Assembly (NCBI RefSeq): GCF_963506605.1
Contig: NC_083281.1
Coordinates: forward strand, 24,614,001 to 24,678,000
Direction: 5' to 3'
Length of the DNA: 64,000 bases
Origin: Zootoca vivipara
Taxonomy: Eukaryota
Position numbers and translations under genes: made by a program
In this document: positions 1 to 64,000 of the stretch, in pieces
Numbering within the stretch: the stretch's first letter is position 1
How the letters are laid out: every line of letters begins with the position of its first letter
The notes under the pieces: model-generated
Databases searched by the model: none
Told to the model about the DNA's origin: nothing
Seen by the model: only the letters and a program-made list of their open reading frames with translations

Positions 1-477
1 CGATAATGAGTTAAACCAAGTTAATGGCATTTTAGCTTCCTTCACGTGAACAGGAGTTCACTTTTTGAATAATAAGAATTATATGTCATGGGGTGGGGGG
101 GGGGGACATCGGGATTTTAGAGGTGCTTAGGTGGGGCATGGCCAAAAAAAGGTTGGGAACCACTGCCCTAAACCAATACAAAATTCAGCGAAGTTAGGAA
201 CCCCTGGAACCGCCCCGCTGCCTCCACGAGGCGGAGGGCTGAATGATGTGCAAGGGCTCTGGGAGCTTTCCAGGGCTCTCCTGTGACCTTCTCAGAACTT
301 GGTAAGCAAGGAAAACCTACTGGGTGTGCAGTGGGTGGTGACAGGAATAAACAAATGAGGAACACAGAATAGCGGGTTCCCCTGCTCTTCATATATTATT
401 CCCCTCCCCCTGCCCCCACTCCCAGCTTGCGTAAGGTTGCGGTAGCATAAGTAAAAAGATCCTAAGCCGCAGGCCCC

Positions 478-527
<50 letters not shown>

Positions 528-1520
528 TTATATTATTTACACCCCGCCCTTCCCAGTCAAGATCGGGCTCAGGGCGGCTAACAACAAAAATATCAAAACA
601 AGCATAAAAGAAACAATTCAATTAAAATACAGATTAAATACAATGTTAAAATTCAATTTTAAAATGGGAATCTAAAGTGGACCCTCATTTAAACATCTGT
701 AGGATTAAACCTTAGGGGAGGGGAACACCGGGGTCAGACTGAGTCAGTCCGAAGGCCAAGTGGAACAACTCTGTCTTGCAGGCCCTACGAAAACAACTCT
801 GTCTTGCAGGCCCTCCCGCTGGGCCCTAGTCTCCTGAGAGAGAGCGTTCCACCAGGTCGGGGCTAGTACTGAGAAGGCCCTGGTCCTGGTCGAGGCCAGT
901 CTAACCACCTTGTGACTCGGGATCTCCAGTATGTTATTATTTGTGGACCTTAATGTCCTCTGCGGGGCATACCAGGAGAGGCGGTCCCGTTGGTACGAGG
1001 GTCCTAAGCCGCATAAGGCTTTAAAGGTCAAAACCAGCACCTTAAACCTGATTCTGTACTCCACTGGGAGCCAGTGCAGCTGGTAAAGCACTGGAAGAAT
1101 GTGATCCCGCGGCGGGGACCCCGTAAGGAGTCTCGCTGCGGCATTCTGCACCCGCTGGAGTTTCTGGGTCAGTTTCAAGGGCAGCCCCGCGTAGAGCGAG
1201 TTACAATAATCAAGCCTGGAGGTGACCATTGCATGGATCACTGTGGCCAGGTCAGGCTGAGAAAGGTAGGGTACCAACTGCTTAATGCGGCAGAGATGGA
1301 AAAATGCCACCTTGGCTGTGGTTGCAACCTGCGCCTCCATGGAAAGGGAGGCATCCAAGGTTACACCCAAGCTCTCGACAGAAGGGGCTGACACTAATTG
1401 AGCCCCAGCAAAAGATGAAAGTTGCCCCCCCCCGCCCCATGTCATCCTGACCTAACCAGAGGACCTCTGTCTTCGAAGGATTTAGCTTCAGCCAACTCCC
1501 ATGTAGCCATCCAGCCATAT
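478..1520 (-). mobile_element. 5'-truncated L2-type LINE fragment (end of RT, 3' UTR, (TAA)n tail)
   Basis: ORF 744-1445 has L2 C-terminal motifs (SRLDYCNSLY.GLP, LHWLPV..RI.FK); (TAA)n tail at ~478-527. Confidence 0.85.
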
Positions 1521-1935
1521 GCAGGTGTGAGAGCCAGTCAGTCTTTCTTTCGTTTTCAAGCTATGCAAGTCACTAGGTAACTGTTTTTCGAAGCTATTCA
1601 CGCAGCCAGGGATCTGGCTGAGGGCTTGTAACCGCTATGCTTATTGAAATGCTTCGGTAAAGTGTATTTGCTCATGGAGTGAGCTGTTCGTGTGATTCAT
1701 TTGCTGCCGACACACTGCTGGGGTTACTCTGCTGAGCTCTTTACGTGCCCTGGAGTCTGAGGGACTAGGCATGCATACCAGGAAAGTCCTGAGGGTGTCA
1801 GAACCCTAATCCTGACAAATTAATAAGAGCTTAAAGTATAATCTATGGGTCAAGATTTCATTGATTAATTTTTAGCCATTTATCTGTTAGAAACCGAGAC
1901 CGCATGGCACGACCACCTCATGCAGACAGACAGAA

Positions 1936-1983
<48 letters not shown>

Positions 1984-2474
1984 TATTACTTATACCCAGC
2001 CCATCCGGCTGGGTTTTCCCAGCCACTCTGGGCGGCTTCCAACAAAGACTAAAATACATTAAAATGTCACACAGACATGTCAGAAAAAGGAGACAAGTTA
2101 AACCAAAACAGAAACCTACGTATTGGAGGGGCTGGATTGCAGGCATACTCCTCGCAACAGGTGGCAACCTGCCTTATGTGGCTCCCGTTGCCATCAGTCA
2201 TAGTGATCACACCAAAAAGGCAGATTTCAGGGTTTGCACATCCCTTTGCCATGAATACATCCTTAACTACACAAAAAAAGAAGAAAAGAGAGGATACATT
2301 TAGAAGGTGAGAGGTGTTACCTGCTCACTCGTAGTTTGCTATGTACTCAGGCATTCATGGAGGGAAGGGACTATGTCACAACTATTTATTTACAGCAATA
2401 CGATGACAGAATTATTATTATTTTTTTAAAAAAACCAAGTAAACCAGCCTCAAGTGAAAAGGATCAGTCTAAAT

Positions 2475-2610
2475 CAGGCATCCCCAAACTTTGCCCTCCA
2501 GCTGCTTTGGGACTACAATTCCCATCATCCCTGACCACTTGTCCTATTAGCTAGGGATGATGGGATTTGTAGTCCCAAAACAGCTGGAGGGCCGAGTTTG
2601 GGGATGCCTG
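2475..2610. mobile_element. hAT-type MITE
   Basis: TIR CAGGCATCCCCAAACT / AGTTTGGGGATGCCTG; 8-bp TSD GTCTAAAT at 2467-2474 and 2611-2618. Confidence 0.9.
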
Positions 2611-5600
2611 GTCTAAATTAAATGAAAGAAATGGGTCCCACAAAACAAAATTTCCTAACTGTCAAAGGCCAAGGTAAACAGGTGGGTCTTCTTCAGCATA
2701 TGGGGAAAGCTGTAGAAAGAAAGTGTCAAGTGCACCTTTGTGGGGAGGGAGTTCCACATGTTAGGACAGAGCTTTCCAAACTGTGTGTTGCGACACGCTG
2801 GTGTGTCAGCTGCAGTGTGTAGGTGTGTCATGCGAACTGTCCCTGCTCTCCTCCCGGGGCTGGAAAGGGGTTAGTTTAACCTCTGGTTTGCTAGTAAAAC
2901 TGAATTACTGGGTCGCGAAATGATGCACGTTTAAAAAGTGTTATGGATAGTGGAACTGCCAAGGAGGCACCTCTGCTAATTTTAACAACCCGTATCTGAA
3001 GAAGTGTGCATGCACACGAAAGCTCATACCAAAATAAAAACTTAGTTGGTCTTTAAGGTGCTACTGAAGGAATTTTTTTATTTTACCCGTAAGGAACTGC
3101 AGGAATAGAGGCAGACTTTCAGATATCATGGGCCTAAGTTGTTCAAACACCAATATTTTGAACACCTTGACTTGGGCCTAGAAGCAAGATGATAACCAGT
3201 GCAGTTGTTTTTAAAACAAGGATGATAAGAGCTCTAAATTGAACCCAGTCCTGTAACGTAGCCATTGCATTTTGAATCCGTTGAAGTTTCTGAATCATCT
3301 TCAAGGGCCGCCTCACATAGACAGCTTTGTAGCAGTCCAATACTAAGACACACAGGAGGTTTAATCTAGGCCTTAAGCATAATCGACCCCCCCAAAGTAT
3401 AGCTTTGATTCCCAGGAACCTACCAGCTCTCTCCGTGGGGCTATTTTTAGTAGCAGAGACCAAGTTCTGCACAGAGGGCCTCAGATGTGTTCTCTGGTTA
3501 AAAGATGTAACTCCCCCCCGGGGGGGGGGGCAAAAAGAACAGGTCTCTGCTGGAGACCTGGGATAAATTCAGAGTGGACGGTACTGGGCAAAATAGAGAA
3601 TTGATCTCACTCGTTATTAGGTGGCACCACTCATTCACATATTTTGCACAAAATGTGGCCTATTCACTGTATGGCCTGGTTGACTTATGATCCCTCTCAT
3701 CCACCTTTACTGTTTTCAAGCAGAGAGCTGGAACAGGCTTCTAAATCTTCAGGACAAATCTCCCTCTTGCCTGTGCAGGTGCTGACTCCCTTGCAAACCT
3801 CACACTCTATGGAGGCACCTGAAGGAGGGAACAGAAGGGCTTTCATGTAGTGTATGGCATGCACAGGGTGTCAAGTCCAAATGAATTGCTAATGCAGTGC
3901 TCTAAAATAAAACCACCTGTGTTTTAACTAACAGGATTTTGTGGCTGCCAACAGGGCCACATGTACCCCATACTAAAAAGAAAATAAATAACTTGTATAT
4001 TCAAGCAACCCAATCTCTGACCAGTGTAAAGTATGAGTTAAACAAATGAACACGCCTTCTTTTAGTTTTCAGTCATTTATTTTGTAAGGTCTTTGCAAGG
4101 TAATGAACTCTTCAGAGCCCTTTAATGTCACTCCCACCCATTGGAAAGACCATTATGGCCTTCAGATTTCAAAAGATATTGCCCAAATATGCCCAAGTGT
4201 ATCTCTGATACACAAGTGCTAGTAATCTATATTAGGGCTGGGCTACGTTTGGTTTTTAACATCGTGATCTAGCTAAACATCGTGATATACCAATATATCA
4301 TGATGTCTGAAATAAGGATGGAGCTATGTAGAGGCACTGGCTGGCTTCATGGTTTTACTGTGATTTTTGCTGGCGTCCGCTCTTGTGATTTGTTGCCCAC
4401 TGCAGGAGACATGGGAGAGCTGAACCAGCGGAGTTAACAGGGGCTGCAGGAATCGAGATGGATGGCCATCTGTCATGGATGCTTGAGCTGAGATTCCTGC
4501 ATTGCAGGGGGTTGGACTAGATGACCCTGGGTCCCTTCCAGCGCTGTGATTCTATGATTTGCGATATATTGCCAGGTCAAAAATTATGAATACATATAAA
4601 TTAACATACACAAATGTTATGCAAAGAGTATTCCCTTGTTGTAATTGTTCTTTGATCATGCATTTTCTCACTTTATGAACCATGTGAAAGCAGTTCCCCC
4701 TACTTGGATCTGAACGGCTGCATTGGTCCAAATGTAATAATTCTCCTTTTCCGCAAAGCCAAAACAAACATACAGTTCAAGGCAATAGCGGTTGGCTGTG
4801 GAGACAGGGCCTGTGTTTTTCTTCCTCCTTCCCAATGCCGTTGTTCTCAATGTTGCTGCTCGTTCCTGGGTGGCGGGGAGTCAGCACGCTGCCAGCGCGG
4901 CAGCAAAGCCAATCTGATATTCCCAATATTGCACTTGTGCCATGGCAACCTCCCCACTGCTTTGCCTCTCTCCCTCTTGGTAACCAGCAGCAAATCGTGG
5001 CACTAGTAAGCCAGGAGTGCAATCCAGCCCCACCCTGCCCTGCTGGCCCCTGCTGGTTCCAGGGCATGTGCAGAGTTCCAGATGTCCTGAACTACTCATT
5101 GGCACCTTCCACCCATCCCATAGTGAGCTTACCTGTAGTTAGAAGAACAAAGAAGAGGAAAAGTCCCAAGAGAAACTTCATGTTGGTGGGAAGCACACGG
5201 TGTGAAGCCTTGGAGAAAGAAAGCAAATTTTGTGGCTTGAAGGACCTGCAGGATACTCAAAGCAGTGGCGTAAACAAACAAACAAACACCAAAAGAGTAA
5301 AAGTAAATAAACCCACAGGGAATTTGCTGTGATCAGCTGCAAAGAGGAGTTTCAGTTAAAAGTGGTCCAATCTATGGAAGAAAAGCCATATTGACAATCT
5401 GGTCAGCAGCAGAACCCAAAATAACTGTTGTATAGTCATGGTTTGATCAACAACGCCCTCCCCTTTCTAGGGTTAGAAAATAAATTGCAACAAAAACACA
5501 AAGCTAGCCTGAACTGAGGAGAGCGACCATAACATGCATTATGAATGTATGTTTGGCCATCCCAAAATTTGCAGTTAGGCAAATGACCGTTGGGTGTGTG

Positions 5601-6334
5601 GCCACCACCTTCCTGGTCCAAGCGGTGATGGCTCTTCCCTTGACCAACTACCACCATAGGGCCTTCTGAGGAAGAACCACTGTTTATTTTATTTATGTAT
5701 GTATTTAATACGTGCCCTGGCGGGAGTTGCAAGAGGGATGCCTCCTTCAAAACTGGCTTTCCGTTCCCTTCTCTAAAACATGTACCCTGCACAAAATCCC
5801 TCTGCAACCTCCGGCCGGTTAGCAAAATGATTTGGCCTCCGGCATGCGACACTCGCGGAGCGGAGGTGGGCCTGGCCTTTCCAAGGGCTTTCTGAGACCC
5901 AGTTCAGATGAAGGAGGTGTAATCCTGCCCTGCTCCTGAATACGTCTACCTTTCCCAGCTCACACGCCTCAGACCCTTCTTGCTGGGGCCATTGCCCTGG
6001 CTGCCAGCTTCCTCCTCCTTTTGTTCCCATGTAAACATGCCTGGGGCCTAAGAAGCCTTTAAGCAGGGCCTCCTTGCTGTGTGGGCTGGAGAGGGGCAGG
6101 GACGACAGCAAGCAGGCGGAGCGGAAGGAGCAGGAAGAGGCCTGACTTCCAGGCTTCATCCGCTTATACCCAGAAATGGGGCAGCAACCTAGTGACCTCA
6201 AAGCTCACCTTGGGGCTGGTACTTATGGGCCTGCAGCCCCCACCCCACCCCTTTTCCTCACAAACGAGGAAGGAGTCGAGCGGCCCACTTTTCACCTCTC
6301 ACTTTTGCATTCAGCAGGGTTTTCAGAACAACAA

Positions 6335-7340
6335 CAATTATAATTATAATAATTTATTATTTATACCCCGCCCATCTGGCTGGGTTTCCCCAGCCACTCG
6401 GGGCAGCTTTCCAACAGAAAAATGAAATAAAATAATCTATTAAACATTAAAAGCCTCCCTAAACAAGGCTGCCTTCAGATGACTTCTAAAAATCTGGTAG
6501 TTGTTTTTCTCTTTGACATCTGATGGGAGGGCGTTCCACAGGGCGGGTGCCACCACCGAGAAGGCCCTCTGCCCGGTTCCCTGCAACTTGGCTTCTCGCA
6601 ACGAGGGAACCGCCTGAAGGCCTTTGGTAGTGGACCTCAGTGTCCGGGCAGAACGATGGAGGTGGAGACGTTCCTTCAGGTATACTGGACCGAGGCCATT
6701 TAGGGCTTTAAAGGTCAGCACCAACACTTTGAATTGTGCTCGGAAACGTACTGGGAGCCAATGTAGATCTTTCAAGACCGGTGTTATGTGGTCTCGGCAG
6801 CCGCTCAGAGTCACCAATTAGAGCGCATTGCAGTAGTCCAAGCGAGAGATAACTAGATCATGCACCACTCTGGCGAGACAGTCTGCAGACAGGTAGGGTC
6901 TCAGCATGCGTGCCAGGTGGAGCTGATAGACAGCTGCCCTGGACACAGAATTGACCTGTGCCTCCATGGACAGCTGTGAGTCCAGAATGACTCCCAGGCT
7001 GCGCACCTGGTCCTTCAGGGGCACAGTTACCCCATTCAGGACCACGGAGTCCTCCACACCACACCACCCTGCCCCCTGTCCCCCACAAACAGTACTTCTG
7101 TCTTGTCAGGATTCAACCTCAATCTGTTAGCCGCCATCCATCCTCCAACCGCCTCCAGGCACTCACACAGGACCTTCACTGTCTTCACTGGTTCTGATTT
7201 GAAAGAGAGGTAGAGCTGGGTATCATCCGCATACTGATGAACACCCAGCCCAAACCCCCTGATGATCTCTCCCAGCGGCTGCATGTAGATGTTAAAAAGC
7301 ATGGGGGAGAGGACAGAGCCCTGAGGCACCCCACAAGCGA
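6335..7340 (-). mobile_element. Degenerate L2-type LINE fragment
   Basis: Broken ORFs with RT motifs [38 protein letters not shown]; AAT-rich tail. Confidence 0.85.
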
Positions 7341-10296
7341 GTTGCCGTAACCAACTTCCAATTCTCTGTATTAGCTTCTGGGGCGGATGGTTACGTATCG
7401 ACCCCAAATTAAATAGAGGGAACCCATCTGCACGAAATTTGCCCGTGACGATTTGCAGTTATGGAAAGAGCTGCTATCAATGAAATGCAAATGACGGCAG
7501 GGGAAGCTCTGGGGGAGTTCAGTTCCTTCTCAATTCCTGCTGAGAAGGTGCTGCTAATGGTTGACCAAATCCAAAGCTCCTTTTTCTTTCTTTTCTTTTT
7601 CGTGGTTTCTTATCTTTCAATGAGAGTTGGCCGGGGGGGGGGGGGGCTGAGGGGACAGCTCTCTAATAGAGGACGCTTTGAAACACAGGACTGTCCTCTG
7701 GTGCCGAATAGAGAACTGTCCTCTGTAATGTAAGACATAGTAGGGCTTTTAACAATGTAAGACATAGTAGGGCAAGGTTGCTCCTAGTCTAATATAGATG
7801 AAGGAAGCGGGGTTGGTGGATGAAGCTTTCTTGAGAAAACAATACATGCTTCATTTCCTCTTATCTGAATGCAACAACACACCCCCACTTAAAAAATTAG
7901 GAGCAAGATTTTGTTGGATATGTCTGTGCATCAGGGGACAACTCAGCTATACAGCTGCAAACAAAATGTTTTAAGTGTGTTGCAAAGTACATCATACAAA
8001 TGTGACGCTAGATGGTGACAGTGAGCAATGGCAAATACAATGTGTTTTTCAAAACTTTTTTTAAAGAGCATTTTCATGGCGTTTTTTAAAATATGTGTGT
8101 GGACTCCACCAGGATGTGTCATAGTGCTTTCATTCTTCAGAATATCTATTGGATATCTTGGATATCTATGTTTCTGTGGCAACCACCACAGGATCCCCCC
8201 TCCCCATCAGAAAAAAAATGCCCTAGAATAGGGATGGGTGAATCTGCTGGTTTCGGATTTTTTTCTGTTTCTCGTTTTTCCATTTTTACGTCCTCTAGGA
8301 TTCCACATCAGTTTTGCAGCACAAGCAAGCCTCCTTTTATTCATATAGCCATGATGGCACTGTGATTTAAGTGAGACTCCTGTCTACATGGATTTTTATA
8401 CTTATCAATGGTAGACACACACACACTTCAAATGGGTGTAGATTTTTTCCCATCACAGTTTTTGGAAGCATGCCTGCCAAGTGCTATATAAATCACACTT
8501 ATCAAAGGACCACATTCTTAGGCCATCTTTCCCACAAGCAGTTCAGGGCTCCCTTGAAATGCTACCAAACGTTGGATTGAGTCAAATAATGTATTTCAAT
8601 TTGAGCAGCAGATCAGTATATTCAGGCAAAGAGTGACTCTAATTTATTTTCCACTTTCAGTTAGCAAAAATGTATAGAACAAGTACAAATACCTGCTGGA
8701 AATGTAAAGAAAAAGAAGGCACCTTTTATCTCATGTGGTGGTCATGTAAGGTAATAAAAGCTTCAATCGATTTCAGGATGAGAACAGAAATCATGCTCCG
8801 GCGGTGTGGCAGCGGCAGGAGGCCCCATTAGCTAAAGTGGTGCTTCAGGTTAAGAACAGTTTCAGGTTAAAAACGGACCTCCGGAACGAATTAAGTTCTT
8901 AACCAGAGGTACCACTGTATGCATTTTCTCTTCTTCACCGATTAGTATTTATTGGTGTTTTATGGATGTTTCTATGGATGCTTTTTGCAGATTTTATTCT
9001 TATATGATGTATACCACCCTGACATATATATTCTTTATGAAAGTGTAGATTATAAGAAATATTGGTGAAAGAATGGCATAAACTTTCATTGATCTATCCT
9101 CACTAAGCAGAGTTTCTGTTTCAATTAGCAATTCATCCACAATTTGACCCATGCATTAGTGCACTGACTTGTTTGGTGATTTAAACTTTAATAATGCACT
9201 GTGTTGCCTTTTTAAAAAGCATCACTGAAACTGGAGATGTAAGGAACAGAACCTGGGATGTTCTTCATTTAATGCTTGCAAAGATACTTGATGGAACCTG
9301 CATTTTAAACATGGATGGTGTATTTGAGCCCAGCTTCAGTTGTTAACAGGCTGAGTATTATGATCCACAAACAATAGATTGGCACAGCAATGTATTTAAG
9401 ACTAAATGTTCCATTGCTGATAATTCATGGCTGCTTGCTTCCTCCCTCCCAGATCTCTGGCCATGATGTTTGAGGCTGATAGGAGGTGTAATCTAACATC
9501 TGGAGGGTCCTTAGTTTCAGGTTTGGCTGGAAAGATGAAGGAGCAGTTCTCGAAACAAGGGAAATTTCATTCAGTATGCAAGTTTATTACTACATGTAAT
9601 ACATAGCACACACATAAATACTCCTAGCTCACTAAACCTCATCTAGTCCTGTACAGAATACAAACTACTGCTTTTCCACCAAATACTGAAGTTTCTGTTG
9701 CAAGGGCAATTTACAGAAGGAATTGGTGGCATAACCAGAGCAAATAGAGTGTTGGCCTCCCACTGGACTGTGGTTCTTCTTAATCCAGTCCAAAATCTGG
9801 GCTTTGTTTTGGTGTGATCAAACATCAGAGAGTCCCCAGCCTTGTTTTGAAGAAGTGGACAGCTTTCCAACCTGGGTGTTGGCCCCCATTCAGCACATTC
9901 TGTTCCAAGATGAGTGCCTGCCAATATGGACCCACTCAGAGCTCTGTGTGATGCAACACTCTATCACGCATCTATGAAAATAGTAATGTAAGGCAGGTTA
10001 GGGCCCCTGCAGACTGGCGTTTTATTGTGGGTAAGCTCTGCAACTTATCATAGACACAATAATAGTGTATTGGTGCATAAGTGGTGCATTTGTTCTGCTT
10101 TATGAGGTGTTACGTCATATTTTCCCAATGCTATTGCATCACCCAGAAGGGCTGGAGCACAAGAAAAGTGGAACAAAAACAAAGCAAACACCCCGAACAT
10201 TTGTGGCTTGGAAGGTTATGGGATTTCAACAGGAAGTTACAGGAAGGGCACTGATTGGAAATGAAGTAGTGTGGCAGCCCCAAAACATATAGAAAC

Positions 10297-10397
10297 AGTA
10301 TAGTGTAGTGTAGTGTAGTGTAGTGTAGTGTAGTGTAGTGTAGTGTAGTGTAGTGTATGGTATGGTCTAGTCTAGTCTAGTCTAGTCTAGTCTAGTC
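10297..10397. repeat. Compound pentanucleotide microsatellite (GTGTA)n-(GTCTA)n
   Basis: Seen directly. Confidence 0.9.
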
Positions 10398-10626
10398 CCA
10401 AGAATATCATGAGCACAAATCAACTGATAAAAAGGACATTCAAGGGTCCCTTTATTCTTAGAGGCTAATGCAGAATCTCCTTAATATGTGACCTTAAAGT
10501 TGCTCTGTTCTTTAGATATCTTGATTACCTAAATTCGGGACCCTGATTTTTCAAGTGTTCATGGCACTCACAGCTGAGAACTCTCCATGAACTCTGTCAG
10601 CACACAGCTCTGCTCAAACGGGTGAT

Positions 10627-10644
10627 TTCTGAGAAAGCAAAACC
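10627..10644. promoter_or_regulatory. GAS plus degenerate ISRE (copy 1 of duplicated enhancer-like module)
   Basis: TTCTGAGAA overlapping GAAAGCAAAACC; flanks homologous to 21262-21410. Confidence 0.45.
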
Positions 10645-10848
10645 TAAACTGGGTGGTTCTACTTCCTCTTTCATGCAAACTATTTGGAGGACAAAAACAA
10701 ACAGAAATCTCTCCAGCCAGACTAACAGAAGCTAAGCACGCACAGGAAGCCTTCCCCAGCAGTCAAGAGACATAGCACTCACAGCCAAGTGTTCCCCATG
10801 AACTCTGCCGCTTCTATTGTTTTCTTTATCTCGTTTCATGTATCTATC

Positions 10849-11448
10849 CAGGGGCGTCTTTCCCGTTGGGCTGAGTGGTGCAATGTGGCACGGCACCCGC
10901 CCAGCAGGGGCGCATTGAAGGGTGCATCGAGGAGGTACACGGAGCCACCCACAGGTCCGCCTCGCCCGCTTTGCTCCTTTCCCGGCGGCAGTGCCTGAAA
11001 CGAGGTGGCGGAGGTGGCACCCAGCACTCCTTTGGGAAGTAGCCGGCCGGCCGGCCGCCACTCCATGCCAGGAGCGCCTCCAGCTCCAGCCACAGACCCC
11101 AGCGTGGCGGCGCCATCGCCTCGCTCACTTGCCCGCCTGCATGGAGCACCAAGTGCTGCCTTCCCGGCAGGAAGCAGCCACCCCTCCGTCCCTGAAGGCA
11201 CAAACGCCAGGCCGGCCGGGGCGGGGGGCGGGCTGTGCGCCTTGCTCCTTTCAGGAGGACCTGTCCAGGCTGCGCGCTCCCACCTGCGAGCCACGCAGCA
11301 GGCGGGTGAGCGAGTCGGGGCTGCTGGGTGGGCCGTGAAGGCATCCTCTGGCCGCAGAGGCACAGAGCGTGGGGGGGACCCCCGTGGGGGTGGGGGGTGC
11401 CCGAGGGATCCCTGCACCACGGTGCCACATAAGCTTAAGACGGCCCTG
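10849..11448. mobile_element. Non-autonomous GC-rich hAT element
   Basis: Ends CAGGGGCGTCTT / AAGACGGCCCTG; imperfect 8-bp TSD TATCTATC / TATGAATC; same terminal family as 13934-14856 and 17117-17426. Confidence 0.7.
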
Positions 11449-11647
11449 TATGAATCACTTCCATGAAATACCCAAAGCAATTTAACAAAAGAAACAGTAA
11501 AAGCATATAAACAATTTCACTTGGAAAACCATTTCCTCCCTCTGCCCAACCCTCCCCCCCCAAAAAAAACATTGATTTTGTAGGTTCCATGTTAATAGCA
11601 GATCTCTAAACACTAGCAGGTAGGGGTTGGGTCTTTACTTGGGACTT

Positions 11648-12712
11648 TCAGTGCTCAGAGGCTTTTGCAAAAACATTCTCCGCATCTTCCTCGACATCTT
11701 GCAGAAAGCATTGCAGCATGAAGTAGATGGTTCTGAAAGAATCAGCTCCACTAACTAAATTGCCCAACACAGGTATGAACTCAACAATCTGTTCTAGCAC
11801 TGTCTGTGCTTTCCACACCTCTGACCTGGCCAAGAGATCAAGTACAAATTCTTCGCTGATCTCATTAGCCAGTGGAGACTTCTTAATAACTGATTTCAGC
11901 TCACTTAGAGGTTTACCAACCCGGTTTGCAAGCCTCCTCAGGGACTCTTCATCCAACCCAAAAGCCATGCAGAGCTTTTTGAGTGTTGTCAACAAGAAGG
12001 AAACATGGAAAGATAATAGGAGAGTTAACCGATTCACAGAGCCAAAATACAAAGCCACAAGGGCCTGCTTCCAAATAAGGTTCCTCATCTCAATTTTCTT
12101 CTTCTTCAGGATATCTCTTGAGAATGTTGGCATTGAGAGAAGGAAGGCGTGTCTTTTGAGATGATCTAGTTCATTCTGCAAGGTTTCTTGCAGAATGGGG
12201 AAATCATACATGCTCAAATCCCAATTTGATATCAGAAAAACCTTTGGAGAAGCCTCTCCCAGTTTTCTCAGTTTATCGCAACAGTCTTGCCTTAAGTCCT
12301 TAAGTGTCTCCATTTCATTGAAGGTGGGTCTCCTTCTTTCAGCAGCCATGCTAAGATTAATTTTAGGGTGCACATAGTAAAACTTCTTTTTCATTTTCTG
12401 AATCTCACGTGCCAGCTGGGTGTCACTCTCTGTAAAGCGTTCTGAAGCAATGATAAAGAAATCGTATTTGCTAAAATCTACCTTCTCCAGATATTCATCT
12501 GCTCTGAATTCATCTGTTCCAATTCCTGGTAGATCCCATAGTGTCACCTTGGGAAACTTCGGGTGCTGATATTTTTTCGCAATCATGGTTGTCTGTTTCA
12601 GCCCTACCCTAGCTGAGCCCTCTTCAAAATCTGTCATACCCCGCAAGGCATTGACAAGAGAAGACTTGCCAGCACCTGTACGCCCTGTGATGGCAATGTC
12701 AAGTGTGGCATT
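11648..12712 (-). CDS. IRG (IRGC-like) G-domain plus C-terminal helical domain; 3' part of the terminal exon of the tandem IRG gene
   Basis: G1 GRTGAGKS, G3 WDLPG, YDFFII, altered G4 HPKIN, FLISNW, LKRHAFLLS, FGLDEESL; reads in frame with 13559-13694 once the hAT and one TSD are removed. Confidence 0.85.
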   Translation of the reverse strand, partial: NATLDIAITGRTGAGKSSLVNALRGMTDFEEGSARVGLKQTTMIAKKYQHPKFPKVTLWDLPGIGTDEFRADEYLEKVDFSKYDFFIIASERFTESDTQLAREIQKMKKKFYYVHPKINLSMAAERRRPTFNEMETLKDLRQDCCDKLRKLGEASPKVFLISNWDLSMYDFPILQETLQNELDHLKRHAFLLSMPTFSRDILKKKKIEMRNLIWKQALVALYFGSVNRLTLLLSFHVSFLLTTLKKLCMAFGLDEESLRRLANRVGKPLSELKSVIKKSPLANEISEEFVLDLLARSEVWKAQTVLEQIVEFIPVLGNLVSGADSFRTIYFMLQCFLQDVEEDAENVFAKASEH

Positions 12713-12720
12713 GCCTAGCA

Positions 12721-13558
12721 CAGGGGTCTGCAACCTTTAAGACAAAAAGAGCCACTTGGACCCGTTTCTGAAGGAAAAAAAATAAACTGGGAGCCGCAAA
12801 ACAGGGACGTAATTAGAAATCAGAGGGCCCCATAGCAAAATTTGCTATGCCCAATAATCAATGCCCCAAAATGCCATAGAAAATTAATCAGGGCCCCAGT
12901 GTACCATAAATCATAATCAGTGCCTGATGTAAATAATAATTAATAATGAGGGCCCAATGTCATCCTCGTCATTATAAAAATAACTTTGAGTTTGGGCTGC
13001 CTTGATTACTGGGAATGGGCAAAACTCTGACTCCCTTATTAGGACACCTGTATGGTTTCATGTGTGTTGCTCCCATCAAGTGAACTTATAAAATTTCCTC
13101 ATATTGAATGAACCCATTGATTAATACATCTACCTCAATCTCCTGACCAGGCCGGCAGGAGGCCACAGGCAGGCCGCAGGCAGGAGCAGCAGCAGCAAAC
13201 AGGCGCTCCGAGCCCGCAAGCCTTTTCTGTTGCTGGGCGGGAAGAAGCGCGCCCGTTTTAAAAAATAAATAACTCCGCCCCCACCCCCATGAGCCTATTG
13301 GCTGCAGAAATGCGGCGGGGAGGGGCTGATGCAGGGAGGGGGCCGACCACGCTCCCCGGGCTGCTAACGTCACCTTGCGTCCTTTTTGCACAGCGGCGGT
13401 GGGCACCGTGCGAGTGTCTGGCGGGCGTGGCGGGCGCCGCCACATGGCTCAGGCAGCGCATGGCTCGGACGCCTCCTCCCCTCGTATCCGCTCCGGAGCC
13501 GCAGCAAAGGTGTAAAAGAGCCACATGCGGCTCCGGAGCCGCAGGTTGCAGACACCTG
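12721..13558. mobile_element. 838-bp non-autonomous hAT (Charlie-like) element inserted in the IRG coding exon
   Basis: TIR CAGGGGTCTGCAACCT / AGGTTGCAGACACCTG; perfect 8-bp TSD GCCTAGCA at 12713-12720 and 13559-13566. Confidence 0.95.
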
Positions 13559-13694
13559 GCCTAGCAAATCTAACTCTTGCCGAATCTGAGCTACCACATC
13601 TGGGAGATTTCTTTGTCTTAAAACAGCCTTCATATTTTCCAAGTCAGCATTAAAGATGGCAAGCCACGTGGCTCTTCTTGATGTATCACTTGAT
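13559..13694 (-). CDS. N-terminal helical segment of the terminal IRG exon, upstream of the hAT insertion
   Basis: Acceptor TTTTTTTCTTTCCTAG|A; encodes ...ADLENMKAVLRQRNLPDVVAQIRQELDLLG, which aligns with DLAEVKAALEQKKLEDVSAEAQQQSNLLK of the 42532 paralog. Confidence 0.8.
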
Positions 13695-13861
13695 CTAGGA
13701 AAGAAAAAAAGCATTTTATTTTTTTTAAAATACTACTTATTTTTCTTTGACAACCTAGATACAGCTGCATGGAGGTGAATTGATCTTTGTAAGAGTAGTC
13801 CTGATGGAGGTTATTGCATGCCAAGGCACCTGAACCACAAAGTTCCCAGGAGAACAATAAG

Positions 13862-15630
13862 TCACACTGACACAGAATATTTTGGTTTATGGGTTCAAAT
13901 AGGCCACAACTTTATTGGTTACAGATGTGAGCGCAGGGCCATCTTATGCCTATCCAGCGCCGTGGTTCAAGAAGCCCTCCAGCGCCCCGTCCCCCGTTCC
14001 CATAGTTGCTGGGGCTGGAGGAGCGGGCCACTCCCCCCCTCTTTATTGGGGTGTGTGCGTGTGCAGAATAGAGCGGACCCAGGAGTCCCGGCTCAGCTCC
14101 CCACACCCTCCGCCTCCTCTCTGCTCCAGCCCCTCCCCTCTGGCTTGGCTTTGCTGCCACGCCGCACTGCGCGGCACGGTGGGTGCTGCCGAGGGTGCGC
14201 GCAATGAACGGGGGAGGAGGAGGAGGGCAGGGAGGGATGGAGAGAGTGCAGGGCCTGCCTCTCCTTCCTCTTCCTCTGCGTGGCACCAGGGCCGCTGGCC
14301 GGGACCAGCGCTCGCCTCTCCATCCTGGCAGGGCTGGAGGGCGACTCCTCCAGCAGAGAAGAGGTGGAGGCTCTGGGCACGGCACTGCTTCGGCATGGCA
14401 AGTGAAGGCACCACGTCCAGCCTCCACCTCTTCCTGCCTCGGTGGCCATGGCAGGCAGAGGCTCCGGGCGCGGCGCTGCTTCGGTGTGGCGGCCAAGGGC
14501 GCTGCGTCCAGCCTCCGCCTCTTTCCAGGCGCCAGGGAAGCCCTGCCCAGCAATGGCAAGAAAGTGACAGTTGCTGAGGGGAGGGAGGGGCAGGGTCCCA
14601 AGCACAGTGCCAGCGTGTGCGCAGTCGGTGCAAAGACCGACGAGGCATGCGCAGATCGGGTCGCCTCCAAGCTCTCCTCCCCTTTTCTTTGCTTCCCGCA
14701 ACCTTTTTCTCTGCACGCCTGCCAGCCATAGGGTTGACAGGGCACAGCTGGCAGGCGTGCAGGAGGCCGTGCAGCTCCCCCACTTGCTGGGGCACCCCTC
14801 AGCGCCCAGCGCCCTGGTGCAATGCCCCAGTAAAATAAATGGGAAGGACGGCTCTGTGTGAGCAGTTTGGCTCAGGCATTGGGGTGAAGCCAGACTATAT
14901 CTTGACTCCCGCCTGTCTGCAGGGAATCCACAGAAAGGTAAACCACTGATAGGGGGTGCCCTATAACTTACATTAGACAGTGGCACCCCGAGGGGTCCCT
15001 GTAGGGGCTGTGACACGGCCCTATCCCATGTCCAGGCTTCAGACAGGATTCACACCCCGGGTCCCTTTAACAGGATACCCTTACTGAGGAGGGGCAAGTG
15101 AGGCAACAACCTCCCCTCCATCCAAACAAAGGCTTACCCAATGCCTAACCTCACAAAAGTTGTGACGATTGCTACTAGGTGGGCGAAAACCAAATGGCCG
15201 GTGCCAATTTGCCAAGTGGGGAAAAAATCCTACCTGGCCCCAAGAACTTGGCGACCGACAACTGACATAACAAGGTCATATCTGAGCAAAGCATGAAAAG
15301 TGGGTGGGTGGGTAGGGTGATCTGATGAAGAGGCAAGGAAGAGAGAGTTGGCCGGCCAGCCGTGCCGAGTTTAAATGACCCATGGCCACACCTACCTTGG
15401 CCTCAGATTGGCAGATGACTGCACTGGCTGTGTAGCGGGGGGGGGGGAGGCAGCATACCTACCCCTACGCCGGAAAACTGTTGAGGCTCGGCTGACTGGC
15501 TGCAATGCCATACACCAGATAAAAGGTGAACGGACCTGCCAGCTAAACAAGACCCATATGGAGACTCTGGGCTTCCCACCTTCGCCTCTGAAGCCCAAAG
15601 GTTGAAGGGGAAAACTGAGGATCAATACAG
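13862..15630 (-). mobile_element. Probable LTR- or DIRS-like non-coding retroelement remnant hosting the 13934 hAT
   Basis: Minus-strand AATAAAGTTGTGGCC terminal-like segment and non-genic character; ends and family not established. Confidence 0.3.
13934..14856. mobile_element. Non-autonomous GC-rich hAT element
   Basis: Ends CAGGGCCATCTT / AGGACGGCTCTG; TSD TGTGAGCG / TGTGAGCA; subterminal homology to 17290-17426. Confidence 0.8.
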
Positions 15631-16169
15631 TGATCGGGATGTGTCTGGAGGCTATTGGTGTGTCCAGGTGAGATATTAATGAGATAGGACACTTCAGGCT
15701 GCCTTAGAACCATTGTGTGTTCCTCATTTATATGGGAAGGGCATATAGCCCAGTGGCAGGGCATCTGCTTTAAATGCAGGAGATCACAGGTTCAATCCCT
15801 GACATTTCCAGTTTGGGCTGGGAACGTGCCCTTTCTGAAACCCTAGAGAGCTGCTGCCAGTCCATGTAGCCAGTACAAGGTCTAGCTCAATAAATGGTCT
15901 GACTCAACATAAGACAGCTAAGTTCCTTACTAAGGTTCTGCACAGGGTGTCATTACTCCAAAGAGGTATGTATCGTTTGAGTCAGGAAGGACCCTGACAA
16001 AGAGAAGTGATTCTGCAACTGCAACTTCTGCAACTGAAACCTCCAGACACAGTTTGCTTTGTGCTCTTATCCCCTGCCGGCATAAATGGCAGGAGCCTTG
16101 CCAGAGGCTTGGAAAGAATAGAGGAGCATCAGATGATGACATAAATGGCCTAAGCTGAACCCAACATAC

Positions 16170-16850
16170 CTATCAAGTAACTGGTTTAGTACTAAGGCAC
16201 GCCTCTTGAGATCAGTAAATTCTTCTTGCAGGGTCCTTTGCAGGAGGGGGAAATCATACATGCTCAAATCCCAATTTGAGATAAGAAAGACCCTTGGAGG
16301 AGACTCCCCGGCCTTTGCCAGATTTTCACAGTAGTATTTCCTTATTTCCTTAAGGGTTCTGTCCTCCGTGAAGTGTGGGTTTCTTTTTTCGTCAGCTATA
16401 CTGACATCCACTTTGGTGCGCACATAGAGAAACCTCTTCTTCCTTTTCCTAATTTCACGAGCCAACATGGCATCGTGCTCGGTGAAGCCTATTTCGCCAA
16501 CAATGATGAAGAAATCATACTTTTTGAAATCCATGTCTTTTACGTATTTCTCTGCTGCAAACTCCTGTGTTCCGATTGCTGGCAGATCCCAGAGAGTTAC
16601 GTCGGGGTCGCTGGGGCACAGGTACCCTTTGAGTTCCCTAGTACCTTGTATCATATCAACCACGGCGGCACCCACCTCATTGTCTGCCATATTGCACAGG
16701 GCATTGACCAGGGATGATTTGCCGACACCTGGCCCCCCAGTGATGGCAACGTCAAGGCTACGTCTGCCTGGTGGGTGTTTTCTTTGAGCTGATGTGTCTG
16801 ATTGGGAGCTCTTAGCACCCATAGTTGCTCCTCCGGGACATTCATCAGGT
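16170..16850 (-). CDS. IRG G-domain-only cassette exon B (681 nt, phase 2-2)
   Basis: Acceptor TTCTGTTCTTACTTAG|A, donor AG|GTATGT; G1 GGPGVGKS, G3 WDLPA, G4 TKVD, FLISNW; internal MGAKSS; no C-terminal helical domain. Confidence 0.85.
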
Positions 16851-17116
16851 CTAAGTAAGAACAGAAATACCGCAATGGTTAACTCCTTTTTACATAAAGC
16901 TCCTGTTTAAAAAAGCTGCTTTGTAGGCCCAGTCCAGATCACTCACATTAAAGTCCTAAATAAACAAACATATGAAAGACTGGCTCCTTTCCTAAAGACC
17001 GCCCCCCAAATATCTGCAGTTCAAAAGTGCCACAGCAGTGGCCACACATGGGTAGGGAAGGGAAGGCATTGATCCAACAAGGACACACCCACTGCCACCC
17101 CATTATAAGGGAAAGG

Positions 17117-17426
17117 CAGGGCCGTCTTTAGCAGATGTGGCGCCGGGGTGCAAATATATACCCAGCCATCCGGCGGGCACTGCCAGCCATCGGGGGGGGG
17201 TTGCAACTCTCCCCCATGCCGCTGCGGGAGAGCGATCCTCACAGAGGCTTGAGAGGGAAGCTGCACATCCGCCAGGCTTATGGTTGGCGGGGCACAGCTG
17301 GTGGGCATGCAGGGAAAGGGGAGGCCGCCGGCAAAGCTGCACAGCTCCCCCACTTGATGGGGCACCCCTGAGAGGCCGGCGCCCTGGTGCAGCGCACCAC
17401 TAAGCCCTATGGGAAAGACAGCTCTG
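17117..17426. mobile_element. 310-bp hAT MITE
   Basis: Ends CAGGGCCGTCTT / AAGACAGCTCTG; perfect 8-bp TSD GGGAAAGG at 17109-17116 and 17427-17434. Confidence 0.9.
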
Positions 17427-17952
17427 GGGAAAGGGGTGGGCACAGCTTAGTGCTACAAGCAGCAAATGTTGCTGAATTACAGTTCCCATCAGCCATGGCC
17501 AATGGGCAGGGAAGATGGGAGTTGTAGTTCAGTGATATCTGGAGGGCCAAACGTTCTTTACACCTAACATACAGTATCAGATTCAGGGGAATTGAAATGG
17601 ATAGCCCACTTCATAGAGGCTTGATTCATGCAACGCAGGGCTTATCAGTTTAGTTATCAGGTAACCCCATTGCGTCCTTCCCACCTCACTGTTAAGGTCT
17701 GTGTGCAAGAGAGCACACAGGGGTGGGGTATAAATAACATCATCATCATCATCATTATTGCTTGATGCCAGGAGCTGGAGTCGGGTATGGTCAACTAAAA
17801 GAGGAAAGTGAGGAGAGATATGGTCTCTACATCCTTATATATGGCTACAGCCACAATAACACAGAAAAAAGAAACATTAAACATGTTTGCTTTCATATTG
17901 AGTTGAAGATATGTAATTGAATAAAGTTTGGCTTTAGCTGAAACCAACATAC

Positions 17953-18620
17953 TTATTGTGGATCTTCCTTCCTGCGTCCTGGGGTGGTAATAAGGCATGC
18001 CTCTTGAGATCAATACATTTGTCTCGCAGGGTCCTCTGCAGGAGGGGGAAATCGTACATGCTCGAATCCCACCTTGAGATGAGAAAAACCCTTGGAGGTG
18101 ACTCCCCGGCCTTTGTCAAACGTTCACAGCAATCTTTCCTTATTTGTGCAAGGGTTTTCTCCTCATTGAAGCTTGGTTTCCTGCTTTCAGCATATATAAT
18201 AACATCCACTTTGGTGCACACATAGAAAAAACCCTTGTTCATTTTCTGAATTTCGCGGGCCAGCATGATGACATCATCAGTGAATCTTCTTTCGCCAACA
18301 ATGATGAAGAAATCATACTTTTTAAAATCCATACCCTTTATGTATCTCTCTGCCGGAAACAGAGGTGGTTGAATCCCTGGTAGATCCCAAAGGGTTACAT
18401 CTGGATATTGGGGGTATAAGTACCCTGTTGGTTCCATAGTACGTTTTATCACATCGACCATAGCTGCCCCAGCATCATCGTCTGCCATATTCCGCAGGGC
18501 ATTGACCAGGGATGATTTGCCGACACCTGAGTCCCCTACAATGGCGATATCAAGGGTATGTTTTCCAGATGGCTCATTCATTTGAGCTAATGTGTCTTGT
18601 TTGCAGCTCTTACAAGCCAT
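17953..18620 (-). CDS. IRG G-domain-only cassette exon A (first coding exon, starts MACKSC)
   Basis: Acceptor TTCTTATTTAG| at 18648, Kozak GCCATGG at 18620, donor AA|GTATGT at 17952; G1 GDSGVGKS, G3 WDLPG, G4 TKVD, FLISRW. Confidence 0.85.
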
Positions 18621-19061
18621 GGCTGCTCTTCTGTGAGATTTATCACACCTAAATAAGAACAGAAATATTGCAGCAGTTAACACCTTCTGCATCTAAGTCC
18701 TCTTTTAAAACAGCTGGATCGATTGCCAGTTCATTTAGAGGCCCAGTTCAAACTACTCACATTAGTGTTTAACTCCATTGATCATTCCAAGGAAACCATA
18801 TTCTGGGTAAGCACTGGAACCCCTGGAATCTCTCACCGAACAGAAATTGGGGTGCAGGCAACATTGTAGTTATTAAAACTTCTTAAATAAATAGCTTTAA
18901 CAAATGCTCTTGATATTCCTGTACAGCTTCATCTACATCTCAGTTTTCCTGCCTAAACCCCCTGAAATGGCTGCAATGCTTTGATGAGAAGTTTTCAAAC
19001 TGCATAACTTGGACTTCCTGTCCTGGTGAGGGTTTCTCCTGGAGAGAGCAGCTCTTATATA

Positions 19062-19307
19062 CAGTGGTACCTTGGTTCCCGAACAGCTTAGTTGTCAAAC
19101 AAATCAGCTCCCGAACGCTGCAAACCTGGAAGTAAGTGTTCTGGCTTGTGAATGTTTTTCAGAAGCCAAACACCTGACAAGGCTTCTGATTGAGTGCAGG
19201 AAGCTCCTGCAGCCAGTTGGAACCTGCGCCTTGGTTTTTGAACAGTTTCAGGAGTCAAACGGACTTCCGGAACGGATTAAGTTCAAGAACCAACGTTCCA
19301 CTCACTG
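19062..19307. mobile_element. Tc1/mariner-type MITE
   Basis: TA|CAGTGGTACCTTGGTT ... AACCAACGTTCCACT(CACT)G|TA; same family as 44018-44434. Confidence 0.7.
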
Positions 19308-19491
19308 TATATTTGATTGTGGTCCTTTCAAGCATACGTTGACTTCTGAATACATACAGTAGTAGGAATGGTTGAAATATGGGAAAGTGAGCAAAGAAAG
19401 AAACAGTCAGAATTATTAAGGGGGGAGCTCCTGTTAGAGCTGAAAGGCAGCGTAGAAATATTTTTACAATCAGCAAATTAAAATTGCTTAC

Positions 19492-20820
19492 CATTGGCAG
19501 CCAGTCGCTTTTTGGAAAAACAGCCTTAAAGTGACAAGTTTGACAGCTATTTGAAAGGATTCTTTTCTCTCTCTCTTTTTTAATATATTTTTATTAATTT
19601 TCCAATTAAAACCAATTATATCACATTCATTATTTCAAATTATACACATATATATCAATCAAACCGAATGTTATGCCAAATCATCTAGAAAATTTTTTGG
19701 GTTCCCATGCTTCAAGAAATTGGGGATTCCTCGCAACCGTCCACTGCCGTCTTTTTTCTAAAGTTCAAATCGTCTCTCCGAGTTCATAATAATCCAGATC
19801 TTTCCCTTACAGTCACATAGATGTTTTCCTCTTTCAACCGATTATTTCCCAGCTGCTGAGATAAATGTCAAACAAAGTTTCACAAATGTTCTTTCTCCTG
19901 TGTGAGTTAATCAGTCCAGCCTCCCCATAAATCTTCTTGGTCTGGAGCGTCCCTATTGCGTCGACTCTCAACACGAAGCAGCGCCATCTTAAAAAAACTC
20001 AAATCACTTTCGTTTTCTCTCATAGATTAACGATCTTTATAAAATTTACAGCTTTTCCAGGCAGAAGAACCAGACCTCACACCATGCATAGACTCTTGGT
20101 AAATTAATGGATCTCCTTGCCCTATAGCTGAACTTAGCTTCAGGTCGCTGCTCCAATTCAAAGTGCGTCACAACTCATAAATCCTCCGAACGCGTCCAGG
20201 CACTCCTCCCATCCAACTAGAGGGGGGCTTTTCTCGTCAGCAACTCCTCATCTTCAAAAAATATACTCAATAACAACAGTTTATAAAGTTCAACTCACAC
20301 AGTCTTTTGCTTCTCTTTCACTCCAAACAAGCCAGGACATCACGTCTGGGAAGGTACGAAGTAACTCATATGAAAAAAAAGAAAAAAGAAAGACTCGCTT
20401 CCCTTATCGCTCCGTCCCCCTCAATCCTTCTTCCAGATGAAATACAGCCTTTAACTCCTCACCCTCAGCAGCATAGATTTCTCGGCAGTAAACAGCGCTT
20501 CTGCCCCTCCTTCTGAAGTATGTCCATAGATTTAAGCCTAATTATCTTCTTTATTCATGGAAATCCCCGCCATGCAGATTAGCGTCCGGGAGTCCTGGCC
20601 CTCGTAAGTGCTTCAGCCCAAGCTCCCCCCACTCCATAAACAGTCGGAGTGGGTCTGGGGGCATCGCGGGCCAGCGGCCCCTCTCCGTAACCCCCGGAGA
20701 GGGTAGGGGGGTTGCCATTTACTCCCCTAGCAACCGCCAAATTCCTTACGAAGGTCAGAGGGATGGAAAACAGGTCCGCCATTCCTGCAGGCGGAAATCG
20801 GAACCTCTTTTCTCTTGCAC
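19492..20820 (-). other. Predicted 84-nt 5'UTR exon of the tandem IRG gene, now split by a 1.2-kb insertion
   Basis: Acceptor GTTTTTCTAG| at 20820; strong donor ATG|GTAAGC at 19491. Confidence 0.45.
19571..20805 (-). mobile_element. 1235-bp non-autonomous non-LTR (L1-dependent-like) element
   Basis: 10-bp TSD TCTTTTCTCT at 19561-19570 and 20806-20815; GC-rich 5' end with ATGGCGG; AATAAA plus A-rich tail on the minus strand. Confidence 0.7.
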
Positions 20821-21290
20821 CTAGAAAAACTTATCTGGTACATGGCACGCTTTGAATTTTTTTTTTTTTACATTGACAGTGAAAGCAGGCTTCACTTCCG
20901 TCTGCCTTCCAAACAATGAATAACAGCCAACAAGGAGTTCTGTTCTGAGAATATGATGCTGGCCTAGGTGGGCCATTGGCCTGATCCAGCAGGACTCTTC
21001 TGTTCTGACATTTACATGGGTCTGAAGAAGAACAACACCAACAACAATGCGACAAAGCAACTTGAAATGTCATATGGTTCTGGCTGGGAGCTTCCAGAAG
21101 CCATGACCCAAGTCTGGGGAGGGGGCTATGTGTGGGATGGGGGATGGGGGATAAGGAGGGAGATGCATTTAGCCAATATATTATGATCCACAAACAATAG
21201 ACTGGCGCAGCAATGTATTTAGGGCCAAATGTTCCATTGCTGATAATTCCTGGCTGCTTGCCAGCACACAGCTCTGCTCAAATGGCTGAT

Positions 21291-21308
21291 TTCTGAGAAA
21301 GCGAAACC
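21291..21308. promoter_or_regulatory. Overlapping GAS + ISRE in intron 1 of the tandem IRG gene
   Basis: TTCTGAGAA (TTC-N3-GAA) overlapping GAAAGCGAAACC (GAAA-NN-GAAAC). Confidence 0.6.
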
Positions 21309-21875
21309 TAAACTGGGTGGCTCTGTTTCCTCTTCATTGTAAACCATTTGGAGAACAAAAACAAACGGAAATCTCTCCAGCCAGACAAGCCAGAAGCAGT
21401 CAAGAGACAAGATGTAACGTGGGGAGGCTCAGAGGGGTGGTTGCCCTGGATGCAAAATTTTGAGGTGGCAGAACCATGCGGCCCCACACAGGTGATGGCT
21501 CACTTCATCCTCCACCACTGCGAGGCACCTCTGTCTCCACCAGGCCTCCACTGCAGCAGCTGGTGTGCTTCAGGAAGCCGGGCTGTACTTCCGCAAGCAT
21601 GTCAGTGGCCTTGACGGGCCTTGGGGCAGGTGGCATGCTTTTGCAGAGGACTTGCGGCAGCGGAGACACAGTGTGAGTTAGGCGGGGAGACGGGGGTGGC
21701 AGGCAAGCAAGCGAGCAACAGTGGGGGGGGCAGAGACAATAGCACTCCTCTCTGCCCAGCACTCCTCTCTGCGGGTGCCACCAACCCATGGTACACCACT
21801 GCTCCCAACTACACATTCTGTGTCCAATTGAACGCCAAAAAACAAACAGACAGCCTCTAGGCACCAAAATATATA

Positions 21876-22110
21876 CCCTGTTTCTCCGAAAATAAGATGT
21901 AGCCATAAAATAAGCCGTAGCAGGATTTTTATGCATTCAAGGAATATAAGCCATACCCCCAAAATAAGCCATAGTGATTGGCGCAACAGCAATGCCGGCC
22001 GTGACAGGAGGAGGAGGAAAAAATAAGACATCCCCTGAAAATAAGTCATAGTGCATTTTTTTTGAGAAAAAATAAATATAAGACAGTGTCTTATTTTAGG
22101 AGAAACACGG
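21876..22110. mobile_element. Pogo/Tigger-like MITE
   Basis: TIR CCCTGTTTCTCCGAAAATAAGA / TCTTATTTTAGGAGAAACACGG; TA target duplication. Confidence 0.8.
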
Positions 22111-22619
22111 TATGAGAGACTTGAGTCCAGGGGAAAAGAAAGTCCTGCTAGTTCCAGCGGATGTTTGGAAATATTTTTAGTAAACAGGGAAGAGGGACAG
22201 AGAAAGATGGACAGCAACTATGTGGTGTGAGAGCTTATCCAAAGAGCGTCTCTCTCCACTGTGTCAACCCAAAGGAAAGGAAAAGAGGCAGGCACCAAGA
22301 GGAGGAGGAGGAGGGCAGCTTCCTAGCAGCTAAAGGAGGGATATGTCAAATTAACACGCAGCATCGTTTGAGAGGGAGACTCTGGTTGGTTTCAGAGCAG
22401 TTACTTAAAGTTTTTATACTAGCACTAGCTCAATAGTGATGGCATGTTATTTATTCCCTTTGTAGCAGGGAAGAAGGGCAGCCTTCTCCAACATTAATAA
22501 CAGTAATAATAAACAATTCTGGCTGCCCCGCCCCACCCGCCTAGCAAAGAGCTCAGAGTCAATCAAGCTCAAAAAGAAACGGAAATCATCATAACCCCAA
22601 GAGAAAAGTTCAGCTCCTA

Positions 22620-22975
22620 ACCTGCTGCCAGCCCGATTTTTTTACAGTAAACCTCAGTCCACTCTTCGGAGGTTTCCGCTTCCAGGTTTCTTAACACTTT
22701 TCTGTTTTCTCCTTCCAACTCTCTTCCTTTCTCTCTTCTTTTCCTTCTACCTCCTGTTCGTCGCACTACTAAAAGCAAAAACGAAAGCGAAGTTGCGAGC
22801 GAAGACGATGTAAGATTGCAGGAGAGTTTGAAACTTTCCCTCCCCCTCCCACGAGACTGCTGATGATCCCCTATTTCCCGATTGCAGCAAATAGCAAAAG
22901 CAGCATTCCTTGCTAGGGGGAGCACGGAGCAGCTGCGCTAGATAGACGAGATTCTGCTTTTCCCGGGAAGGTCCC
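22620..22975 (-). promoter_or_regulatory. IRG promoter / first-exon module P1 (drives the tandem gene)
   Basis: kB GGGACCTTCC (22975-22966) overlapping TTCCCGGGAA; IRF-like AAAAGCAAAAACGAAAGCGAA at 22771-22791; donor CAG|GTTAGG at 22621; no TATA at the homologous position. Confidence 0.65.
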
Positions 22976-24272
22976 AAAGGATCACTTGTGAAACTTGAAG
23001 CGTCAGAGGTGGTTAGTCCTTCACCTCTGTTGTTGTTGCCTCTGTGGCAGTCTCAGCAGCTCCCGAGTTGTCTGCAAGCCCACACAATCCAGATATTATT
23101 CCTTGACGGCTTCCTTGTTGTCGACTTTTGCATTGTTACATTGATAGGCCGGGGAAAGTGGAAGCGCTCTAAAGCTGCGGAGAATTTGGGCGTCTTAGAG
23201 GAAATAGTTTAATTTTTTGAAAAATTTTGATATTCTGCAGGGTGCTGAGCGGCTTTAGAGCCTGCACGAGATGCTGGCTTTGCAGACCGGGCAGGAAGGC
23301 AGGAAAGCAAACTCTCCCCAGAGTGTTCCTAGACAGCAAAGCCATTGTCCCACCCACCATCCTCAACCTGAGGGGGATACCGGTATAATGCAAGTGATCA
23401 TGGCACTGCTACGCTCAAGGGTTTCTACAGCCATAAGCAGAGAGGCTCGCCTTTCATTCCCCCAGTTTGTCCTCCTGCTTTCTGCAGCCTGGGGAGCTTA
23501 GAGCTCTTCTGCGTCCCTTGCAGGCCAGACAGGCAGGAAGCAGCTGGATCTGCAAAGCCAGCTGAGAAGCTGCTGCAGCAGGATCTTTTCCTATCCAGCC
23601 CATAGTGCCAGTAGTGACAATTTTAATCTGAACTTTTACACACAGTTCTAGTTACAGGTAGGTAGCCGTGTTGGTCTGGCATAGTTGAAACAAAATTTAA
23701 AAATTCCTTCCAGTAGCACCTTAGAGTTTGTCATTGGTATGAGCGTTCGTGTGCATGGTATCTGACGAAGTGTGCATGGTATCTGACGAACTGTGCCAGG
23801 ATGCGCCTATCACTATGGGACTTTCGGACTCTGAGATACAATAGCCATATCTAAAGGGCTGCCATATGGAGGGCGGTGCAAGCTTGTTTTCTCCTGTTGC
23901 AGAGGGTCGGACTTAAACAAACAGCTTCAAGCTACAAGGAAAGAGATTCTGACTAAACAGGAGGAAGAACTTTCTGACAGCGAAAGCTGTTTGACAGGGG
24001 AACGGACTCCCTCTGGAGTATTAGTATCAATAATATAATTTTTAAAATGGGTGTGGAAGATGAATGCAGAAGAGGTCAATTCTACATGTACAGGAATGGA
24101 AGCAATGAAATAAATCTGTTGAGTCAGTGGTGCTTTTATTTATCAGTTATGTAATTTGTTTAAAGTCTTTATATCATATCATCATATTTCGCCTGCTAGC
24201 GTTTGCTCTCTGTCATGACCCAGCACAGTCCAATAAATGATTTACAAGGAGGACCTACAGCAACCCGTTTTA

Positions 24273-24290
24273 GCTTTCGTTTTCTTAGAA
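24273..24290. promoter_or_regulatory. Overlapping ISRE + GAS between the divergent promoters
   Basis: GCTTTCGTTTTC (rc GAAAACGAAAGC) overlapping TTCTTAGAA; inverted paralog of the 21291 module. Confidence 0.6.
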
Positions 24291-25049
24291 AGCACCTGTT
24301 TGAGCAGAACTGTGTGCTGGGCAGGGGAGGGCGAGAGGACAACTTGTAAACAGGATGCAATTTATGCTTCAAGATCATAAAACCCCAAAGCTACTTTCCC
24401 TTTCAAGGTTATGCAGGAAAAAAGTTGCAATAATCAGCAGCAGAGCATTTAGTAAGAAATACGCGCCTGTGCCAGTTTATTAGGCTTTTGTCGGAGATAA
24501 GCTCCAAGTACCTTCGTGATTTTAACCTGCATAGGGGTTTTCAGTCTCTGTTCGGGGTCTCCCATCAGAAGTACGCTATGTATGTCATCCCAAGATCAAA
24601 ACCAGTGATACACGGCCAACACTGCAGGTCTTCAGTGCACAGCTACAATGCACAGCCTATCTGTGAGTTTATGCACATTCCCAGTTTATAGACATTTACA
24701 GTGAAACCTGACAGGTCTGAGCAGCGCTCCATGTGAACCTATATAATATGACTTATGATACTTTTCCATTCTCAGACTTTTCTGCAATGCAAATGGGTCA
24801 CATGACAAATGAGGTGCATTTAGACAAGTTAGTGTTGAAAGGGTTCCCTTTAGAACAAAGTATCTCTGCACATGCTAATGCAATTCTTTCACTGTCACAC
24901 ACAAACACACCATCTTTTTAATGCAAATAACAGGAGAGGTCTAGAGAGAGGGTTGGAAAAAAGAACTTGACACACTTCAGATATGAGGCAGAACCTTGTT
25001 GCCATTGCATTCTTATATTAATAAGTCTGTGCCCAGTGTGCATCTACAC

Positions 25050-25700
25050 TGCCTACCAGCTCCATCTGGTATGCAGGCTGAGACCCTTCCTGCCTGCAGA
25101 TTTCTCGCCAAAGTGGTGCGTGCTCTAGTTATCTCCTGCTTAGACTACTCCAATGCGCTCTACGTGGGGCTACCTTTGAAGGTGACCCAGAAACTACAAT
25201 TAATCTAGAATGCAGTAGCTGAGAGTGACTGAGAGTGGTGACTGAGATTGGCCGCCGAGACCACATAACAATGGTCCTGAAAGATCTACATTGGCTCCCG
25301 GTACGTTTCCGATCACAATTCAAAGTGTTGGTGCTGACCTTTAAAACCCTAAATGGCCTCGGCCCAGTATACCTGAAGGAGCATCTCCACCCCTATAATT
25401 CTGTCCGGACACTGAGGCCCAGCGCCGAGGGCCTTCTGGCGGATTCCTCACTGAGAGAAGTGATGTTAAGAGGGGACCAGGCAGGGGGCCTTCTTGGTAG
25501 TGGCGCCCGCCCTGTGGAACGCCCTCCCATCAGATGTCAAGGAAATAAACAACTATCTGACTTTTAGAAGACATCTGAAGGCAGCCCTGTTTAGGGAAGT
25601 TTTTAATGTTTGATGTTTTATCATATTTTTAATATTCTATTGGAAGCAGTCCAGATGGGTGGGGTATAAATAAATTTTGTTGTTGTTGTTGTTGTTGTTG
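25050..25700 (+). mobile_element. L2-type LINE 3' fragment
   Basis: ISCLDYSNALYVGLPLK, LHWLPVRFR; 3' UTR matches 6335-6470. Confidence 0.8.
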
Positions 25701-25997
25701 TTATTCCATCTTATGTACTGCAGATGCAGGTCTGGTTGTGCAACCATGGGTCAGCCAAATTTCCCTCAAAGCACTGCTCTGCTCCCCCAGCCTGCCATTT
25801 ACACCCCAGCCTATGGATTTTATCCAACATTTCTCATGCTCAGAGCACACCAGCTGCAATGAATGCACCTGATTAACTAGAAGGGGTTAAAAAAAACTAG
25901 GCAATTTCTACAGTCCTTTGCAAATACTCTATTCTACACTGCAGTAGTAGGAAGGACAGGCTCTGCATAGTCCGCTTTCATCAATGCCACGTGGCTT

Positions 25998-26183
25998 GTT
26001 GTTGTTGTTATTGTTTAGTCCTTTAGCTGTGTCTGACTCTTCGTGACCCCATGGACCAGAGCACGCCAGGCACTCCTGTCTTGCACTGCCTCCCGCAGTT
26101 TGGTCAAACTCATGTTCGTAGCTTCGAGAACACTGTCCAACCATCTTGTCCTCTGTCGTCCCCTTCTCCTAGTGCCCTCAATC
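25998..26183 (-). mobile_element. Bov-B (RTE) LINE 3' fragment
   Basis: Encodes KIEGTRRRGRQRTRWLD...WRALVHGVTKS; (ACA)n tail; TSD GCCACGTGGCTT at 25986-25997 and 26198-26209; absent at the paralogous site 39831. Confidence 0.85.
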
Positions 26184-26307
26184 TTGTCTGCACCTAAGCC
26201 ACGTGGCTTAAGTGCAGACAACTCAGGTGCTGCTGGGACTGGCACAGAGGCAACAACAGCAGAGGTAAAGGATTGCCCACATAGGATGCTTCCACATGTG
26301 ATATTTT

Positions 26308-26593
26308 GGGACTTCCCAGAAAAGGCAGCATCCCCGCTATTCGAACGGGCTGCTTGGAGCTCCCTCGGGCAAGGAATGCGGCTGCGGCTATTTGTTGCGA
26401 ATGCGATCTTATCTCATCCTCGCTGGTTATCTTCGTTTTCGTGTTTGCTTTTAGTTGTGTGGTGATCCGGAGGGAGAGGGTATAAGAGGGAGACAGAGGG
26501 AGAGAGCAGGACGGAGAAAAGCGTGAGGAACCTCGAAGCAAAACCTCTGATAAGAGGACTGAGCTTGACTGCAAAAAATCGGTCCGGTAGCAG
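26308..26593 (+). promoter_or_regulatory. IRG promoter / first-exon module P2 (likely for the gene at 30292)
   Basis: kB GGGACTTCCC (26308-26317) overlapping GAS TTCCCAGAA (26313-26321); ISRE-like 26432-26452; TATAAG at 26481; donor CAG|GTAAGG at 26594. Confidence 0.7.
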
Positions 26594-28030
26594 GTAAGGA
26601 GTTGAACTTTTCTCCTGGGTCTAGAATGATTTCCGTTTCTTTTTGAGCTTATTTGCGTTAAAGGAGACTCTGAGCTCCTTGCTTGGTGCAGGCGGCAGAA
26701 CGATTACATATTGTTTTTTTTTTACCTTTTACTTTTTAAAATTGTGATTTTTTTTACCTTTAACCTTATTATATTTATTATATTAATTATAGTATAGCTA
26801 TTGTGATGCTACGTATATCATATTACTGTATATCTAGTGCTTTTCCCCCCTTAAAAATGTTTAGGGGTACTCTCATTTTGACTCAAGAAAATCACCATTT
26901 TATCATTCAAATCGGGAAATATAAATAGAGTAAATGGAGAGAAGTTTAAAGAACATGCATTTCCTCCTATCACACAGCTGACAGCTCACAGTAACTTCAA
27001 CATTGGCATGAGGTTGTGTGCACTAACATCTTCCTGATTCCTTTCTGAGAAAGGAAAGGAAGTCGCCATCGGAGCTGGTAACAACAAAATGTTTGTGGTA
27101 TGTGTACCCCTGCGTCGTCCCCCCGGAAAAATCACTGGTCATATCATATTATAAACATCATCATCATTATTACAATGATGTTCTAGAAGGCTGCCCTTTT
27201 CCCCCTGGCAAATGGAATAAATAACATGCCATCACCATGGAGCAGAGCTGCTGCTACCAATTTATACTGTAGTTCAAATCGGGGAAAATAAATACAGTAA
27301 ATGGAAAAAAAGTAGCAAAGGTTCACAAAAAATGTTTTGGGGTAAACTCGGGAAACCCCCTCAGCGCCCTCCCCCCCCCCAACGATCTGCTCCCCATTCT
27401 TCCCTAGGTCACTCTGCTGAACATCTGGATCGCCACGGGTTTGTCTTGAAAGGTATGCGTGGGGGTGGGGTGCCTGGACTGGAGGGGTGGGTGAGAGCAG
27501 CTGTGGGCCGTGGCCAAAGTTTAGCCGGAGTTGAGTTCAGATCGGGAGCAATTCAGATTGCAGGGAAAGAGAAGTTTTCCCCAAAGCGGCTGGCTCCGCA
27601 AGATCAAGATATCCCCTTCGCCCACCCCGCCTCCCGACCGGTGGATCGATGGGAATCTGCCACTGAGGTCGCGGGAGGACAATCAGAGTCCCGCCTGCAA
27701 AAGGACGGGATACAGCGGGAGGTGTTGGAAGGAAAATGTGGACCGGTGGGCACACACTTGACTCGGAAAGCCAGCCTCCCATCCACCTGGATCCTGGGGA
27801 AAGCGAAGATCCGGCCCTGACACCTTAGTGGACTTTTCAAAGTCTTTCTGTTTGTGCTTTTTCAAAGCAGGGGCAAATGTCGTTTCAGTAGGTGGCCCTT
27901 GGCTTAAAATGAAGTTTGGAAACTGTTGCTCTGGGTGCCTTGAAGGTACTTGAGAGGTAGGAACGGGCTCAGGATAGGACGTTCAAAAACAAGAGCGCAG
28001 GACAACAGACGAGTTGCTATGAGTCATAGC

Positions 28031-28120
28031 CATAGCTGCCAAGTTTTCCCTTTTCCCGCGAGGAAGCCTAGTCAGCATAAGGGAATTTCCCTTAAAAAAA
28101 GGGAGAACTTGGCAGCTATG
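28031..28120 (+). mobile_element. 90-bp hAT MITE carrying an NF-kB consensus
   Basis: TIR CATAGCTGCCAAG / CTTGGCAGCTATG; TSD GTCATAGC; GGGAATTTCC at 28081-28090. Confidence 0.9.
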
Positions 28121-28727
28121 GTCATAGCTCTCTCTTTCCTGTTGTGCTTCTGGGAAGCGTCTGCTTAGCCACACTGGAATGCAGGATGGCAGAATGCATT
28201 GGCCTTTGGGCCGATGCAGCAGGGCTCTTAACAACAACAACAACAACAACAACAACAACTTCTTATTCTGTCAGTGCAGGATACTTAGCTGGAGACAAGC
28301 AAGTACTCAGATAAATGTTTTCTCCCTCTCTCCTAACCCTAGAACTTGTAGACTCCAAGGAAGCTGCATGTCGGAAGATTCAGGGCAGAGAAAAGAAAGT
28401 ACTGGTTCAGGCAGCACAGTTAAAACTATCTGGAACTCTCTCCCTCAGGAGGCAGTGATGGCCACCAACTCTGGAGAATTAAACAGATTCATGGAGGATA
28501 AAGTCTATCAGAGGCTACTAGCCACAATGGTTATGTTCTGCTTTTCTTCTGACTTGAGACCATTTGCTATTTAGATTAATACTAATATTGTCTACATGAA
28601 CCAGTAGTGACTCGCTAGGATTCACTTCTTGGAATAAGGAAAGTGCACCAGAAAGTTGTTTGCATAACTCTGCAAACAAATCAGAATGAATGTCATGGAC
28701 AGTTTTCCTTAATACACACAGCATATT

Positions 28728-29108
28728 GACGTGGGTGGCGCTGTGGGTTAAACCACAGAGCCTAGGGCTTGCCAATCAGAAGGTCAGCGGTTTGAATCCC
28801 TGCGACAGGGTGAGCTCCCATTGCTCGGTCCCAGCTCCTGTCATCCTAGCAGTTCAAAAGCACGTTAAAGTGCAAGTAGACAAATGGCATGCCAGTGCAA
28901 GTAGATAAATAGGTAGCGCTCCGGCGGGAAGATAAGCAGCATTTCTGTGCACTGCTCTGCTTCGCCAGAAGTGGCTTAGTCATGCTGGCCACATGACCTG
29001 GAAGCTGTACGCCGGCTCCCTTGTCCAGTACAGCGAGATGAGTGCCGCAACCCCAAAGTCGTCCGCTGACTGGACCTAATGGTCAGGGGTCCCTTTACCT
29101 TTACCTTT
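28728..29108 (+). mobile_element. Sauria SINE
   Basis: tRNA-like head GGTGGCGCTGTGGGTTAAACC...GGTTTGAATCCC; tail CCCTTTACCTTTACCTTTA. Confidence 0.85.
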
Positions 29109-30291
29109 ATTGATCTTTAAGACACACACATACAAGAGGGAGATAGAGCATTTCATTTCCTTTGCCCATTCAGACTACTTATTTCACAGAAGAGGGAAAC
29201 CCTTGGCATTGCATTTCGATTTTTGTCTGCTTTTAGAAAGAAGGGGGGGGGGAGAAAAACCTGTAAAAAAATATATAGAACATTATCATTACTTACACAG
29301 CACTGATGCCAAAGCATAGTAATGTGTATAAACAATATTTTGTTATTCATACCTTGCTGTCTTTCTCAAGGGAAACTTTTTAAAAAAATCATTATATTCT
29401 CCTATGGAAGCTTTAAGTTCTTCTCCTTCTCCTTCATTTGATTTCTCACCCGACCCTTTGCAATAAAGTCCCATGGGTGGATTGCAACAATCTAAAGTGC
29501 AATGTTAGAAACGGTTTAAAACACCCGGAGGTGTCTCTTCAGCATGCAAACACTGTTGAATGGGAATGATACAATGAAGGTGTTGGTCACACACTTGTAG
29601 GGAGGGAATTCCACAATTCAGGGGCTGTCATTTGGGGCCTAAGTCATTTTAGGGCATTAATCACTAGTGCAATAGTGATTTAAATTGGCTATGCACCAAC
29701 AGCTTATATGATGCTTCTTTTTTGCCCTGGGAGAAATGAAAGTCAAGAGTTATAAGTCAAAAGTCAGTTTGAGGGCCACATTCCGTACAGTCAAGCAAGA
29801 GGCATTATCAGAGTTCAATGGCATAAACATGGAGATGTGAAGTAGGGCAGCTGAGGGGTGTGGCCTGAGGAGAGTTCTGAGGGCCATATAGAGAGGCCTG
29901 GAGGGCCACATTTTGCCCAAGGACCTATGGTTCCCTACCCGTGAACAAAAAAAGGGAAGCAGGCTTTAGAGGTCAGAGCCAGGAAGCCCTAATTTCCCCC
30001 CATCCTGATAACCTCTCACATAATTTTTTTTGGATGGAAATAAGGCCCTATTTATAACATAAACATTATTCAAGACAACGTTGGCCCATTTTCTCTTTCT
30101 CCAAATATCCAGCCCAGAGCTGAGCTGGAAACATGGCTCTCTAAATGAAAAAAAGGTGCCCTGTTTCATGCTATCTCCTCAGATGATGTCTCAGATGTGG
30201 AACACATTGTCCCACAATAAGTGAAGCTTGTTTAATGTCTCCTTATGTGTTGCATTCTCTCCCCTTTCCTGCCAGGCCTCGACACGATCCT

Positions 30292-31530
30292 ATGGCAGTT
30301 CAGCCACCGCCAGATTCCCAAAAGCAAGCCTCTGCATGTGCAGAAGAATATGATATCATCACTGAAGAAGACATCGAAGAGATTAGGAATGCACTTGAAG
30401 GAGGAAGAATGGCAGAAGCAGCGTCCAAAATATTGGAAAACCTGCAGAATTTGGAGCATGCCCGGCTGGACATTGCAGTAACAGGAGAGGCTGGCGCCGG
30501 CAAGTCCTCATTTGTCAATGCCATTCGAGGCCTAGGGGATGAAGACGAAGGATCTGCCGCCACTGGGGTTGTAGAGACCACGATGGTGCCCACTCCTTAT
30601 CCACACCCCAAGCACCCCAACGTGATTGTGTGGGATCTGCCCGGAATCGGGACTCCAGATTTCCAGTCCAGCACTTACCTGGAGCAGGTCAACTTCTCCC
30701 GCTATGACTTCTTTATTCTCATTGCCTCAGAACGCTTCAAGTCCAACCATGCCCATTTGGCGCAGGAAATCCAGCAGATGGGCAAATGCTTCTACTTCGT
30801 GCGCTCGAAGGTAGATGCAGATCTAGAGGCCACCAAAAAGCGCCGGCCAAAAGCCTACGACGAGGAGGCGATACTGAGGAAGATTCGAGAGAATTGCGAA
30901 GCGTGCCTTCAGGCCGAAGGAGTGGCTGCTCCCCAGGTCTTCCTCCTTTCCAGCTGGGAGCTAAAAAAGTACGACTTCATAAAGCTTGAGGAGACGCTGG
31001 AGAAGGAGTTGCCGAGCCACAAGAGACATGCCTTCCTCATGGCCCTGCCAAACATCTCTTTGGCCATCTTGCAGAAGAAGAAAGAGGCCTTGCAGAAGCA
31101 AATCTGGAAGCTGGCTACCGTCTCATGCGGAATAGCAGCTGTGCCCATCCCAGGCCTCTCTGTAGCTTGCGATACAGCTATTCTGGTTAAGTCTCTTTCG
31201 GAATACCGTCAGAACTTTGGCCTGGACGAAGAATCCCTCGGCAAATTAGCTGAGAAAGTTGGCAAGACTGTGGAGGAGCTTAAAGAGGTGATCAAGTCAC
31301 CACTGGCCAAAGAAATCTCCAGGGACCTTGTAGTGAAGATGCTAACCAAAGCCGGTGGTGGGGCGTTGATGCTGGTGGAGTACTTTGCCAGCACAATCCC
31401 TGTATTTGGCTCCATGACAGCTGGAGGGATATCCTTTGGAACCACCTATTACATGCTTTACAGCTTCCTAGACGAGGTGGCAGGTGATGCTCAGCGTGTC
31501 CTCATCAAGGCCTTTGAGTCTGATGTTTGA
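30292..31530 (+). CDS. Immunity-related GTPase, IRGC-like / interferon-inducible GTPase 5-like (412 aa, canonical GKS type)
   Basis: Acceptor CCCTTTCCTGCCAG| at 30276, so the real ATG is 30292; G1 GEAGAGKS, switch I AATGVVETT, DLPG, SKVD, complete C-terminal domain (VPIPGLS, FGLDEESL). Confidence 0.93.
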   Translation: MAVQPPPDSQKQASACAEEYDIITEEDIEEIRNALEGGRMAEAASKILENLQNLEHARLDIAVTGEAGAGKSSFVNAIRGLGDEDEGSAATGVVETTMVPTPYPHPKHPNVIVWDLPGIGTPDFQSSTYLEQVNFSRYDFFILIASERFKSNHAHLAQEIQQMGKCFYFVRSKVDADLEATKKRRPKAYDEEAILRKIRENCEACLQAEGVAAPQVFLLSSWELKKYDFIKLEETLEKELPSHKRHAFLMALPNISLAILQKKKEALQKQIWKLATVSCGIAAVPIPGLSVACDTAILVKSLSEYRQNFGLDEESLGKLAEKVGKTVEELKEVIKSPLAKEISRDLVVKMLTKAGGGALMLVEYFASTIPVFGSMTAGGISFGTTYYMLYSFLDEVAGDAQRVLIKAFESDV

Positions 31531-34318
31531 AGGAGTTCTTCGGATCTCATGTAGTGGACCATGATGGGTGCTTAGCTTCTAAATGTATGGAATGGCACCA
31601 AATTGAACAGAGCTCTGTCCTTGCAAGCTCAGGATTAAGCTCACTTAATTCTCTCTTTTTTAATGGTGCCTACAATTATGGGGAAAGGGCTTTGCTTGTT
31701 GCATAGTTTCAACACGGTATCTTTCCAATTCCAGCAAAGGAATCCTGGGAACTAAATGGGGATTTCTTAAAGAATGCCAGCACCCTAACAAAACTACAAT
31801 TCCCAGGGTCCTTTGTTGGAAAGCTGTGGCAGTTAAACCTAGAATGAAGCTGGATGAAACTTGTCTTGTAGATGTGAGCCATATGCATTTGACGGGAGGC
31901 CTTTTGGGATTGGCTTGCTTCCTTTAGTGAAAAACTGGATGATGAATGTTTAATTTTGTTTTAATGTTACTACTCTAATAACTTTATAACTAAAGCCAAG
32001 ATTGTGCTGTTTTAGACCCGGTGGAGCTCCTGGGTAAACGTTCAGGGCTTAACTTAACAAAGAACTGGAATACAAATCAGTTCCCTTTTTACTAGTGGTT
32101 CAAGCCACAGATTGTGACAACCTGAATCTTTAGGCCTGTCTTGCTTTCCTTTCTTTTTTCCTTTTGGAATAATAAAATGTGTCTAACCTAAAGCATCTAG
32201 AGTGTACAAGTTCCTTGGTTTGAAGCAGAAGATTTAAAACAAGTGGCATCTTCTCACTCATAAGTAACTCTGAGCCAGGTCCCATTGTCCTCTAGGAAAA
32301 ACTTTTATCTGGCCAGCTCCAATCCCATTAGCTATATTGGAACTCCAGGTTAATTTCTAGATTTAAGCAACAGCCAATACTAATGAGGAAAAAATTAAAG
32401 GCTGGGAGAAATTTTAATGGGATGGGGCACACATTTTACACAAGCCTTCTGGGAGCTGTAGGTAAGCCCAATTACAGTTTGTTCAGATTTTAAAAAAATG
32501 CATTCTTTGCCAAATGAAATACTGAGCTTGGCTAATAACCCAAGGAAGTTTAACCAATTTGTTAAGCAAATCCTCTCTACTGATGACCTAGCGATACAAA
32601 CTTTAGACCACGATTCTGAGTACACCTGTCGCTTAACAAGTAAGACTAGTAAACTATGGCTTTAGTTTTATAAACTTAATTCATACAAGACATGTTGGAG
32701 CTACCTATTATGAGCCAAAATCTAAATTTCCATGTTTCTTATGAATCCTGTTCTAATCAAACATGGTAAGCAGGTTTTTTGGGCATAAGACGACTTATGA
32801 AAACTAAGTACAGAAACCATACGAGAATTCCAGGGGTGTCAGATCTCAATTGCTGTGATGTAGCTTTCCAGACAGCAGAATGTTTCATGTTTCCTGGGGC
32901 ACTGCTCTGCCATCTAACCTTTCTCTGAGGCCAAAGCATGATGTGGTTATGTCTACGAAAGTTATCTCCAACCACATCTATGAAGCATGACAGGTATCAT
33001 GTCACAGACGAAAAGCTCTCAGGGGATTTGGCTGTAGTGCATGTACTTCACTTCTGCCACAAAGTCAGTGACAGTCAGCAGAAGAGGCTGTCATGACGAC
33101 GGTAGGAAGCGATGGAGGGAAAAGCAGTGAAGTGTCAGCGTCATTCCTGACAGCGGATTTGGCACTTCAAAAGGCATTTGCTGAGAAACATTCCCTGGAG
33201 GAAATATCCTGGCAAAGCAGCACCCAGCACAGGTTGAGTCTTCTGATACCCCTTCTTCAGAGGGATGCCATTACGGATATTATTCTTTCAATAATTATAT
33301 ATAATAGGCCAGGCTATGCTCAACATATAGGCATCTATGCGTATCCACACTAGAGATACTGTTAACAGAGGAGGCAGTCTGGAGTTTTTTGGGGGAAAGC
33401 CTCACACAACGTGAAACAGCACAAACAATTTATTAAACAAGAATGTCATATTCCCCAAAGGGAAGTTACTCTTAACTCACATTGCGGCAGGAACAAGAAA
33501 GCTAGGCTTGGATCGAGGAAAGGGGCAGACTTGAGGGGGAGATGCGTTGGGTTCCACATCCCTCAAAATGGAAGGTTATGAGCAACACACTCGACTACAG
33601 GGAAGTACTATCTCAACATATACAAAGCAACAACTCTCGCTCCCCACTGACCTTTGCCCTGACCCACCACTGCAACTGTGGATAATTTTTTTTTTCTGCC
33701 CAGAGGGTAGGAGGAGGTTACAGGTGGTTCTGTCATAACTCCTACACTGGCTTCTGCTTTCTGGAGGGAGTCGCAGCCCATGAGAAGACATGCATAGCTC
33801 TCTCGTCTTTGCATGTAGGTGGGAACGGAGCAAGACCCATGCTGGGCGGCAGGCAGTACGGTGGCCCAGTAGGGACACCACACCAATCCTGTGTTTTTGC
33901 TCCTTGCAACTTGCATAGCATCACCGAAGGAGGGCTAGGGCCCACCCCCAACAGCTCCCTCTCTGGGAGACACATGTCGCTTTGTGCCTCTGGACGCCGG
34001 CTCAGATGCCCTGGCCCACCCAGCTGGGGGGGGGGAGCCTGGCTGCTGTTCGGCAGCTACCAATGCGAGGATGTCACACTCAGGCCAGCTGCACTGCTGC
34101 ACTACTTGCCTTGATCTAATCCAGTGTGCTCACTGCGCCCACACATGAAAGAGTTGTCATATGGCATATCGGAGGCCATAATTTCACAAAATACACATAT
34201 ATGCGTACACTTTCATACCTTGCAACTTCATTACACCTAGAGTTCTGCAATGTAAGATTGCAGGAGAGTTTGAAACTTTCCCTCCACCTCCCGTGAGACT
34301 GATGATAATCCTCTACAG

Positions 34319-35787
34319 CACGGGTGTCAAACACAAGGCCCGGGGGCCTAATCCGGCCCGCCAGACCTCGTCATGTGGCCCGCGTAGCCGCTGCCGACAG
34401 TAGCCGCTGACAGTAGTTCTGGAGCCTGCGATTGGCCGAGGGTCAAAACCGGGGGCGGGGCTGCAGGCGGAGGCCGGGACGCTGGAGCCACGCTGACGGC
34501 CTTGGCCAGGGAATTTCAATTTCGAATGAGGCTGAGGGAGGCGGTGGCACAGCGGCCAGACGGGGAAGTGAGATGCAGGAGGAGGAGGAGGAAGCCCGCC
34601 GAGGAGGTAGGAAAGCCCTACAGGCGCCGCCGGCAAAGTTGGTGCCAGGACGGAGCAGCGTTGCATTTTTTTTTTTGGCGGGCTTTGCTGTTGTCTCCGA
34701 GAGCGAGTGAGGCGGCACTGGGGAGCCGCCGCCCGCCGCTTCCCTTCCTCTCCTCGGCTGCATCCGGGAGGTGGGCGAGCGAGCGGGCGAAAGGGACGCG
34801 GAGTGAGCCTGAGGGCGAAGCGCAACAGCCGCTCTCTTGATGGAGCCGGGTTTCTCTTCCCTCTTCCCCCGTTTTCTCCTCATAGACACTCGGGAGGGTG
34901 CCTGGCTTTTGCTCTGCCCCCCACCCCGAGCCGCCCTTTGGCTTCTCAGTTCCGGTGGAGCTGCTCCCCGGGGGGCGGCCGGGAGGGAGGCGGCGACGAC
35001 GGCACGGGTTCCTGCTCTTCCCGCTCTGCCGCCACATCCTCTCAGCCCCTCGTGATGTAGGGCTCCAGATGGAGTCGCCTCGCGGTTTGAGTAGGTGGGA
35101 GGGGAATTTTTTTTTGGGGGGAGGTTTTCAAGCCTCCTCTGCCTGCAGTCCCGGTAGGGAGAGGCGGCGGCGAAGACGACAACAGCGCGGGTGGGGGGAA
35201 GAGCAGCTCTGAGGTGAAGATGCACGTCCGCTGGGGCTGCCGCCACCTTCCTCCTCGGGAAACCCGCTGCCCTCCCTCAGCGCGAGGGGAAGGGACTCTG
35301 GCGCTGAGGAGGGAGGATGCAAAAGCAAAGCAGGGAGTTGGCGCTGCACCGCATGTTCCTGCCCCTTTCCAAAGCATGGGGTGGGTTGCAGCGTGTGGCA
35401 TCCTGCCTAGTGGGGTTTGGGTGTGCGCAGGGCGGGAGAGGGAAGCCCTCTTTCCATCTGCAGGTTTTTAATCCCAGCAGTGGCTTTCTCCTTCCTGCCG
35501 AAGGTTTAGTTGAGCGCCCCCCGCCCCCGGAAGCCATCAATCCCCACCGTTTGTTCAAATTTCCCTCGTTTACATCCCCTCCCACACACGCACCACGACG
35601 CAGGAATGTGATCCGCGTGGGGGCGGGAATGAGCTTACATTATTACAAAAAACAGTAATAATTGAATGCAGTGACAATAATTTATGATAATAAAGAGTGG
35701 ACACATAGTCCTACAGACACAACCGGCCCTTTGAGGGTGACCAAACTGCTGATGCGGCCCCAAATGAATTTGAGTTTGACACCCCTG
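34319..35787. mobile_element. 1469-bp non-autonomous hAT (Charlie-like) element with CpG-rich interior
   Basis: TIR CACGGGTGTCAAAC / GTTTGACACCCCTG; perfect TSD CTCTACAG at 34311-34318 and 35788-35795; paralogous empty site at ~22865. Confidence 0.95.
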
Positions 35788-35795
35788 CTCTACAG

Positions 35796-36005
35796 TATTT
35801 CCCGATTGCAGCAAATAGCAAAAGCAGCATTCCTCGCTAGGGGGAGCACGGAGCAGCTGCTTGATAGACGAGATTCTGCCTTTCCTGGGAAGGTCCCAAA
35901 GGATCACTTGTGAAACTTGAAGTGTCAGAGGTGGCTAATCCTTCACCTCTGTTGTTGTTGCCTCTGTGGCAGTCTCAGCAGCTCCCGAGTTGTCTGCAAG
36001 CCCAC
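35796..36005 (-). promoter_or_regulatory. Orphan upstream half of IRG promoter module (P3)
   Basis: kB GGGACCTTCC (35897-35888) and TTCCTGGGAA retained; ISRE and exon-1 part absent. Confidence 0.55.
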
Positions 36006-36997
36006 ACAATCCAAATACTGTATTGATAGGCTGCGTAAAGTGGAAGCGCTCTAAAGCTGTGGGGGTTTGGAGCGTCTTAGAGGAAATAGTATCCCATTTT
36101 TAAGAAAAGTTCTAACATTCTGCAGGGTGCCGAGCGGCTTCAGACAGAGCCTGCACGAAAAGCTAGCTTTGCAGACCGGGCAGGCAGGCAGGACATCAAA
36201 CTCTCCCCAGAGTGTTCTTAGATGGACAGCAAAGCCTTTGTCTCATCCGCCTTCCTCAACCTGAGAAAGATATGGTGCAAGGGGACATGGCGCAGCTACG
36301 CTCAAGGGCTTCTACAGCCATATGCAGAAAAGCTCACTTTTCATTCCCCCAGTTTGTGCTCCAGCTTCCTGCAGCCTGGGGAGCTCGAGTTCTGCCGCAC
36401 CCCTTGCAGACCGGGCAGGCAGAAAGGCAGCAGCTGGATCTGCGACTGCAGCAGGATTTTTTCCTATCGTGCCCTCAGTGCCAGCAGTGGCAATTTAAAT
36501 CTGATACAATACAATACAGTGTACAGTATTGCGATAAGTGTTCAGAAACGGCTCGCGCTAATACTGTAAAACTCTCTGTGGTGTGGCAGAATGGGACTTT
36601 CGGACTCTGAGATACAGTATGATAGCCATCTTCAGATATCTAAAGGCTTGCTATATGGAAGGCGGTGCAAGCTTGTTTTCTCCTGCTCCAGAGGGTCGGA
36701 CCTGAACAAACAGCTTCAAGTTACACGAAAGGAGATTCCGACTAAACACGAGAAAGAACTTTCTGACAGCAAGAGCTCTTTGACAGTCAGACGGACTCCC
36801 TCTGGAGTATTACCGGTAGTATTAACAACATAACTTTTAAAATTGGTGTGGAAGATGAATGCAGAAGAGGACAATTCTAGATACACAGGAATGGAAACGA
36901 TGAAATAAATCTGTTGAGTCAGTGGTGCTTTTATGTATAAATTACGTAATCTGTTTAAAGTCTGTATTATATCAGCATCTTTCTCCTGAGTTTTGAT

Positions 36998-37323
36998 CAG
37001 TGTCGGATTTATGTATAACCTAAACAAGCTATAGTTTAGGGCCCCTATAGCTTGGGGGGGGGGACTAGATGTACATTTCCAAAATATAAGATAAAAAGTA
37101 AAATAAAACCTACATACAGCAACAGTGTTTTGTGTTGTGTAGGCTCCTATTTGTTATATGCAAATGGTTTTAGATACCTATTAGGTCCATAAATTACCAT
37201 ATATAGCATTTATTCAACACAAAAAACAGTGACAATTTGTTGCTGGCAAAGGACAGCTGGGCATATAAAGGGCCCCATTACCTTCAGTTGCTTAGGGCCT
37301 CATCAAACCTAAATCCAGCCCTG
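36998..37323. mobile_element. hAT MITE
   Basis: Ends CAGTGTCGGATTT / AAATCCAGCCCTG; perfect TSD GTTTTGAT; absent from duplication copy 1. Confidence 0.85.
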
Positions 37324-38577
37324 GTTTTGATGAAGTGTGAGCCTCACACTGCTTGCTTTTGCTCCCAATCAGGACACAGTCCAAGAAATGATCTACAAGA
37401 AGGAGGGGGACCTACAGCAATCCCATTTAGCTTACGATTTCTCAGAAATCACCTGTTTGAGCAGAGCTGTGTGCTGGGCAGGGGACGGGGAGAGGACAAC
37501 TTGTAAAGAGGATCTAATTTCTCCTCCAATATCATAACAACCCCAAGCTACTTTCTCTTTTCAAGGTTATGCAGGGTATACAGTTGCAAATCAGCAGCAG
37601 CAGAGCGTTTACCGTAGTAAGAAATACATGACTGTACCAATTTAGTAGGCTTTTGTCGGAGTAAACTCAAAGTACCTTGGTGATTTCAAACTGCATAGGG
37701 GTTTTCAGTCTCTGTTCGGGGTCTCCCATCAGAATTATGTATGTCATTCCTAGATCAAAACCGGTGATACACAGTCATCGCTGCTGGTCTTCAGTGCACA
37801 GCTACAACAAGGCAAGTCTATCTGTGAGTTTATGCACATTCCCAGCCTATGGACCTTGACAGTGAAACCTGACAGGTCTGAGCATGTGAACCAATATAAC
37901 ATGCATTATGACGCTTTTGCATTCTCAGGATTTTCTGCAATGCAAATGGGCCACGTGACAAATGTTGTGCATGAGTCCCTCAGCAGAAAGTTAGTGTTGA
38001 AAGGGCTCCCTTTAAGCAGAACAAAGTATCTCTGCACATGCTAATGCAATCCTTTCACTGTCCCCACCCCCACCATCTATTTTGATGCAAATAACAGGAG
38101 AGGTCTATGCAGAGAAAGGGTTTGAAGAAAGAACTTGACACACTTTAGATATGAGACAGAACCTTGTTGTCATTGCATTCTTATATTAATAAGTCTGTGG
38201 CCAATGTACATCTACACTGTCTCCCAGCTCCATCTGGTACGCAGGCTGAGTCCCTATCTCCCTGCAGACAGTATCGTCAGAGACCACTTTAGTTATGTCC
38301 TGCTTAGACTACTACAATGTGCTCTATGTGGGGCTACCTTTGGAGGTGACCTGCCCACGGACTGTCTCACCAGAGTGGTGCATGCTTTCGTTATCTCCCA
38401 CTTGGACTGCTGCAATGCGCTCTACGTGGGGCTACCTAATAGTAGGCTATCTGATGTAGCCTACTGCAGATGCAGGTCCGGTTGTGCAACCATGGGCATC
38501 ATGTGTCCTGATCAGCTGCATTTTCCCCACAGCACTGTTCTGCACCCGCAGCCTGCCATTTACACCCAAGCCTATGG

Positions 38578-38578
38578 A

Positions 38579-38623
<45 letters not shown>

Positions 38624-39655
38624 TTATTTGTACCCCGCCCACCCAGCTGGGTCTCCCCAGCCACTCTGGGCAGTTCCAACAAAATATTAAAATACAATAA
38701 AATGTCACAAATGAAAAACTTCCCTAAACAGGGCTGCCTTCAGATGTTTTCTAAATGTCGCGTAGTTGTTTATGTATTTGACCTCTGATGGGAGGGCATT
38801 CCACAGGGTGGGCGCCACTACCGAGAAGGCCCTCTGCCTGGTTCCCTGTAGCTTTGCTTCTCGCAGTGAGGGAACCACCAGAAGGCCCTCGGCGCTGGAC
38901 CTCAGTGTGTGGGCAGAACGATGGGGGTGGAGACGCTCCTACAGGTATACTGGGCCGAGGCCATTTAGAACTTTAAAGGCCAGCACCAACACTTTGAATT
39001 GTGCTCAGAAATGTACTCGGAGGCAATGTAAGTCTTTCAAGACCGGTGTTATGTGGCCTCGGCGGCCGCTCCCAATCACTAGTCTAGCTGCAGCATTCTG
39101 GATTAGTTGTAGTTTCCAGGTCACCTTCAAAGGTAGCCCCACGTAGAGCTGTGTACCAGATGGAGCTGATAGACAGCTGCCCTGGATACAGAACTGACCT
39201 GTGCCTCCATGGACAGCTGTGAGTCCAAAATGACTCCCAGGCTGCGCACCTGGTCCTTCAGGGGCACAGTTACCCCATTCAGAACCAGGGAGTCCTCCAC
39301 ACCACCCCGCCCCCTGTCCCCCCAAAACAGTACTTCTGTCTTGTCAGGATTCAACCTCAATCCATTAGCCACCATCCACCCTCCAACTGCCTTCAGGCAC
39401 TCACACAGGACATTCACTGGTTCCGATTTAAAAGAGAGGTAGAGGTGGGTATCATCCGCATATTGATGGACACCCAGCCCAAACCCCCTGATGATCTCTC
39501 CCAGCGGCTTCATGTAGATGTTAAAAAGCATGGGGGGGGAGGACAGACCCCTGAGGCACCCCACAAGTGAGGGCCCAGGGGTCTGAACATTCATCCCCCA
39601 CCCTCACTTTCTGGACACAGCTCAGGAGGAAGGAGCAGAACCACTGTATAACAGT
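38578..39655 (-). mobile_element. L2-type LINE fragment with (AAT)n tail
   Basis: YADDTHLY, LNPDKTE, LGVILDSQL motifs; tail at 38578-38625. Confidence 0.85.
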
Positions 39656-39940
39656 GTTTTATCCAACTTTATTCATGCTCAGAGAACACCAATGAATGCA
39701 CCTGATTAACTAGAAGGGTTTTTTAAAAAATATCTAGGTCTGTAGGAAAAAAAATGTCTACGGTCATTTGCAAATATTCTACACTGCAGTAGTAGGAAGG
39801 CTGGGCTCTGAGTAGTCCTATTTCACCAATGCCACGTGGCTTAAGTGCAGACAATTCAGGTGCTGCTGAGACTGACACAGAGGCAGCAACAGCAGAGGTA
39901 AAGGATTACCCACGTGGGATGCTTCCACAGGTGATATTTT

Positions 39941-40219
39941 GGGACTTGCCAGAAAAGGCAGCATCCCCGCTGGCAAACGGGCTGCTTGGAGCTCCTTATG
40001 GCCAGGAATGCGGCTTTAGCTATTTATTGCGATCTTATTTCATCCTCGCTCGTTACCTTCACTTTCGTTTTTGCTTTTAGTAGTATGACTATCAGGAGGG
40101 AGAGGGTATAAAAGGGAGACAGGGGGGGGGGAGCAGGGAGGAGAAAAGCGCGAAAACCTCGAAGCAAAACCTCTGAGGAGAGGACTCAGCTTGACTGCAA
40201 AAAATCGGTCCAGCAGCAG
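39941..40219 (+). promoter_or_regulatory. IRG promoter / first-exon module P4 (likely for the gene at 42532)
   Basis: Mutated kB/GAS GGGACTTGCCAGAA; strong IRF site TTCACTTTCGTTTT at 40058; TATAAAA at 40107; donor CAG|GTAGGG at 40220. Confidence 0.7.
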
Positions 40220-41237
40220 GTAGGGAGTTGAACTTTTCCCATGATTTCCTGTTTGTTTGTTTGTTTGTTTGAGCTTGTTTGCTTTAAAGGAGACTCTGAG
40301 CTCCTTGCTTGGGGGGTAGCAGAAACAATGTTTTGTTGTTGTTGTTGTTGTTTGTTGTCTACCTTTTACCTTTTTATTGTTATTTTTTACCTTTTTGTTG
40401 TTATTATATTAACCATTACATTATACCTATTGTGATATCATATATCATATCATATTATAAACAATAATATTATTATTAACAATGATGTCGGAGAAGGCTG
40501 CCCTTCTTCCCCGCAGCAAAGGGAATAAATAGCATGCCACCCTCAGGGAGCAGGCAGAGCAGGTGCTACTATAAGAGTCCCCCCCCACAAGCTTAATAAA
40601 AGACGTTTATTAGCATTGCAATGCAGTTTATGATCCCACCCCCTTTGTCAGAGCGGGGAACGGGGTGCAGAACAGAAGAATACAGCAACTTCTATTCTCC
40701 AAACAATGCCCTGAGTCTGAAGAGGCAGAGACCATCTGGGCTGCCTCTTAGTGCAGAAGCAAAGCATAAGAGTTCTAAGTAACTGCCCTGAAGCCAATGG
40801 GGCCGGTCTCCCTTTAGTGTATTAATTCAATATATCCCTCTGCAGACCTCCCCCCCCCCCAAGTTGATGGATTTATTACTCCTGCAAGAAAGCAGCAGGA
40901 ACACCGCTGCATCCCAGCACTTGCTGGCATGTAAAAATGATATCTGTGCGCTACCTCTGATTAGAAAAACTGCATGGCAAGGGTTCGAGCTAGGGCAGGG
41001 CAGAAGATGCTAGAGGTTCTCTTGGTTCAGGGTAGGTGCTGCCTGAGGAACCTGGATAGCTCAGTGGGTTAGACCATGCTGCTGATAATGCCAAGGTTGC
41101 AGATCAGCTGCATATTCCTGCATTGCAGGGGGTTGGACTGGATGACCCTCAGGGACCCTTCCAACGCTAGAGTTCTATAATTCTAAGACTTTTCCAAGTC
41201 GCCCTGTCCAGGCTTTCCATATCCTTCCATGAATGTG

Positions 41238-41575
41238 GTAAAGGTAAAGGGACCCCTGACCATTTGGTCCAGTCGCAAACGACTCTGGGGTTGTGGCCGA
41301 GGGAGACGGCGTACAGCTTCCGGGTCATGTGGCCAGCATGACTAAGCCGCTTCTGGCGAACCAGAGCAGCGCACAGAAACGGCGTTTACCTTACCGCCAG
41401 AGCGGTACCTACCGGTATTTATCTACTTGCACTTTGATGTGCTTTTAAACTGCTAGGTTGGCAGGAGCAGGGACCAAACAACGGGAGCTCACCTCATCTC
41501 AGGGATTTGAACTGCCAGCCTTCTGATTGGCAAGCCCTAGGCTCTGTGGTTTAGACCACAGTGCCACCCACATCC
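41238..41575 (-). mobile_element. Sauria SINE
   Basis: Reverse-complement homolog of 28728-29108. Confidence 0.85.
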
Positions 41576-42531
41576 CAAATGTTGAAGTTGGGGAAGGGAA
41601 GTTTCATCTTTAGTCCTTTACTTTAGTCCTGTTGCACTTTAGTCCCAGCACTTTAGTCCTGTTGCAAAATCGCCTCCCCATATCAGTTCAAACAAAAAAA
41701 TAAATAAAAAGCTACTGATAACACCCCCCAGTTAATGAATCATGGAGTTATGTCATACAGAATGTCTTTAATTCAAAAAAGGGTTTTATGCTCTCTCTTT
41801 TCCTTTAGCTGTATTTCATTTATTTATTTACTCATTATATTTATATAGCTTTCGGGAGAAGATAATGTTGCTGATAATGGGTTGTCTTCAACTAACATTT
41901 ACTCAGAGTAGACCTATTAAAAAGTAATAGACCTTAGGCATGGTTATAAATTTCATTGAGTCATTGCTGAGCAAAAGTTAGTTGACAAGAACTGAATGTG
42001 GATATTTTCCCCAGTACTGAATATGTGGATATTTTCCCCAGAACTGAATGTGGATATTTTATTGGTGACATTTGTGAAAGTGGCAGGGCAAGACTTGGCC
42101 AGAATATACTAGGGATATGCACAGTGCATTGGCATATTTATTTATGAAGTGTTTTATCCAAAGTTTTAGCCAAAAATTGGAATCTTTAGTGGGGTGTAAA
42201 TGCTTCCTTTAGACACATCTCTAGAAGCATGAACAATTTGAGTTCAAAAAAGATCCACATCTCACATAAACATGTGTTAAGGGTGTGAATGCATGCACAT
42301 ATAGATTTTTGAGAGATTGACAACAGGCACAATTCTTCACTTTATTGAAATACCGTACTACCAACTGCTGCTCAAACAACCCAATGGTAGAGACATGCCC
42401 TATGTAAATTGATTTTTCCACATAAACCATGGATTGTAAAGATGTCCATAAAAGTGTGTGGAAAGCTATAATCTAACTATTAGAGTTTTCTTCTCTTTCT
42501 CAGATAAACTGAACCACGAGGAATCACTGTC

Positions 42532-43764
42532 ATGGATCCTGCCATAACAATAGAAAGCTTAAAAAAAGACCTTGCTGAAGTGAAGGCTGCTTTGGAGCAA
42601 AAGAAATTAGAAGATGTTTCGGCTGAAGCTCAACAGCAGTCAAATTTATTAAAGAACATCAGGTTGGCAATTGCCATCACAGGAAGTTCAGGTGCTGGGA
42701 AATCATCTTTCGTCAATGCCCTGCGAGGAATGAAAGATCGTGCAGAGGGGGCAGCTAAAACGGGGGTGAAAGAAACAACAATGGTGCCACAAGAATATTC
42801 ATACCCCACATTCCCCAACTTCAAAATTTGGGATCTACCAGGAATTGGAACAGTTAAATTTAGTGCAAAGGAATACCTAACAAAGGTCAATTTCAGCAAT
42901 TATGATTTTTTCATCATTGTCTCCTCGGGACGCTTCACTGAGGATGACACCAACTTGGCTCTTGAGATCCAGAAAAATAAGAAGAAATTCTACTATGTGC
43001 GTAGCAAAGTGGATGTCGATATAGATAATGACAGGCGGTCAAAAGGCATCGATTTGGAGGACACCCATGAGGTGATGCAGTCTGAGAAGGAAACTCTTGA
43101 CACTGTACGGAAAGATAGCTATGATAATTTGAAGGCGTTAGGTGTGTCTTCTCCAAGGGTCTTTCTAATATCGAGGTGGGATTTGAGCAAGTATGATTTC
43201 CCCCTGCTTCAAGAGACCTTTGAAAAGGAACAGGATGAACTCAAGAGAGATGTTTTAATCATGTGTCTTCCGATTTTAACAAAAGATAGCATTAAAAAGA
43301 AGAAGGCTGCTATGGAGAGCCTGATATGGAAAAAAGCCATTGCAAGTTGTGCTGTTGGGTTGATTCCGCTCCCACTCCTCTCGTTTGGTTTTGACATTTC
43401 CATTGTGGTTTCGACAATGAGGGATATCGGCAAAGTTTTTGGCTTGGATGATTATTCCCTCAATATACTAGCAAACCGAGTGGGGAAACCTGTTGAGGAG
43501 TTGAAATCTGTTATTGAACATACCCCAAGCACCGATAAGATCACGGCAGAATTCGTCATGGATATCTTGAAGAGTTCAGCAATGTGGGGAACAATCACAG
43601 TGGTAGAGATGGTTCTGGATTTCATACCTCTGTTGGGGTCTCTCTATGGTGGGGGCAGTTCTTTTGCTACCACATTCTACTTGCTGAAGAATTTCCTGGA
43701 AAACGCTGTGAAAGATGCAGAGAAAGTTCAGGCAAAGGCTGCTGAGCCCAAGAGACACAAGTAA
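42532..43764 (+). CDS. Immunity-related GTPase, IRGC-like (410 aa, canonical GKS type)
   Basis: Acceptor TTCTCTTTCTCAG| at 42504 with an in-frame stop before the ATG; G1 GSSGAGKS, AKTGVKETT, DLPG, SKVD, complete C-terminal domain. Confidence 0.93.
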   Translation: MDPAITIESLKKDLAEVKAALEQKKLEDVSAEAQQQSNLLKNIRLAIAITGSSGAGKSSFVNALRGMKDRAEGAAKTGVKETTMVPQEYSYPTFPNFKIWDLPGIGTVKFSAKEYLTKVNFSNYDFFIIVSSGRFTEDDTNLALEIQKNKKKFYYVRSKVDVDIDNDRRSKGIDLEDTHEVMQSEKETLDTVRKDSYDNLKALGVSSPRVFLISRWDLSKYDFPLLQETFEKEQDELKRDVLIMCLPILTKDSIKKKKAAMESLIWKKAIASCAVGLIPLPLLSFGFDISIVVSTMRDIGKVFGLDDYSLNILANRVGKPVEELKSVIEHTPSTDKITAEFVMDILKSSAMWGTITVVEMVLDFIPLLGSLYGGGSSFATTFYLLKNFLENAVKDAEKVQAKAAEPKRHK

Positions 43765-43934
43765 ACAGCCAATACATCTACCTGGGAAGAGAGATCCAGG
43801 TGAAGCATGCATTATCTCATCTTTCTACCACATCATCAACCAATAGCTTTCTTCACAAGTGTGACCTCTGGTCTTGGAACATGGCATCCTAGCATGCTCC
43901 CTCTCTTCCTCTTCAGCTCAGCACAGACTGGAAA

Positions 43935-44762
43935 GAGAAGGTGCTGAATTGCAACTCATTACCAAGCTTAAAACCATGGAGAGACCTGGTCTGAATAAGG
44001 ACACTGGATTCATTATACAGTGGTACCTCGGTTTATGAACACAATTGGTTCCGGAAGTCTGTTCATAAACTGAAGCGTTCATAAACTGAAGCGAACTTTC
44101 CCATTGAAAGTAATGGAAAGTGGATTAATCTGTTCCAGATGGTCCGCGGAGTAACCGTTCATAAACTGAAGCGAACTTTTCCATTGAAAGTAATGGAAAG
44201 TGGATTAATCCGTTCCAGACGGGTCCGCAAAGTACTTAAACTGAAGCATTCATAAACTGAAACATGGGTGTAATTGGTTCCGGAAGTCTGTTCATAAACT
44301 GAAGCGTTCATAAACTGAAGCAAACTTTCCCATTAAAAGTAATGGAAAGTGAATTAATCCGTTCCAGATGGGTCCGCGGCGTTCATAAACCGAAAATTCA
44401 TAAACCGAGGTGTTCATAAACCGAGGTTCCACTGTACATGATCAAGCTTTCTTTAGCACCTCAGCCATTGCTTTTTCCTGCAAGACCAATTGCAGTTGTT
44501 AACAGTCGTTAACAGTCATCAACAGGTTTACCACTCCTATCAGCCAATCACCCATTCCCACCACCCTTCTGAGTAATACTCCTCCCCACCCTCTGACTAT
44601 ACATAAGGGTCTGGTGACGTCTGTTTCAGTGTATCTGAAGAAGTGTGCATGCACACGAAAGCTCATACCTATGACAAACTTAGTTGGTCTCTAAGGTGCT
44701 ACTGGAAGGATTTCTTAATTTTGTTTTGACTGCATCAGACCAACACGACTACCTACCTGTAA
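43935..44762 (+). mobile_element. Penelope-like element 3' fragment interrupted by a Tc1/mariner MITE
   Basis: Homologous to 49610-49975, including the CTGAAGAAGTGTGCATGCACACGAAAGCTCATACC terminal motif. Confidence 0.7.
44018..44434. mobile_element. Tc1/mariner-type MITE with internal direct repeats
   Basis: TA|CAGTGGTACCTCGGTTT ... AAACCGAGGTTCCACTG|TA; repeated TTCATAAACTGAAGC units. Confidence 0.9.
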
Positions 44763-46377
44763 CCTCCCTACTGCAGTTATTTCCCCAACTGTTCTATTTT
44801 TTTGTTTTAAACAATCATTTAATCCAGGCATGGGAAAGCTATAGGAAACAGCCCAAATTTAAGGGTCCTAACTTGAACCACAAGCCTGTTTTTTCTTAGC
44901 CTCCTTGTTGTGATGATTTATCTTTGCTTCACTTCACATCCTGGGTGGGTGGGTAGGGGAAGCCTGAGCCTTTGGGGAGGGTTTATTCTCTGGAAATAAG
45001 CATACACATACCCACAAATCACCTTGAATCTTAGGATGCTATGAAACAGAGAAAGACTGCTTTGTCTTCAACATAGTTGGAGTAGAGGGAGTTTAGTGTG
45101 TCCTCCTGCCACGAACAACTCCAGATAGGTGCTTTGTATTCTTTCTTTGTTTTTGTTTTGTTTTGTTTTTGAGGGATATGTGCTTTTCCTTTTTCCTTTT
45201 TCATTTCTTGGTTTTTGAGATTGTTATAGTCCATACATGATTTTACCAGCTGTTGAGATAGAAATCCAAGTTTTTCCAGCTGTCAGAGGTGGCTACTCTG
45301 ACAACTACTAGGAATTACACTAAGAGATGGCTATGCATGCAGTTGGGGCCAGCAACACCAGCTCTTAATTGTGGAATGAGTTTATCCCTCCTCAGAATGC
45401 AACTTTTCTGTAAAGTCTTACAGCAATGCCCTTGGAGGTTGAAATGTTCCCCCACTGGCTGCCAATACAAATAAACATACAAAGTAACATAGTTTTTATT
45501 GACAAATAGCAAAACACATTCAAACTCATTAGGTATGACTGATTATCATTAATCCAATATATTTCTTAGTTACTCTGTACTCTCTGCTTATATCTGTGTT
45601 TTGATTTCCAGACAACTCTAACCAAATAAAGCTCTGTGTTCCCCATTCATTATAATGAGGAATCAAAGAATCCCCCTTTGGCCAAAGTGGGTGAAATTTG
45701 CAGGCATAGGAGACCCTCCAAATTGGATTAAGCCTACCTAAATCCAGGGGCTCTTTGTGGAGGAAGTTAAGTGGGTTTACTTTCCTCCATACTTTTTTTG
45801 ATATTTTCATGGGTGGGAGGTTATTTCTTATCTTAAAATAATTAAGAGGTGTCTGTGTTTTGTGAATTTTTGCTTATACATTTTTTAAAAGAACATTTCA
45901 GCTTCATCCTGGCCTTTCCTTACAGGCCACTGATAAACCTAAAAGTGATTGGCATGTTTTATCCTCAGATATTTAGTACTCTGTTGGCAATGTTATGAAC
46001 ACTTGTCTTGCCAAATGCTAGGTGGTTCTTTTTAACTGAGATTCAGAGGCAATACAAAACACGAGTGAAAAGATTAAAGATTTTATTCTAAACAGCAAGC
46101 AATGTATACATTACCAAGCAAGCACTTCAATCTGCCACTTGGAATTCCTCAAGAAGTGGTGAAGCGTCTCCCCCATGTAGCCTTAGGTTTGCATGGCCCT
46201 GTGATCGATCAGTCCGTCCACAAGCTTCTCAGACTTTGCCCAACACCATCTGATTTACAACACTGCCTTGGCTTTCTGAGGAGAATTACGGCAACTGAAA
46301 AAGAGACTTGGGACAAGTATGGCATCAGGAGTTCTAGAGCCAAGAGTTGCTAGCCAAATTTCAGTTTATTTAAGAAC

Positions 46378-46379
<2 letters not shown>

Positions 46380-46433
<54 letters not shown>

Positions 46434-47693
46434 AGATTTATTTCTAGATTTCTTTCCATGCTTATTGCATATAAAAAAACCAATACCAAAAAGGGGTACA
46501 ACTTAAGAGGGGAGGGAAAAGAAAAGAAAATAAAATTTACACAATCTGTTGACAAGATAAAAATTATGACATAAATATGTGATTCCTTAATTCTTTTAAC
46601 ATAAATTTACTGCCATATCAAAATGCTGTTTTTATGTTAATATTTCCACAATTTATAAAAAATTATATTCATATAAGCAATTAATAAGAACAGCTGGGCT
46701 CACTCAAAAGCTGCTACAGATTTTAACATGGTATAATTTTGTTTAAGATATGTTCTGAAGGTCCCCATTTTGATACAAATTCAATTCTCGGTTTATTGTT
46801 TATTTTTTCAGATAGGCTATCTAATTCAGCATATTCAGTCAAATTTTGTATCCACTCTTGTGTAGAAGGAAATATGTTACTCTTCCACCTTGTAGCTATA
46901 AGAACTCTCACTGCCACTGTTGCATACAAAAAAAAAGAAAAATCTTTAATTTTTAAAGGAATATCTGAATCAGTAATGCCCAGCAGATATGCCTCTGGTT
47001 TCTTAATAAATGAGATTCTAAACATTTTTTCTAGTTAAAAGTGGATTTCCTCCCAAAATTTCTTTATTTAGCTACATTGCCACCATATATGGTACAATGA
47101 GCCTGTTTGGTCTCCATATCTCCAAGAATTACTTTTGGCTCCTTTGTACATTTTGGCTAATTTCCATGGAGTTAAATACCACCGGTGTTGCATTTTTAAC
47201 AAGTTTTCTTTATGGCATAAAGGTAAAGGGACCCCTGACCATTAGGTCCAGTCGTGACCGACTCTGGGGTTGCGGCGCTCATCTCGTGTTATTGGTCGAG
47301 GGAGTCGGCGTACAGCTTCCAGGTCATGTGGCTAGCATGACTCAGCCGCTTCTGGCAAACCAGAGCAGCACACGGGAACGCCGTTTACCTTCCCGCTTGG
47401 AGCGGTACCTATTTATCTACTTGCACTTTGACATGCTTTCGAACTGCTAGGTTGGCAGGAGCTGGGACCGAGCAATGGGAGCTCACCCAGTCGCAGGGAT
47501 TCGAACCGCCACCCTTCTGATCAGCAGGCCCAGGCTCTGTGGTTTAACTCACAGTGCCACCTGCATAGCACATAGTAAATTTCCAATTATTCTTCCACAG
47601 GTTTTCCCATTGAGACATTGTTATAGCATACCCAAAGTCTTGAGACCACTTTAGCATGGCTGATGCAACTTCCTCCTCCTCGACTTCCCAAAT
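46380..47693 (-). mobile_element. 5'-truncated L1 LINE with (GAAA)n tail and a nested Sauria SINE (47218-47563)
   Basis: L1 ORF2 C-terminus-like peptide (YLLG...RVLIATRWK...EW); 33-bp flanking direct repeat at 46347-46379 and 47694-47726. Confidence 0.75.
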
Positions 47694-48296
47694 TTGCTAG
47701 CCAAATTTCAATTTATTTAAGAACATGTTTCACTTGGGCTGTGCATCGGATCCAGCTCAATCCAATTAATCTACATAGGATTATCAACATAGGATTGGGT
47801 CAGATTATGCTGAGGCAACCCCAGATCACACCAGATCAGGCCGGCCAACCCATCTCACTCACTATTCCATCTTTAAAAACAATTTATATATTTGTAATCA
47901 CAACAACATATGAACCTACCTGGACCCTGACATCATCTTCAGAGGCCCTCCATCATGTTCCTCCTCCTTGAGAGGTTTGGTGTGTAGCAACACGAGAATG
48001 GGCCTTCTCTGCAGTGGCTCCCCTTCTGTGGAATGTTCTCCCCAGGGAGGTTCACCTGGCACCTTCATTATACACCTTTAGGCGCCAGGCAAAAGCGTTC
48101 CTTTTCAACCAGGCCTTTGGCTGATCTGATTTACATACTATGCCCTTTTAAAATGTAGGGTTTTTGGGGGGGGGAGGGCTATTGTTCTGTTGTTTTCAGT
48201 TTATTAGGTATCTTGTAGTTTTATATCCTGATTTTATTCTGTGAACCACCCTGAGACCCCTGGGTATAGGATGGTATATAAATTCAATTAATAATT

Positions 48297-48351
<55 letters not shown>

Positions 48352-49339
48352 CGTCAAACACCATCCAAAATGACTCAGGGCAGCAGCAGGAACAACAACA
48401 ATTTTATTATTTGTACCCTGACCATCTGACTGGGTTGCGCCAGCCAGCCTGGGCACCTTCCAACATATATGAAACAGCTCCTAGGAGTTGGCTGCCATGC
48501 AAGGGAGTCTCTCAAATGTGAATCTCCTGGAGCGGTGAAAGAAGGCAGCTCAAGCATACAGCTGGACAAGAGGGAAGGAAACAGGGTGTCTACCTGAGTA
48601 ATGAGATCATGGAAATAAGCTCTGGAGATTTGGGGTTGCCATGCTGAGGGCAGAGTTTGATGCTCAATTACATTCATAAAAGCAAGCAATGCAAAACACT
48701 GGGAGAGAGCTAATGTCTCTGCAGTGGCCTCTTGCTGAATAGGAGGAGCTGCTCATATCCCCCCCACCCAAGGGAGAAAATTCAGGGGGGGGCACCCTAG
48801 GGGGTCTCATGGGGTTTACACTTGCCCAGCATGCTTCAGAGTAGGCCCCTCCCCCTGTGACAGCCTTTGATAACCACCTTAACCACCTTGTGTTCCCCCT
48901 CCAAAAATCATATTTGAGGGGCACCCCTTCCCAAAAAAGTTGATGGGCATTGCCCTTGCCCTTGTGAGAAAGTGGCAGGAACACAGCTGCTGCCTGGCAC
49001 TTCCTCGTATGCTCCCCAGCTCCTCTCCCTCTTTCACCCATTGCAGCTCAGCTCTGCTTCCGGGCTTGGGGACAGAGAGGGAGCCAAGCAACAGAGGGAA
49101 CAAGACTGGGTGCTAGGGGGCCAACTTAAAATATGGGGAGAGGCTGATACACCCTGCCTCACCTTATAGATCACACCATTTGACTGGCAATGCCCATCAC
49201 CTTGTGGAGAGCAGCCCCCCCCCAATATTTTATTGGGGGGGGCAAAGAGACCTTGGCCCCCAGGAGCTGGCTCCTATATCTGTCGTTCTCATTCTCCCCA
49301 GCTCCTCTCCCTCTCTCACTCATCTCAGCTACTTTAATA

Positions 49340-49975
49340 AAACAGCTGCTTTGAGAATGGACATAAATCTGACATAAATAAATGGACATAAATCTGACAT
49401 CAGGAACCACAAGACAGAGAAACCAGTAGGAGAACACTTCAATCTCCCAGGACATCCTATACAAGATCTCAAAGCAGCTGTTTTATTACAGAAAAATTTC
49501 AGAAACAGACTGGAAAGCATAGCTGCCAAGTTATCCCTTTTTTTCAGGGATTTTCCATTATGCTGAATAGGCTTCCTCGCGAGAAAAGGGAAAACTTGGC
49601 AGCTATGCTGGAAAGAGAAGTTGCTGAATTGGAACTCATTACCAAGCTTAAAACCATGGAGCCACCTGGGATGAACAAAGACATAGGAGTCTTATCTCAT
49701 TATGCATGATCAAGCTTTCTTTAGCACCTCAGCCCTTGCTTTCCCCCCCGCAGGACCTATTGCAGTCATCAGCAGTCGTTAACAGCCATCAACAGGTTTA
49801 CCACTCCTATCAGCCCATCACCCATTCCCACCACCCCCACCACCCTCTGAATATACATAAGGGTCTGGTGACGTCTGTTTCAGTGTATCTGAAGAAGTGT
49901 GCATGCACACGAAAGCTCATACCAAAATAAAAACTTAGTTGGTCTTTAAGGTGCTACTGAAGGATTTTTTTTATT
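49340..49975 (+). mobile_element. Penelope-like element fragment (GIY-YIG endonuclease C-terminus and terminal repeat)
   Basis: Encodes NGHKSDIRNHKTEKPVGEHFNLPGH. Confidence 0.8.
49518..49607 (-). mobile_element. 90-bp hAT MITE with kB-like site
   Basis: Same TIRs as 28031; TSD CTGGAAAG; GGGATTTTCC at 49547-49556. Confidence 0.9.
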
Positions 49976-50090
49976 ATTTTCAGTTTCTCTCAATTTCTCA
50001 TTTTTCCAATATTTAATTTCAGCTCTTCACATCTCCCTATCTGTTGGTTATTTCCTTTTTTAAAAAGTTCCCATGAAAATTCATCAGGAC

Positions 50091-50136
<46 letters not shown>

Positions 50137-50496
50137 GCTGCTACTACTACTACTATTATAACTGTGTTATTATTATTTCCCTCAAAAGGCAGTGTATAAA
50201 TTAATGCAATGGAGACAGCTAAAATGAGATCATGAGCTGCAAGCGCCCACGCTATGAAGAAATCATGATGGAACATTGTGTATTTCGCAGGATTTACGTC
50301 CTGATTAATTGCAATAAAACCTCAAAGCAGTTGAGACGGGCGATAGAACCCTTCCTGCTTCTTTGCGGGCTCTAAAACATTTCGCGCCTCCCTGAAATTT
50401 CTACCGTCCTTTGCAAAGACTCCAATCTACACTGCAGTACATACGTAGTAGGAGACTCTGGACTCTGGGAAGTCACAGAATCATAGAATTGTAGAG

Positions 50497-50586
50497 CATA
50501 GCTGCCAAGTTTTCCCTTTTCTCACGAGGAAGCCTATTCAGCATAAGGGAATTTCCCTTAAAAAAAGGGAGAACTTGGCAGCTATG
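50497..50586 (+). mobile_element. 90-bp hAT MITE carrying an NF-kB consensus
   Basis: Same TIRs as 28031; TSD TTGTAGAG; GGGAATTTCC at 50547-50556. Confidence 0.9.
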
Positions 50587-50759
50587 TTGTAGAGTCGGAA
50601 AGGACCTCAAGGGTCATCTATTTCAACCCCTTGAAATCAGTGCCATGTGGGGCTTAAGTGCAGAAAACTCGGGAGCTGCTGAGACTGACACAGAGGCAAC
50701 TACCGCAGAGGTAAAGGATTAATCATCTCTGATGCTTCAAGTTTCACAAGTGATCCTTT

Positions 50760-51047
50760 GGGACCTTCCCATGAAAGGGCAGCGTCCCCGCTGTCAATCA
50801 GGCTGCTTGGAGCTCCCTCTAGCGGGGAATGAGGCTCCCGCTCTTCATTGCATACTGTATCGCCTTCGCGCGTACTTTCGCTTTCTTGTTTGCTTTTTGT
50901 AGTGCGACGACCAGGAGGGAGAGGGAATAAAAGCGAGAGAGAGAAAGAGAGTTGGACGAAGAAAAGGGTCAGAGACCAGCAAGCAAAGCCTCCGAAGAGG
51001 GAACTGAGCTTTACTGCATAAAAATCGGACAGGCAGCAGGAAACGAG
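50760..51047 (+). promoter_or_regulatory. IRG promoter / first-exon module P5 (likely for the gene at 58254)
   Basis: kB GGGACCTTCC at 50760 overlapping TTCCCATGAA; ISRE ACTTTCGCTTTC at 50874-50885; AATAAAA at the TATA position; donor GAG|GTGAGC at 51048. Confidence 0.65.
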
Positions 51048-51835
51048 GTGAGCATTTCTCCTGGGGCTCTGCTGATTTCCGTGGGTTTTTTGGGTTTTTT
51101 CTGAGCATGTTTGAGTTAAAGGAGACTCTGAGCTCATTTCTAGACAGGGGGCGGCAGAATCGTTTATTTTCACTCTTATGAATAATGATGTTGAGAAGGC
51201 TGCCCTTCTTCCCCGCTGCAAAGGGAGTAAATAACATGAAAGCTCCAAGGAGCAAGCAGAGCTGGTGCTACCATATAAGAGTTGTAAGTACTGTAACTGC
51301 TCTGAAATCAACGCGGGTCTCCCTTTCCAGCGGTGACGCGTGTTCATTCGACATCCGCTTCTGCAGCTGCTACGGTACGAGGCTGCCCTCCTGCTCCTCT
51401 CGCCTCCTGCCTCTTTACTTTTTGGGGGTTTGACAGAGGGGAGGGGGAAGCTATTTGGAAGTAGGCAGAGCTTAATCTAAGTGATCTGTCGCTCCTGGCA
51501 GAACCGTTCAGATTGCGCCCCCTAGCCACGGACGAATGAGCTCTTCTTTCCGTCTCTCCTCCACCCCACCCCCCACAAGCATTCAATTCCTCACATACTT
51601 CACCTTGTAATGAATTCTTTCACAGAAAATACAGTATTTAATTTATTATTTCTTAATAAAAGGTTTCAGCAGAGAAAATGACATTTTGATGTGAGTTGAC
51701 AGGTGTTTTTTTAAAAATGTAATTCAGTTGTAAAACAATACACAGATATGCCTAAATGGAACATACAAACAATATCTTACTGAATTGTTCCACAATGATA
51801 ACTTTCTGGTCTCAGAGCCAGAGGTGTCGTATACA

Positions 51836-51877
<42 letters not shown>

Positions 51878-53135
51878 ACACACACACAAAACCCACAGCC
51901 CACCTCCCCAGCCCACCTCCCTTGACCCTCCCCCCACTGGCGATCCCAGATCTCTCCACTGGTGCACACAGCCCTCCCTTCCAGGCTGCTCTTCGCCTGC
52001 ATACCCAACACACACCTTGAGAGAGAAACCTCTCAGCAGCCCTCCAGGTGATTTCCAGACACGAGTATGAGGAAAAGTTTCTCACCCAAAAAAAACTTCA
52101 GAGGGGGGGAGAGAGAATGGAAAAAAATGATAAAGCTTTGCTGAGGGATCAAGATTCGAGGAATTTGTGTCTGGTCCTTCCACAGGTTGGGGAGAAGGAG
52201 GGGGGAGGCTGTGTGTGTGTGTGTGTGTGGCTTTCTCGCATGCGCACTTGATGCCCCTTCCAAGCTGGAGAAGCAGGAGCGCTCCCCAAAGAGAAGAGCA
52301 AACTTGGGCTGCTCCTTAGGGAGAATACTCTCCCCCCCTTGCGCACAAAGCCCACCTTGCCCCGCTCACTTATGGCCCCACTTCTCAGCTTCCTCCCTGC
52401 AGCGCCCTCTACATTACGGGCTGCTGTGGTTTGACCATCCAAGTGCAGCCTTTTAAAGCCGACTTTGGCACGCCTCACCTGCGCCCCTGGTGGGGCCTAT
52501 CCCACCACCCCTGAGGGAAGACTTCACAAGGGGGGGTGTTTGAAAAAGGGTGTGAGGGGCTCCTGAGCCCCACAGGGGTGCCACAGAAAGAAGGTACTTG
52601 GTCATAGGAGCTGAGGACTCAAGCAGACGGGGGGGGGAGGTGTTGGAAGCTGAAGAGGCAACAGGGTTTAGTGAGCAGGAAGAGTCTGTGGCAGAGAACA
52701 GTCCAGAATCAGAGACAGAAGTGGAAGAGGGATCAAGAGGAAGTGTAGAGGCAGGTTGCTGAAGAAGCCAGGGAATCTCCCCCTTGTGGTGTAACCAGTT
52801 TCCCTACCCCCTGGTCTCCCAGATCACGAAGAGGAATGAAGAGGGCAGAGCAATGAGAGACAAGACGAAAGAACCTCAGGTTGTTGGGGAAGAAGGTGCC
52901 TCAGAAAGTGAGGGGAGGTGGGGACCTACAGTCCTCACAACTGCTTCTTTGGGGCAAGAAATACTGGGAAGAGTTGCTGTGTTCACTTCGCCTGTTTGGT
53001 TTTCTTTGAATAAAGAGTTAACTTCACTGACAACAGGTGTTTTATTGCTCACGGACTCCAGCTCCTGACATCCCATGACCTTTGGGCACTTTATCCTTGC
53101 ACTCCCTTCTGAATTATGGGATGTGATGGGATTCA

Positions 53136-53753
53136 TATGGGAATGTTAGGGATGTGGATTAGGATATATTATTAGATAGATCCTATCCAAGCTTGTGTTA
53201 GCAAGCTTCCAATATCAGCAGAGTGACATTCCCCTTTTGTGCGCAGCAAAGCATGTGCGTTAGATTCGCTAGAATCTCTATAACAATATTACACTTTATA
53301 GTTCAATATTACACTTCCTGGCAAAGGTCCCCTTTGTCCCTCTTAAAAGAAATACACAACACAGTGTTTATAAAATAAGATAGAGTTTACTTACAGTTTC
53401 ATCCTGAGTTACAGCATAATCTCAGAAAGGCAGGCTTGCTTAGAAAAGTTACAAGTATATATACATCTAGAGACTACTTAGTAAAGTAAGACTCCATTTG
53501 GTCTCACTCTTGGCTGCAGGCCTAGAGTGAGAACCATGCTAACTAGAGATTCTCTGAAGATGTGTTCCCATCGAAGGAGGAAGTATCTAAGAGAGAGAGA
53601 GATTGCAGGCTAGGGCTTTTGTCTAATCCAACTCATTTGCATGTCTGAGGGAACAGGAACTGACCTGTAGTCAGGTGTCCCTCCAGGTGAGTTCCTGTTA
53701 GTGGACACTCTAGGAACTGTTGTGACTTGTCTGCCCCAGTGTTCCATCCCACA
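53136..53753 (-). repeat. Copia 3' LTR (618 bp)
   Basis: Direct repeat of 57696-58080; preceded on the minus strand by PPT GAGAAGGGG (53764-53756). Confidence 0.95.
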
Positions 53754-53815
53754 AACCCCTTCTCAGGCAATTCACAACATTCATTACATACAAAACAAAA
53801 CATAAGCAACTTTAT

Positions 53816-56800
53816 TCAACCACCCAAGAGTCCCAGCTTGACACGCAGGTTCTGGAAACTCTGTCTTGGCAGGGGTTTTGTTAGGATGTCTGCTGTCATC
53901 TCCGATGTGCAGCAGTACGACAGTTCGACAAGTCCATCTTGTATCATTTGGCGAACGTAGTGGTACCTGACCCCAATGTGTTTTGAGCGTGCTAGGAACT
54001 TCTCATTCTGCGCCAGCTTTAGACAGCTTTGGTTGTCCTCCAGCAGGCTTATAGGTTCCTTTCTCTCCACGCCAAAGTCTGTTAGGAGTTGGTCCAGCCA
54101 GGAAATCTCTCTGCACGCTTCTGTAGCCGCAACATATTCCGATTCTGTAGACGATAAAGCTATACATTTCTGTTTATAACTGCCCCATGTGATAGCTCCG
54201 CCCCCATACATAAAGACATGCCCGCTTGTGGATTTATAATCAGAATTATCACCCGCCCAGTCAGCATCAGTGTACCCAATGAGCTTAGGGTCACTGACAG
54301 CTGGTAACTTTAATTTACAATCCATTGTACCCTTAAGATATCGAACCACCCTCTTCACACCAACCCAATCATGCTCAGTGGGACTACTCACTTTCCTGCT
54401 GAGAATCCCTACTGCATTGGCTAAATCAGGTCTGCACGTGGTAACTAAATACAAAAGTTTACCAATCGCTGAACGATACTCTGTGTTGTTTGGCAGCAGC
54501 TTCGAATCCTCTTGGTTCTTTAAGAAGTCTGTAGCCATCGGGGTGTCGACGGGTTTCGCATCCTGCAATTGCATACTCTCCAACAGTTCAATTATCTTTT
54601 GCTTCTGATTAAGTAGAAATGAACCATCCTGTTCTCTTTCCACTTGAATCCCGAGGTAATACTCAACTGGTCCTAATTCCTTCACTTGCACTTCCTTGTT
54701 GAGGTGCTGGACTACATTTTTATAATCCCTGTCATTTGACGTTGCGATTAAAAGGTCGTCAACGAAGGCAAGAATATAAGAAAATTGTCCATTACTCTGC
54801 TTAGTGTACAAACACTTGTCAGCTTCACCTTGCTTGTACCCAAGTTTCACCAGCATTCCATGCAATTTCAAGTTCCAGGCTCTGGCTGCTTGTTTTAAAC
54901 CATACAGTCCCTTTTGAAGCTTGCAAACCAAATGTGCCTCATTTGGCTTTATAAAACCTTTAGGCTGCTTCATGTAAATTTCTTCAGAAATTTCCCCATG
55001 CAAAAACGCAGTAGCTATATCGATGTGTTTCACCTCCATCCCTTTAGATGCTGCGATGCTTAAAAGTAATCTTACGCTACTGTATCTTACTGTCGGTGCA
55101 AAGACTTGGTCATAGTCGTGGCCATATTGCTGTGAAAAACCTTGTGCCACTAGTCTTGCTTTGTAACGTTGCACCTCCCCTTCTGAACCCCTTTTAACCT
55201 TGAACACCCATTTGCTCCCAATTGCTTTCTTACCAGCAGGTAATTCTGTGAGTGTCCAGGTCTTGTTCTTGTGCAGTGCGTCAATCTCCTCCTGCGCGGC
55301 TTTCCTCCAGAGACTAGCTTTGGTGGCTGGCATCTGCTCTACCTCTTCCCAAGTGGAAGGTTCTGGTGGAGACGCCGACCCTGCAAAGTAGGACAGTCGT
55401 AGTGGCGGAACACCCTTGTTGGTTCTGGATGAGCATCTGACCTCTGGTTGTGCAACCGCATCAGCATCCTCATCCTCCTCCAACGCTGGCATGTCCACGT
55501 ACAGCTCCTCCTCTTCGTCTCTGGTGCCGCCAGGGGTCTGGACCTCTGCGTCTTCTGGGGTGTCGCCTGTAGGGGGTGTTGTGACACTAGAAGGTATATT
55601 AGTTCCTTGTGCTAAAGGAAAACTTATAAACTCTTCATCTGGTGACTCTCTAGAACAGTCAATAACAGTGTTCTTTGTATCAAACTTTCCTAGTTCATCA
55701 AAATGAACCACATGGTATGGGTCTACTCTGCCACTCTTTGGATCTAGAACTCTATATCCCTTTCCTCCAGGAGCATATCCAACCAGGATACCTGCTTTTG
55801 CTCTGGAGTCAAGCTTGTGTCTGCGCTCTTTGGGCACATGGTAATAACAGACACTTCCAAACACACGTATGTGCTGCAGACTTGGGACTCTCCCGTGCCA
55901 AAGTTCAAATGGTGTGCGTTCTGCACCCTTTGTAGGCAATCTGTTTTGCAAATAAATCGCCGTATTCGCCGCTTCACCCCATAGCTTCTGTGACAAGTTG
56001 GCCTCTTTTAACATGCACCTTGTCATCTCCATAATAGACCTAAACTTTCTCTCAGCAATGGAGTTCTGTTGAGGCGTGTAAGCAACTGTAGTTACATGTG
56101 CTATGCCTTCTTGTGCCATGATGGCCTTCATCTGCCGTGAGCAAAACTCTCCACCATTATCCGAAATTAAGGTGGAAGGAGCTCTCTGGAATTTGTTCTT
56201 CACCATGTTTAAGTACAGTTTGAACAATTCCGGTGTCTGACTCTTTTCTTCTAGAAAATATCCAACACTATATCTTGAGAAGTCATCTATAAATATCAGA
56301 ATGTACTTATTGTTTCCTAGGGAAGGTACATTCAGCGGACCACATAGGTCAGTATGAACAGTGTCCATGACTTTTGTGCTTCTCTTCTCTGTACAACGTG
56401 GGAAGGAAGGCTTGACTGCCTTTTCAGTTATGCAAGTTGTACAGTTTGGCATTGGTGTACTGCAATTCTTTACCTGTAGACCTTTTACCAGATTTTCCTT
56501 CTGCATTTTCAGGATAACGTTGGTGTCCCTGTGTCCAAGCCTTTTGTGCCAGAGTTCCAGATCTGGTTGATCCTTTCTGCTGGGTTGTGCAACCCTTGCA
56601 GACTCATTCTCTGAAATATCAATCTCATACACATCATTGATTAGTTTGGCTTGAATAAACACTTCACCATCTTTTATCACATTGCATTGTCCATTTTTAA
56701 ATATAATTTCAAAACCTTTCTTGTCCAAGCTAGACACACTTATTAGATTACAGTTCAGCTTTGGTGCATACTTAACATTACTCACTGTAGTATCAAAAGA

Positions 56801-57394
56801 CTCATTGTTCACTTTGAAATTCAAGTTCAAAGATCCTGCACCTATTGACTTTATAACATTTCCATCAGCAATTTCAATCTCAGACTGTTTATTATTGTCT
56901 ATTTCATTGAAATATTCCCTTTTATAACAGAAGTGGCTGCTTGCTGCACTGTCCAGAAGCCACTTATTGCGCTTTCCTTCACAGCTCTGGAAAGCTACAT
57001 TTCTTTCTTGCAATATCATTGCACGCCCACGACCCCCCTTCTTTTCGCCTTTTGGTGGAAAGGGGCGGGATTCATTCTTTGTAGATGCTCCATACTTGCG
57101 CTCAATATCCTTTAAGATTTGCGCTGCATCATCTCTGCTATTAATTGACGTTAGATGCTTATTGCGAAGTCCACTCAAAATTATGTGTCTGGCCTCGCTG
57201 TTCATGCGTTTCCAAGTTGCTATCTTTGCTAAATCCTCTTCTGCTTCGCCAGTAGGCATAGGATTTTCAATGGCATCCAAAACATTCCTTGCATCTAAAA
57301 ATGCTATCAGGCGTTGTTTCCAAAATACGTAATTGTGGTCATCTAAAGCCATTAATCCTAGGTTAACTCCACTATCAAAATCTGCAAAAGCCAT
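53816..57394 (-). CDS. Copia gag-pol polyprotein (1192 aa; gag internally shortened)
   Basis: Gag N-terminus NYVFWK, protease LLDSAAS, HKRLGH..CTTC, integrase HTDLCGP/SDNGGEF/AER, RT YKARLVA/LYGLKQA/FVDD, RNase H YTDADW/ADILTK. Confidence 0.95.
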   Translation of the reverse strand: MAFADFDSGVNLGLMALDDHNYVFWKQRLIAFLDARNVLDAIENPMPTGEAEEDLAKIATWKRMNSEARHIILSGLRNKHLTSINSRDDAAQILKDIERKYGASTKNESRPFPPKGEKKGGRGRAMILQERNVAFQSCEGKRNKWLLDSAASSHFCYKREYFNEIDNNKQSEIEIADGNVIKSIGAGSLNLNFKVNNESFDTTVSNVKYAPKLNCNLISVSSLDKKGFEIIFKNGQCNVIKDGEVFIQAKLINDVYEIDISENESARVAQPSRKDQPDLELWHKRLGHRDTNVILKMQKENLVKGLQVKNCSTPMPNCTTCITEKAVKPSFPRCTEKRSTKVMDTVHTDLCGPLNVPSLGNNKYILIFIDDFSRYSVGYFLEEKSQTPELFKLYLNMVKNKFQRAPSTLISDNGGEFCSRQMKAIMAQEGIAHVTTVAYTPQQNSIAERKFRSIMEMTRCMLKEANLSQKLWGEAANTAIYLQNRLPTKGAERTPFELWHGRVPSLQHIRVFGSVCYYHVPKERRHKLDSRAKAGILVGYAPGGKGYRVLDPKSGRVDPYHVVHFDELGKFDTKNTVIDCSRESPDEEFISFPLAQGTNIPSSVTTPPTGDTPEDAEVQTPGGTRDEEEELYVDMPALEEDEDADAVAQPEVRCSSRTNKGVPPLRLSYFAGSASPPEPSTWEEVEQMPATKASLWRKAAQEEIDALHKNKTWTLTELPAGKKAIGSKWVFKVKRGSEGEVQRYKARLVAQGFSQQYGHDYDQVFAPTVRYSSVRLLLSIAASKGMEVKHIDIATAFLHGEISEEIYMKQPKGFIKPNEAHLVCKLQKGLYGLKQAARAWNLKLHGMLVKLGYKQGEADKCLYTKQSNGQFSYILAFVDDLLIATSNDRDYKNVVQHLNKEVQVKELGPVEYYLGIQVEREQDGSFLLNQKQKIIELLESMQLQDAKPVDTPMATDFLKNQEDSKLLPNNTEYRSAIGKLLYLVTTCRPDLANAVGILSRKVSSPTEHDWVGVKRVVRYLKGTMDCKLKLPAVSDPKLIGYTDADWAGDNSDYKSTSGHVFMYGGGAITWGSYKQKCIALSSTESEYVAATEACREISWLDQLLTDFGVERKEPISLLEDNQSCLKLAQNEKFLARSKHIGVRYHYVRQMIQDGLVELSYCCTSEMTADILTKPLPRQSFQNLRVKLGLLGG

Positions 57395-57676
57395 CTTGGA
57401 ATCTCAAAATTCTAAAAATTTCTCAAAATTCAAAAATTTGCCAAAAATTCCAAAGTCAAAAACTCTAAAAATATCTCAAAATGCAAAATAATCTTCACTG
57501 CCTCTGAGTTCTCAGTGCTGTAAACTCTGAGGGAGGGGAGGGGTAGCTAATCCCCTAGGCACACTGGATAACAATAGACCATGTGCTTACCAGGAAGTTC
57601 TAACTGAAAAAATCCTACTCAGTTCAAAAATCACAATCCAAAGCAATCCTTCAAAAATACACAAAAATACGCAGTC

Positions 57677-57692
57677 CTGGGCCGTAATAACC
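57677..57692 (-). promoter_or_regulatory. Copia primer-binding site (variant of the internal tRNA-iMet type)
   Basis: GGTTATTACGGCCCAG just inside the 5' LTR, versus the copia-type GGTTATGGGCCCAG. Confidence 0.7.
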
Positions 57693-57695
57693 CTT

Positions 57696-58080
57696 TATGG
57701 GAATGTTAGGGATGTGGATTAGGATATATTATTAGATAGATCCTATCCAAGCTTGTGTTAGCAAGCTTCCAATATCAGCAGAGTGACATACATCTAGAGA
57801 CTACTTAGTAAAGTAAGACTCCATTTGGTCTCACTCTTGGCTGCAGGCCTAGAGTGAGAACCATGCTAACTAGAGATTCTCTGAAGATGTGTTCCCATCG
57901 AAGGAGGAAGTATCTAAGAGAGAGAGAGATTGCAGGCTAGGGCTTTTGTCTAATCCAACTCATTTGCATGTCTGAGGGAACAGGAACTGACCTGTAGTCA
58001 GGTGTCCCTCCAGGTGAGTTCCTGTTAGTGGACACTCTAGGAACTGTTGTGACTTGTCTGCCCCAGTGTTCCATCCCACA
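57696..58080 (-). repeat. Copia 5' LTR (385 bp, with a 233-bp internal deletion)
   Basis: Identical by eye to the 3' LTR except that it lacks the segment matching 53230-53462. Confidence 0.95.
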
Positions 58081-58253
58081 ATTCATACCTTCTACCTATA
58101 AAGCTTTTTTGATTGGCAAATTATAATAATAGGGCCGACGCTGGAAATTTTATGGAGGGCATGCCACTCTCGTTAAATAAATGAATGCTTCTAGTTAGGC
58201 CGGTTGCTTAACATTTTCCTACTTCCTTTCTCTGCAGTGCACCTAGATCCACA

Positions 58254-59411
58254 ATGGTTGAAGACTTTGAGGTAGCCATTTTTCAGGGCCAATTGGCAGA
58301 TGCTGTGTCGCACGTGCTGGCAAAACCACTGCACTTTTTCAACAGCACTCCACTCAACATTGCCGTAGTAGGAGAGCCCGGCTCCGGGAAGTCTTCCTTC
58401 ATCAATGCCATGTTGGGTCTTCATGCTGATGACCCGCGTGCCGCTGCGACCGGCATACAGATGACGACATTGCAAGTCAAGGATTACCCACACCCGACAC
58501 TTCCGCAAGTGATCCTTTGGGACCACCCCGGAAAGGGTACGCCAACTTTTGGGGAGGACAAATCTGAGAAGAAGGCTGATTTAAATCAGTTTGATTTCTT
58601 CTTCATCGTCGGCTCCCAACGCTTCCGCTCCACCCATTCTGACCTGGTCCATGAGATCCAAGATATGGCCAAAAATTTCTACTTTGTGCGCACCAAAGCA
58701 GACCTGGACCTGTCGGCCGCCAAGAGGCAACAGCCATCCGACTACAATGAAGAGAAGGTCCTCTTGCACATCCAGGAGGACAGCAAAGAGTGCTTGGTAA
58801 GAGAAGGAGTGAGGGACCCACATGTCTTCATCGTCTCCAACTGGGAAGCCAACCGCTTTGATTTCCCCCTCCTGCAGGAAACGCTGAAGAACGATCTCTT
58901 GCGGCTGAAGAGGCAAGTCTTTCTGCACCGCTTCCCTAGCATCTGTCTGCCTATCTTAGAGAAAAAGAAAGCCTCTGTGAAGGAGAAGATTTGGACCAGT
59001 AGGCTTTGCTTGCTGGTAACTCTTGGAAGCCCAGTTCCTTTCCTTCTTCCCATGTTTCTTTTTAGTAAGTTCCGCTCCTGGTGCTTCCTAGACTTTGGCC
59101 TGAATGATCGATCCCTTGCAGCTCTGGCCCAGCGTGTTGGAAAGACAAGCACAGCCCTTAAAGCAGCAATGCAGTCCCTGGGAATGTTCTCTGCCATTTT
59201 ATGGGTGCTGCCAGACTTGGTGGGACTCTCAGTGATGGCTTATGAATATCACCGCTGGGAGCATTTCCCCATCTTTGGCTGCCTTCTGTCCGGAGGGGTT
59301 TCACTTCTTCGCACCTACTTCATGCTGCAGAAATGCATATTGGGTGCTGCGGATGACACCCAGAGGGTTCTGTCCAAAGCTCTTGAGGCAGAAGGGGGAA
59401 AGTCCATTTAG
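58254..59411 (+). CDS. Divergent immunity-related GTPase (385 aa)
   Basis: Acceptor CCTTTCTCTGCAG| at 58238; G1 GEPGSGKS, G3 WDHPG, G4 TKAD, FIVSNW, FGLNDRSL; hydrophobic C-terminal segments. Confidence 0.9.
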   Translation: MVEDFEVAIFQGQLADAVSHVLAKPLHFFNSTPLNIAVVGEPGSGKSSFINAMLGLHADDPRAAATGIQMTTLQVKDYPHPTLPQVILWDHPGKGTPTFGEDKSEKKADLNQFDFFFIVGSQRFRSTHSDLVHEIQDMAKNFYFVRTKADLDLSAAKRQQPSDYNEEKVLLHIQEDSKECLVREGVRDPHVFIVSNWEANRFDFPLLQETLKNDLLRLKRQVFLHRFPSICLPILEKKKASVKEKIWTSRLCLLVTLGSPVPFLLPMFLFSKFRSWCFLDFGLNDRSLAALAQRVGKTSTALKAAMQSLGMFSAILWVLPDLVGLSVMAYEYHRWEHFPIFGCLLSGGVSLLRTYFMLQKCILGAADDTQRVLSKALEAEGGKSI

Positions 59412-62138
59412 CAGCAAACAGCTGTACAGATGTGTCTGCAGGGATAGCAGTTTGTGCAAGCTTCTGTGGACTCTCAAGTCATGTCTTGGAAACCTAGAAT
59501 ATTATGACTAAGTGCTTGATAGAGCATCTGGAGAATTATACAGGTTTCCACACCAAAAGACATTTTAAAAAACCCTAAGTGAAATAATCTGAATGTCAGC
59601 ATAATACCCCTTTAGGAACAAGAGTTAGCTCTATATCACAAGTACCATGCACCATCTATTTCAGAATTTTCTTTCCCTCATACACACTCAAACTGAAGGA
59701 GGGCATCCAGCTAGACTGGAGCCTCCACATTTGTTAAATAGAAAGTCGAGGAAATTTTAATCTGTTTTAGTATTTTAACTCTTGCATATCTTAAAGCACG
59801 GCTGTAATTGTTTCCTGGTTTTATTGTTTTATCTCTTTGCAAACCGCTTTGAGGTTTTATTAGAATCGGGTGTACAGTATAAGGTTTCATGAAATAAACT
59901 AATTGGTTAAATTAATCTCCTTGCCACTGCCAAGACATTTGTGTTATAATCAACGCAGCTTCCGCATGGTCACTCTAAATATTTTAGAAATGTCCAGAAA
60001 ATCCAGATCTATGGCAGCCCATGTCGATAGCGTAGCTTTTTTTTTTCTTTTGGAGAAGAAACCATACATTTTCTCCTTTTGAAATATGGCCACCCTAACT
60101 AATCAGCTTTCAGTTTCCCATAAGAAATATTGTGAATTGTCTTGACTCCCCACCAGACTGGTGTCTTCTGTGGGTGTATTCTGCAGCATGTCATTGACAC
60201 AATAATAATGCATGAGTGGGAGATTTATACTGGGCCATCCACTCAGTTATTATTGCCATCTGGAAGGTCACTCTTGCTCTGTAATGGGACAAAAGTTAGC
60301 AACACACACACCCATGCGTGTTACGAAAAAGCTGCAGGGCTTTATGAGAAAGGTATGGAGCCCATGCCTATTGCAAATGAAGCAGTATGACCACCCCAAA
60401 ACATTTGCAGATGCCCCAATATGAGCTCAGATGTGAATGCTCAATAAAAAGGACATCTGGAAGATCCTACAGCCTTCCTCAAACTGATGCCTTCCAGATG
60501 TTTTGGACTTCATTCCCCATCATTCCTGGCCATTGGCCATGCTAGCTAGAACTGATGGGTGTTGTAGTCCAAACTTTCTGAAGCATAACTTGCTTTGGGG
60601 AGGCTGAGGTGAAATACTACTATACAATGGGATTAGGACAGAACTAAACCACCCCTCCCACAATTTACCACTCTGTTTGTGGTTGACAATGGTGGGTCAA
60701 AATGATGCAACCTGTTTCGGGAGGGAATGACATTTCAAGTGGCATTCATTTAGGTCTGGATAGATCAGGCCCATAGATCAATGTTAGCGCTACCCCCAGA
60801 ATGATGAAATTGGAAGGACTGGCTACTTGGGCATGGGGATCCACAAAGCCACCCAACTTCTATTTTATCATCCGGGAGGCTTGCTCCATGTTATGTCACT
60901 GGGTGTTGCCATTTTCCTGGCCTAGTCTAACAGGACCAGCTCTACTATTAGCCAGTGTGAAGCAGCTGCCTCAGGTTGCAGATGCTGAGGGTGTGCATAT
61001 TGGGGGAAGTTCAGTGGTGGCGGCTATTCCTGACCGTTCCTCTTAAGGATCCCCACTAGCTACTCTCCTCTTTTAAGATGTCATGAAACCCTTGGCATAC
61101 CCTCCAACATTTCTCCGGTGAAAATAGGGACGTCCCATTCCATAATGATAATTTTACTATTTATAACCCTATACATTTTACTGGGTTGTCCCAGCCACTC
61201 TGGGCAGCTACCAATAAATATAAAAACATAATAAAACATTGAACATTTTAAAATACCGTAACTTCCCTATACAAGATTGCGTTCATACGGCTCAGGGGTC
61301 AGATAACTCCATACCCTCCAACATTTCTCCAATGAAAATAGGGACATCCTAAGGAAAAGCAGGACGTTCCAGGATCAAATTAGAAACCAGGGCAGCTTCT
61401 CTAAATCAGGGACATCCCTGGAAAATAGGGACACTTGGACACTTGCTGTTTTTGCTTCAACAAACCAATATGGCTACCCCTTTGGAAACAGCCTGCCTGA
61501 GTCCCCTAAGGCCATTTCCCTCATGTGAGGAGAGGACAGGGCTCCACTGCCAGTGTTCTAAAGTCATTCAATGGCTGATCCAATTGCTTTCTGTCCATGG
61601 AATGGAGTGAGGGGCAGTGGCCATTGTTGGCTGAGGTGAAGGACAAGATGGCCGCTTCTTCCTCAGAGAACAGATGTCAGGGATTGTGAATGTGGTGGGG
61701 GCAGGGGGCCAGGAGGCTGACCCGGGAGAGGGAGCCACTGATTTATGGGGCTGGGAGCCACCCGACAGGCAGCAGCCAGACCAGGAGGAGGAGGAGGAAG
61801 AAGAGTTGGGGCAGGATGAGGTGGAGGAAGAAGAAACTGTTCAGCCAAGGGATGGGCCAGTTGACTCCCCACCTTCCCCTGCTCCACCATCTCCTAGAAC
61901 CAGGAGGGGCTTGAAGAGAAATGAGCAGCAGTGGCTTCCGTGCAGAAAAAGTTGCCCTGTGGGAGCTGCTGTAGGTGTTTCTCTGGCCAATAAAATGTCA
62001 ACTACCAGCCATGCATCTCCCTGAGGTGCTACAGTGGGCCATGACCGTTATGTTTCAGTGTGTTTTAACCAAAGAAGCAAAACAACACATGCAAAATCCA
62101 AGCTCACAAGATCCCTTGTAGCCCAAATTGTCTGTATG

Positions 62139-62465
62139 CAGTGGCGAACGAAGCCGCTCCAGCACTCGGAGTGGCAAACATAACACACCCCAGGGGCGCG
62201 GTGTCACCACGTAGCAACGCTGTGCAAGTGTGCTACTAGCAGGTTGCCGGCAGCGCTGGTCCGCCCCTCGCTTCCACCCGCAGCCCAAGTGGGATGGAGG
62301 CAAAGCGCGCACTGAGTGGCTTGCTCGCTCACCCGCTTGGCGCTTTGCTTCAGTCCCGCTTGGGCTGCGTGCGGAGGCGAGGGGTGGGCCAGGGACGGGC
62401 GCGCCGAGTGCCACCCCCCTCCAGGGGTGGCACACTCCCATCGCACCCCCCTTGCTACGTCCCTG
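62139..62465. mobile_element. hAT MITE
   Basis: Ends CAGTGGCGAACGAAG / CTTGCTACGTCCCTG; TSD TCTGTATG / TCTGTAGG. Confidence 0.65.
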
Positions 62466-63269
62466 TCTGTAGGCTCTACTATCCTCAGACTGAACGAAGA
62501 AGCGAGACTCATGTTTTAAAGAATGCCATAACAAAAAGTTCAAAATGGCTGCAAGTCCTTAACTTTATGAATCTCGATCTTTTAACTATCTTTTAAAACA
62601 ATTTCTAGTCCCTGTGGAAACATGTTGGTGCAGGCAACTCTCCCTGGCCATCTAACCCAGAATGTCTCACTTTGAGAGATGATCCTCTTCCGCAAAGCGA
62701 GTGTCTTCTGCTGCATTAGTGTCAGCAAAGCATTTTTGAAGAAAAAGGGGGAGAGGAGAGCGGGCAGCGTGACAGTTTTGCTTTGTTCAGAGGGGAAATG
62801 TAAGCTCGATTTCTACAAAGCAGAAATCCACTTTCTCATCTCAGTTCCCTTTACGATGAAATTCGCCCCCCTACATATCAACACAGAAAATTCAGTGTTC
62901 AAGGATGAGTCTTCAGGCACATAGCAAATGCATTTCCTTTACTTGGTGGAACTTAATTGAGCACTACAGAAAATGAGATAAATGAGGTTAATGACATAAA
63001 AACAGTATAATATGTTAGCAGTACAAATCTGAAATATTGTTAAGGCTGAGAAACCTTGACTAAACCTTAAGCAAATCATAATTGCCTGAATCAGTAAGGC
63101 TAGAATTGGGCAGGAAGCAAAATATTACATAGGCCAAATGAGAGAGAGAGATGCTCCAAAGAAGGGATATTTATTCCCAAATTCTCCTTTGAAGGAGGTA
63201 ATTTCCCCCCCCCCTATGCTTTCTGAATTATTGAAGAAAAGCAAGACTGCATTCCACAAAATCTGCAAC

Positions 63270-63311
<42 letters not shown>

Positions 63312-64000
63312 TGAATTTATATACTGCCGTATACCCAGAGGTCTCAGGGCAGTTCACAGAAAACTTCATGAAAGGAAAAAACTATATGCCCCAAATACCT
63401 ACACTTCAACTTCTACATTAATTTCGATAATTGCCTACTATCATCTAATGAAATAATTTTAGCAACATCTAATAAAACTACATCAAAGTCAAACAATCCT
63501 CTTTTTTAAAGGCATACCTGGGTAGAAGTTACACAGAGAGGTTTCGATAGGATGTTACATCAATATGACAAATGTGTCTAGTTTACATCTGAGTATATTT
63601 TAAAAGTATCAGTTAAAAATAGCATTCACTGTGGTCACAACATGTTTAATAAATCTCTAAGGGTGGGATGATTAAACCTGACCAATTCAATTCATAAGAG
63701 CAGTGGTGTACCTGTCTGGCACGCTTGTCTCCAAAGGACTTTAGAAAAATTGAAAGTTGCTTTTTATTTCTACTTTTAGAATTGATTGTGTTGTACTGCG
63801 GTAAGGCAAATCAGCAGTGGAAGCAGTGTCTGTTAAAAGGCGAAACATGGGAACAAGTTGGCCACCGTATAAAACTCTGCTGGAGGAGGTTGATGGGGAT
63901 TTAAAATTATCATAGAATCATAGAGTTGGAAGAGACCACAAGGGTCATCCAGTCCAACCCCCTGCTGAGCAGGAAACACCATCAAAGCATTCTTGACATA

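What the first reader, a model, noticed from the sequence alone, without database searches (positions are those of the whole stretch)
12585..18470. All three G-domains of the tandem protein have a rewritten switch I
Seen: canonical paralogs read AATGVVETT (30292) and AKTGVKETT (42532). The tandem units read AMVDVIKRT (A), AVVDMIQGT (B) and ARVGLKQTT (C): first Thr->Val in all three, Glu->Lys/Gln in all three, Gly->Asp in A and B. Unit B also has G3 DLPA, while all P-loops (GxxGxGKS) are intact. Known: in mouse Irga6 switch I (AKTGVVEVT), T102 and T108 are phosphorylated by Toxoplasma ROP18 and E106 is needed for GTP hydrolysis. Inference: these may be nucleotide-binding but hydrolysis-poor domains, partly insensitive to such phosphorylation, consistent with a decoy or regulatory role.
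Basis: partly seen in the sequence, partly recalled or inferred. Interest (0 to 1): 0.7.

Follow-up and report, generated by a model that had tools for sequence, protein, structure and literature searches.

The report
Lizard tandem IRG with pseudo-GTPase modules
This lizard immune GTPase gene belongs to a lizard-wide group whose extra front domains share an altered switch loop and likely act as tethered regulators rather than enzymes, while here its third domain is interrupted by a young transposon and its loop change is ordinary.

Summary
The three motifs are real and map to Irga6 T102, G103 and E106, but they are two separate things. Units A and B are helix-less G-domain modules of a lizard-wide class of tandem immunity-related GTPases (IRGs). 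Asp at position 103 occurs in 59 of 78 lizard modules, against 8 of 167 full-length units, in 15 genera from geckos to iguanians. Ile105 and the nucleotide-binding residues are conserved, which points to selection rather than decay. Unit C is ordinary: Gln106 is the majority residue in terminal units (53 of 65), and Podarcis keeps Thr102. One clade for A+B+C is rejected (p=0.0008). Kinase escape is poorly supported: Thr108, the main ROP18 site in Irga6, is kept in all three units. Best reading (inferred): tethered, nucleotide-binding, hydrolysis-poor modules with a remodelled G-G dimer surface that restrain IRG activation, a GMS-like role. No assay exists and splicing was not seen in reads.

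The parts
17953..18648 (-). Exon A: helix-less IRG G-domain module; ATG at 18620; phase-2 acceptor and donor; N-terminus MACKSC (myristoylation Gly lost)
   Evidence: exon join reproduces RefSeq P0004
18438..18464 (-). Switch I of A, AMVDVIKRT (V102, D103, I105, K106, T108)
16170..16850 (-). Exon B: second helix-less G-domain module; internal MGAKSS (myristoylation-type motif) at 16822; phase-2 junctions
16640..16666 (-). Switch I of B, AVVDMIQGT (V102, D103, I105, Q106, G107, T108)
16577..16588 (-). G3 of B, DLPA (Gly->Ala, shared with Podarcis B)
13559..13694 (-). 5' piece of exon C: acceptor and N-terminal helices of the full IRG unit, ending in one copy of the target-site duplication
   Evidence: matches Podarcis P0123 and P0125
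12721..13558 (.). 838-bp non-autonomous hAT-type DNA transposon: 16-bp terminal inverted repeats (15 of 16 matching), 8-bp duplication at 12713-12720 and 13559-13566; in-frame stop at 13372-13370; possible internal intron 13373-12735
11648..12712 (-). Rest of exon C: G-domain plus C-terminal helical domain of a full IRG unit, open frame to stop
12587..12613 (-). Switch I of C, ARVGLKQTT (V102 not in Podarcis; Q106 common in lizard IRGs)
12356..12370 (-). G4 of C, HPKIN (Asp186->Asn), shared with Podarcis
21291..21307 (.). Overlapping GAS-like and ISRE-like motif 2.7 kb upstream; possible promoter element, not above chance

Best explanation
Units A and B are helix-less IRG G-domain modules of a lizard-wide tandem class that keep the nucleotide-binding motifs, carry a conserved Asp103-x-Ile105 switch I, and likely act as tethered, hydrolysis-poor regulators of IRG activation. 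Shown: the modules sit in phase-2 exons ahead of a full IRG unit; the signature is conserved across 15 lizard genera; and in this genome a transposon interrupts the full unit C, whose own switch I is within ordinary lizard variation. Inferred from Irga6: Gly103 contacts the partner's ribose across the G-G dimer and so positions Glu106. An Asp there, with frequent loss of Thr107 and Arg159, would let the module bind nucleotide and occupy a partner's G face without normal mutual activation, damping GTP-driven oligomerisation on host membranes as mouse GMS proteins do. Inferred: the usual N-terminal MGxxxS motif anchors the module to membrane. Inferred for this genome: the product is most likely the 557-aa A+B protein without an effector unit, or a 918-aa form if the transposon's internal intron is spliced.
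For: D103 in 59 of 78 distinct lizard G-only modules versus 3 of 65 terminal, 5 of 91 single and 0 of 11 full N-terminal units (rows are related, so the Fisher p overstates). Among 59 D modules: Ile105 53 (terminal 9 of 65), G3 Asp 59, G4 Asp 59, Arg159 lost in 18 (terminal 3 of 65). In proteins with three or more domains the module next to the terminal unit has D in 14 of 14, upstream ones in 6 of 16. dN/dS of A versus B 0.39; A, B and C all 87-88% identical to Podarcis. Non-gecko, non-skink D modules form a clade at 100/99 with switch I columns removed. MGxxxS/T in 35 of 48 proteins that start with a D module (2 of them fish) versus 24 of 78 lizard singles. No GMS motif in 400 aligned G-domains, including the 30 from this genome. 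Irga6 roles of G103, E106 and R159: PMC3042988 and PMC4774019. Transposon.
Against: No biochemical or binding data. The AlphaFold2 model of the Podarcis B+C orthologue folds both G-domains but has a disordered linker and pTM 0.56, so no fixed packing is predicted. 38 of 59 D modules keep Glu106, and Gln106 is common in single lizard and turtle IRGs, so Irga6 rules may not transfer. 19 of 78 modules lack D103, and 5 single genes have it. The searches were seeded with lizard tandem proteins and could miss a distant GMS gene; 2 of the 30 own-genome domains lacked the G1 stretch. A single origin for gecko and other modules is not rejected (p-AU 0.375) but not shown. No splice junction reached threshold in the reads; the exon joins rest on phase and on RefSeq/UniRef models.
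Confidence: 0.5

Rival explanations
1. The modules are decoys that soak up parasite kinases or pseudokinases, like mouse Irgb2-b1 with ROP5B.
For: An extra N-terminal unit as in Irgb2-b1 (PMC6420625, PMC3810784). Domain number varies from 2 to 5 across lizards. Large, recently duplicated cluster.
Against: The H4/alphaD surface that diversifies in Irgb2 is not unusually variable in the modules: lacertid alphaD 0.10 versus whole domain 0.08; gecko modules 0.28 versus terminal units 0.47 (an amino-acid proxy, not dN/dS). Thr108 is kept. The signature is conserved rather than diversifying. No lizard parasite effector is identified.
Confidence: 0.2
2. The tandem is an active GTPase with rewired chemistry: the module's Asp103 grips the partner's ribose or supplies an acid in trans and activates the Gln106 terminal unit.
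For: Position 103 faces the trans ribose hydroxyls in the Irga6 dimer. In 41 of 51 D-module/terminal pairs the terminal unit has Gln106. The D module is always the one next to the terminal unit (14 of 14).
Against: No covariation: terminal Gln106 also follows non-D modules in 8 of 9 pairs and full N-terminal units in 7 of 9. Gln106 occurs in 31 of 91 lizard and 13 of 24 non-lizard single genes with no module.
Confidence: 0.15
3. The modules are protein-binding adaptors, like the N-terminal G-domain of human IRGQ, whose switch I/II pocket binds GABARAPL2.
For: Same architecture (G-only exon, phase-2 intron, full unit) as the IRGQ-like locus of this genome. IRGQ pocket described in bioRxiv 10.64898/2026.01.07.698103 (passages).
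Against: No LIR-like motif at a conserved place in D-module linkers, whereas the IRGQ-like proteins have one. Unit B does not list IRGQ 8q6q among the 60 shown of 69 PDB hits.
Confidence: 0.1
4. All the changes are neutral decay of a dying gene.
For: True in part for C: transposon insertion; Val102 absent from Podarcis; lineage-specific changes 18:5 and 13:4 against P. raffonei (p 0.011, 0.049), though not significant against P. lilfordi (13:7, 13:8). Very few RNA reads.
Against: A and B show no excess changes, dN/dS is 0.39, and the signature is shared across 15 genera.
Confidence: 0.05

Closest known systems
Mouse tandem IRGB proteins (Irgb2-b1, Irgb5-b4, Irgb9-b8)
   Same: Adjacent IRG coding exons spliced into one protein (PMC1297648, PMC3810784).
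   Different: Mouse tandems join two full-length units. Here the front units are G-domain only. Rodent-type full N-terminal units keep Gly103.
GMS regulators Irgm1-3
   Same: Altered catalytic interface (E106R, D164H, R159Q in GMS; PMC3042988) and the proposed role of holding effectors inactive (PMC2532785, abstract).
   Different: The lizard modules keep GKS, are fused in cis, lack a helical domain and use D103/I105 instead. The role is inferred only.
IRGQ (FKSG27) and zebrafish irgg-irgq1
   Same: An N-terminal G-like domain ahead of an IRG unit, and a truncated-G tandem with a proposed regulatory partner (PMC1297648).
   Different: G1, G3 and G4 are largely intact here, so it is not a quasi-GTPase by motif loss. 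This genome has a separate IRGQ-like locus at C6:22.95 Mb. The window's modules nest inside the lizard IRG expansion.
Irga6/Irgb6/Irgb10 GKS effectors (Pfam PF05049)
   Same: Fold and G motifs.
   Different: Switch I residues needed for hydrolysis in Irga6 differ; C has G4 Asn.
hAT-superfamily MITEs
   Same: Short terminal inverted repeats, 8-bp target duplication, many near-identical copies, no transposase frame.
   Different: Family not named by any search; hAT assignment rests on the recalled rule that 8-bp duplications mark hAT.

Membership tests
IRG / p47 GTPase (PF05049) | Pfam IIGP match above cut-off | tested here: met
   A 201, B 186, C 293 bits (cut-off 24)
IRG / p47 GTPase (PF05049) | G1 GxxxxGKS, G3 DxxG, G4 KxD | tested here: inconclusive
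   G1 met in all three; G3 is DLPA in B; G4 is KIN in C
IRG / p47 GTPase (PF05049) | N- and C-terminal helical domain around the G-domain | tested here: inconclusive
   present in C only and split there by the transposon; absent from A and B
IRG / p47 GTPase (PF05049) | Interferon induction and cooperative GTP hydrolysis | not testable with these tools
   one ISRE/GAS-like site; 2 matches in the window against 0.64 expected, 13 of 100 shuffles as high
Mouse-type tandem IRGB decoy | Two full-length IRG units | tested here: not met
   A and B end about 10-25 residues after the G-domain
Mouse-type tandem IRGB decoy | Diversifying H4/alphaD in the N-terminal unit | tested here: not met
   amino-acid divergence proxy only
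Mouse-type tandem IRGB decoy | Binds a parasite pseudokinase | not testable with these tools
   needs experiment
GMS (IRGM) subfamily | G1 Lys->Met | tested here: not met
   GKS in A, B and C
GMS (IRGM) subfamily | Restrains GTP activation of GKS proteins | not testable with these tools
   inferred only
IRGQ quasi-GTPases | Conserved GTP-binding motifs lacking | tested here: not met
IRGQ quasi-GTPases | LIR after the N-terminal G-domain | tested here: not met
   (pattern scan)
hAT MITE (insertion) | Terminal inverted repeats and 8-bp target duplication | tested here: met
   10 of 12 loci had both ends by my pattern, and all 10 had a perfect 8-bp duplication
hAT MITE (insertion) | Dispersed copies, no transposase | tested here: met
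   73 matches from 40 of 294 candidates scored; longest frame 120 aa

The most novel reading that the evidence does not exclude
Lizards, which may lack GMS regulators, evolved a built-in substitute before geckos split from other lizards: a myristoylated, helix-less pseudo-GTPase module whose Asp103 clamps the ribose of a partner IRG across the G-G interface and gates its activation. In this species a transposon has just cut the modules free as a stand-alone regulator, paralleling the G-domain-only human IRGM and the IRGQ architecture.
Probability: 0.25. Interest if true: 0.75.

Novelty: new variant of a known kind. Interest (0 to 1): 0.55.

Why it matters
Mouse IRG effectors need GMS proteins to stay inactive before infection, yet GMS genes are absent from fish (PMC1297648) and none was seen here among this lizard's 30 G-domain matches. 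How large IRG families are regulated outside mammals is therefore open. A conserved, fused module with a one-residue signature gives a direct test. It also offers a living intermediate for how IRGQ-like pseudo-GTPases arise. The searches found no paper on lizard tandem IRGs in the held library, which lacks most subscription journals; the proteins themselves are in RefSeq as 'interferon-inducible GTPase 5-like' or 'uncharacterized'.

Tried and rejected
RNA evidence: no RNA holder was listed. Three raw RNA runs read at about 6% gave depth of at most about 2 over the exons, mostly in the orientation expected for a minus-strand transcript, and no exon junction at threshold; this is inconclusive. 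One contig joining A to B switches inside a 34-base stretch identical in both and runs past B's donor, so I treat it as an assembly chimera or DNA, not as splicing. A second read lay for empty-site alleles gave no result, so polymorphism of the insertion is untested. The fold search returned only known IRGs and EngA/Der. Rejected: IRGQ orthology of this gene; a shared rewrite of A, B and C; D103-Q106 covariation; a conserved LIR; H4/alphaD hypervariability. No snake protein appeared in the 120 rows shown by each of three searches, which is weak evidence. Earlier-findings look-ups returned nothing. Before counting I dropped 27 partial domains under 170 aa, the three database copies of this gene and duplicate sequences. 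Lizard versus non-lizard labels were assigned by hand from source names. Supplements of the papers were not read; the Irga6 G103 substitution used and alignments of mouse switch I lie there.
Full report
Observation. The window holds three IRG G-domain frames on the minus strand (A 17934-18692, B 16067-16906, C 11648-12736) and three single-unit IRG genes on the plus strand. Alignment to Irga6 (1tpz, AKTGVVEVT = residues 100-108) gives V102/D103/K106/T108 for A, V102/D103/Q106/T108 for B and V102/G103/Q106/T108 for C. B has G3 DLPA. C also has G4 Asp186->Asn, which in Irga6 shifts preference to xanthine nucleotides and leaves inefficient GTP hydrolysis (PMC3042988, passages). Unit B matches a Zootoca vivipara RefSeq protein at 100%.

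Gene structure. A and B are exons with phase-2 acceptors and donors that end just after the G-domain, so they have no helical domain. Exon C begins at 13694 with the N-terminal helices of a full IRG and is interrupted by an 838-bp element (12721-13558) with 16-bp inverted ends and an 8-bp target duplication. The element is dispersed: 73 matches from the 40 of 294 candidates scored. All 10 of 12 loci with both ends had 8-bp duplications, and nine copies are 97-98% identical to it, with no long frame. Unspliced, A+B+C stops at residue 557, exactly the model XP_060131627.1. An intron inside the element gives exactly the 918-aa model XP_034973523.1. Both models carry the insertion; that they come from different assemblies is recalled, not shown. 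Podarcis raffonei and P. lilfordi have uninterrupted three-domain proteins of 841-852 and 824 aa. RNA reads were too few to show junctions.

Is the loop change special? I split the 246 proteins plus 30 own-genome loci into G-domains and classed them (27 partial domains, the three database copies of this gene and duplicates dropped). In lizards, Asp103 occurs in 59 of 78 helix-less modules, 3 of 65 terminal units, 5 of 91 single genes and 0 of 11 full N-terminal units; in non-lizard modules it occurs in 2 of 22. It is found in 15 genera of geckos, a skink, lacertids, an amphisbaenian, iguanians and anguimorphs (names; motifs). In the 59 Asp103 modules Ile105 is held in 53, more tightly than in terminal units; Gly107 occurs in 39; G3 and G4 Asp in all 59; Thr108 in 50; Thr102 in 38; Glu106 in 38; Arg159 is lost in 18. 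So the conserved change is D103-x-I105, not loss of Thr102 or Glu106. By contrast Gln106 is the majority in terminal units (53 of 65) and common in singles, and Val102 occurs in 23 of 65 terminal units. Podarcis C keeps Thr102.

History. With switch I columns removed, the modules of lacertids, Rhineura, iguanians and Elgaria form a clade (100/99); A and B are a lacertid duplication sister to Rhineura; gecko modules form another clade (53 of the domains used). Joining the two is not rejected (p-AU 0.375); joining A, B and C is rejected (p-AU 0.0008). A versus B dN/dS is 0.39, and all three units are 87-88% identical to Podarcis. Relative-rate counts show no excess in A or B, and an excess in C against P. 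raffonei but not P. lilfordi, a mild hint of relaxation after the insertion.

Mechanism. In Irga6, Gly103, Glu106 and Arg159 belong to the catalytic interface, and their mutation abolishes hydrolysis while most such mutants still bind GTP (PMC3042988, passages). The Gly103 backbone contacts the partner's ribose hydroxyls and so positions Glu106 (PMC4774019, passages). An acid placed at the neighbouring switch I threonine impairs Irgb6 (PMC11448365, abstract). Mouse GMS proteins carry their own changes on this surface and keep effectors from activating early (PMC3042988; PMC2532785, abstract). No GMS motif was seen in the 400 domains aligned, with the caveat that the searches were lizard-seeded. 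I infer that the modules bind nucleotide, hydrolyse poorly and occupy a partner's G face as tethered regulators (0.5). Most start with a myristoylation-type motif (35 of 48), lost in lacertid A. The predicted fold shows two ordered G-domains on a flexible linker (pTM 0.56), which neither supports nor excludes docking. Rivals: parasite decoy (0.2), trans-activation of a Gln106 partner (0.15), adaptor like IRGQ (0.1), decay (0.05 for A and B, likely for C's Val102).

Kinase escape. Thr108 is the major ROP18 site in Irga6 (PMC3006384, passages) and is retained. The mouse decoy Irgb2-b1 works by binding ROP5 through a diversifying H4/alphaD surface and is itself phosphorylated (PMC3810784, PMC6420625, passages). 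That surface is not unusually variable in the lizard modules.

Known systems. It is an IRG-family gene. It is not a member of the mouse tandem IRGB, GMS or IRGQ groups by the features tested, though it may work like GMS and is built like IRGQ. Tandem and quasi-GTPase IRGs, including a truncated tandem in zebrafish with a proposed regulatory partner, were described in PMC1297648 (passages). Six searches of the held library found nothing on lizard tandem IRGs. Verdict: observation partly confirmed; new variant of a known kind; interest 0.55.

Noticed in passing
G000:C6:22951208-22964442 (L028, L030, L029, L015): Two more genes with a G-only exon, a phase-2 intron and a full IRG unit. The L029 module matches the human IRGQ N-terminal domain (8q6q, E 5e-4); its partner L015 keeps canonical motifs and an acidic-aromatic LIR-like motif shared by tegu, Rhineura and Pogona proteins. 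A C2H2 zinc-finger gene lies next door (human IRGQ beside ZNF576 is recalled). Lizards may keep an IRGQ relative with an intact GTPase; a lungfish IRGQ-like protein (P0238) has two modules plus a full unit.
   Followed up: partly
proteins: Gln at the Irga6 catalytic Glu106 position is common in lizard and turtle IRGs (53 of 65 terminal units, 31 of 91 lizard singles, 13 of 24 non-lizard singles), although E106Q abolishes hydrolysis in Irga6.
   Followed up: partly
window 12356-12370: G4 Asp186->Asn in unit C, shared by three Podarcis species (5 of 65 terminal units), so older than the transposon insertion.
   Followed up: partly
window 58212-59411 and L021-L026: A multi-copy single-unit IRG with switch I AATGIQMTT and G3 DHPG: another atypical IRG subgroup.
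   Followed up: no
G000:C6:24.59-24.92 Mb: Cluster with about 24 IRG G-domain matches; identical proteins recur about 52 kb apart (L002/L003/L004, L019/L020, L023/L024): very recent segmental duplication or an assembly artefact.
   Followed up: no
window 12721-13558 and L032-L042: All nine other copies compared carry the same splice donor and acceptor strings used by the 918-aa model, so this transposon family could be partly spliced out where it lands in exons.
   Followed up: partly
window 53816-57403 (-): Open 1195-aa frame that reads like a Ty1/copia retrotransposon polyprotein (label from recall, not scanned).
   Followed up: no
window 744-1451 and 39127-39603 (-): Fragments that read like LINE reverse transcriptase (label from recall).
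   Followed up: no
window 16820-16822: Unit B keeps its own ATG with a myristoylation-type start, lost in Podarcis B, so a transcript skipping exon A would give a membrane-anchored module.
   Followed up: no

What the first reader, a model, noticed from the sequence alone, without database searches (positions are those of the whole stretch)
11648..18648. Three 'separate' IRG ORFs form one spliced triple-GTPase IRG (G-G-full IRG, ~849 aa)
Seen: ORFs A and B stop resembling IRG right after the G-domain (LKRHAL / LKRRAL). Each then has the same donor, GTATGTTGG, in phase 2 (AA|GT at 17952; AG|GT at 16169). The next acceptors (16850, 13694) are also phase 2 and read open into the next unit (AA|A CCT GAT...ATG GGT; AG|A TCA AGT...). 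Exon lengths 668+681+1201 = 2550 nt give 849 aa plus stop. The codon where the last unit's paralogs start is ACG (GCCACG), so it looks like an internal exon. Only one promoter module (22.6-23.0 kb) lies upstream of all three. Known: rodent tandem IRGB proteins exist, but as fusions of roughly whole IRG units. Inference: bare G-domains stacked in front of one complete IRG may be an undescribed architecture, acting as a pre-assembled oligomer, regulator or pathogen-effector decoy.
Basis: partly seen in the sequence, partly recalled or inferred. Interest (0 to 1): 0.92.

Follow-up and report, generated by a model that had tools for sequence, protein, structure and literature searches.

The report
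Lizard tandem triple-GTPase IRG gene, already annotated
The three interferon-type GTPase reading frames belong to one spliced gene that RefSeq already lists for this lizard (Zootoca vivipara LOC118086237), but here a transposon sits in its last coding exon, so the 849-residue protein cannot be made from this copy.

Summary
Three IIGP/IRG reading frames lie on the minus strand. Two are G-domain-only duplicates (A, B) and one is a full unit (C). Phase-2 donors at 17953 and 16170 and acceptors at 16850 and 13694 keep one frame.

One point is not stated in the finding. The "1201-nt" third exon exists only after removing an 838-bp hAT-like element plus one 8-bp target-site copy. As it stands, the frame stops inside that element.

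The splice model is not new. RefSeq proteins of Zootoca vivipara LOC118086237 (918 aa, later 557 aa) use exactly these junctions. Podarcis raffonei has the intact co-linear orthologue (852 and 841 aa).

Other evidence points the same way:
- B's ATG is lost in two Podarcis species.
- C has no start codon in any lacertid.
- Only one promoter module lies upstream of all three units.

Sampled RNA reads were too thin to show the junctions.

G-only units in front of a full IRG are predicted widely, in squamates, fishes and sharks. Zebrafish irgg-irgq1 is a published precedent. The reading is correct, the product length is overstated, and novelty is low.

The parts
22550..23100 (-). Promoter and 5' untranslated exon module. 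It contains ISRE-like and GAS-like strings and a candidate donor, gcagcag|gttagg, near 22621.
   Evidence: Sequence read. Paralogous copies lie upstream of each other IRG gene in the window (26213-26650, 39846-40281, 50659-51090), and none lies between A and B or between B and C. Use of the donor is inferred, not shown.
17953..18648 (-). Exon A. Acceptor ttatttag|G at 18648, ATG at 18620. It encodes a bare G domain (222 codons plus 2 nt) and ends at the phase-2 donor AA|GTATGT.
   Evidence: It matches Irga6 residues 68-259 and IRGB10 residues 66-258 only. It equals residues 1-222 of RefSeq P0026 and P0273.
16851..17952 (-). Intron between A and B, 1102 nt, with interspersed repeats.
   Evidence: No sense RNA depth except on a repeat at 17450-17649.
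16170..16850 (-). Exon B, 681 nt (227 codons), phase 2 at both ends, so it can act as a cassette. It encodes the linker PDECPGGAT, then a second bare G domain, and ends at the donor AG|GTATGT.
   Evidence: It equals residues 224-449 of P0026. RNA depth stops sharply at 16850 in run X21.
13695..16169 (-). Intron between B and C, 2475 nt, GC-rich repeats.
13559..13694 (-). First part of exon C: the N-terminal helical segment of the full IRG unit. The paralogous start codon here is ACG. It ends with the first target-site copy, TGCTAGGC.
   Evidence: It equals residues 451 onward of P0026.
12721..13558 (.). An 838-bp hAT-like non-autonomous element inserted in the coding exon. It has 15-bp terminal inverted repeats with one mismatch and an 8-bp target-site duplication. 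It carries an in-frame stop (ORF end 13370) and candidate splice sites: donors with exon ends at 13556 and 13374, acceptors with exon starts at 12734 and 12727.
   Evidence: Both RefSeq models contain residues derived from the element.
11648..12720 (-). Second part of exon C: the second target-site copy, the G domain and the C-terminal helical domain of the full IRG unit, and the stop codon at 11648-11650.
   Evidence: profile 33-374 of 375. It equals residues 558-918 of P0273. It is 87% identical to Podarcis orthologues.

Best explanation
This is one gene, Zootoca vivipara LOC118086237, a tandem immunity-related GTPase.

Gene structure. A single interferon-type promoter module at about 22.6-23.1 kb drives a 5' untranslated exon. 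That exon splices to exon A (bare G domain). Exon A splices by a phase-2 donor to exon B, and exon B splices to exon C. Exon B is a duplicate of exon A whose former 5' UTR now codes a 9-residue linker. Exon C is a full IRG unit that has lost its own start codon.

Isoforms. Exon B is 227 codons and has phase 2 at both ends. Both A-B-C and A-C therefore stay in frame.

Age. The G-only exon in front of a full IRG is an old squamate design. The A/B duplication predates the Zootoca-Podarcis split. Podarcis raffonei keeps the intact 852-aa form.

This copy. An 838-bp hAT-like element sits just before the P-loop of unit C. The message therefore has two possible fates. It may read into the element and stop, giving a 557-aa protein of two G domains plus a stub. 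Or it may use weak splice sites inside the element to rejoin unit C.

Function (inferred). The bare G domains dock on the nucleotide face of the full unit's G domain, as IRG dimers do. This would give a built-in regulatory or decoy partner.

What is shown: the anatomy, the frames, identity with the RefSeq models, the orthologues and the promoter distribution. What is inferred: actual splicing in Zootoca, the fate of the interrupted exon, and the function.
For: Exons, frames and splice sites.

RefSeq P0026 (557 aa) and P0273 (918 aa) are encoded piece by piece, without any change, using junctions 17953>16850 and 16170>13694.

Orthologous three-unit models have the same junctions (HNK|PDECP and LDR|SSD): P. 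raffonei at 852 and 841 aa, P. lilfordi at 824 aa, and P. muralis at 753 aa.

The position of B's Met is Val in P. raffonei and Thr in P. muralis, yet B stays open and conserved there. The position of C's Met is Thr, Ser or Lys in all lacertids.

The promoter module occurs once per IRG gene, and none lies before B or C. No AATAAA or ATTAAA lies between A's stop and B.

dN/dS between A and B is 0.49.

Tree. The A clade and the B clade each hold Zootoca plus Podarcis (support 100). Bare-G units of non-gecko squamates form one clade (99) and those of geckos another (100). Both are apart from the full units.

RNA. In run X21, sense-oriented reads cover A at 2-3x and B at about 1x. Depth ends at 16850. 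My bin arithmetic puts the A reads as ending at about 17953.

Docking of B on C. Score 0.77 against a best control of 0.00. That mark was reached by 51 of 78 solved complexes and 2 of 108 mismatched pairs. The runs agree in at least 97% of contacts and the partner's pLDDT is at least 81. The interface covers the P-loop, switch I and the G3 region of both domains.
Against: No junction read was listed for 17953>16850 or 16170>13694. Listing needs 3 reads and depth was 1-3x in one of three RNA runs, with about 6% of each run read.

Bases laid in bin 16050-16249 exceed what the exon part can hold. A Logan contig of run X2 runs 111 nt past B's donor. B's donor is therefore not always used, or X2 is DNA.

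No sense reads were seen on the first 78 nt of the G-domain part of C in X21.

No transcript-derived protein in the protein collection spans the A>B junction. All the supporting proteins are gene predictions, and I could not inspect their RNA support.

The docking result may be memory of solved IRG dimers (Irga6, IRGB10). It also used the Podarcis orthologue, not the interrupted Zootoca unit.
Confidence: 0.78

Rival explanations
1. Mostly two-unit products. The locus chiefly makes G-IRG proteins, either A-C by skipping cassette exon B, or B-C by splicing the 5' exon straight to B's acceptor and starting at B's ATG. The three-unit form would be a minor isoform or an annotation choice.
For: Exon B is 681 nt with phase 2 at both ends, so skipping it keeps the frame. 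Ensembl models P. muralis as A-C (625 aa) and one P. lilfordi model is B-C (605 aa). Two-unit proteins of about 620 aa are the common form across squamates. Zootoca B keeps an ATG in good context, followed by MGAKSS, a typical N-myristoylation start.
Against: Four lacertid annotations include A-B-C models. B's ATG is lost in P. raffonei and P. muralis, so B-C cannot start there in those species. No read data decide between the isoforms.
Confidence: 0.25
2. Three separate units. A and B are independent, C-terminally truncated G-only genes or pseudogenes (like the truncated human IRGM). Each ends at its own stop a few codons past the supposed donor. C is a pseudogene that lost its start and was hit by a transposon.
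For: A and B have their own ATGs, and stops 6 and 34 codons after the donor. Run X2's contig and the bin arithmetic for X21 suggest read-through of B's donor. C has no ATG and an interrupting element. No junction reads were listed.
Against: There is no promoter module before B or C, while every other IRG gene in the window has one. There is no poly(A) signal between A and B. The frame and the 9-residue linker are conserved in Podarcis. B stays intact in species where its ATG is gone. C is 87% identical to intact Podarcis orthologues, with an open frame on either side of the element. RNA depth ends exactly at B's acceptor.
Confidence: 0.1
3. A dying gene in Zootoca. The locus is transcribed and spliced as in Podarcis, but the transposon has made it a unitary pseudogene. 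Its truncated G-G product would have no function.
For: The element lies 3 codons before the P-loop strand of C and brings an in-frame stop. The current RefSeq model ends in it. Both RefSeq models, from two annotation releases, carry element-derived residues. Expression was nil in two of three RNA runs. Zootoca-only changes occur at conserved positions: WDSS for WDLS in A, and Thr to Val in switch I of C.
Against: All coding parts are still open, so any decay is recent. Candidate in-frame splice pairs exist. The pair 13556/12727 would add six residues. The pair 13374/12734 was used in the 918-aa model. A G-G protein could still act as a regulator. Whether the insertion is fixed in the species was not tested.
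Confidence: 0.25

Closest known systems
RefSeq gene LOC118086237 of Zootoca vivipara (XP_034973523.1, 918 aa; XP_060131627.1, 557 aa) and its orthologue LOC128418413 of Podarcis raffonei (XP_053254030.1, 852 aa; XP_053254031.1, 841 aa)
   Same: It is the same locus, with the same exons and junctions. The Zootoca models are encoded letter for letter by the window.
   Different: The RefSeq names are 'uncharacterized protein', and no function or description is attached.
Mouse tandem IRGB proteins (Irgb2-b1, Irgb5-b4; Bekpen et al. 2005, PMC1297648; Lilue et al. 2013, PMC3810784; Murillo-Leon et al. 2019, PMC6420625)
   Same: Neighbouring IRG units are expressed as one in-frame tandem transcript. 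The downstream unit lacks its own promoter and autonomous transcripts.
   Different: The mouse proteins have two full-length units with P-loops about 400 residues apart. Here two G-only units sit about 235 residues apart in front of one full unit. The two origins are independent.
Zebrafish irgg-irgq1 tandem transcript (Bekpen et al. 2005, PMC1297648)
   Same: A C-terminally truncated canonical IRG unit is spliced in front of a second IRG unit whose nucleotide-binding motifs are modified. The authors proposed a regulatory role for one half. Here the full unit has G4 HPKIN instead of TKxD, and unit B has G3 DLPA.
   Different: The zebrafish downstream unit is itself truncated. The zebrafish gene has two units rather than three, and it belongs to a different lineage.
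Irga6 and IRGB10 G-domain dimers (PDB 5FPH, 7C3K, 8JQY)
   Same: The predicted contact of bare unit B with unit C uses the nucleotide-binding faces of both G domains. A matches only the G-domain part of these chains.
   Different: Those are dimers of separate full-length chains that depend on nucleotide. Here the partners would be tethered in one chain. This is predicted only.

Membership tests
IRG / IIGP GTPases (Pfam PF05049) | Significant match to the IIGP profile | tested here: met
   A scores 3.1e-59, B 7.8e-55 and C 3.8e-87, all far above the 24-bit cut-off.
IRG / IIGP GTPases (Pfam PF05049) | Canonical nucleotide-binding motifs: G1 GxxxxGKS, G3 DxxG, G4 (T/S)KxD | tested here: inconclusive
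   G1 is intact in all three units. G3 is DLPG in A and C but DLPA in B. G4 is TKVD in A and B but PKIN in C. Switch I is altered in A and B. All these changes are conserved in Podarcis. Nucleotide binding was not testable.
IRG / IIGP GTPases (Pfam PF05049) | N-terminal helices plus a C-terminal helical domain around the G domain | tested here: not met
   Only C has them (profile 33-374 plus the 13559-13694 segment). A and B cover profile 33-225 and 34-237, and Irga6 residues 68-259, only. The gene is a member through unit C. A and B are G-domain fragments of the family.
IRG / IIGP GTPases (Pfam PF05049) | Interferon-inducible promoter | not testable with these tools
   A shared promoter module with ISRE-like and GAS-like strings is present. 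Induction itself needs an experiment.
Tandem IRG genes (Irgb2-b1 type) | Units joined in frame in one transcript | tested here: inconclusive
   Frames, splice sites and gene models in four lacertids agree. No junction read was seen at 1-3x depth.
Tandem IRG genes (Irgb2-b1 type) | Downstream units lack their own promoter and start codon | tested here: met
   No promoter module lies before B or C. C has ACG at the paralogous start. B's ATG is absent in two of four lacertids.
Tandem IRG genes (Irgb2-b1 type) | Each unit is a full-length IRG | tested here: not met
   A and B are G-only. P-loop spacing is about 232 and 236 residues, against about 400 in rodent tandems.
Truncated-unit tandem (zebrafish irgg-irgq1 type) | A C-terminally truncated upstream unit spliced to a downstream unit with modified GTP-binding motifs | tested here: inconclusive
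   Truncated upstream units are present. The downstream unit has a modified G4, but it is full length and otherwise canonical. The two are not orthologous: fish units cluster apart in the tree.

The most novel reading that the evidence does not exclude
Squamates carry an old, undescribed subclass of IRG genes, (G)n-IRG. In it a symmetric phase-2 exon encoding only a G domain can be duplicated and stacked (two, three or four P-loops) in front of one full IRG.

The bare G domains form their own lineage with a changed switch I. In non-gecko lineages the position of the catalytic Glu is Gln or Lys. They would act as tethered partners, either non-hydrolysing or decoy, that occupy the dimer face of the full unit.

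In lacertids all three units carry conserved motif changes: switch I in A and B, G3 DLPA in B, and G4 PKIN in C. This suggests a regulatory assembly rather than a plain GTPase. The Zootoca transposon allele would be a natural truncation to G-G.
Probability: 0.35. Interest if true: 0.55.

Novelty: already known. Interest (0 to 1): 0.33.

Why it matters
In mice, tandem IRG proteins decide resistance to virulent Toxoplasma, so tandem forms in other vertebrates interest students of cell-autonomous immunity.

The useful result here is a correction. That gene is already in RefSeq, and the architecture is common in predicted proteomes of squamates, fishes and sharks. In this lizard the last exon is broken by a transposon.

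Two things remain open and worth a specialist's look:
- No paper I could find describes the squamate G-only stacking exon.
- No paper I could find describes the conserved motif changes in all three lacertid units.

Public RNA runs of this species appear to express the locus, so the splice question can be settled cheaply.

Tried and rejected
RNA check. About 6% of each raw run was read. Only X21 covered A and B, at 1-3x, and no exon junction reached the listing threshold. This is uninformative, not negative.

Element reads. Reads on the element (13250-13450) carry a 32-nt insertion relative to the window. They come from other copies of the element, so I did not use them.

Hybrid contig. I treat the X2 contig that joins A to B through a 34-nt identical stretch as an assembly switch between paralogues or a recombinant allele. 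It is not splicing.

Transcript-derived proteins. A search for proteins spanning the A>B junction found gene predictions only.

I therefore could not fetch Podarcis genomic DNA, or check intron positions and splice sites in orthologues at the DNA level.

ISRE scan. The scan with GAAANNGAAAS gave nine hits, none in the A-B or B-C spacers. Its hit at 20007 lies in a repeated 11-mer, so I did not take it for a promoter.

Literature. Searches for squamate or lizard IRG descriptions found nothing relevant.

Joined model. I used the database proteins P0273, P0026 and P0364 and the separate exons instead.

Not run. I did not predict a structure for the whole protein, because the tool reports no inter-domain geometry.
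Full report
WHAT IS THERE

On the minus strand of 11.6-18.7 kb lie three open frames that match the interferon-inducible GTPase profile PF05049:
- A, 17934-18692, matches profile positions 33-225 of 375.
- B, 16067-16822, matches 34-237.
- C, 11648-12733, matches 33-374.

A matches only the G-domain part of solved IRG structures: Irga6 residues 68-259 and IRGB10 residues 66-258. A and B are therefore bare G domains, without the N-terminal helices or the C-terminal helical domain.

A and B are duplicates, 82% identical in DNA. The homology begins about 130 nt upstream of a strong acceptor, passes through a 28-nt former 5' UTR and the ATG, and ends about 30 nt after a shared GTATGTTGG.

- Exon A ends at 17953 (caataa|GTATGT).
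- Exon B spans 16850-16170 (cttacttag|ACCTGA ... tgatag|GTATGT).
- The next acceptor is at 13694 (ctttcctag|ATCAAG).
- All junctions are phase 2 and the frames stay open.
- Exons 1 and 2 are 668 and 681 nt.

THE OMISSION

From 13694 to the stop at 11648 is 2047 nt, not 1201. An 838-bp element (12721-13558) sits three codons before the first strand of C's G domain. It has 15-bp terminal inverted repeats (CAGGTGTCTGCAACC and CAGGGGTCTGCAACC) and an 8-bp target-site duplication, TGCTAGGC. The 8-bp duplication and the repeats fit a hAT-type non-autonomous element.

The figure of 1201 nt, and so 849 aa, is obtained only by deleting the element and one target-site copy exactly. That reconstructs the allele before the insertion. 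It is not a product of this DNA. Read through, the frame stops inside the element. A separate first-stage note (s1-850940) covers the element. The finding I was given does not mention it.

THE LOCUS IS ALREADY ANNOTATED THIS WAY

The window is from Zootoca vivipara. Its own proteins share the 97,165,297-base record with RefSeq Zootoca proteins.

The 557-aa RefSeq protein XP_060131627.1 ('uncharacterized protein LOC118086237') is built as follows:
- exon A (residues 1-222);
- a split Lys codon;
- exon B (residues 224-449);
- a split Arg codon;
- the 13693-downward segment, read on into the element to its stop.

Every piece is encoded without change by the window. The older XP_034973523.1 (918 aa) is the same, but then leaves the element at AAG|GTGACG (exon end 13374) and re-enters at cttaaag|G (12734).

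ORTHOLOGUES

Several Podarcis models cover the same locus:
Isoform X2 (841 aa) uses a donor 11 codons earlier in B.
- P. lilfordi has an 824-aa model and P. muralis a 753-aa three-unit model.
- Two-unit models also exist: A-C at 625 aa in P. muralis (Ensembl) and B-C at 605 aa in P. lilfordi.

The junction residues are the same in all (HNK|PDECP(G/R)GA and LDR|(S/P)SD).

Two details argue that B and C are internal exons. The Met of B is Val in P. raffonei and Thr in P. muralis, while B stays open and conserved. The position of the paralogous Met of C is Thr, Ser or Lys in every lacertid.

B is 227 codons with phase 2 at both ends, so it can be included or skipped without breaking the frame. 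dN/dS between A and B is 0.49 (dS 0.47), which is not the signature of two dead copies.

PROMOTER AND ENDS

The module at 22550-23100 has a paralogous copy 2-7 kb upstream of each other IRG gene of the window: 26213-26650, 39846-40281 and 50659-51090, all inverted to suit the plus-strand genes. There is none between A and B or between B and C. It holds ISRE-like and GAS-like strings and a candidate donor near 22621.

No AATAAA or ATTAAA lies on the minus strand between A's stop and B's acceptor. The first after B's stop is 2 kb away. This matches the argument Bekpen et al. used for mouse Irgb1 and Irgb4.

RNA

Of three raw RNA runs of the same species label, only X21 had reads on A (2-3x) and B (about 1x). 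They were mostly in the orientation expected for a minus-strand RNA in a stranded library. X19 and X20 had none. No A>B or B>C joint was listed, but listing needs three reads and only about 6% of each run was read.

Depth gives weak hints, by my arithmetic on the bins:
- Depth falls from 1.7 to 0.01 exactly at B's acceptor.
- The bases laid in 17850-18049 fit within the exon part alone, as if reads stop at 17953.
- The bases in 16050-16249 exceed what the exon part can hold. A contig of run X2 (RNA only by guess) also runs 111 nt past B's donor, so B's donor may not always be used.

No sense reads lay on the first 78 nt of C's G-domain part. The splice question therefore rests on comparative evidence and gene models, not on reads that I saw.

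HOW COMMON THE DESIGN IS

Among the proteins fetched, 25 have three or more P-loops and 73 have two P-loops 225-275 residues apart, meaning a G-only unit before a full unit. Rodent-type tandems have P-loops about 400 residues apart.

G-G-full models occur in geckos (one Gekko kuhli model has four P-loops), in Podarcis, in a gadid fish and in sharks. Lungfish, newt and soft-coral proteins also show three IIGP stretches.

A tree of G-domain segments (quick search, SH-aLRT support) gives these groupings:
- Zootoca A with Podarcis A (100), and Zootoca B with Podarcis B (100).
- Both of these with Rhineura bare units (97).
- All non-gecko squamate bare units together (99).
- Gecko bare units together (100).
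- All of the above apart from the full units.

The G-only exon is therefore an old squamate lineage. The A/B duplication predates the Zootoca-Podarcis split. In the fish sampled, bare and full units are recent within-species copies, so the design arose more than once.

In print, Bekpen et al. 2005 (PMC1297648) describe the zebrafish truncated irgg spliced to irgq1, and propose that one half regulates the other. I found no paper on squamate IRG tandems.

HOW IT MAY WORK

The motifs are not canonical, and the changes are conserved across Zootoca and Podarcis:
- A and B have switch I AA(V/M)VD(V/M)I(K/Q)(G/R)T, where single-unit IRGs have AAKTGVxETT. The position of the Irga6 catalytic Glu is therefore Lys or Gln. 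The role of that Glu is from my knowledge of the Irga6 literature and was not tested here.
- B has G3 DLPA.
- C has G4 HPKIN in place of TKxD. In Ras-like GTPases the Asp-to-Asn change at this position shifts specificity towards xanthine nucleotides (established knowledge, not tested here).

A complex prediction used Podarcis unit B (residues 233-450) against unit C (451-852), with GTP and Mg. It scored 0.77 against a best control of 0.00. That mark was reached by 51 of 78 solved complexes and 2 of 108 mismatched pairs. The runs agreed in at least 97% of contacts and the partner's pLDDT was at least 81. The contact is between the nucleotide faces of the two G domains (P-loop, switch I, G3 region). 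Because IRG G-domain dimers have been solved, this may be memory. It shows likeness, not binding.

My reading is a tethered IRG assembly in which the bare, probably poorly hydrolysing G domains occupy the dimer face of the full unit. They would act as built-in regulators or decoys. This part is inference.

VERDICT

- Observation: real, but the third exon is interrupted.
- Interpretation as one spliced gene: well supported indirectly, and identical to existing RefSeq models.
- The 849-aa protein: not encoded by this copy.
- The claim of an undescribed architecture: not upheld at the level of public annotation, and it has a published precedent.
- Residual interest: the undescribed squamate stacking exon and the conserved motif changes.

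NOT DONE

Noticed in passing
window 12585-12640, 16560-16700, 18380-18470 and 12360-12380 (minus strand): All three units carry motif changes that are conserved in Podarcis. Switch I of A and B reads AA(V/M)VD.I(K/Q).T. B has G3 DLPA. C has G4 HPKIN instead of TKxD. Zootoca C alone has Thr to Val in switch I. This overlaps first-stage note s1-850973.
   Followed up: partly
window 12721-13558: The hAT-like element offers two in-frame ways out. The pair CAG|GTGTCT (exon end 13556) with ttgcag|ACC (exon start 12727) would add six residues. The pair AAG|GTGACG (13374) with aaag|G (12734) was used in the 918-aa RefSeq model. Neither was seen in reads. Reads on the element come from other copies, since they carry a 32-nt insertion at 13395.
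   Followed up: partly
window 22550-23100; copies at 26213-26650, 39846-40281, 50659-51090, 34250-34315 and 35796-36017: There is one conserved promoter module per IRG gene. A split same-strand copy at 34.2-36.0 kb has no obvious gene. The segment 22960-23024 resembles IRG coding DNA at 58476-58534, in line with first-stage note s1-850067.
   Followed up: partly
window 16059-16491 joined to 18290-18435: A 579-nt Logan contig of run X2 joins the 5' part of A to the 3' part of B through a 34-nt identical stretch. It carries six differences in B. It is either an assembly switch between paralogues or an A/B recombinant allele.
   Followed up: no
window 18612-18620 and 16814-16822: B starts with MGAKSS, a typical N-myristoylation start as in Irga6. 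A starts with MACKSC in Zootoca and in two Podarcis species, but with MGCKSS in the P. muralis RefSeq model and MGGKSS in Rhineura. The first unit seems to have lost the myristoylation glycine in some lacertids.
   Followed up: no
window 53816-57394 (minus strand): An uninterrupted 1192-aa copia-type gag-protease-integrase-reverse transcriptase frame lies between a promoter module (50.7-51.1 kb) and the IRG coding exon at 58254.
   Followed up: no
window 17971-18370: All X21 RNA reads on exon A differ from the window at eight positions, about 2%, while reads on B match almost perfectly. This could be a divergent allele of A or a close paralogue elsewhere.
   Followed up: no

Follow-up and report, generated by a model that had tools for sequence, protein, structure and literature searches.

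A lacertid IRG GTPase gene with a polymorphic hAT-like insertion in its terminal coding exon, a probable truncating allele with cryptic sites for splicing

Introduction

Insertions spliced from exons are said to have been described by Giroux in 1994 for maize Ds (a hAT element), by Rushforth and Anderson in 1996 for Caenorhabditis elegans Tc1, and by Fridell in 1990 for Drosophila 412. The locus analyzed here resembles these cases in that an exonic transposon has splice sites in or close to its termini, and in that imperfect removal would leave few residues. It differs in that they are backed by transcripts, whereas this locus is known from its sequence and its best-scoring acceptor is non-productive.

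A second comparison is with the introners of Aureococcus, which, in the sections available of their survey, have inverted repeats, an 8-bp duplication and both splice sites inside the element, as here, and leave a multiple of three in the mRNA, 12 nt there and 18 nt here (PMC9860276). According to the same sections, introner families have working sites in their consensus, whereas the donor considered here is private to one copy (PMC9860276). Working splice sites as a family property were not found (the donor occurs in 1/47 copies), and because of this the element is not a member of an introner family. The available parts of two sources report no vertebrate pattern of introner gain (PMC9860276) and describe recent intron gain as apparently lacking in vertebrates (PMC12130899, PMC9860276). 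A third parallel is the death and resurrection of human IRGM, where, in the portion of the source available, an IRG gene was broken by a mobile element and a later change might reopen it, as here; the elements in that case were an Alu and an ERV, and expression was shown, whereas here the DNA transposon is polymorphic and any rescue is a matter of sequence (PMC2644816). No lizard case of an exonic transposon of this kind was found in the literature searched, most subscription journals lying outside its scope.

The window analyzed was a 64,000-nt stretch of the Zootoca vivipara genome (GCF_963506605.1, contig NC_083281.1, positions 24,614,001 to 24,678,000, forward strand); positions below are those of the window unless stated otherwise. 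An earlier note on this DNA had read the element as a possible new intron or alternative acceptor and not as a knockout. Here, a truncated protein from an allele that has cryptic splice sites, not gain of an intron, is considered the best explanation (probability about 0.6).

The host gene

The host is an IRG GTPase gene of lacertids that encodes three G domains, and the element lies within its last coding exon (Table 1). All three units matched Pfam IIGP (PF05049; E = 7e-87, 1.6e-54 and 2.3e-59), and the G1, G3 and G4 motifs that go with this domain in the IRG (p47) class were found, G4 being TKVD in units A and B and PKIN in the third; the gene is thus a predicted IRG (p47) GTPase. Among the matches listed, the closest proteins were Podarcis models (85-88% identity), and the insertion site is empty in the Podarcis orthologs. 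The Podarcis raffonei 852-aa isoform has identical exon joins and an unbroken ELDLLSNATL. An empty site in Zootoca encodes 849 aa (exons A and B plus the terminal exon), and the 3-residue excess of the Podarcis model matches 9 nt missing at 13653, where the 5' part of the terminal exon is shorter than in the two empty alleles described below (X7 and X15). Thirty IRG matches were found in the genome, 29 of them on the gene's own contig; the nearest paralog outside the host gene was 54% identical.

IRG units spliced into tandem are known in mouse and fish: in the available part of the source, units of Irgb2-b1 and Irgb5-b4 (mouse) and irgg-irgq1 (zebrafish) are joined in frame by splicing, as here, although the lacertid gene is composed of two G domains and one full unit, versus two full units in the mouse tandem genes (PMC1297648).

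Two further observations concern the coding sequence. G4 of the third G domain reads HPKIN (Asp to Asn; 12368-12354, minus strand), in Podarcis too, and this change was found in 6/131 homologous terminal units. An Asp to Asn change of G4 in mouse Irga6 moves binding towards xanthine nucleotides, in the excerpt available (PMC3042988); by analogy, the third G domain might serve across lacertids as a GTPase that is weak or has a regulatory role. In exon B, an internal MGAKSS (16823-16806, minus strand) fits the MGxxxS myristoylation motif. Its Met is missing in the Podarcis raffonei and P. muralis models, and a P. lilfordi model begins nearby; a shorter transcript beginning at exon B is possible.

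Table 1. Positions of gene, element and splice features in the window, in gene order. Scores, in bits, were computed with an approximate human matrix.
Feature	Positions	Strand	Remarks
Exon A, first IRG G domain	17953..18648	-	ATG 18620; phase-2 donor, last base 17953; join shared with Podarcis raffonei 852-aa model
Exon B, second IRG G domain	16170..16850	-	internal MGxxxS; G3 = DLPA; phase-2 donor
Terminal exon, 5' part, N-terminal helices of full IRG unit	13559..13694	-	native acceptor 13694
Target-site duplication, gene-upstream copy, 8 bp	13559..13566	-	exact
Non-autonomous hAT-like element, 838 bp	12721..13558	-	16-bp inverted repeats with one mismatch
Private donor CAG/GT	13550..13558	-	last exon base 13556; phase 0; 5.6 bits; G>T at 13554
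Family-consensus donor AAG/GTGACG	13368..13376	-	last exon base 13374; phase 2; 6.9 bits
Branch-point-like CTAAT	12811..12816	-	A at 12813; 27 nt before AG at 12786, 46 nt before 12767
Top-scoring acceptor, non-productive	12767..12782	-	exon start 12767; 13.8 bits; 17/20 pyrimidines
Acceptors AAG/12734 and CAG/12727	12727..12748	-	family consensus; phase 2, 9.8 bits (12734); phase 0, 2.6 bits (12727)
In-frame TAA	12737..12739	-	blocks all acceptors upstream of it
Target-site duplication, gene-downstream copy, 8 bp	12713..12720	-	exact
Terminal exon, 3' part	11648..12712	-	third G domain (G4 PKIN) and C-terminal helical domain; stop-free

The element and its family

As had been claimed, the element divides ELDLLG/NATLDIA: taking out its 838 bp together with one duplication rebuilds that peptide. 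Four substitutions and an 86-nt deletion are private to this copy. At least 110 exact left and at least 159 exact right family ends were counted in the genome. With 40/276 candidates scored, the full-length matches listed first were 91-93% identical and partial ones up to 99%; the family is young. The 8-bp duplication was exact in 44/47 copies with both ends and had at most one mismatch in 47/47, with a preference for a central TA. Both an 8-bp target-site duplication and short terminal inverted repeats, as in hAT elements, were found here, and the assignment as hAT-like is made by ends and duplication only. The family may resemble the Charlie branch of hAT.

Relatives of 2.55-2.72 kb with the family ends and 8-bp duplications were found (L053, L054, L056-L058, L062, L067 and L069). 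No transposase-like frame was seen by eye in the 2 of these that were read, in which simple repeats were present, and none of the 12 hAT dimerisation-domain loci fetched (of 74 matches) carried the family ends. An autonomous partner was thus not found among the relatives and hAT-domain loci inspected.

Insertion polymorphism

A check for presence/absence polymorphism had been proposed earlier. Of 23 sequencing runs listed, eight were compared with the window (X5, X7, X13-X15 and X21-X23). One contig from another study of the same species (X7) joins 12713 to 13560, skipping 846 nt, and an empty-site contig from a second species (X15) likewise skips 846 nt. Because the site is empty in another animal of Zootoca vivipara, the insertion is polymorphic in the species. 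A further contig of the same species (X5) runs from 12200 to 12739, 19 bases inside the element, and lacks the empty joint; since these 19 bases fall below the 31-letter rule applied, X5 is only a likely carrier.

Splice sites within the element

The earlier note had named acceptors at 12734 and 12727 and a CAG/GT donor in the other inverted repeat (13556/13555), and their dinucleotides and phases were as it described. Its account mentioned neither the stronger acceptor (12767) nor the in-frame stop codon TAA (12739-12737), nor donor 13374, and it missed that both acceptors are family consensus and that the donor in the inverted repeat is private.

The native acceptor (12.8 bits on the same approximate human matrix) ranks below 12767 and above 12734, with 12727 last. 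Acceptor 12767 was created by a CpG G>A change at 12769, which was found in 3/45 other readable copies; without it, 12734 would rank first among the acceptors of the element. All YTNAY branch motifs (at 12820, 12813 and 12783) precede acceptor 12767, and the branch point is described as selecting the first downstream 3' site in the available part of the source (PMC2685110). Donor 13374 is the highest-scoring in the element and overlaps the read-through stop (13372-13370). When family copies were put in silico at this site, 27/27 yielded at least one in-frame, stop-free GT-AG pair, and because of this such pairs are generic here, no more than expected by chance. Since this copy gained both donor 13556 and acceptor 12767, mutation since insertion has made sites that favour rescue and sites that oppose it.

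The change behind the private donor is at position 5 of the inverted repeat. The donor base at 13554 was found in 1/47 full copies (this one) and in 2/112 left-end matches genome-wide, the second without family membership, and the GT at the consensus position, two bases further on, scores -2.8 bits in this copy. Of the 2514 single changes that are possible, just 7 would yield a productive donor that was absent before and scores at least 5 bits. With 4-12 substitutions, the chance of any comparable donor is about 1-3% and that of the exact base 0.2-0.5%, post hoc figures for a window that was chosen because it looked rescuable. The private donor is the best argument for the birth of an intron, though one made after the fact.

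Intron gain under way would mean that this donor pairs with CAG 12727 and that the resulting protein is kept by selection. The geometry worked out earlier is exact: 13556>12727 removes 828 nt, leaves QTPVLG (18 nt in the mRNA) and gives 855 aa. It is also the geometry of Aureococcus introners, in which both sites are inside the element and codons are added, as the available sections describe (PMC9860276). However, a mid-strength donor would have to use the weakest candidate acceptor, which is preceded by 5 AG-free nt, with a further AG lying 7 nt upstream; splicing from that donor to 12734 or 12767 shifts the frame (507 and 518 aa); and the same G>T was found at the opposite end of an unrelated copy (L072), the chance figures being post hoc in any case. 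We regard this reading as improbable. That a living lizard species shows the birth of a spliceosomal intron, from a polymorphic transposon and one inverted-repeat change that restores a near-native 855 aa, is accordingly a long shot. If true, it would be a segregating transposon-derived intron with its enabling mutation identified and with filled and empty alleles in one species, and the steps of intron birth would be testable in an amniote.

Predicted products

Unspliced read-through was confirmed to give 557 aa, with the stop ending at 13370. Joins to 12767 gave 566 aa from 13374, 518 aa from 13556 and 459 aa from exon B. Truncated products (459-566 aa) resulted for each of the 8 donors paired with this acceptor, because the in-frame TAA follows it.

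In the preferred reading, a truncating allele, exons A-B-C would be joined at the strong native acceptor 13694 and the message would enter the element, where translation would halt. Any splicing into the element would go mostly to the top-scoring acceptor, 12767, with 566, 518 or 459 aa as the outcome. Neither the third G domain nor the C-terminal helical domain would be present in any of these truncated products. Junction-dependent decay would not be expected, since the stops fall in the last exon, and the allele would likely persist in the species because the gene is within a large, fast-evolving IRG cluster. What stands of the earlier reading, intron or alternative acceptor in place of knockout, is that in-frame routes exist on paper and that one of them depends on a private base of the inverted repeat, a feature more striking than had been claimed. 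Against it are a best-scoring acceptor that precedes an in-frame stop and the empty allele in the species. If truncation holds, the polymorphism is of an ordinary loss-of-function kind, in an anti-parasite gene cluster that evolves fast, and has modest value for lizard immunogenetics.

Leaky rescue at 12734 is a less likely, if plausible, alternative. A minority of messages joined as 13374>12734 (918 aa, with 69 extra residues) or from exon B (16170) to 12734 would leave the allele weakened, not null, as maize Ds alleles are said to be. The second join gives the in-frame 811 aa without N-terminal helices that had been calculated before. Both joins are in frame and stop-free, and they use the top donor and the second-best acceptor in the element; a 13374-type donor with 12734 as the best in-frame pair was found in only 3/27 of the copies placed at this site, and arises here via the 86-nt deletion. 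Two skink models join a G domain straight to the next, a linkage like that of the 811-aa form, although they retain helices at the N-terminus and the 811-aa form has none. Acceptor 12767 moreover scores higher and is nearer the branch motif, and the 69 element-derived residues, which matched no Pfam family, would sit inside a length-conserved segment.

That segment was examined in the predicted structure of a Podarcis ortholog (mean pLDDT 74), where the site falls at the end of helix 256-271, 3 residues before the first G-domain strand. Mouse Irgb10 aligned gap-free across the site, and terminal IRG units were of equal length across it in 128/129 cases, the remaining one being 7 residues longer. 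Because the segment is length-conserved and at the helix-to-first-strand junction, 6 or 69 extra residues at this site would be nearly without precedent and may be harmful. Insertion-derived residues were found in none of the annotated proteins inspected (120/160 and 13/13 matches listed).

A truncated two-G-domain product (557 or 566 aa) could itself be functional or regulatory, with the allele maintained for it. Exons A and B are intact, and a truncated tandem irgg-irgq1 and a short human IRGM are described in the available part of the source (PMC1297648), but such maintenance is indistinguishable from drift here, and we give this reading very little weight.

Transcript evidence

None of the data sets listed as holding this DNA was recorded as RNA. 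The 16170>12734 and 13556>12727 junctions were sought in five RNA or likely-RNA runs (X21-X23, X13, X14) with cover near zero at these positions, and none was seen. In the raw reads of X21-X23 (about 6 in 100 read), exon depth was 0-4 and native junctions were likewise not seen. Contigs from X13 and X14 (likely RNA) covered parts of 11914-12706 and crossed no junction. There was low-level transcript cover of the region downstream of the element, and RNA reads on the element itself bear the letters of other family copies. As a separate observation, X21 shows good transcription of another family copy whose target site is similar, with 74 loose-end reads at 12714 (window 12714-13400).

Selection and decay

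The second species' empty allele (X15) had 23 nonsynonymous and 5 synonymous changes of its own (36/44 differences listed), and the lineage of this genome had 6 nonsynonymous and 2 synonymous (8/12 X7 differences listed), for 783 nonsynonymous and 232 synonymous sites. A dN/dS near 1 for 11648-12712 in carriers, which the earlier note would have taken as a sign of lost function, was ruled out as a test: it cannot decide because empty alleles also differ mostly nonsynonymously, with a ratio near 1 between them too. The 1065 nt downstream (12712-11648) were confirmed to be stop-free; this was likewise ruled out as a sign of function (P = 0.70 for 8 random substitutions).

Among the changes listed, this lineage had 0 nonsynonymous differences in the third G domain, versus an expectation of 1.1-2.2 had the domain lost its function at insertion (P = 0.11-0.33); 7/8 lineage changes were outside that domain (P = 0.015), a pattern as in functional alleles; the counts are drawn from 40/85 differences listed, and the changes may predate the insertion. 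This is a weak sign of ongoing constraint that would fit leaky rescue at 12734. P51S was found in the likely carrier X5; this proline is conserved in 122/133 homologs. Neither the constraint on the third G domain nor P51S decides function.

In the C-terminal helical region (12082-11670, minus strand), differences between alleles and species were almost all nonsynonymous, and the G domain was conserved; the pattern suggests that this region is under positive selection.

Other features of the window and its cluster

The large IRG cluster (C6:24.1-24.93 Mb) has equal-scoring 418-aa frames every ~51.7 kb (24700124, 24751806 and 24803476); this spacing suggests either a segmental duplication of recent date or a repeat in the assembly. 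Stops are present in two other copies in the cluster. A 1195-aa open frame at 53816-57403 (minus strand) is, by its look, presumably a copia-type retrotransposon polyprotein. Three more single-unit IRG frames are present in the window on the plus strand (30187-31530, 42508-43764 and 58212-59411), the last of which has DHPG at G3.
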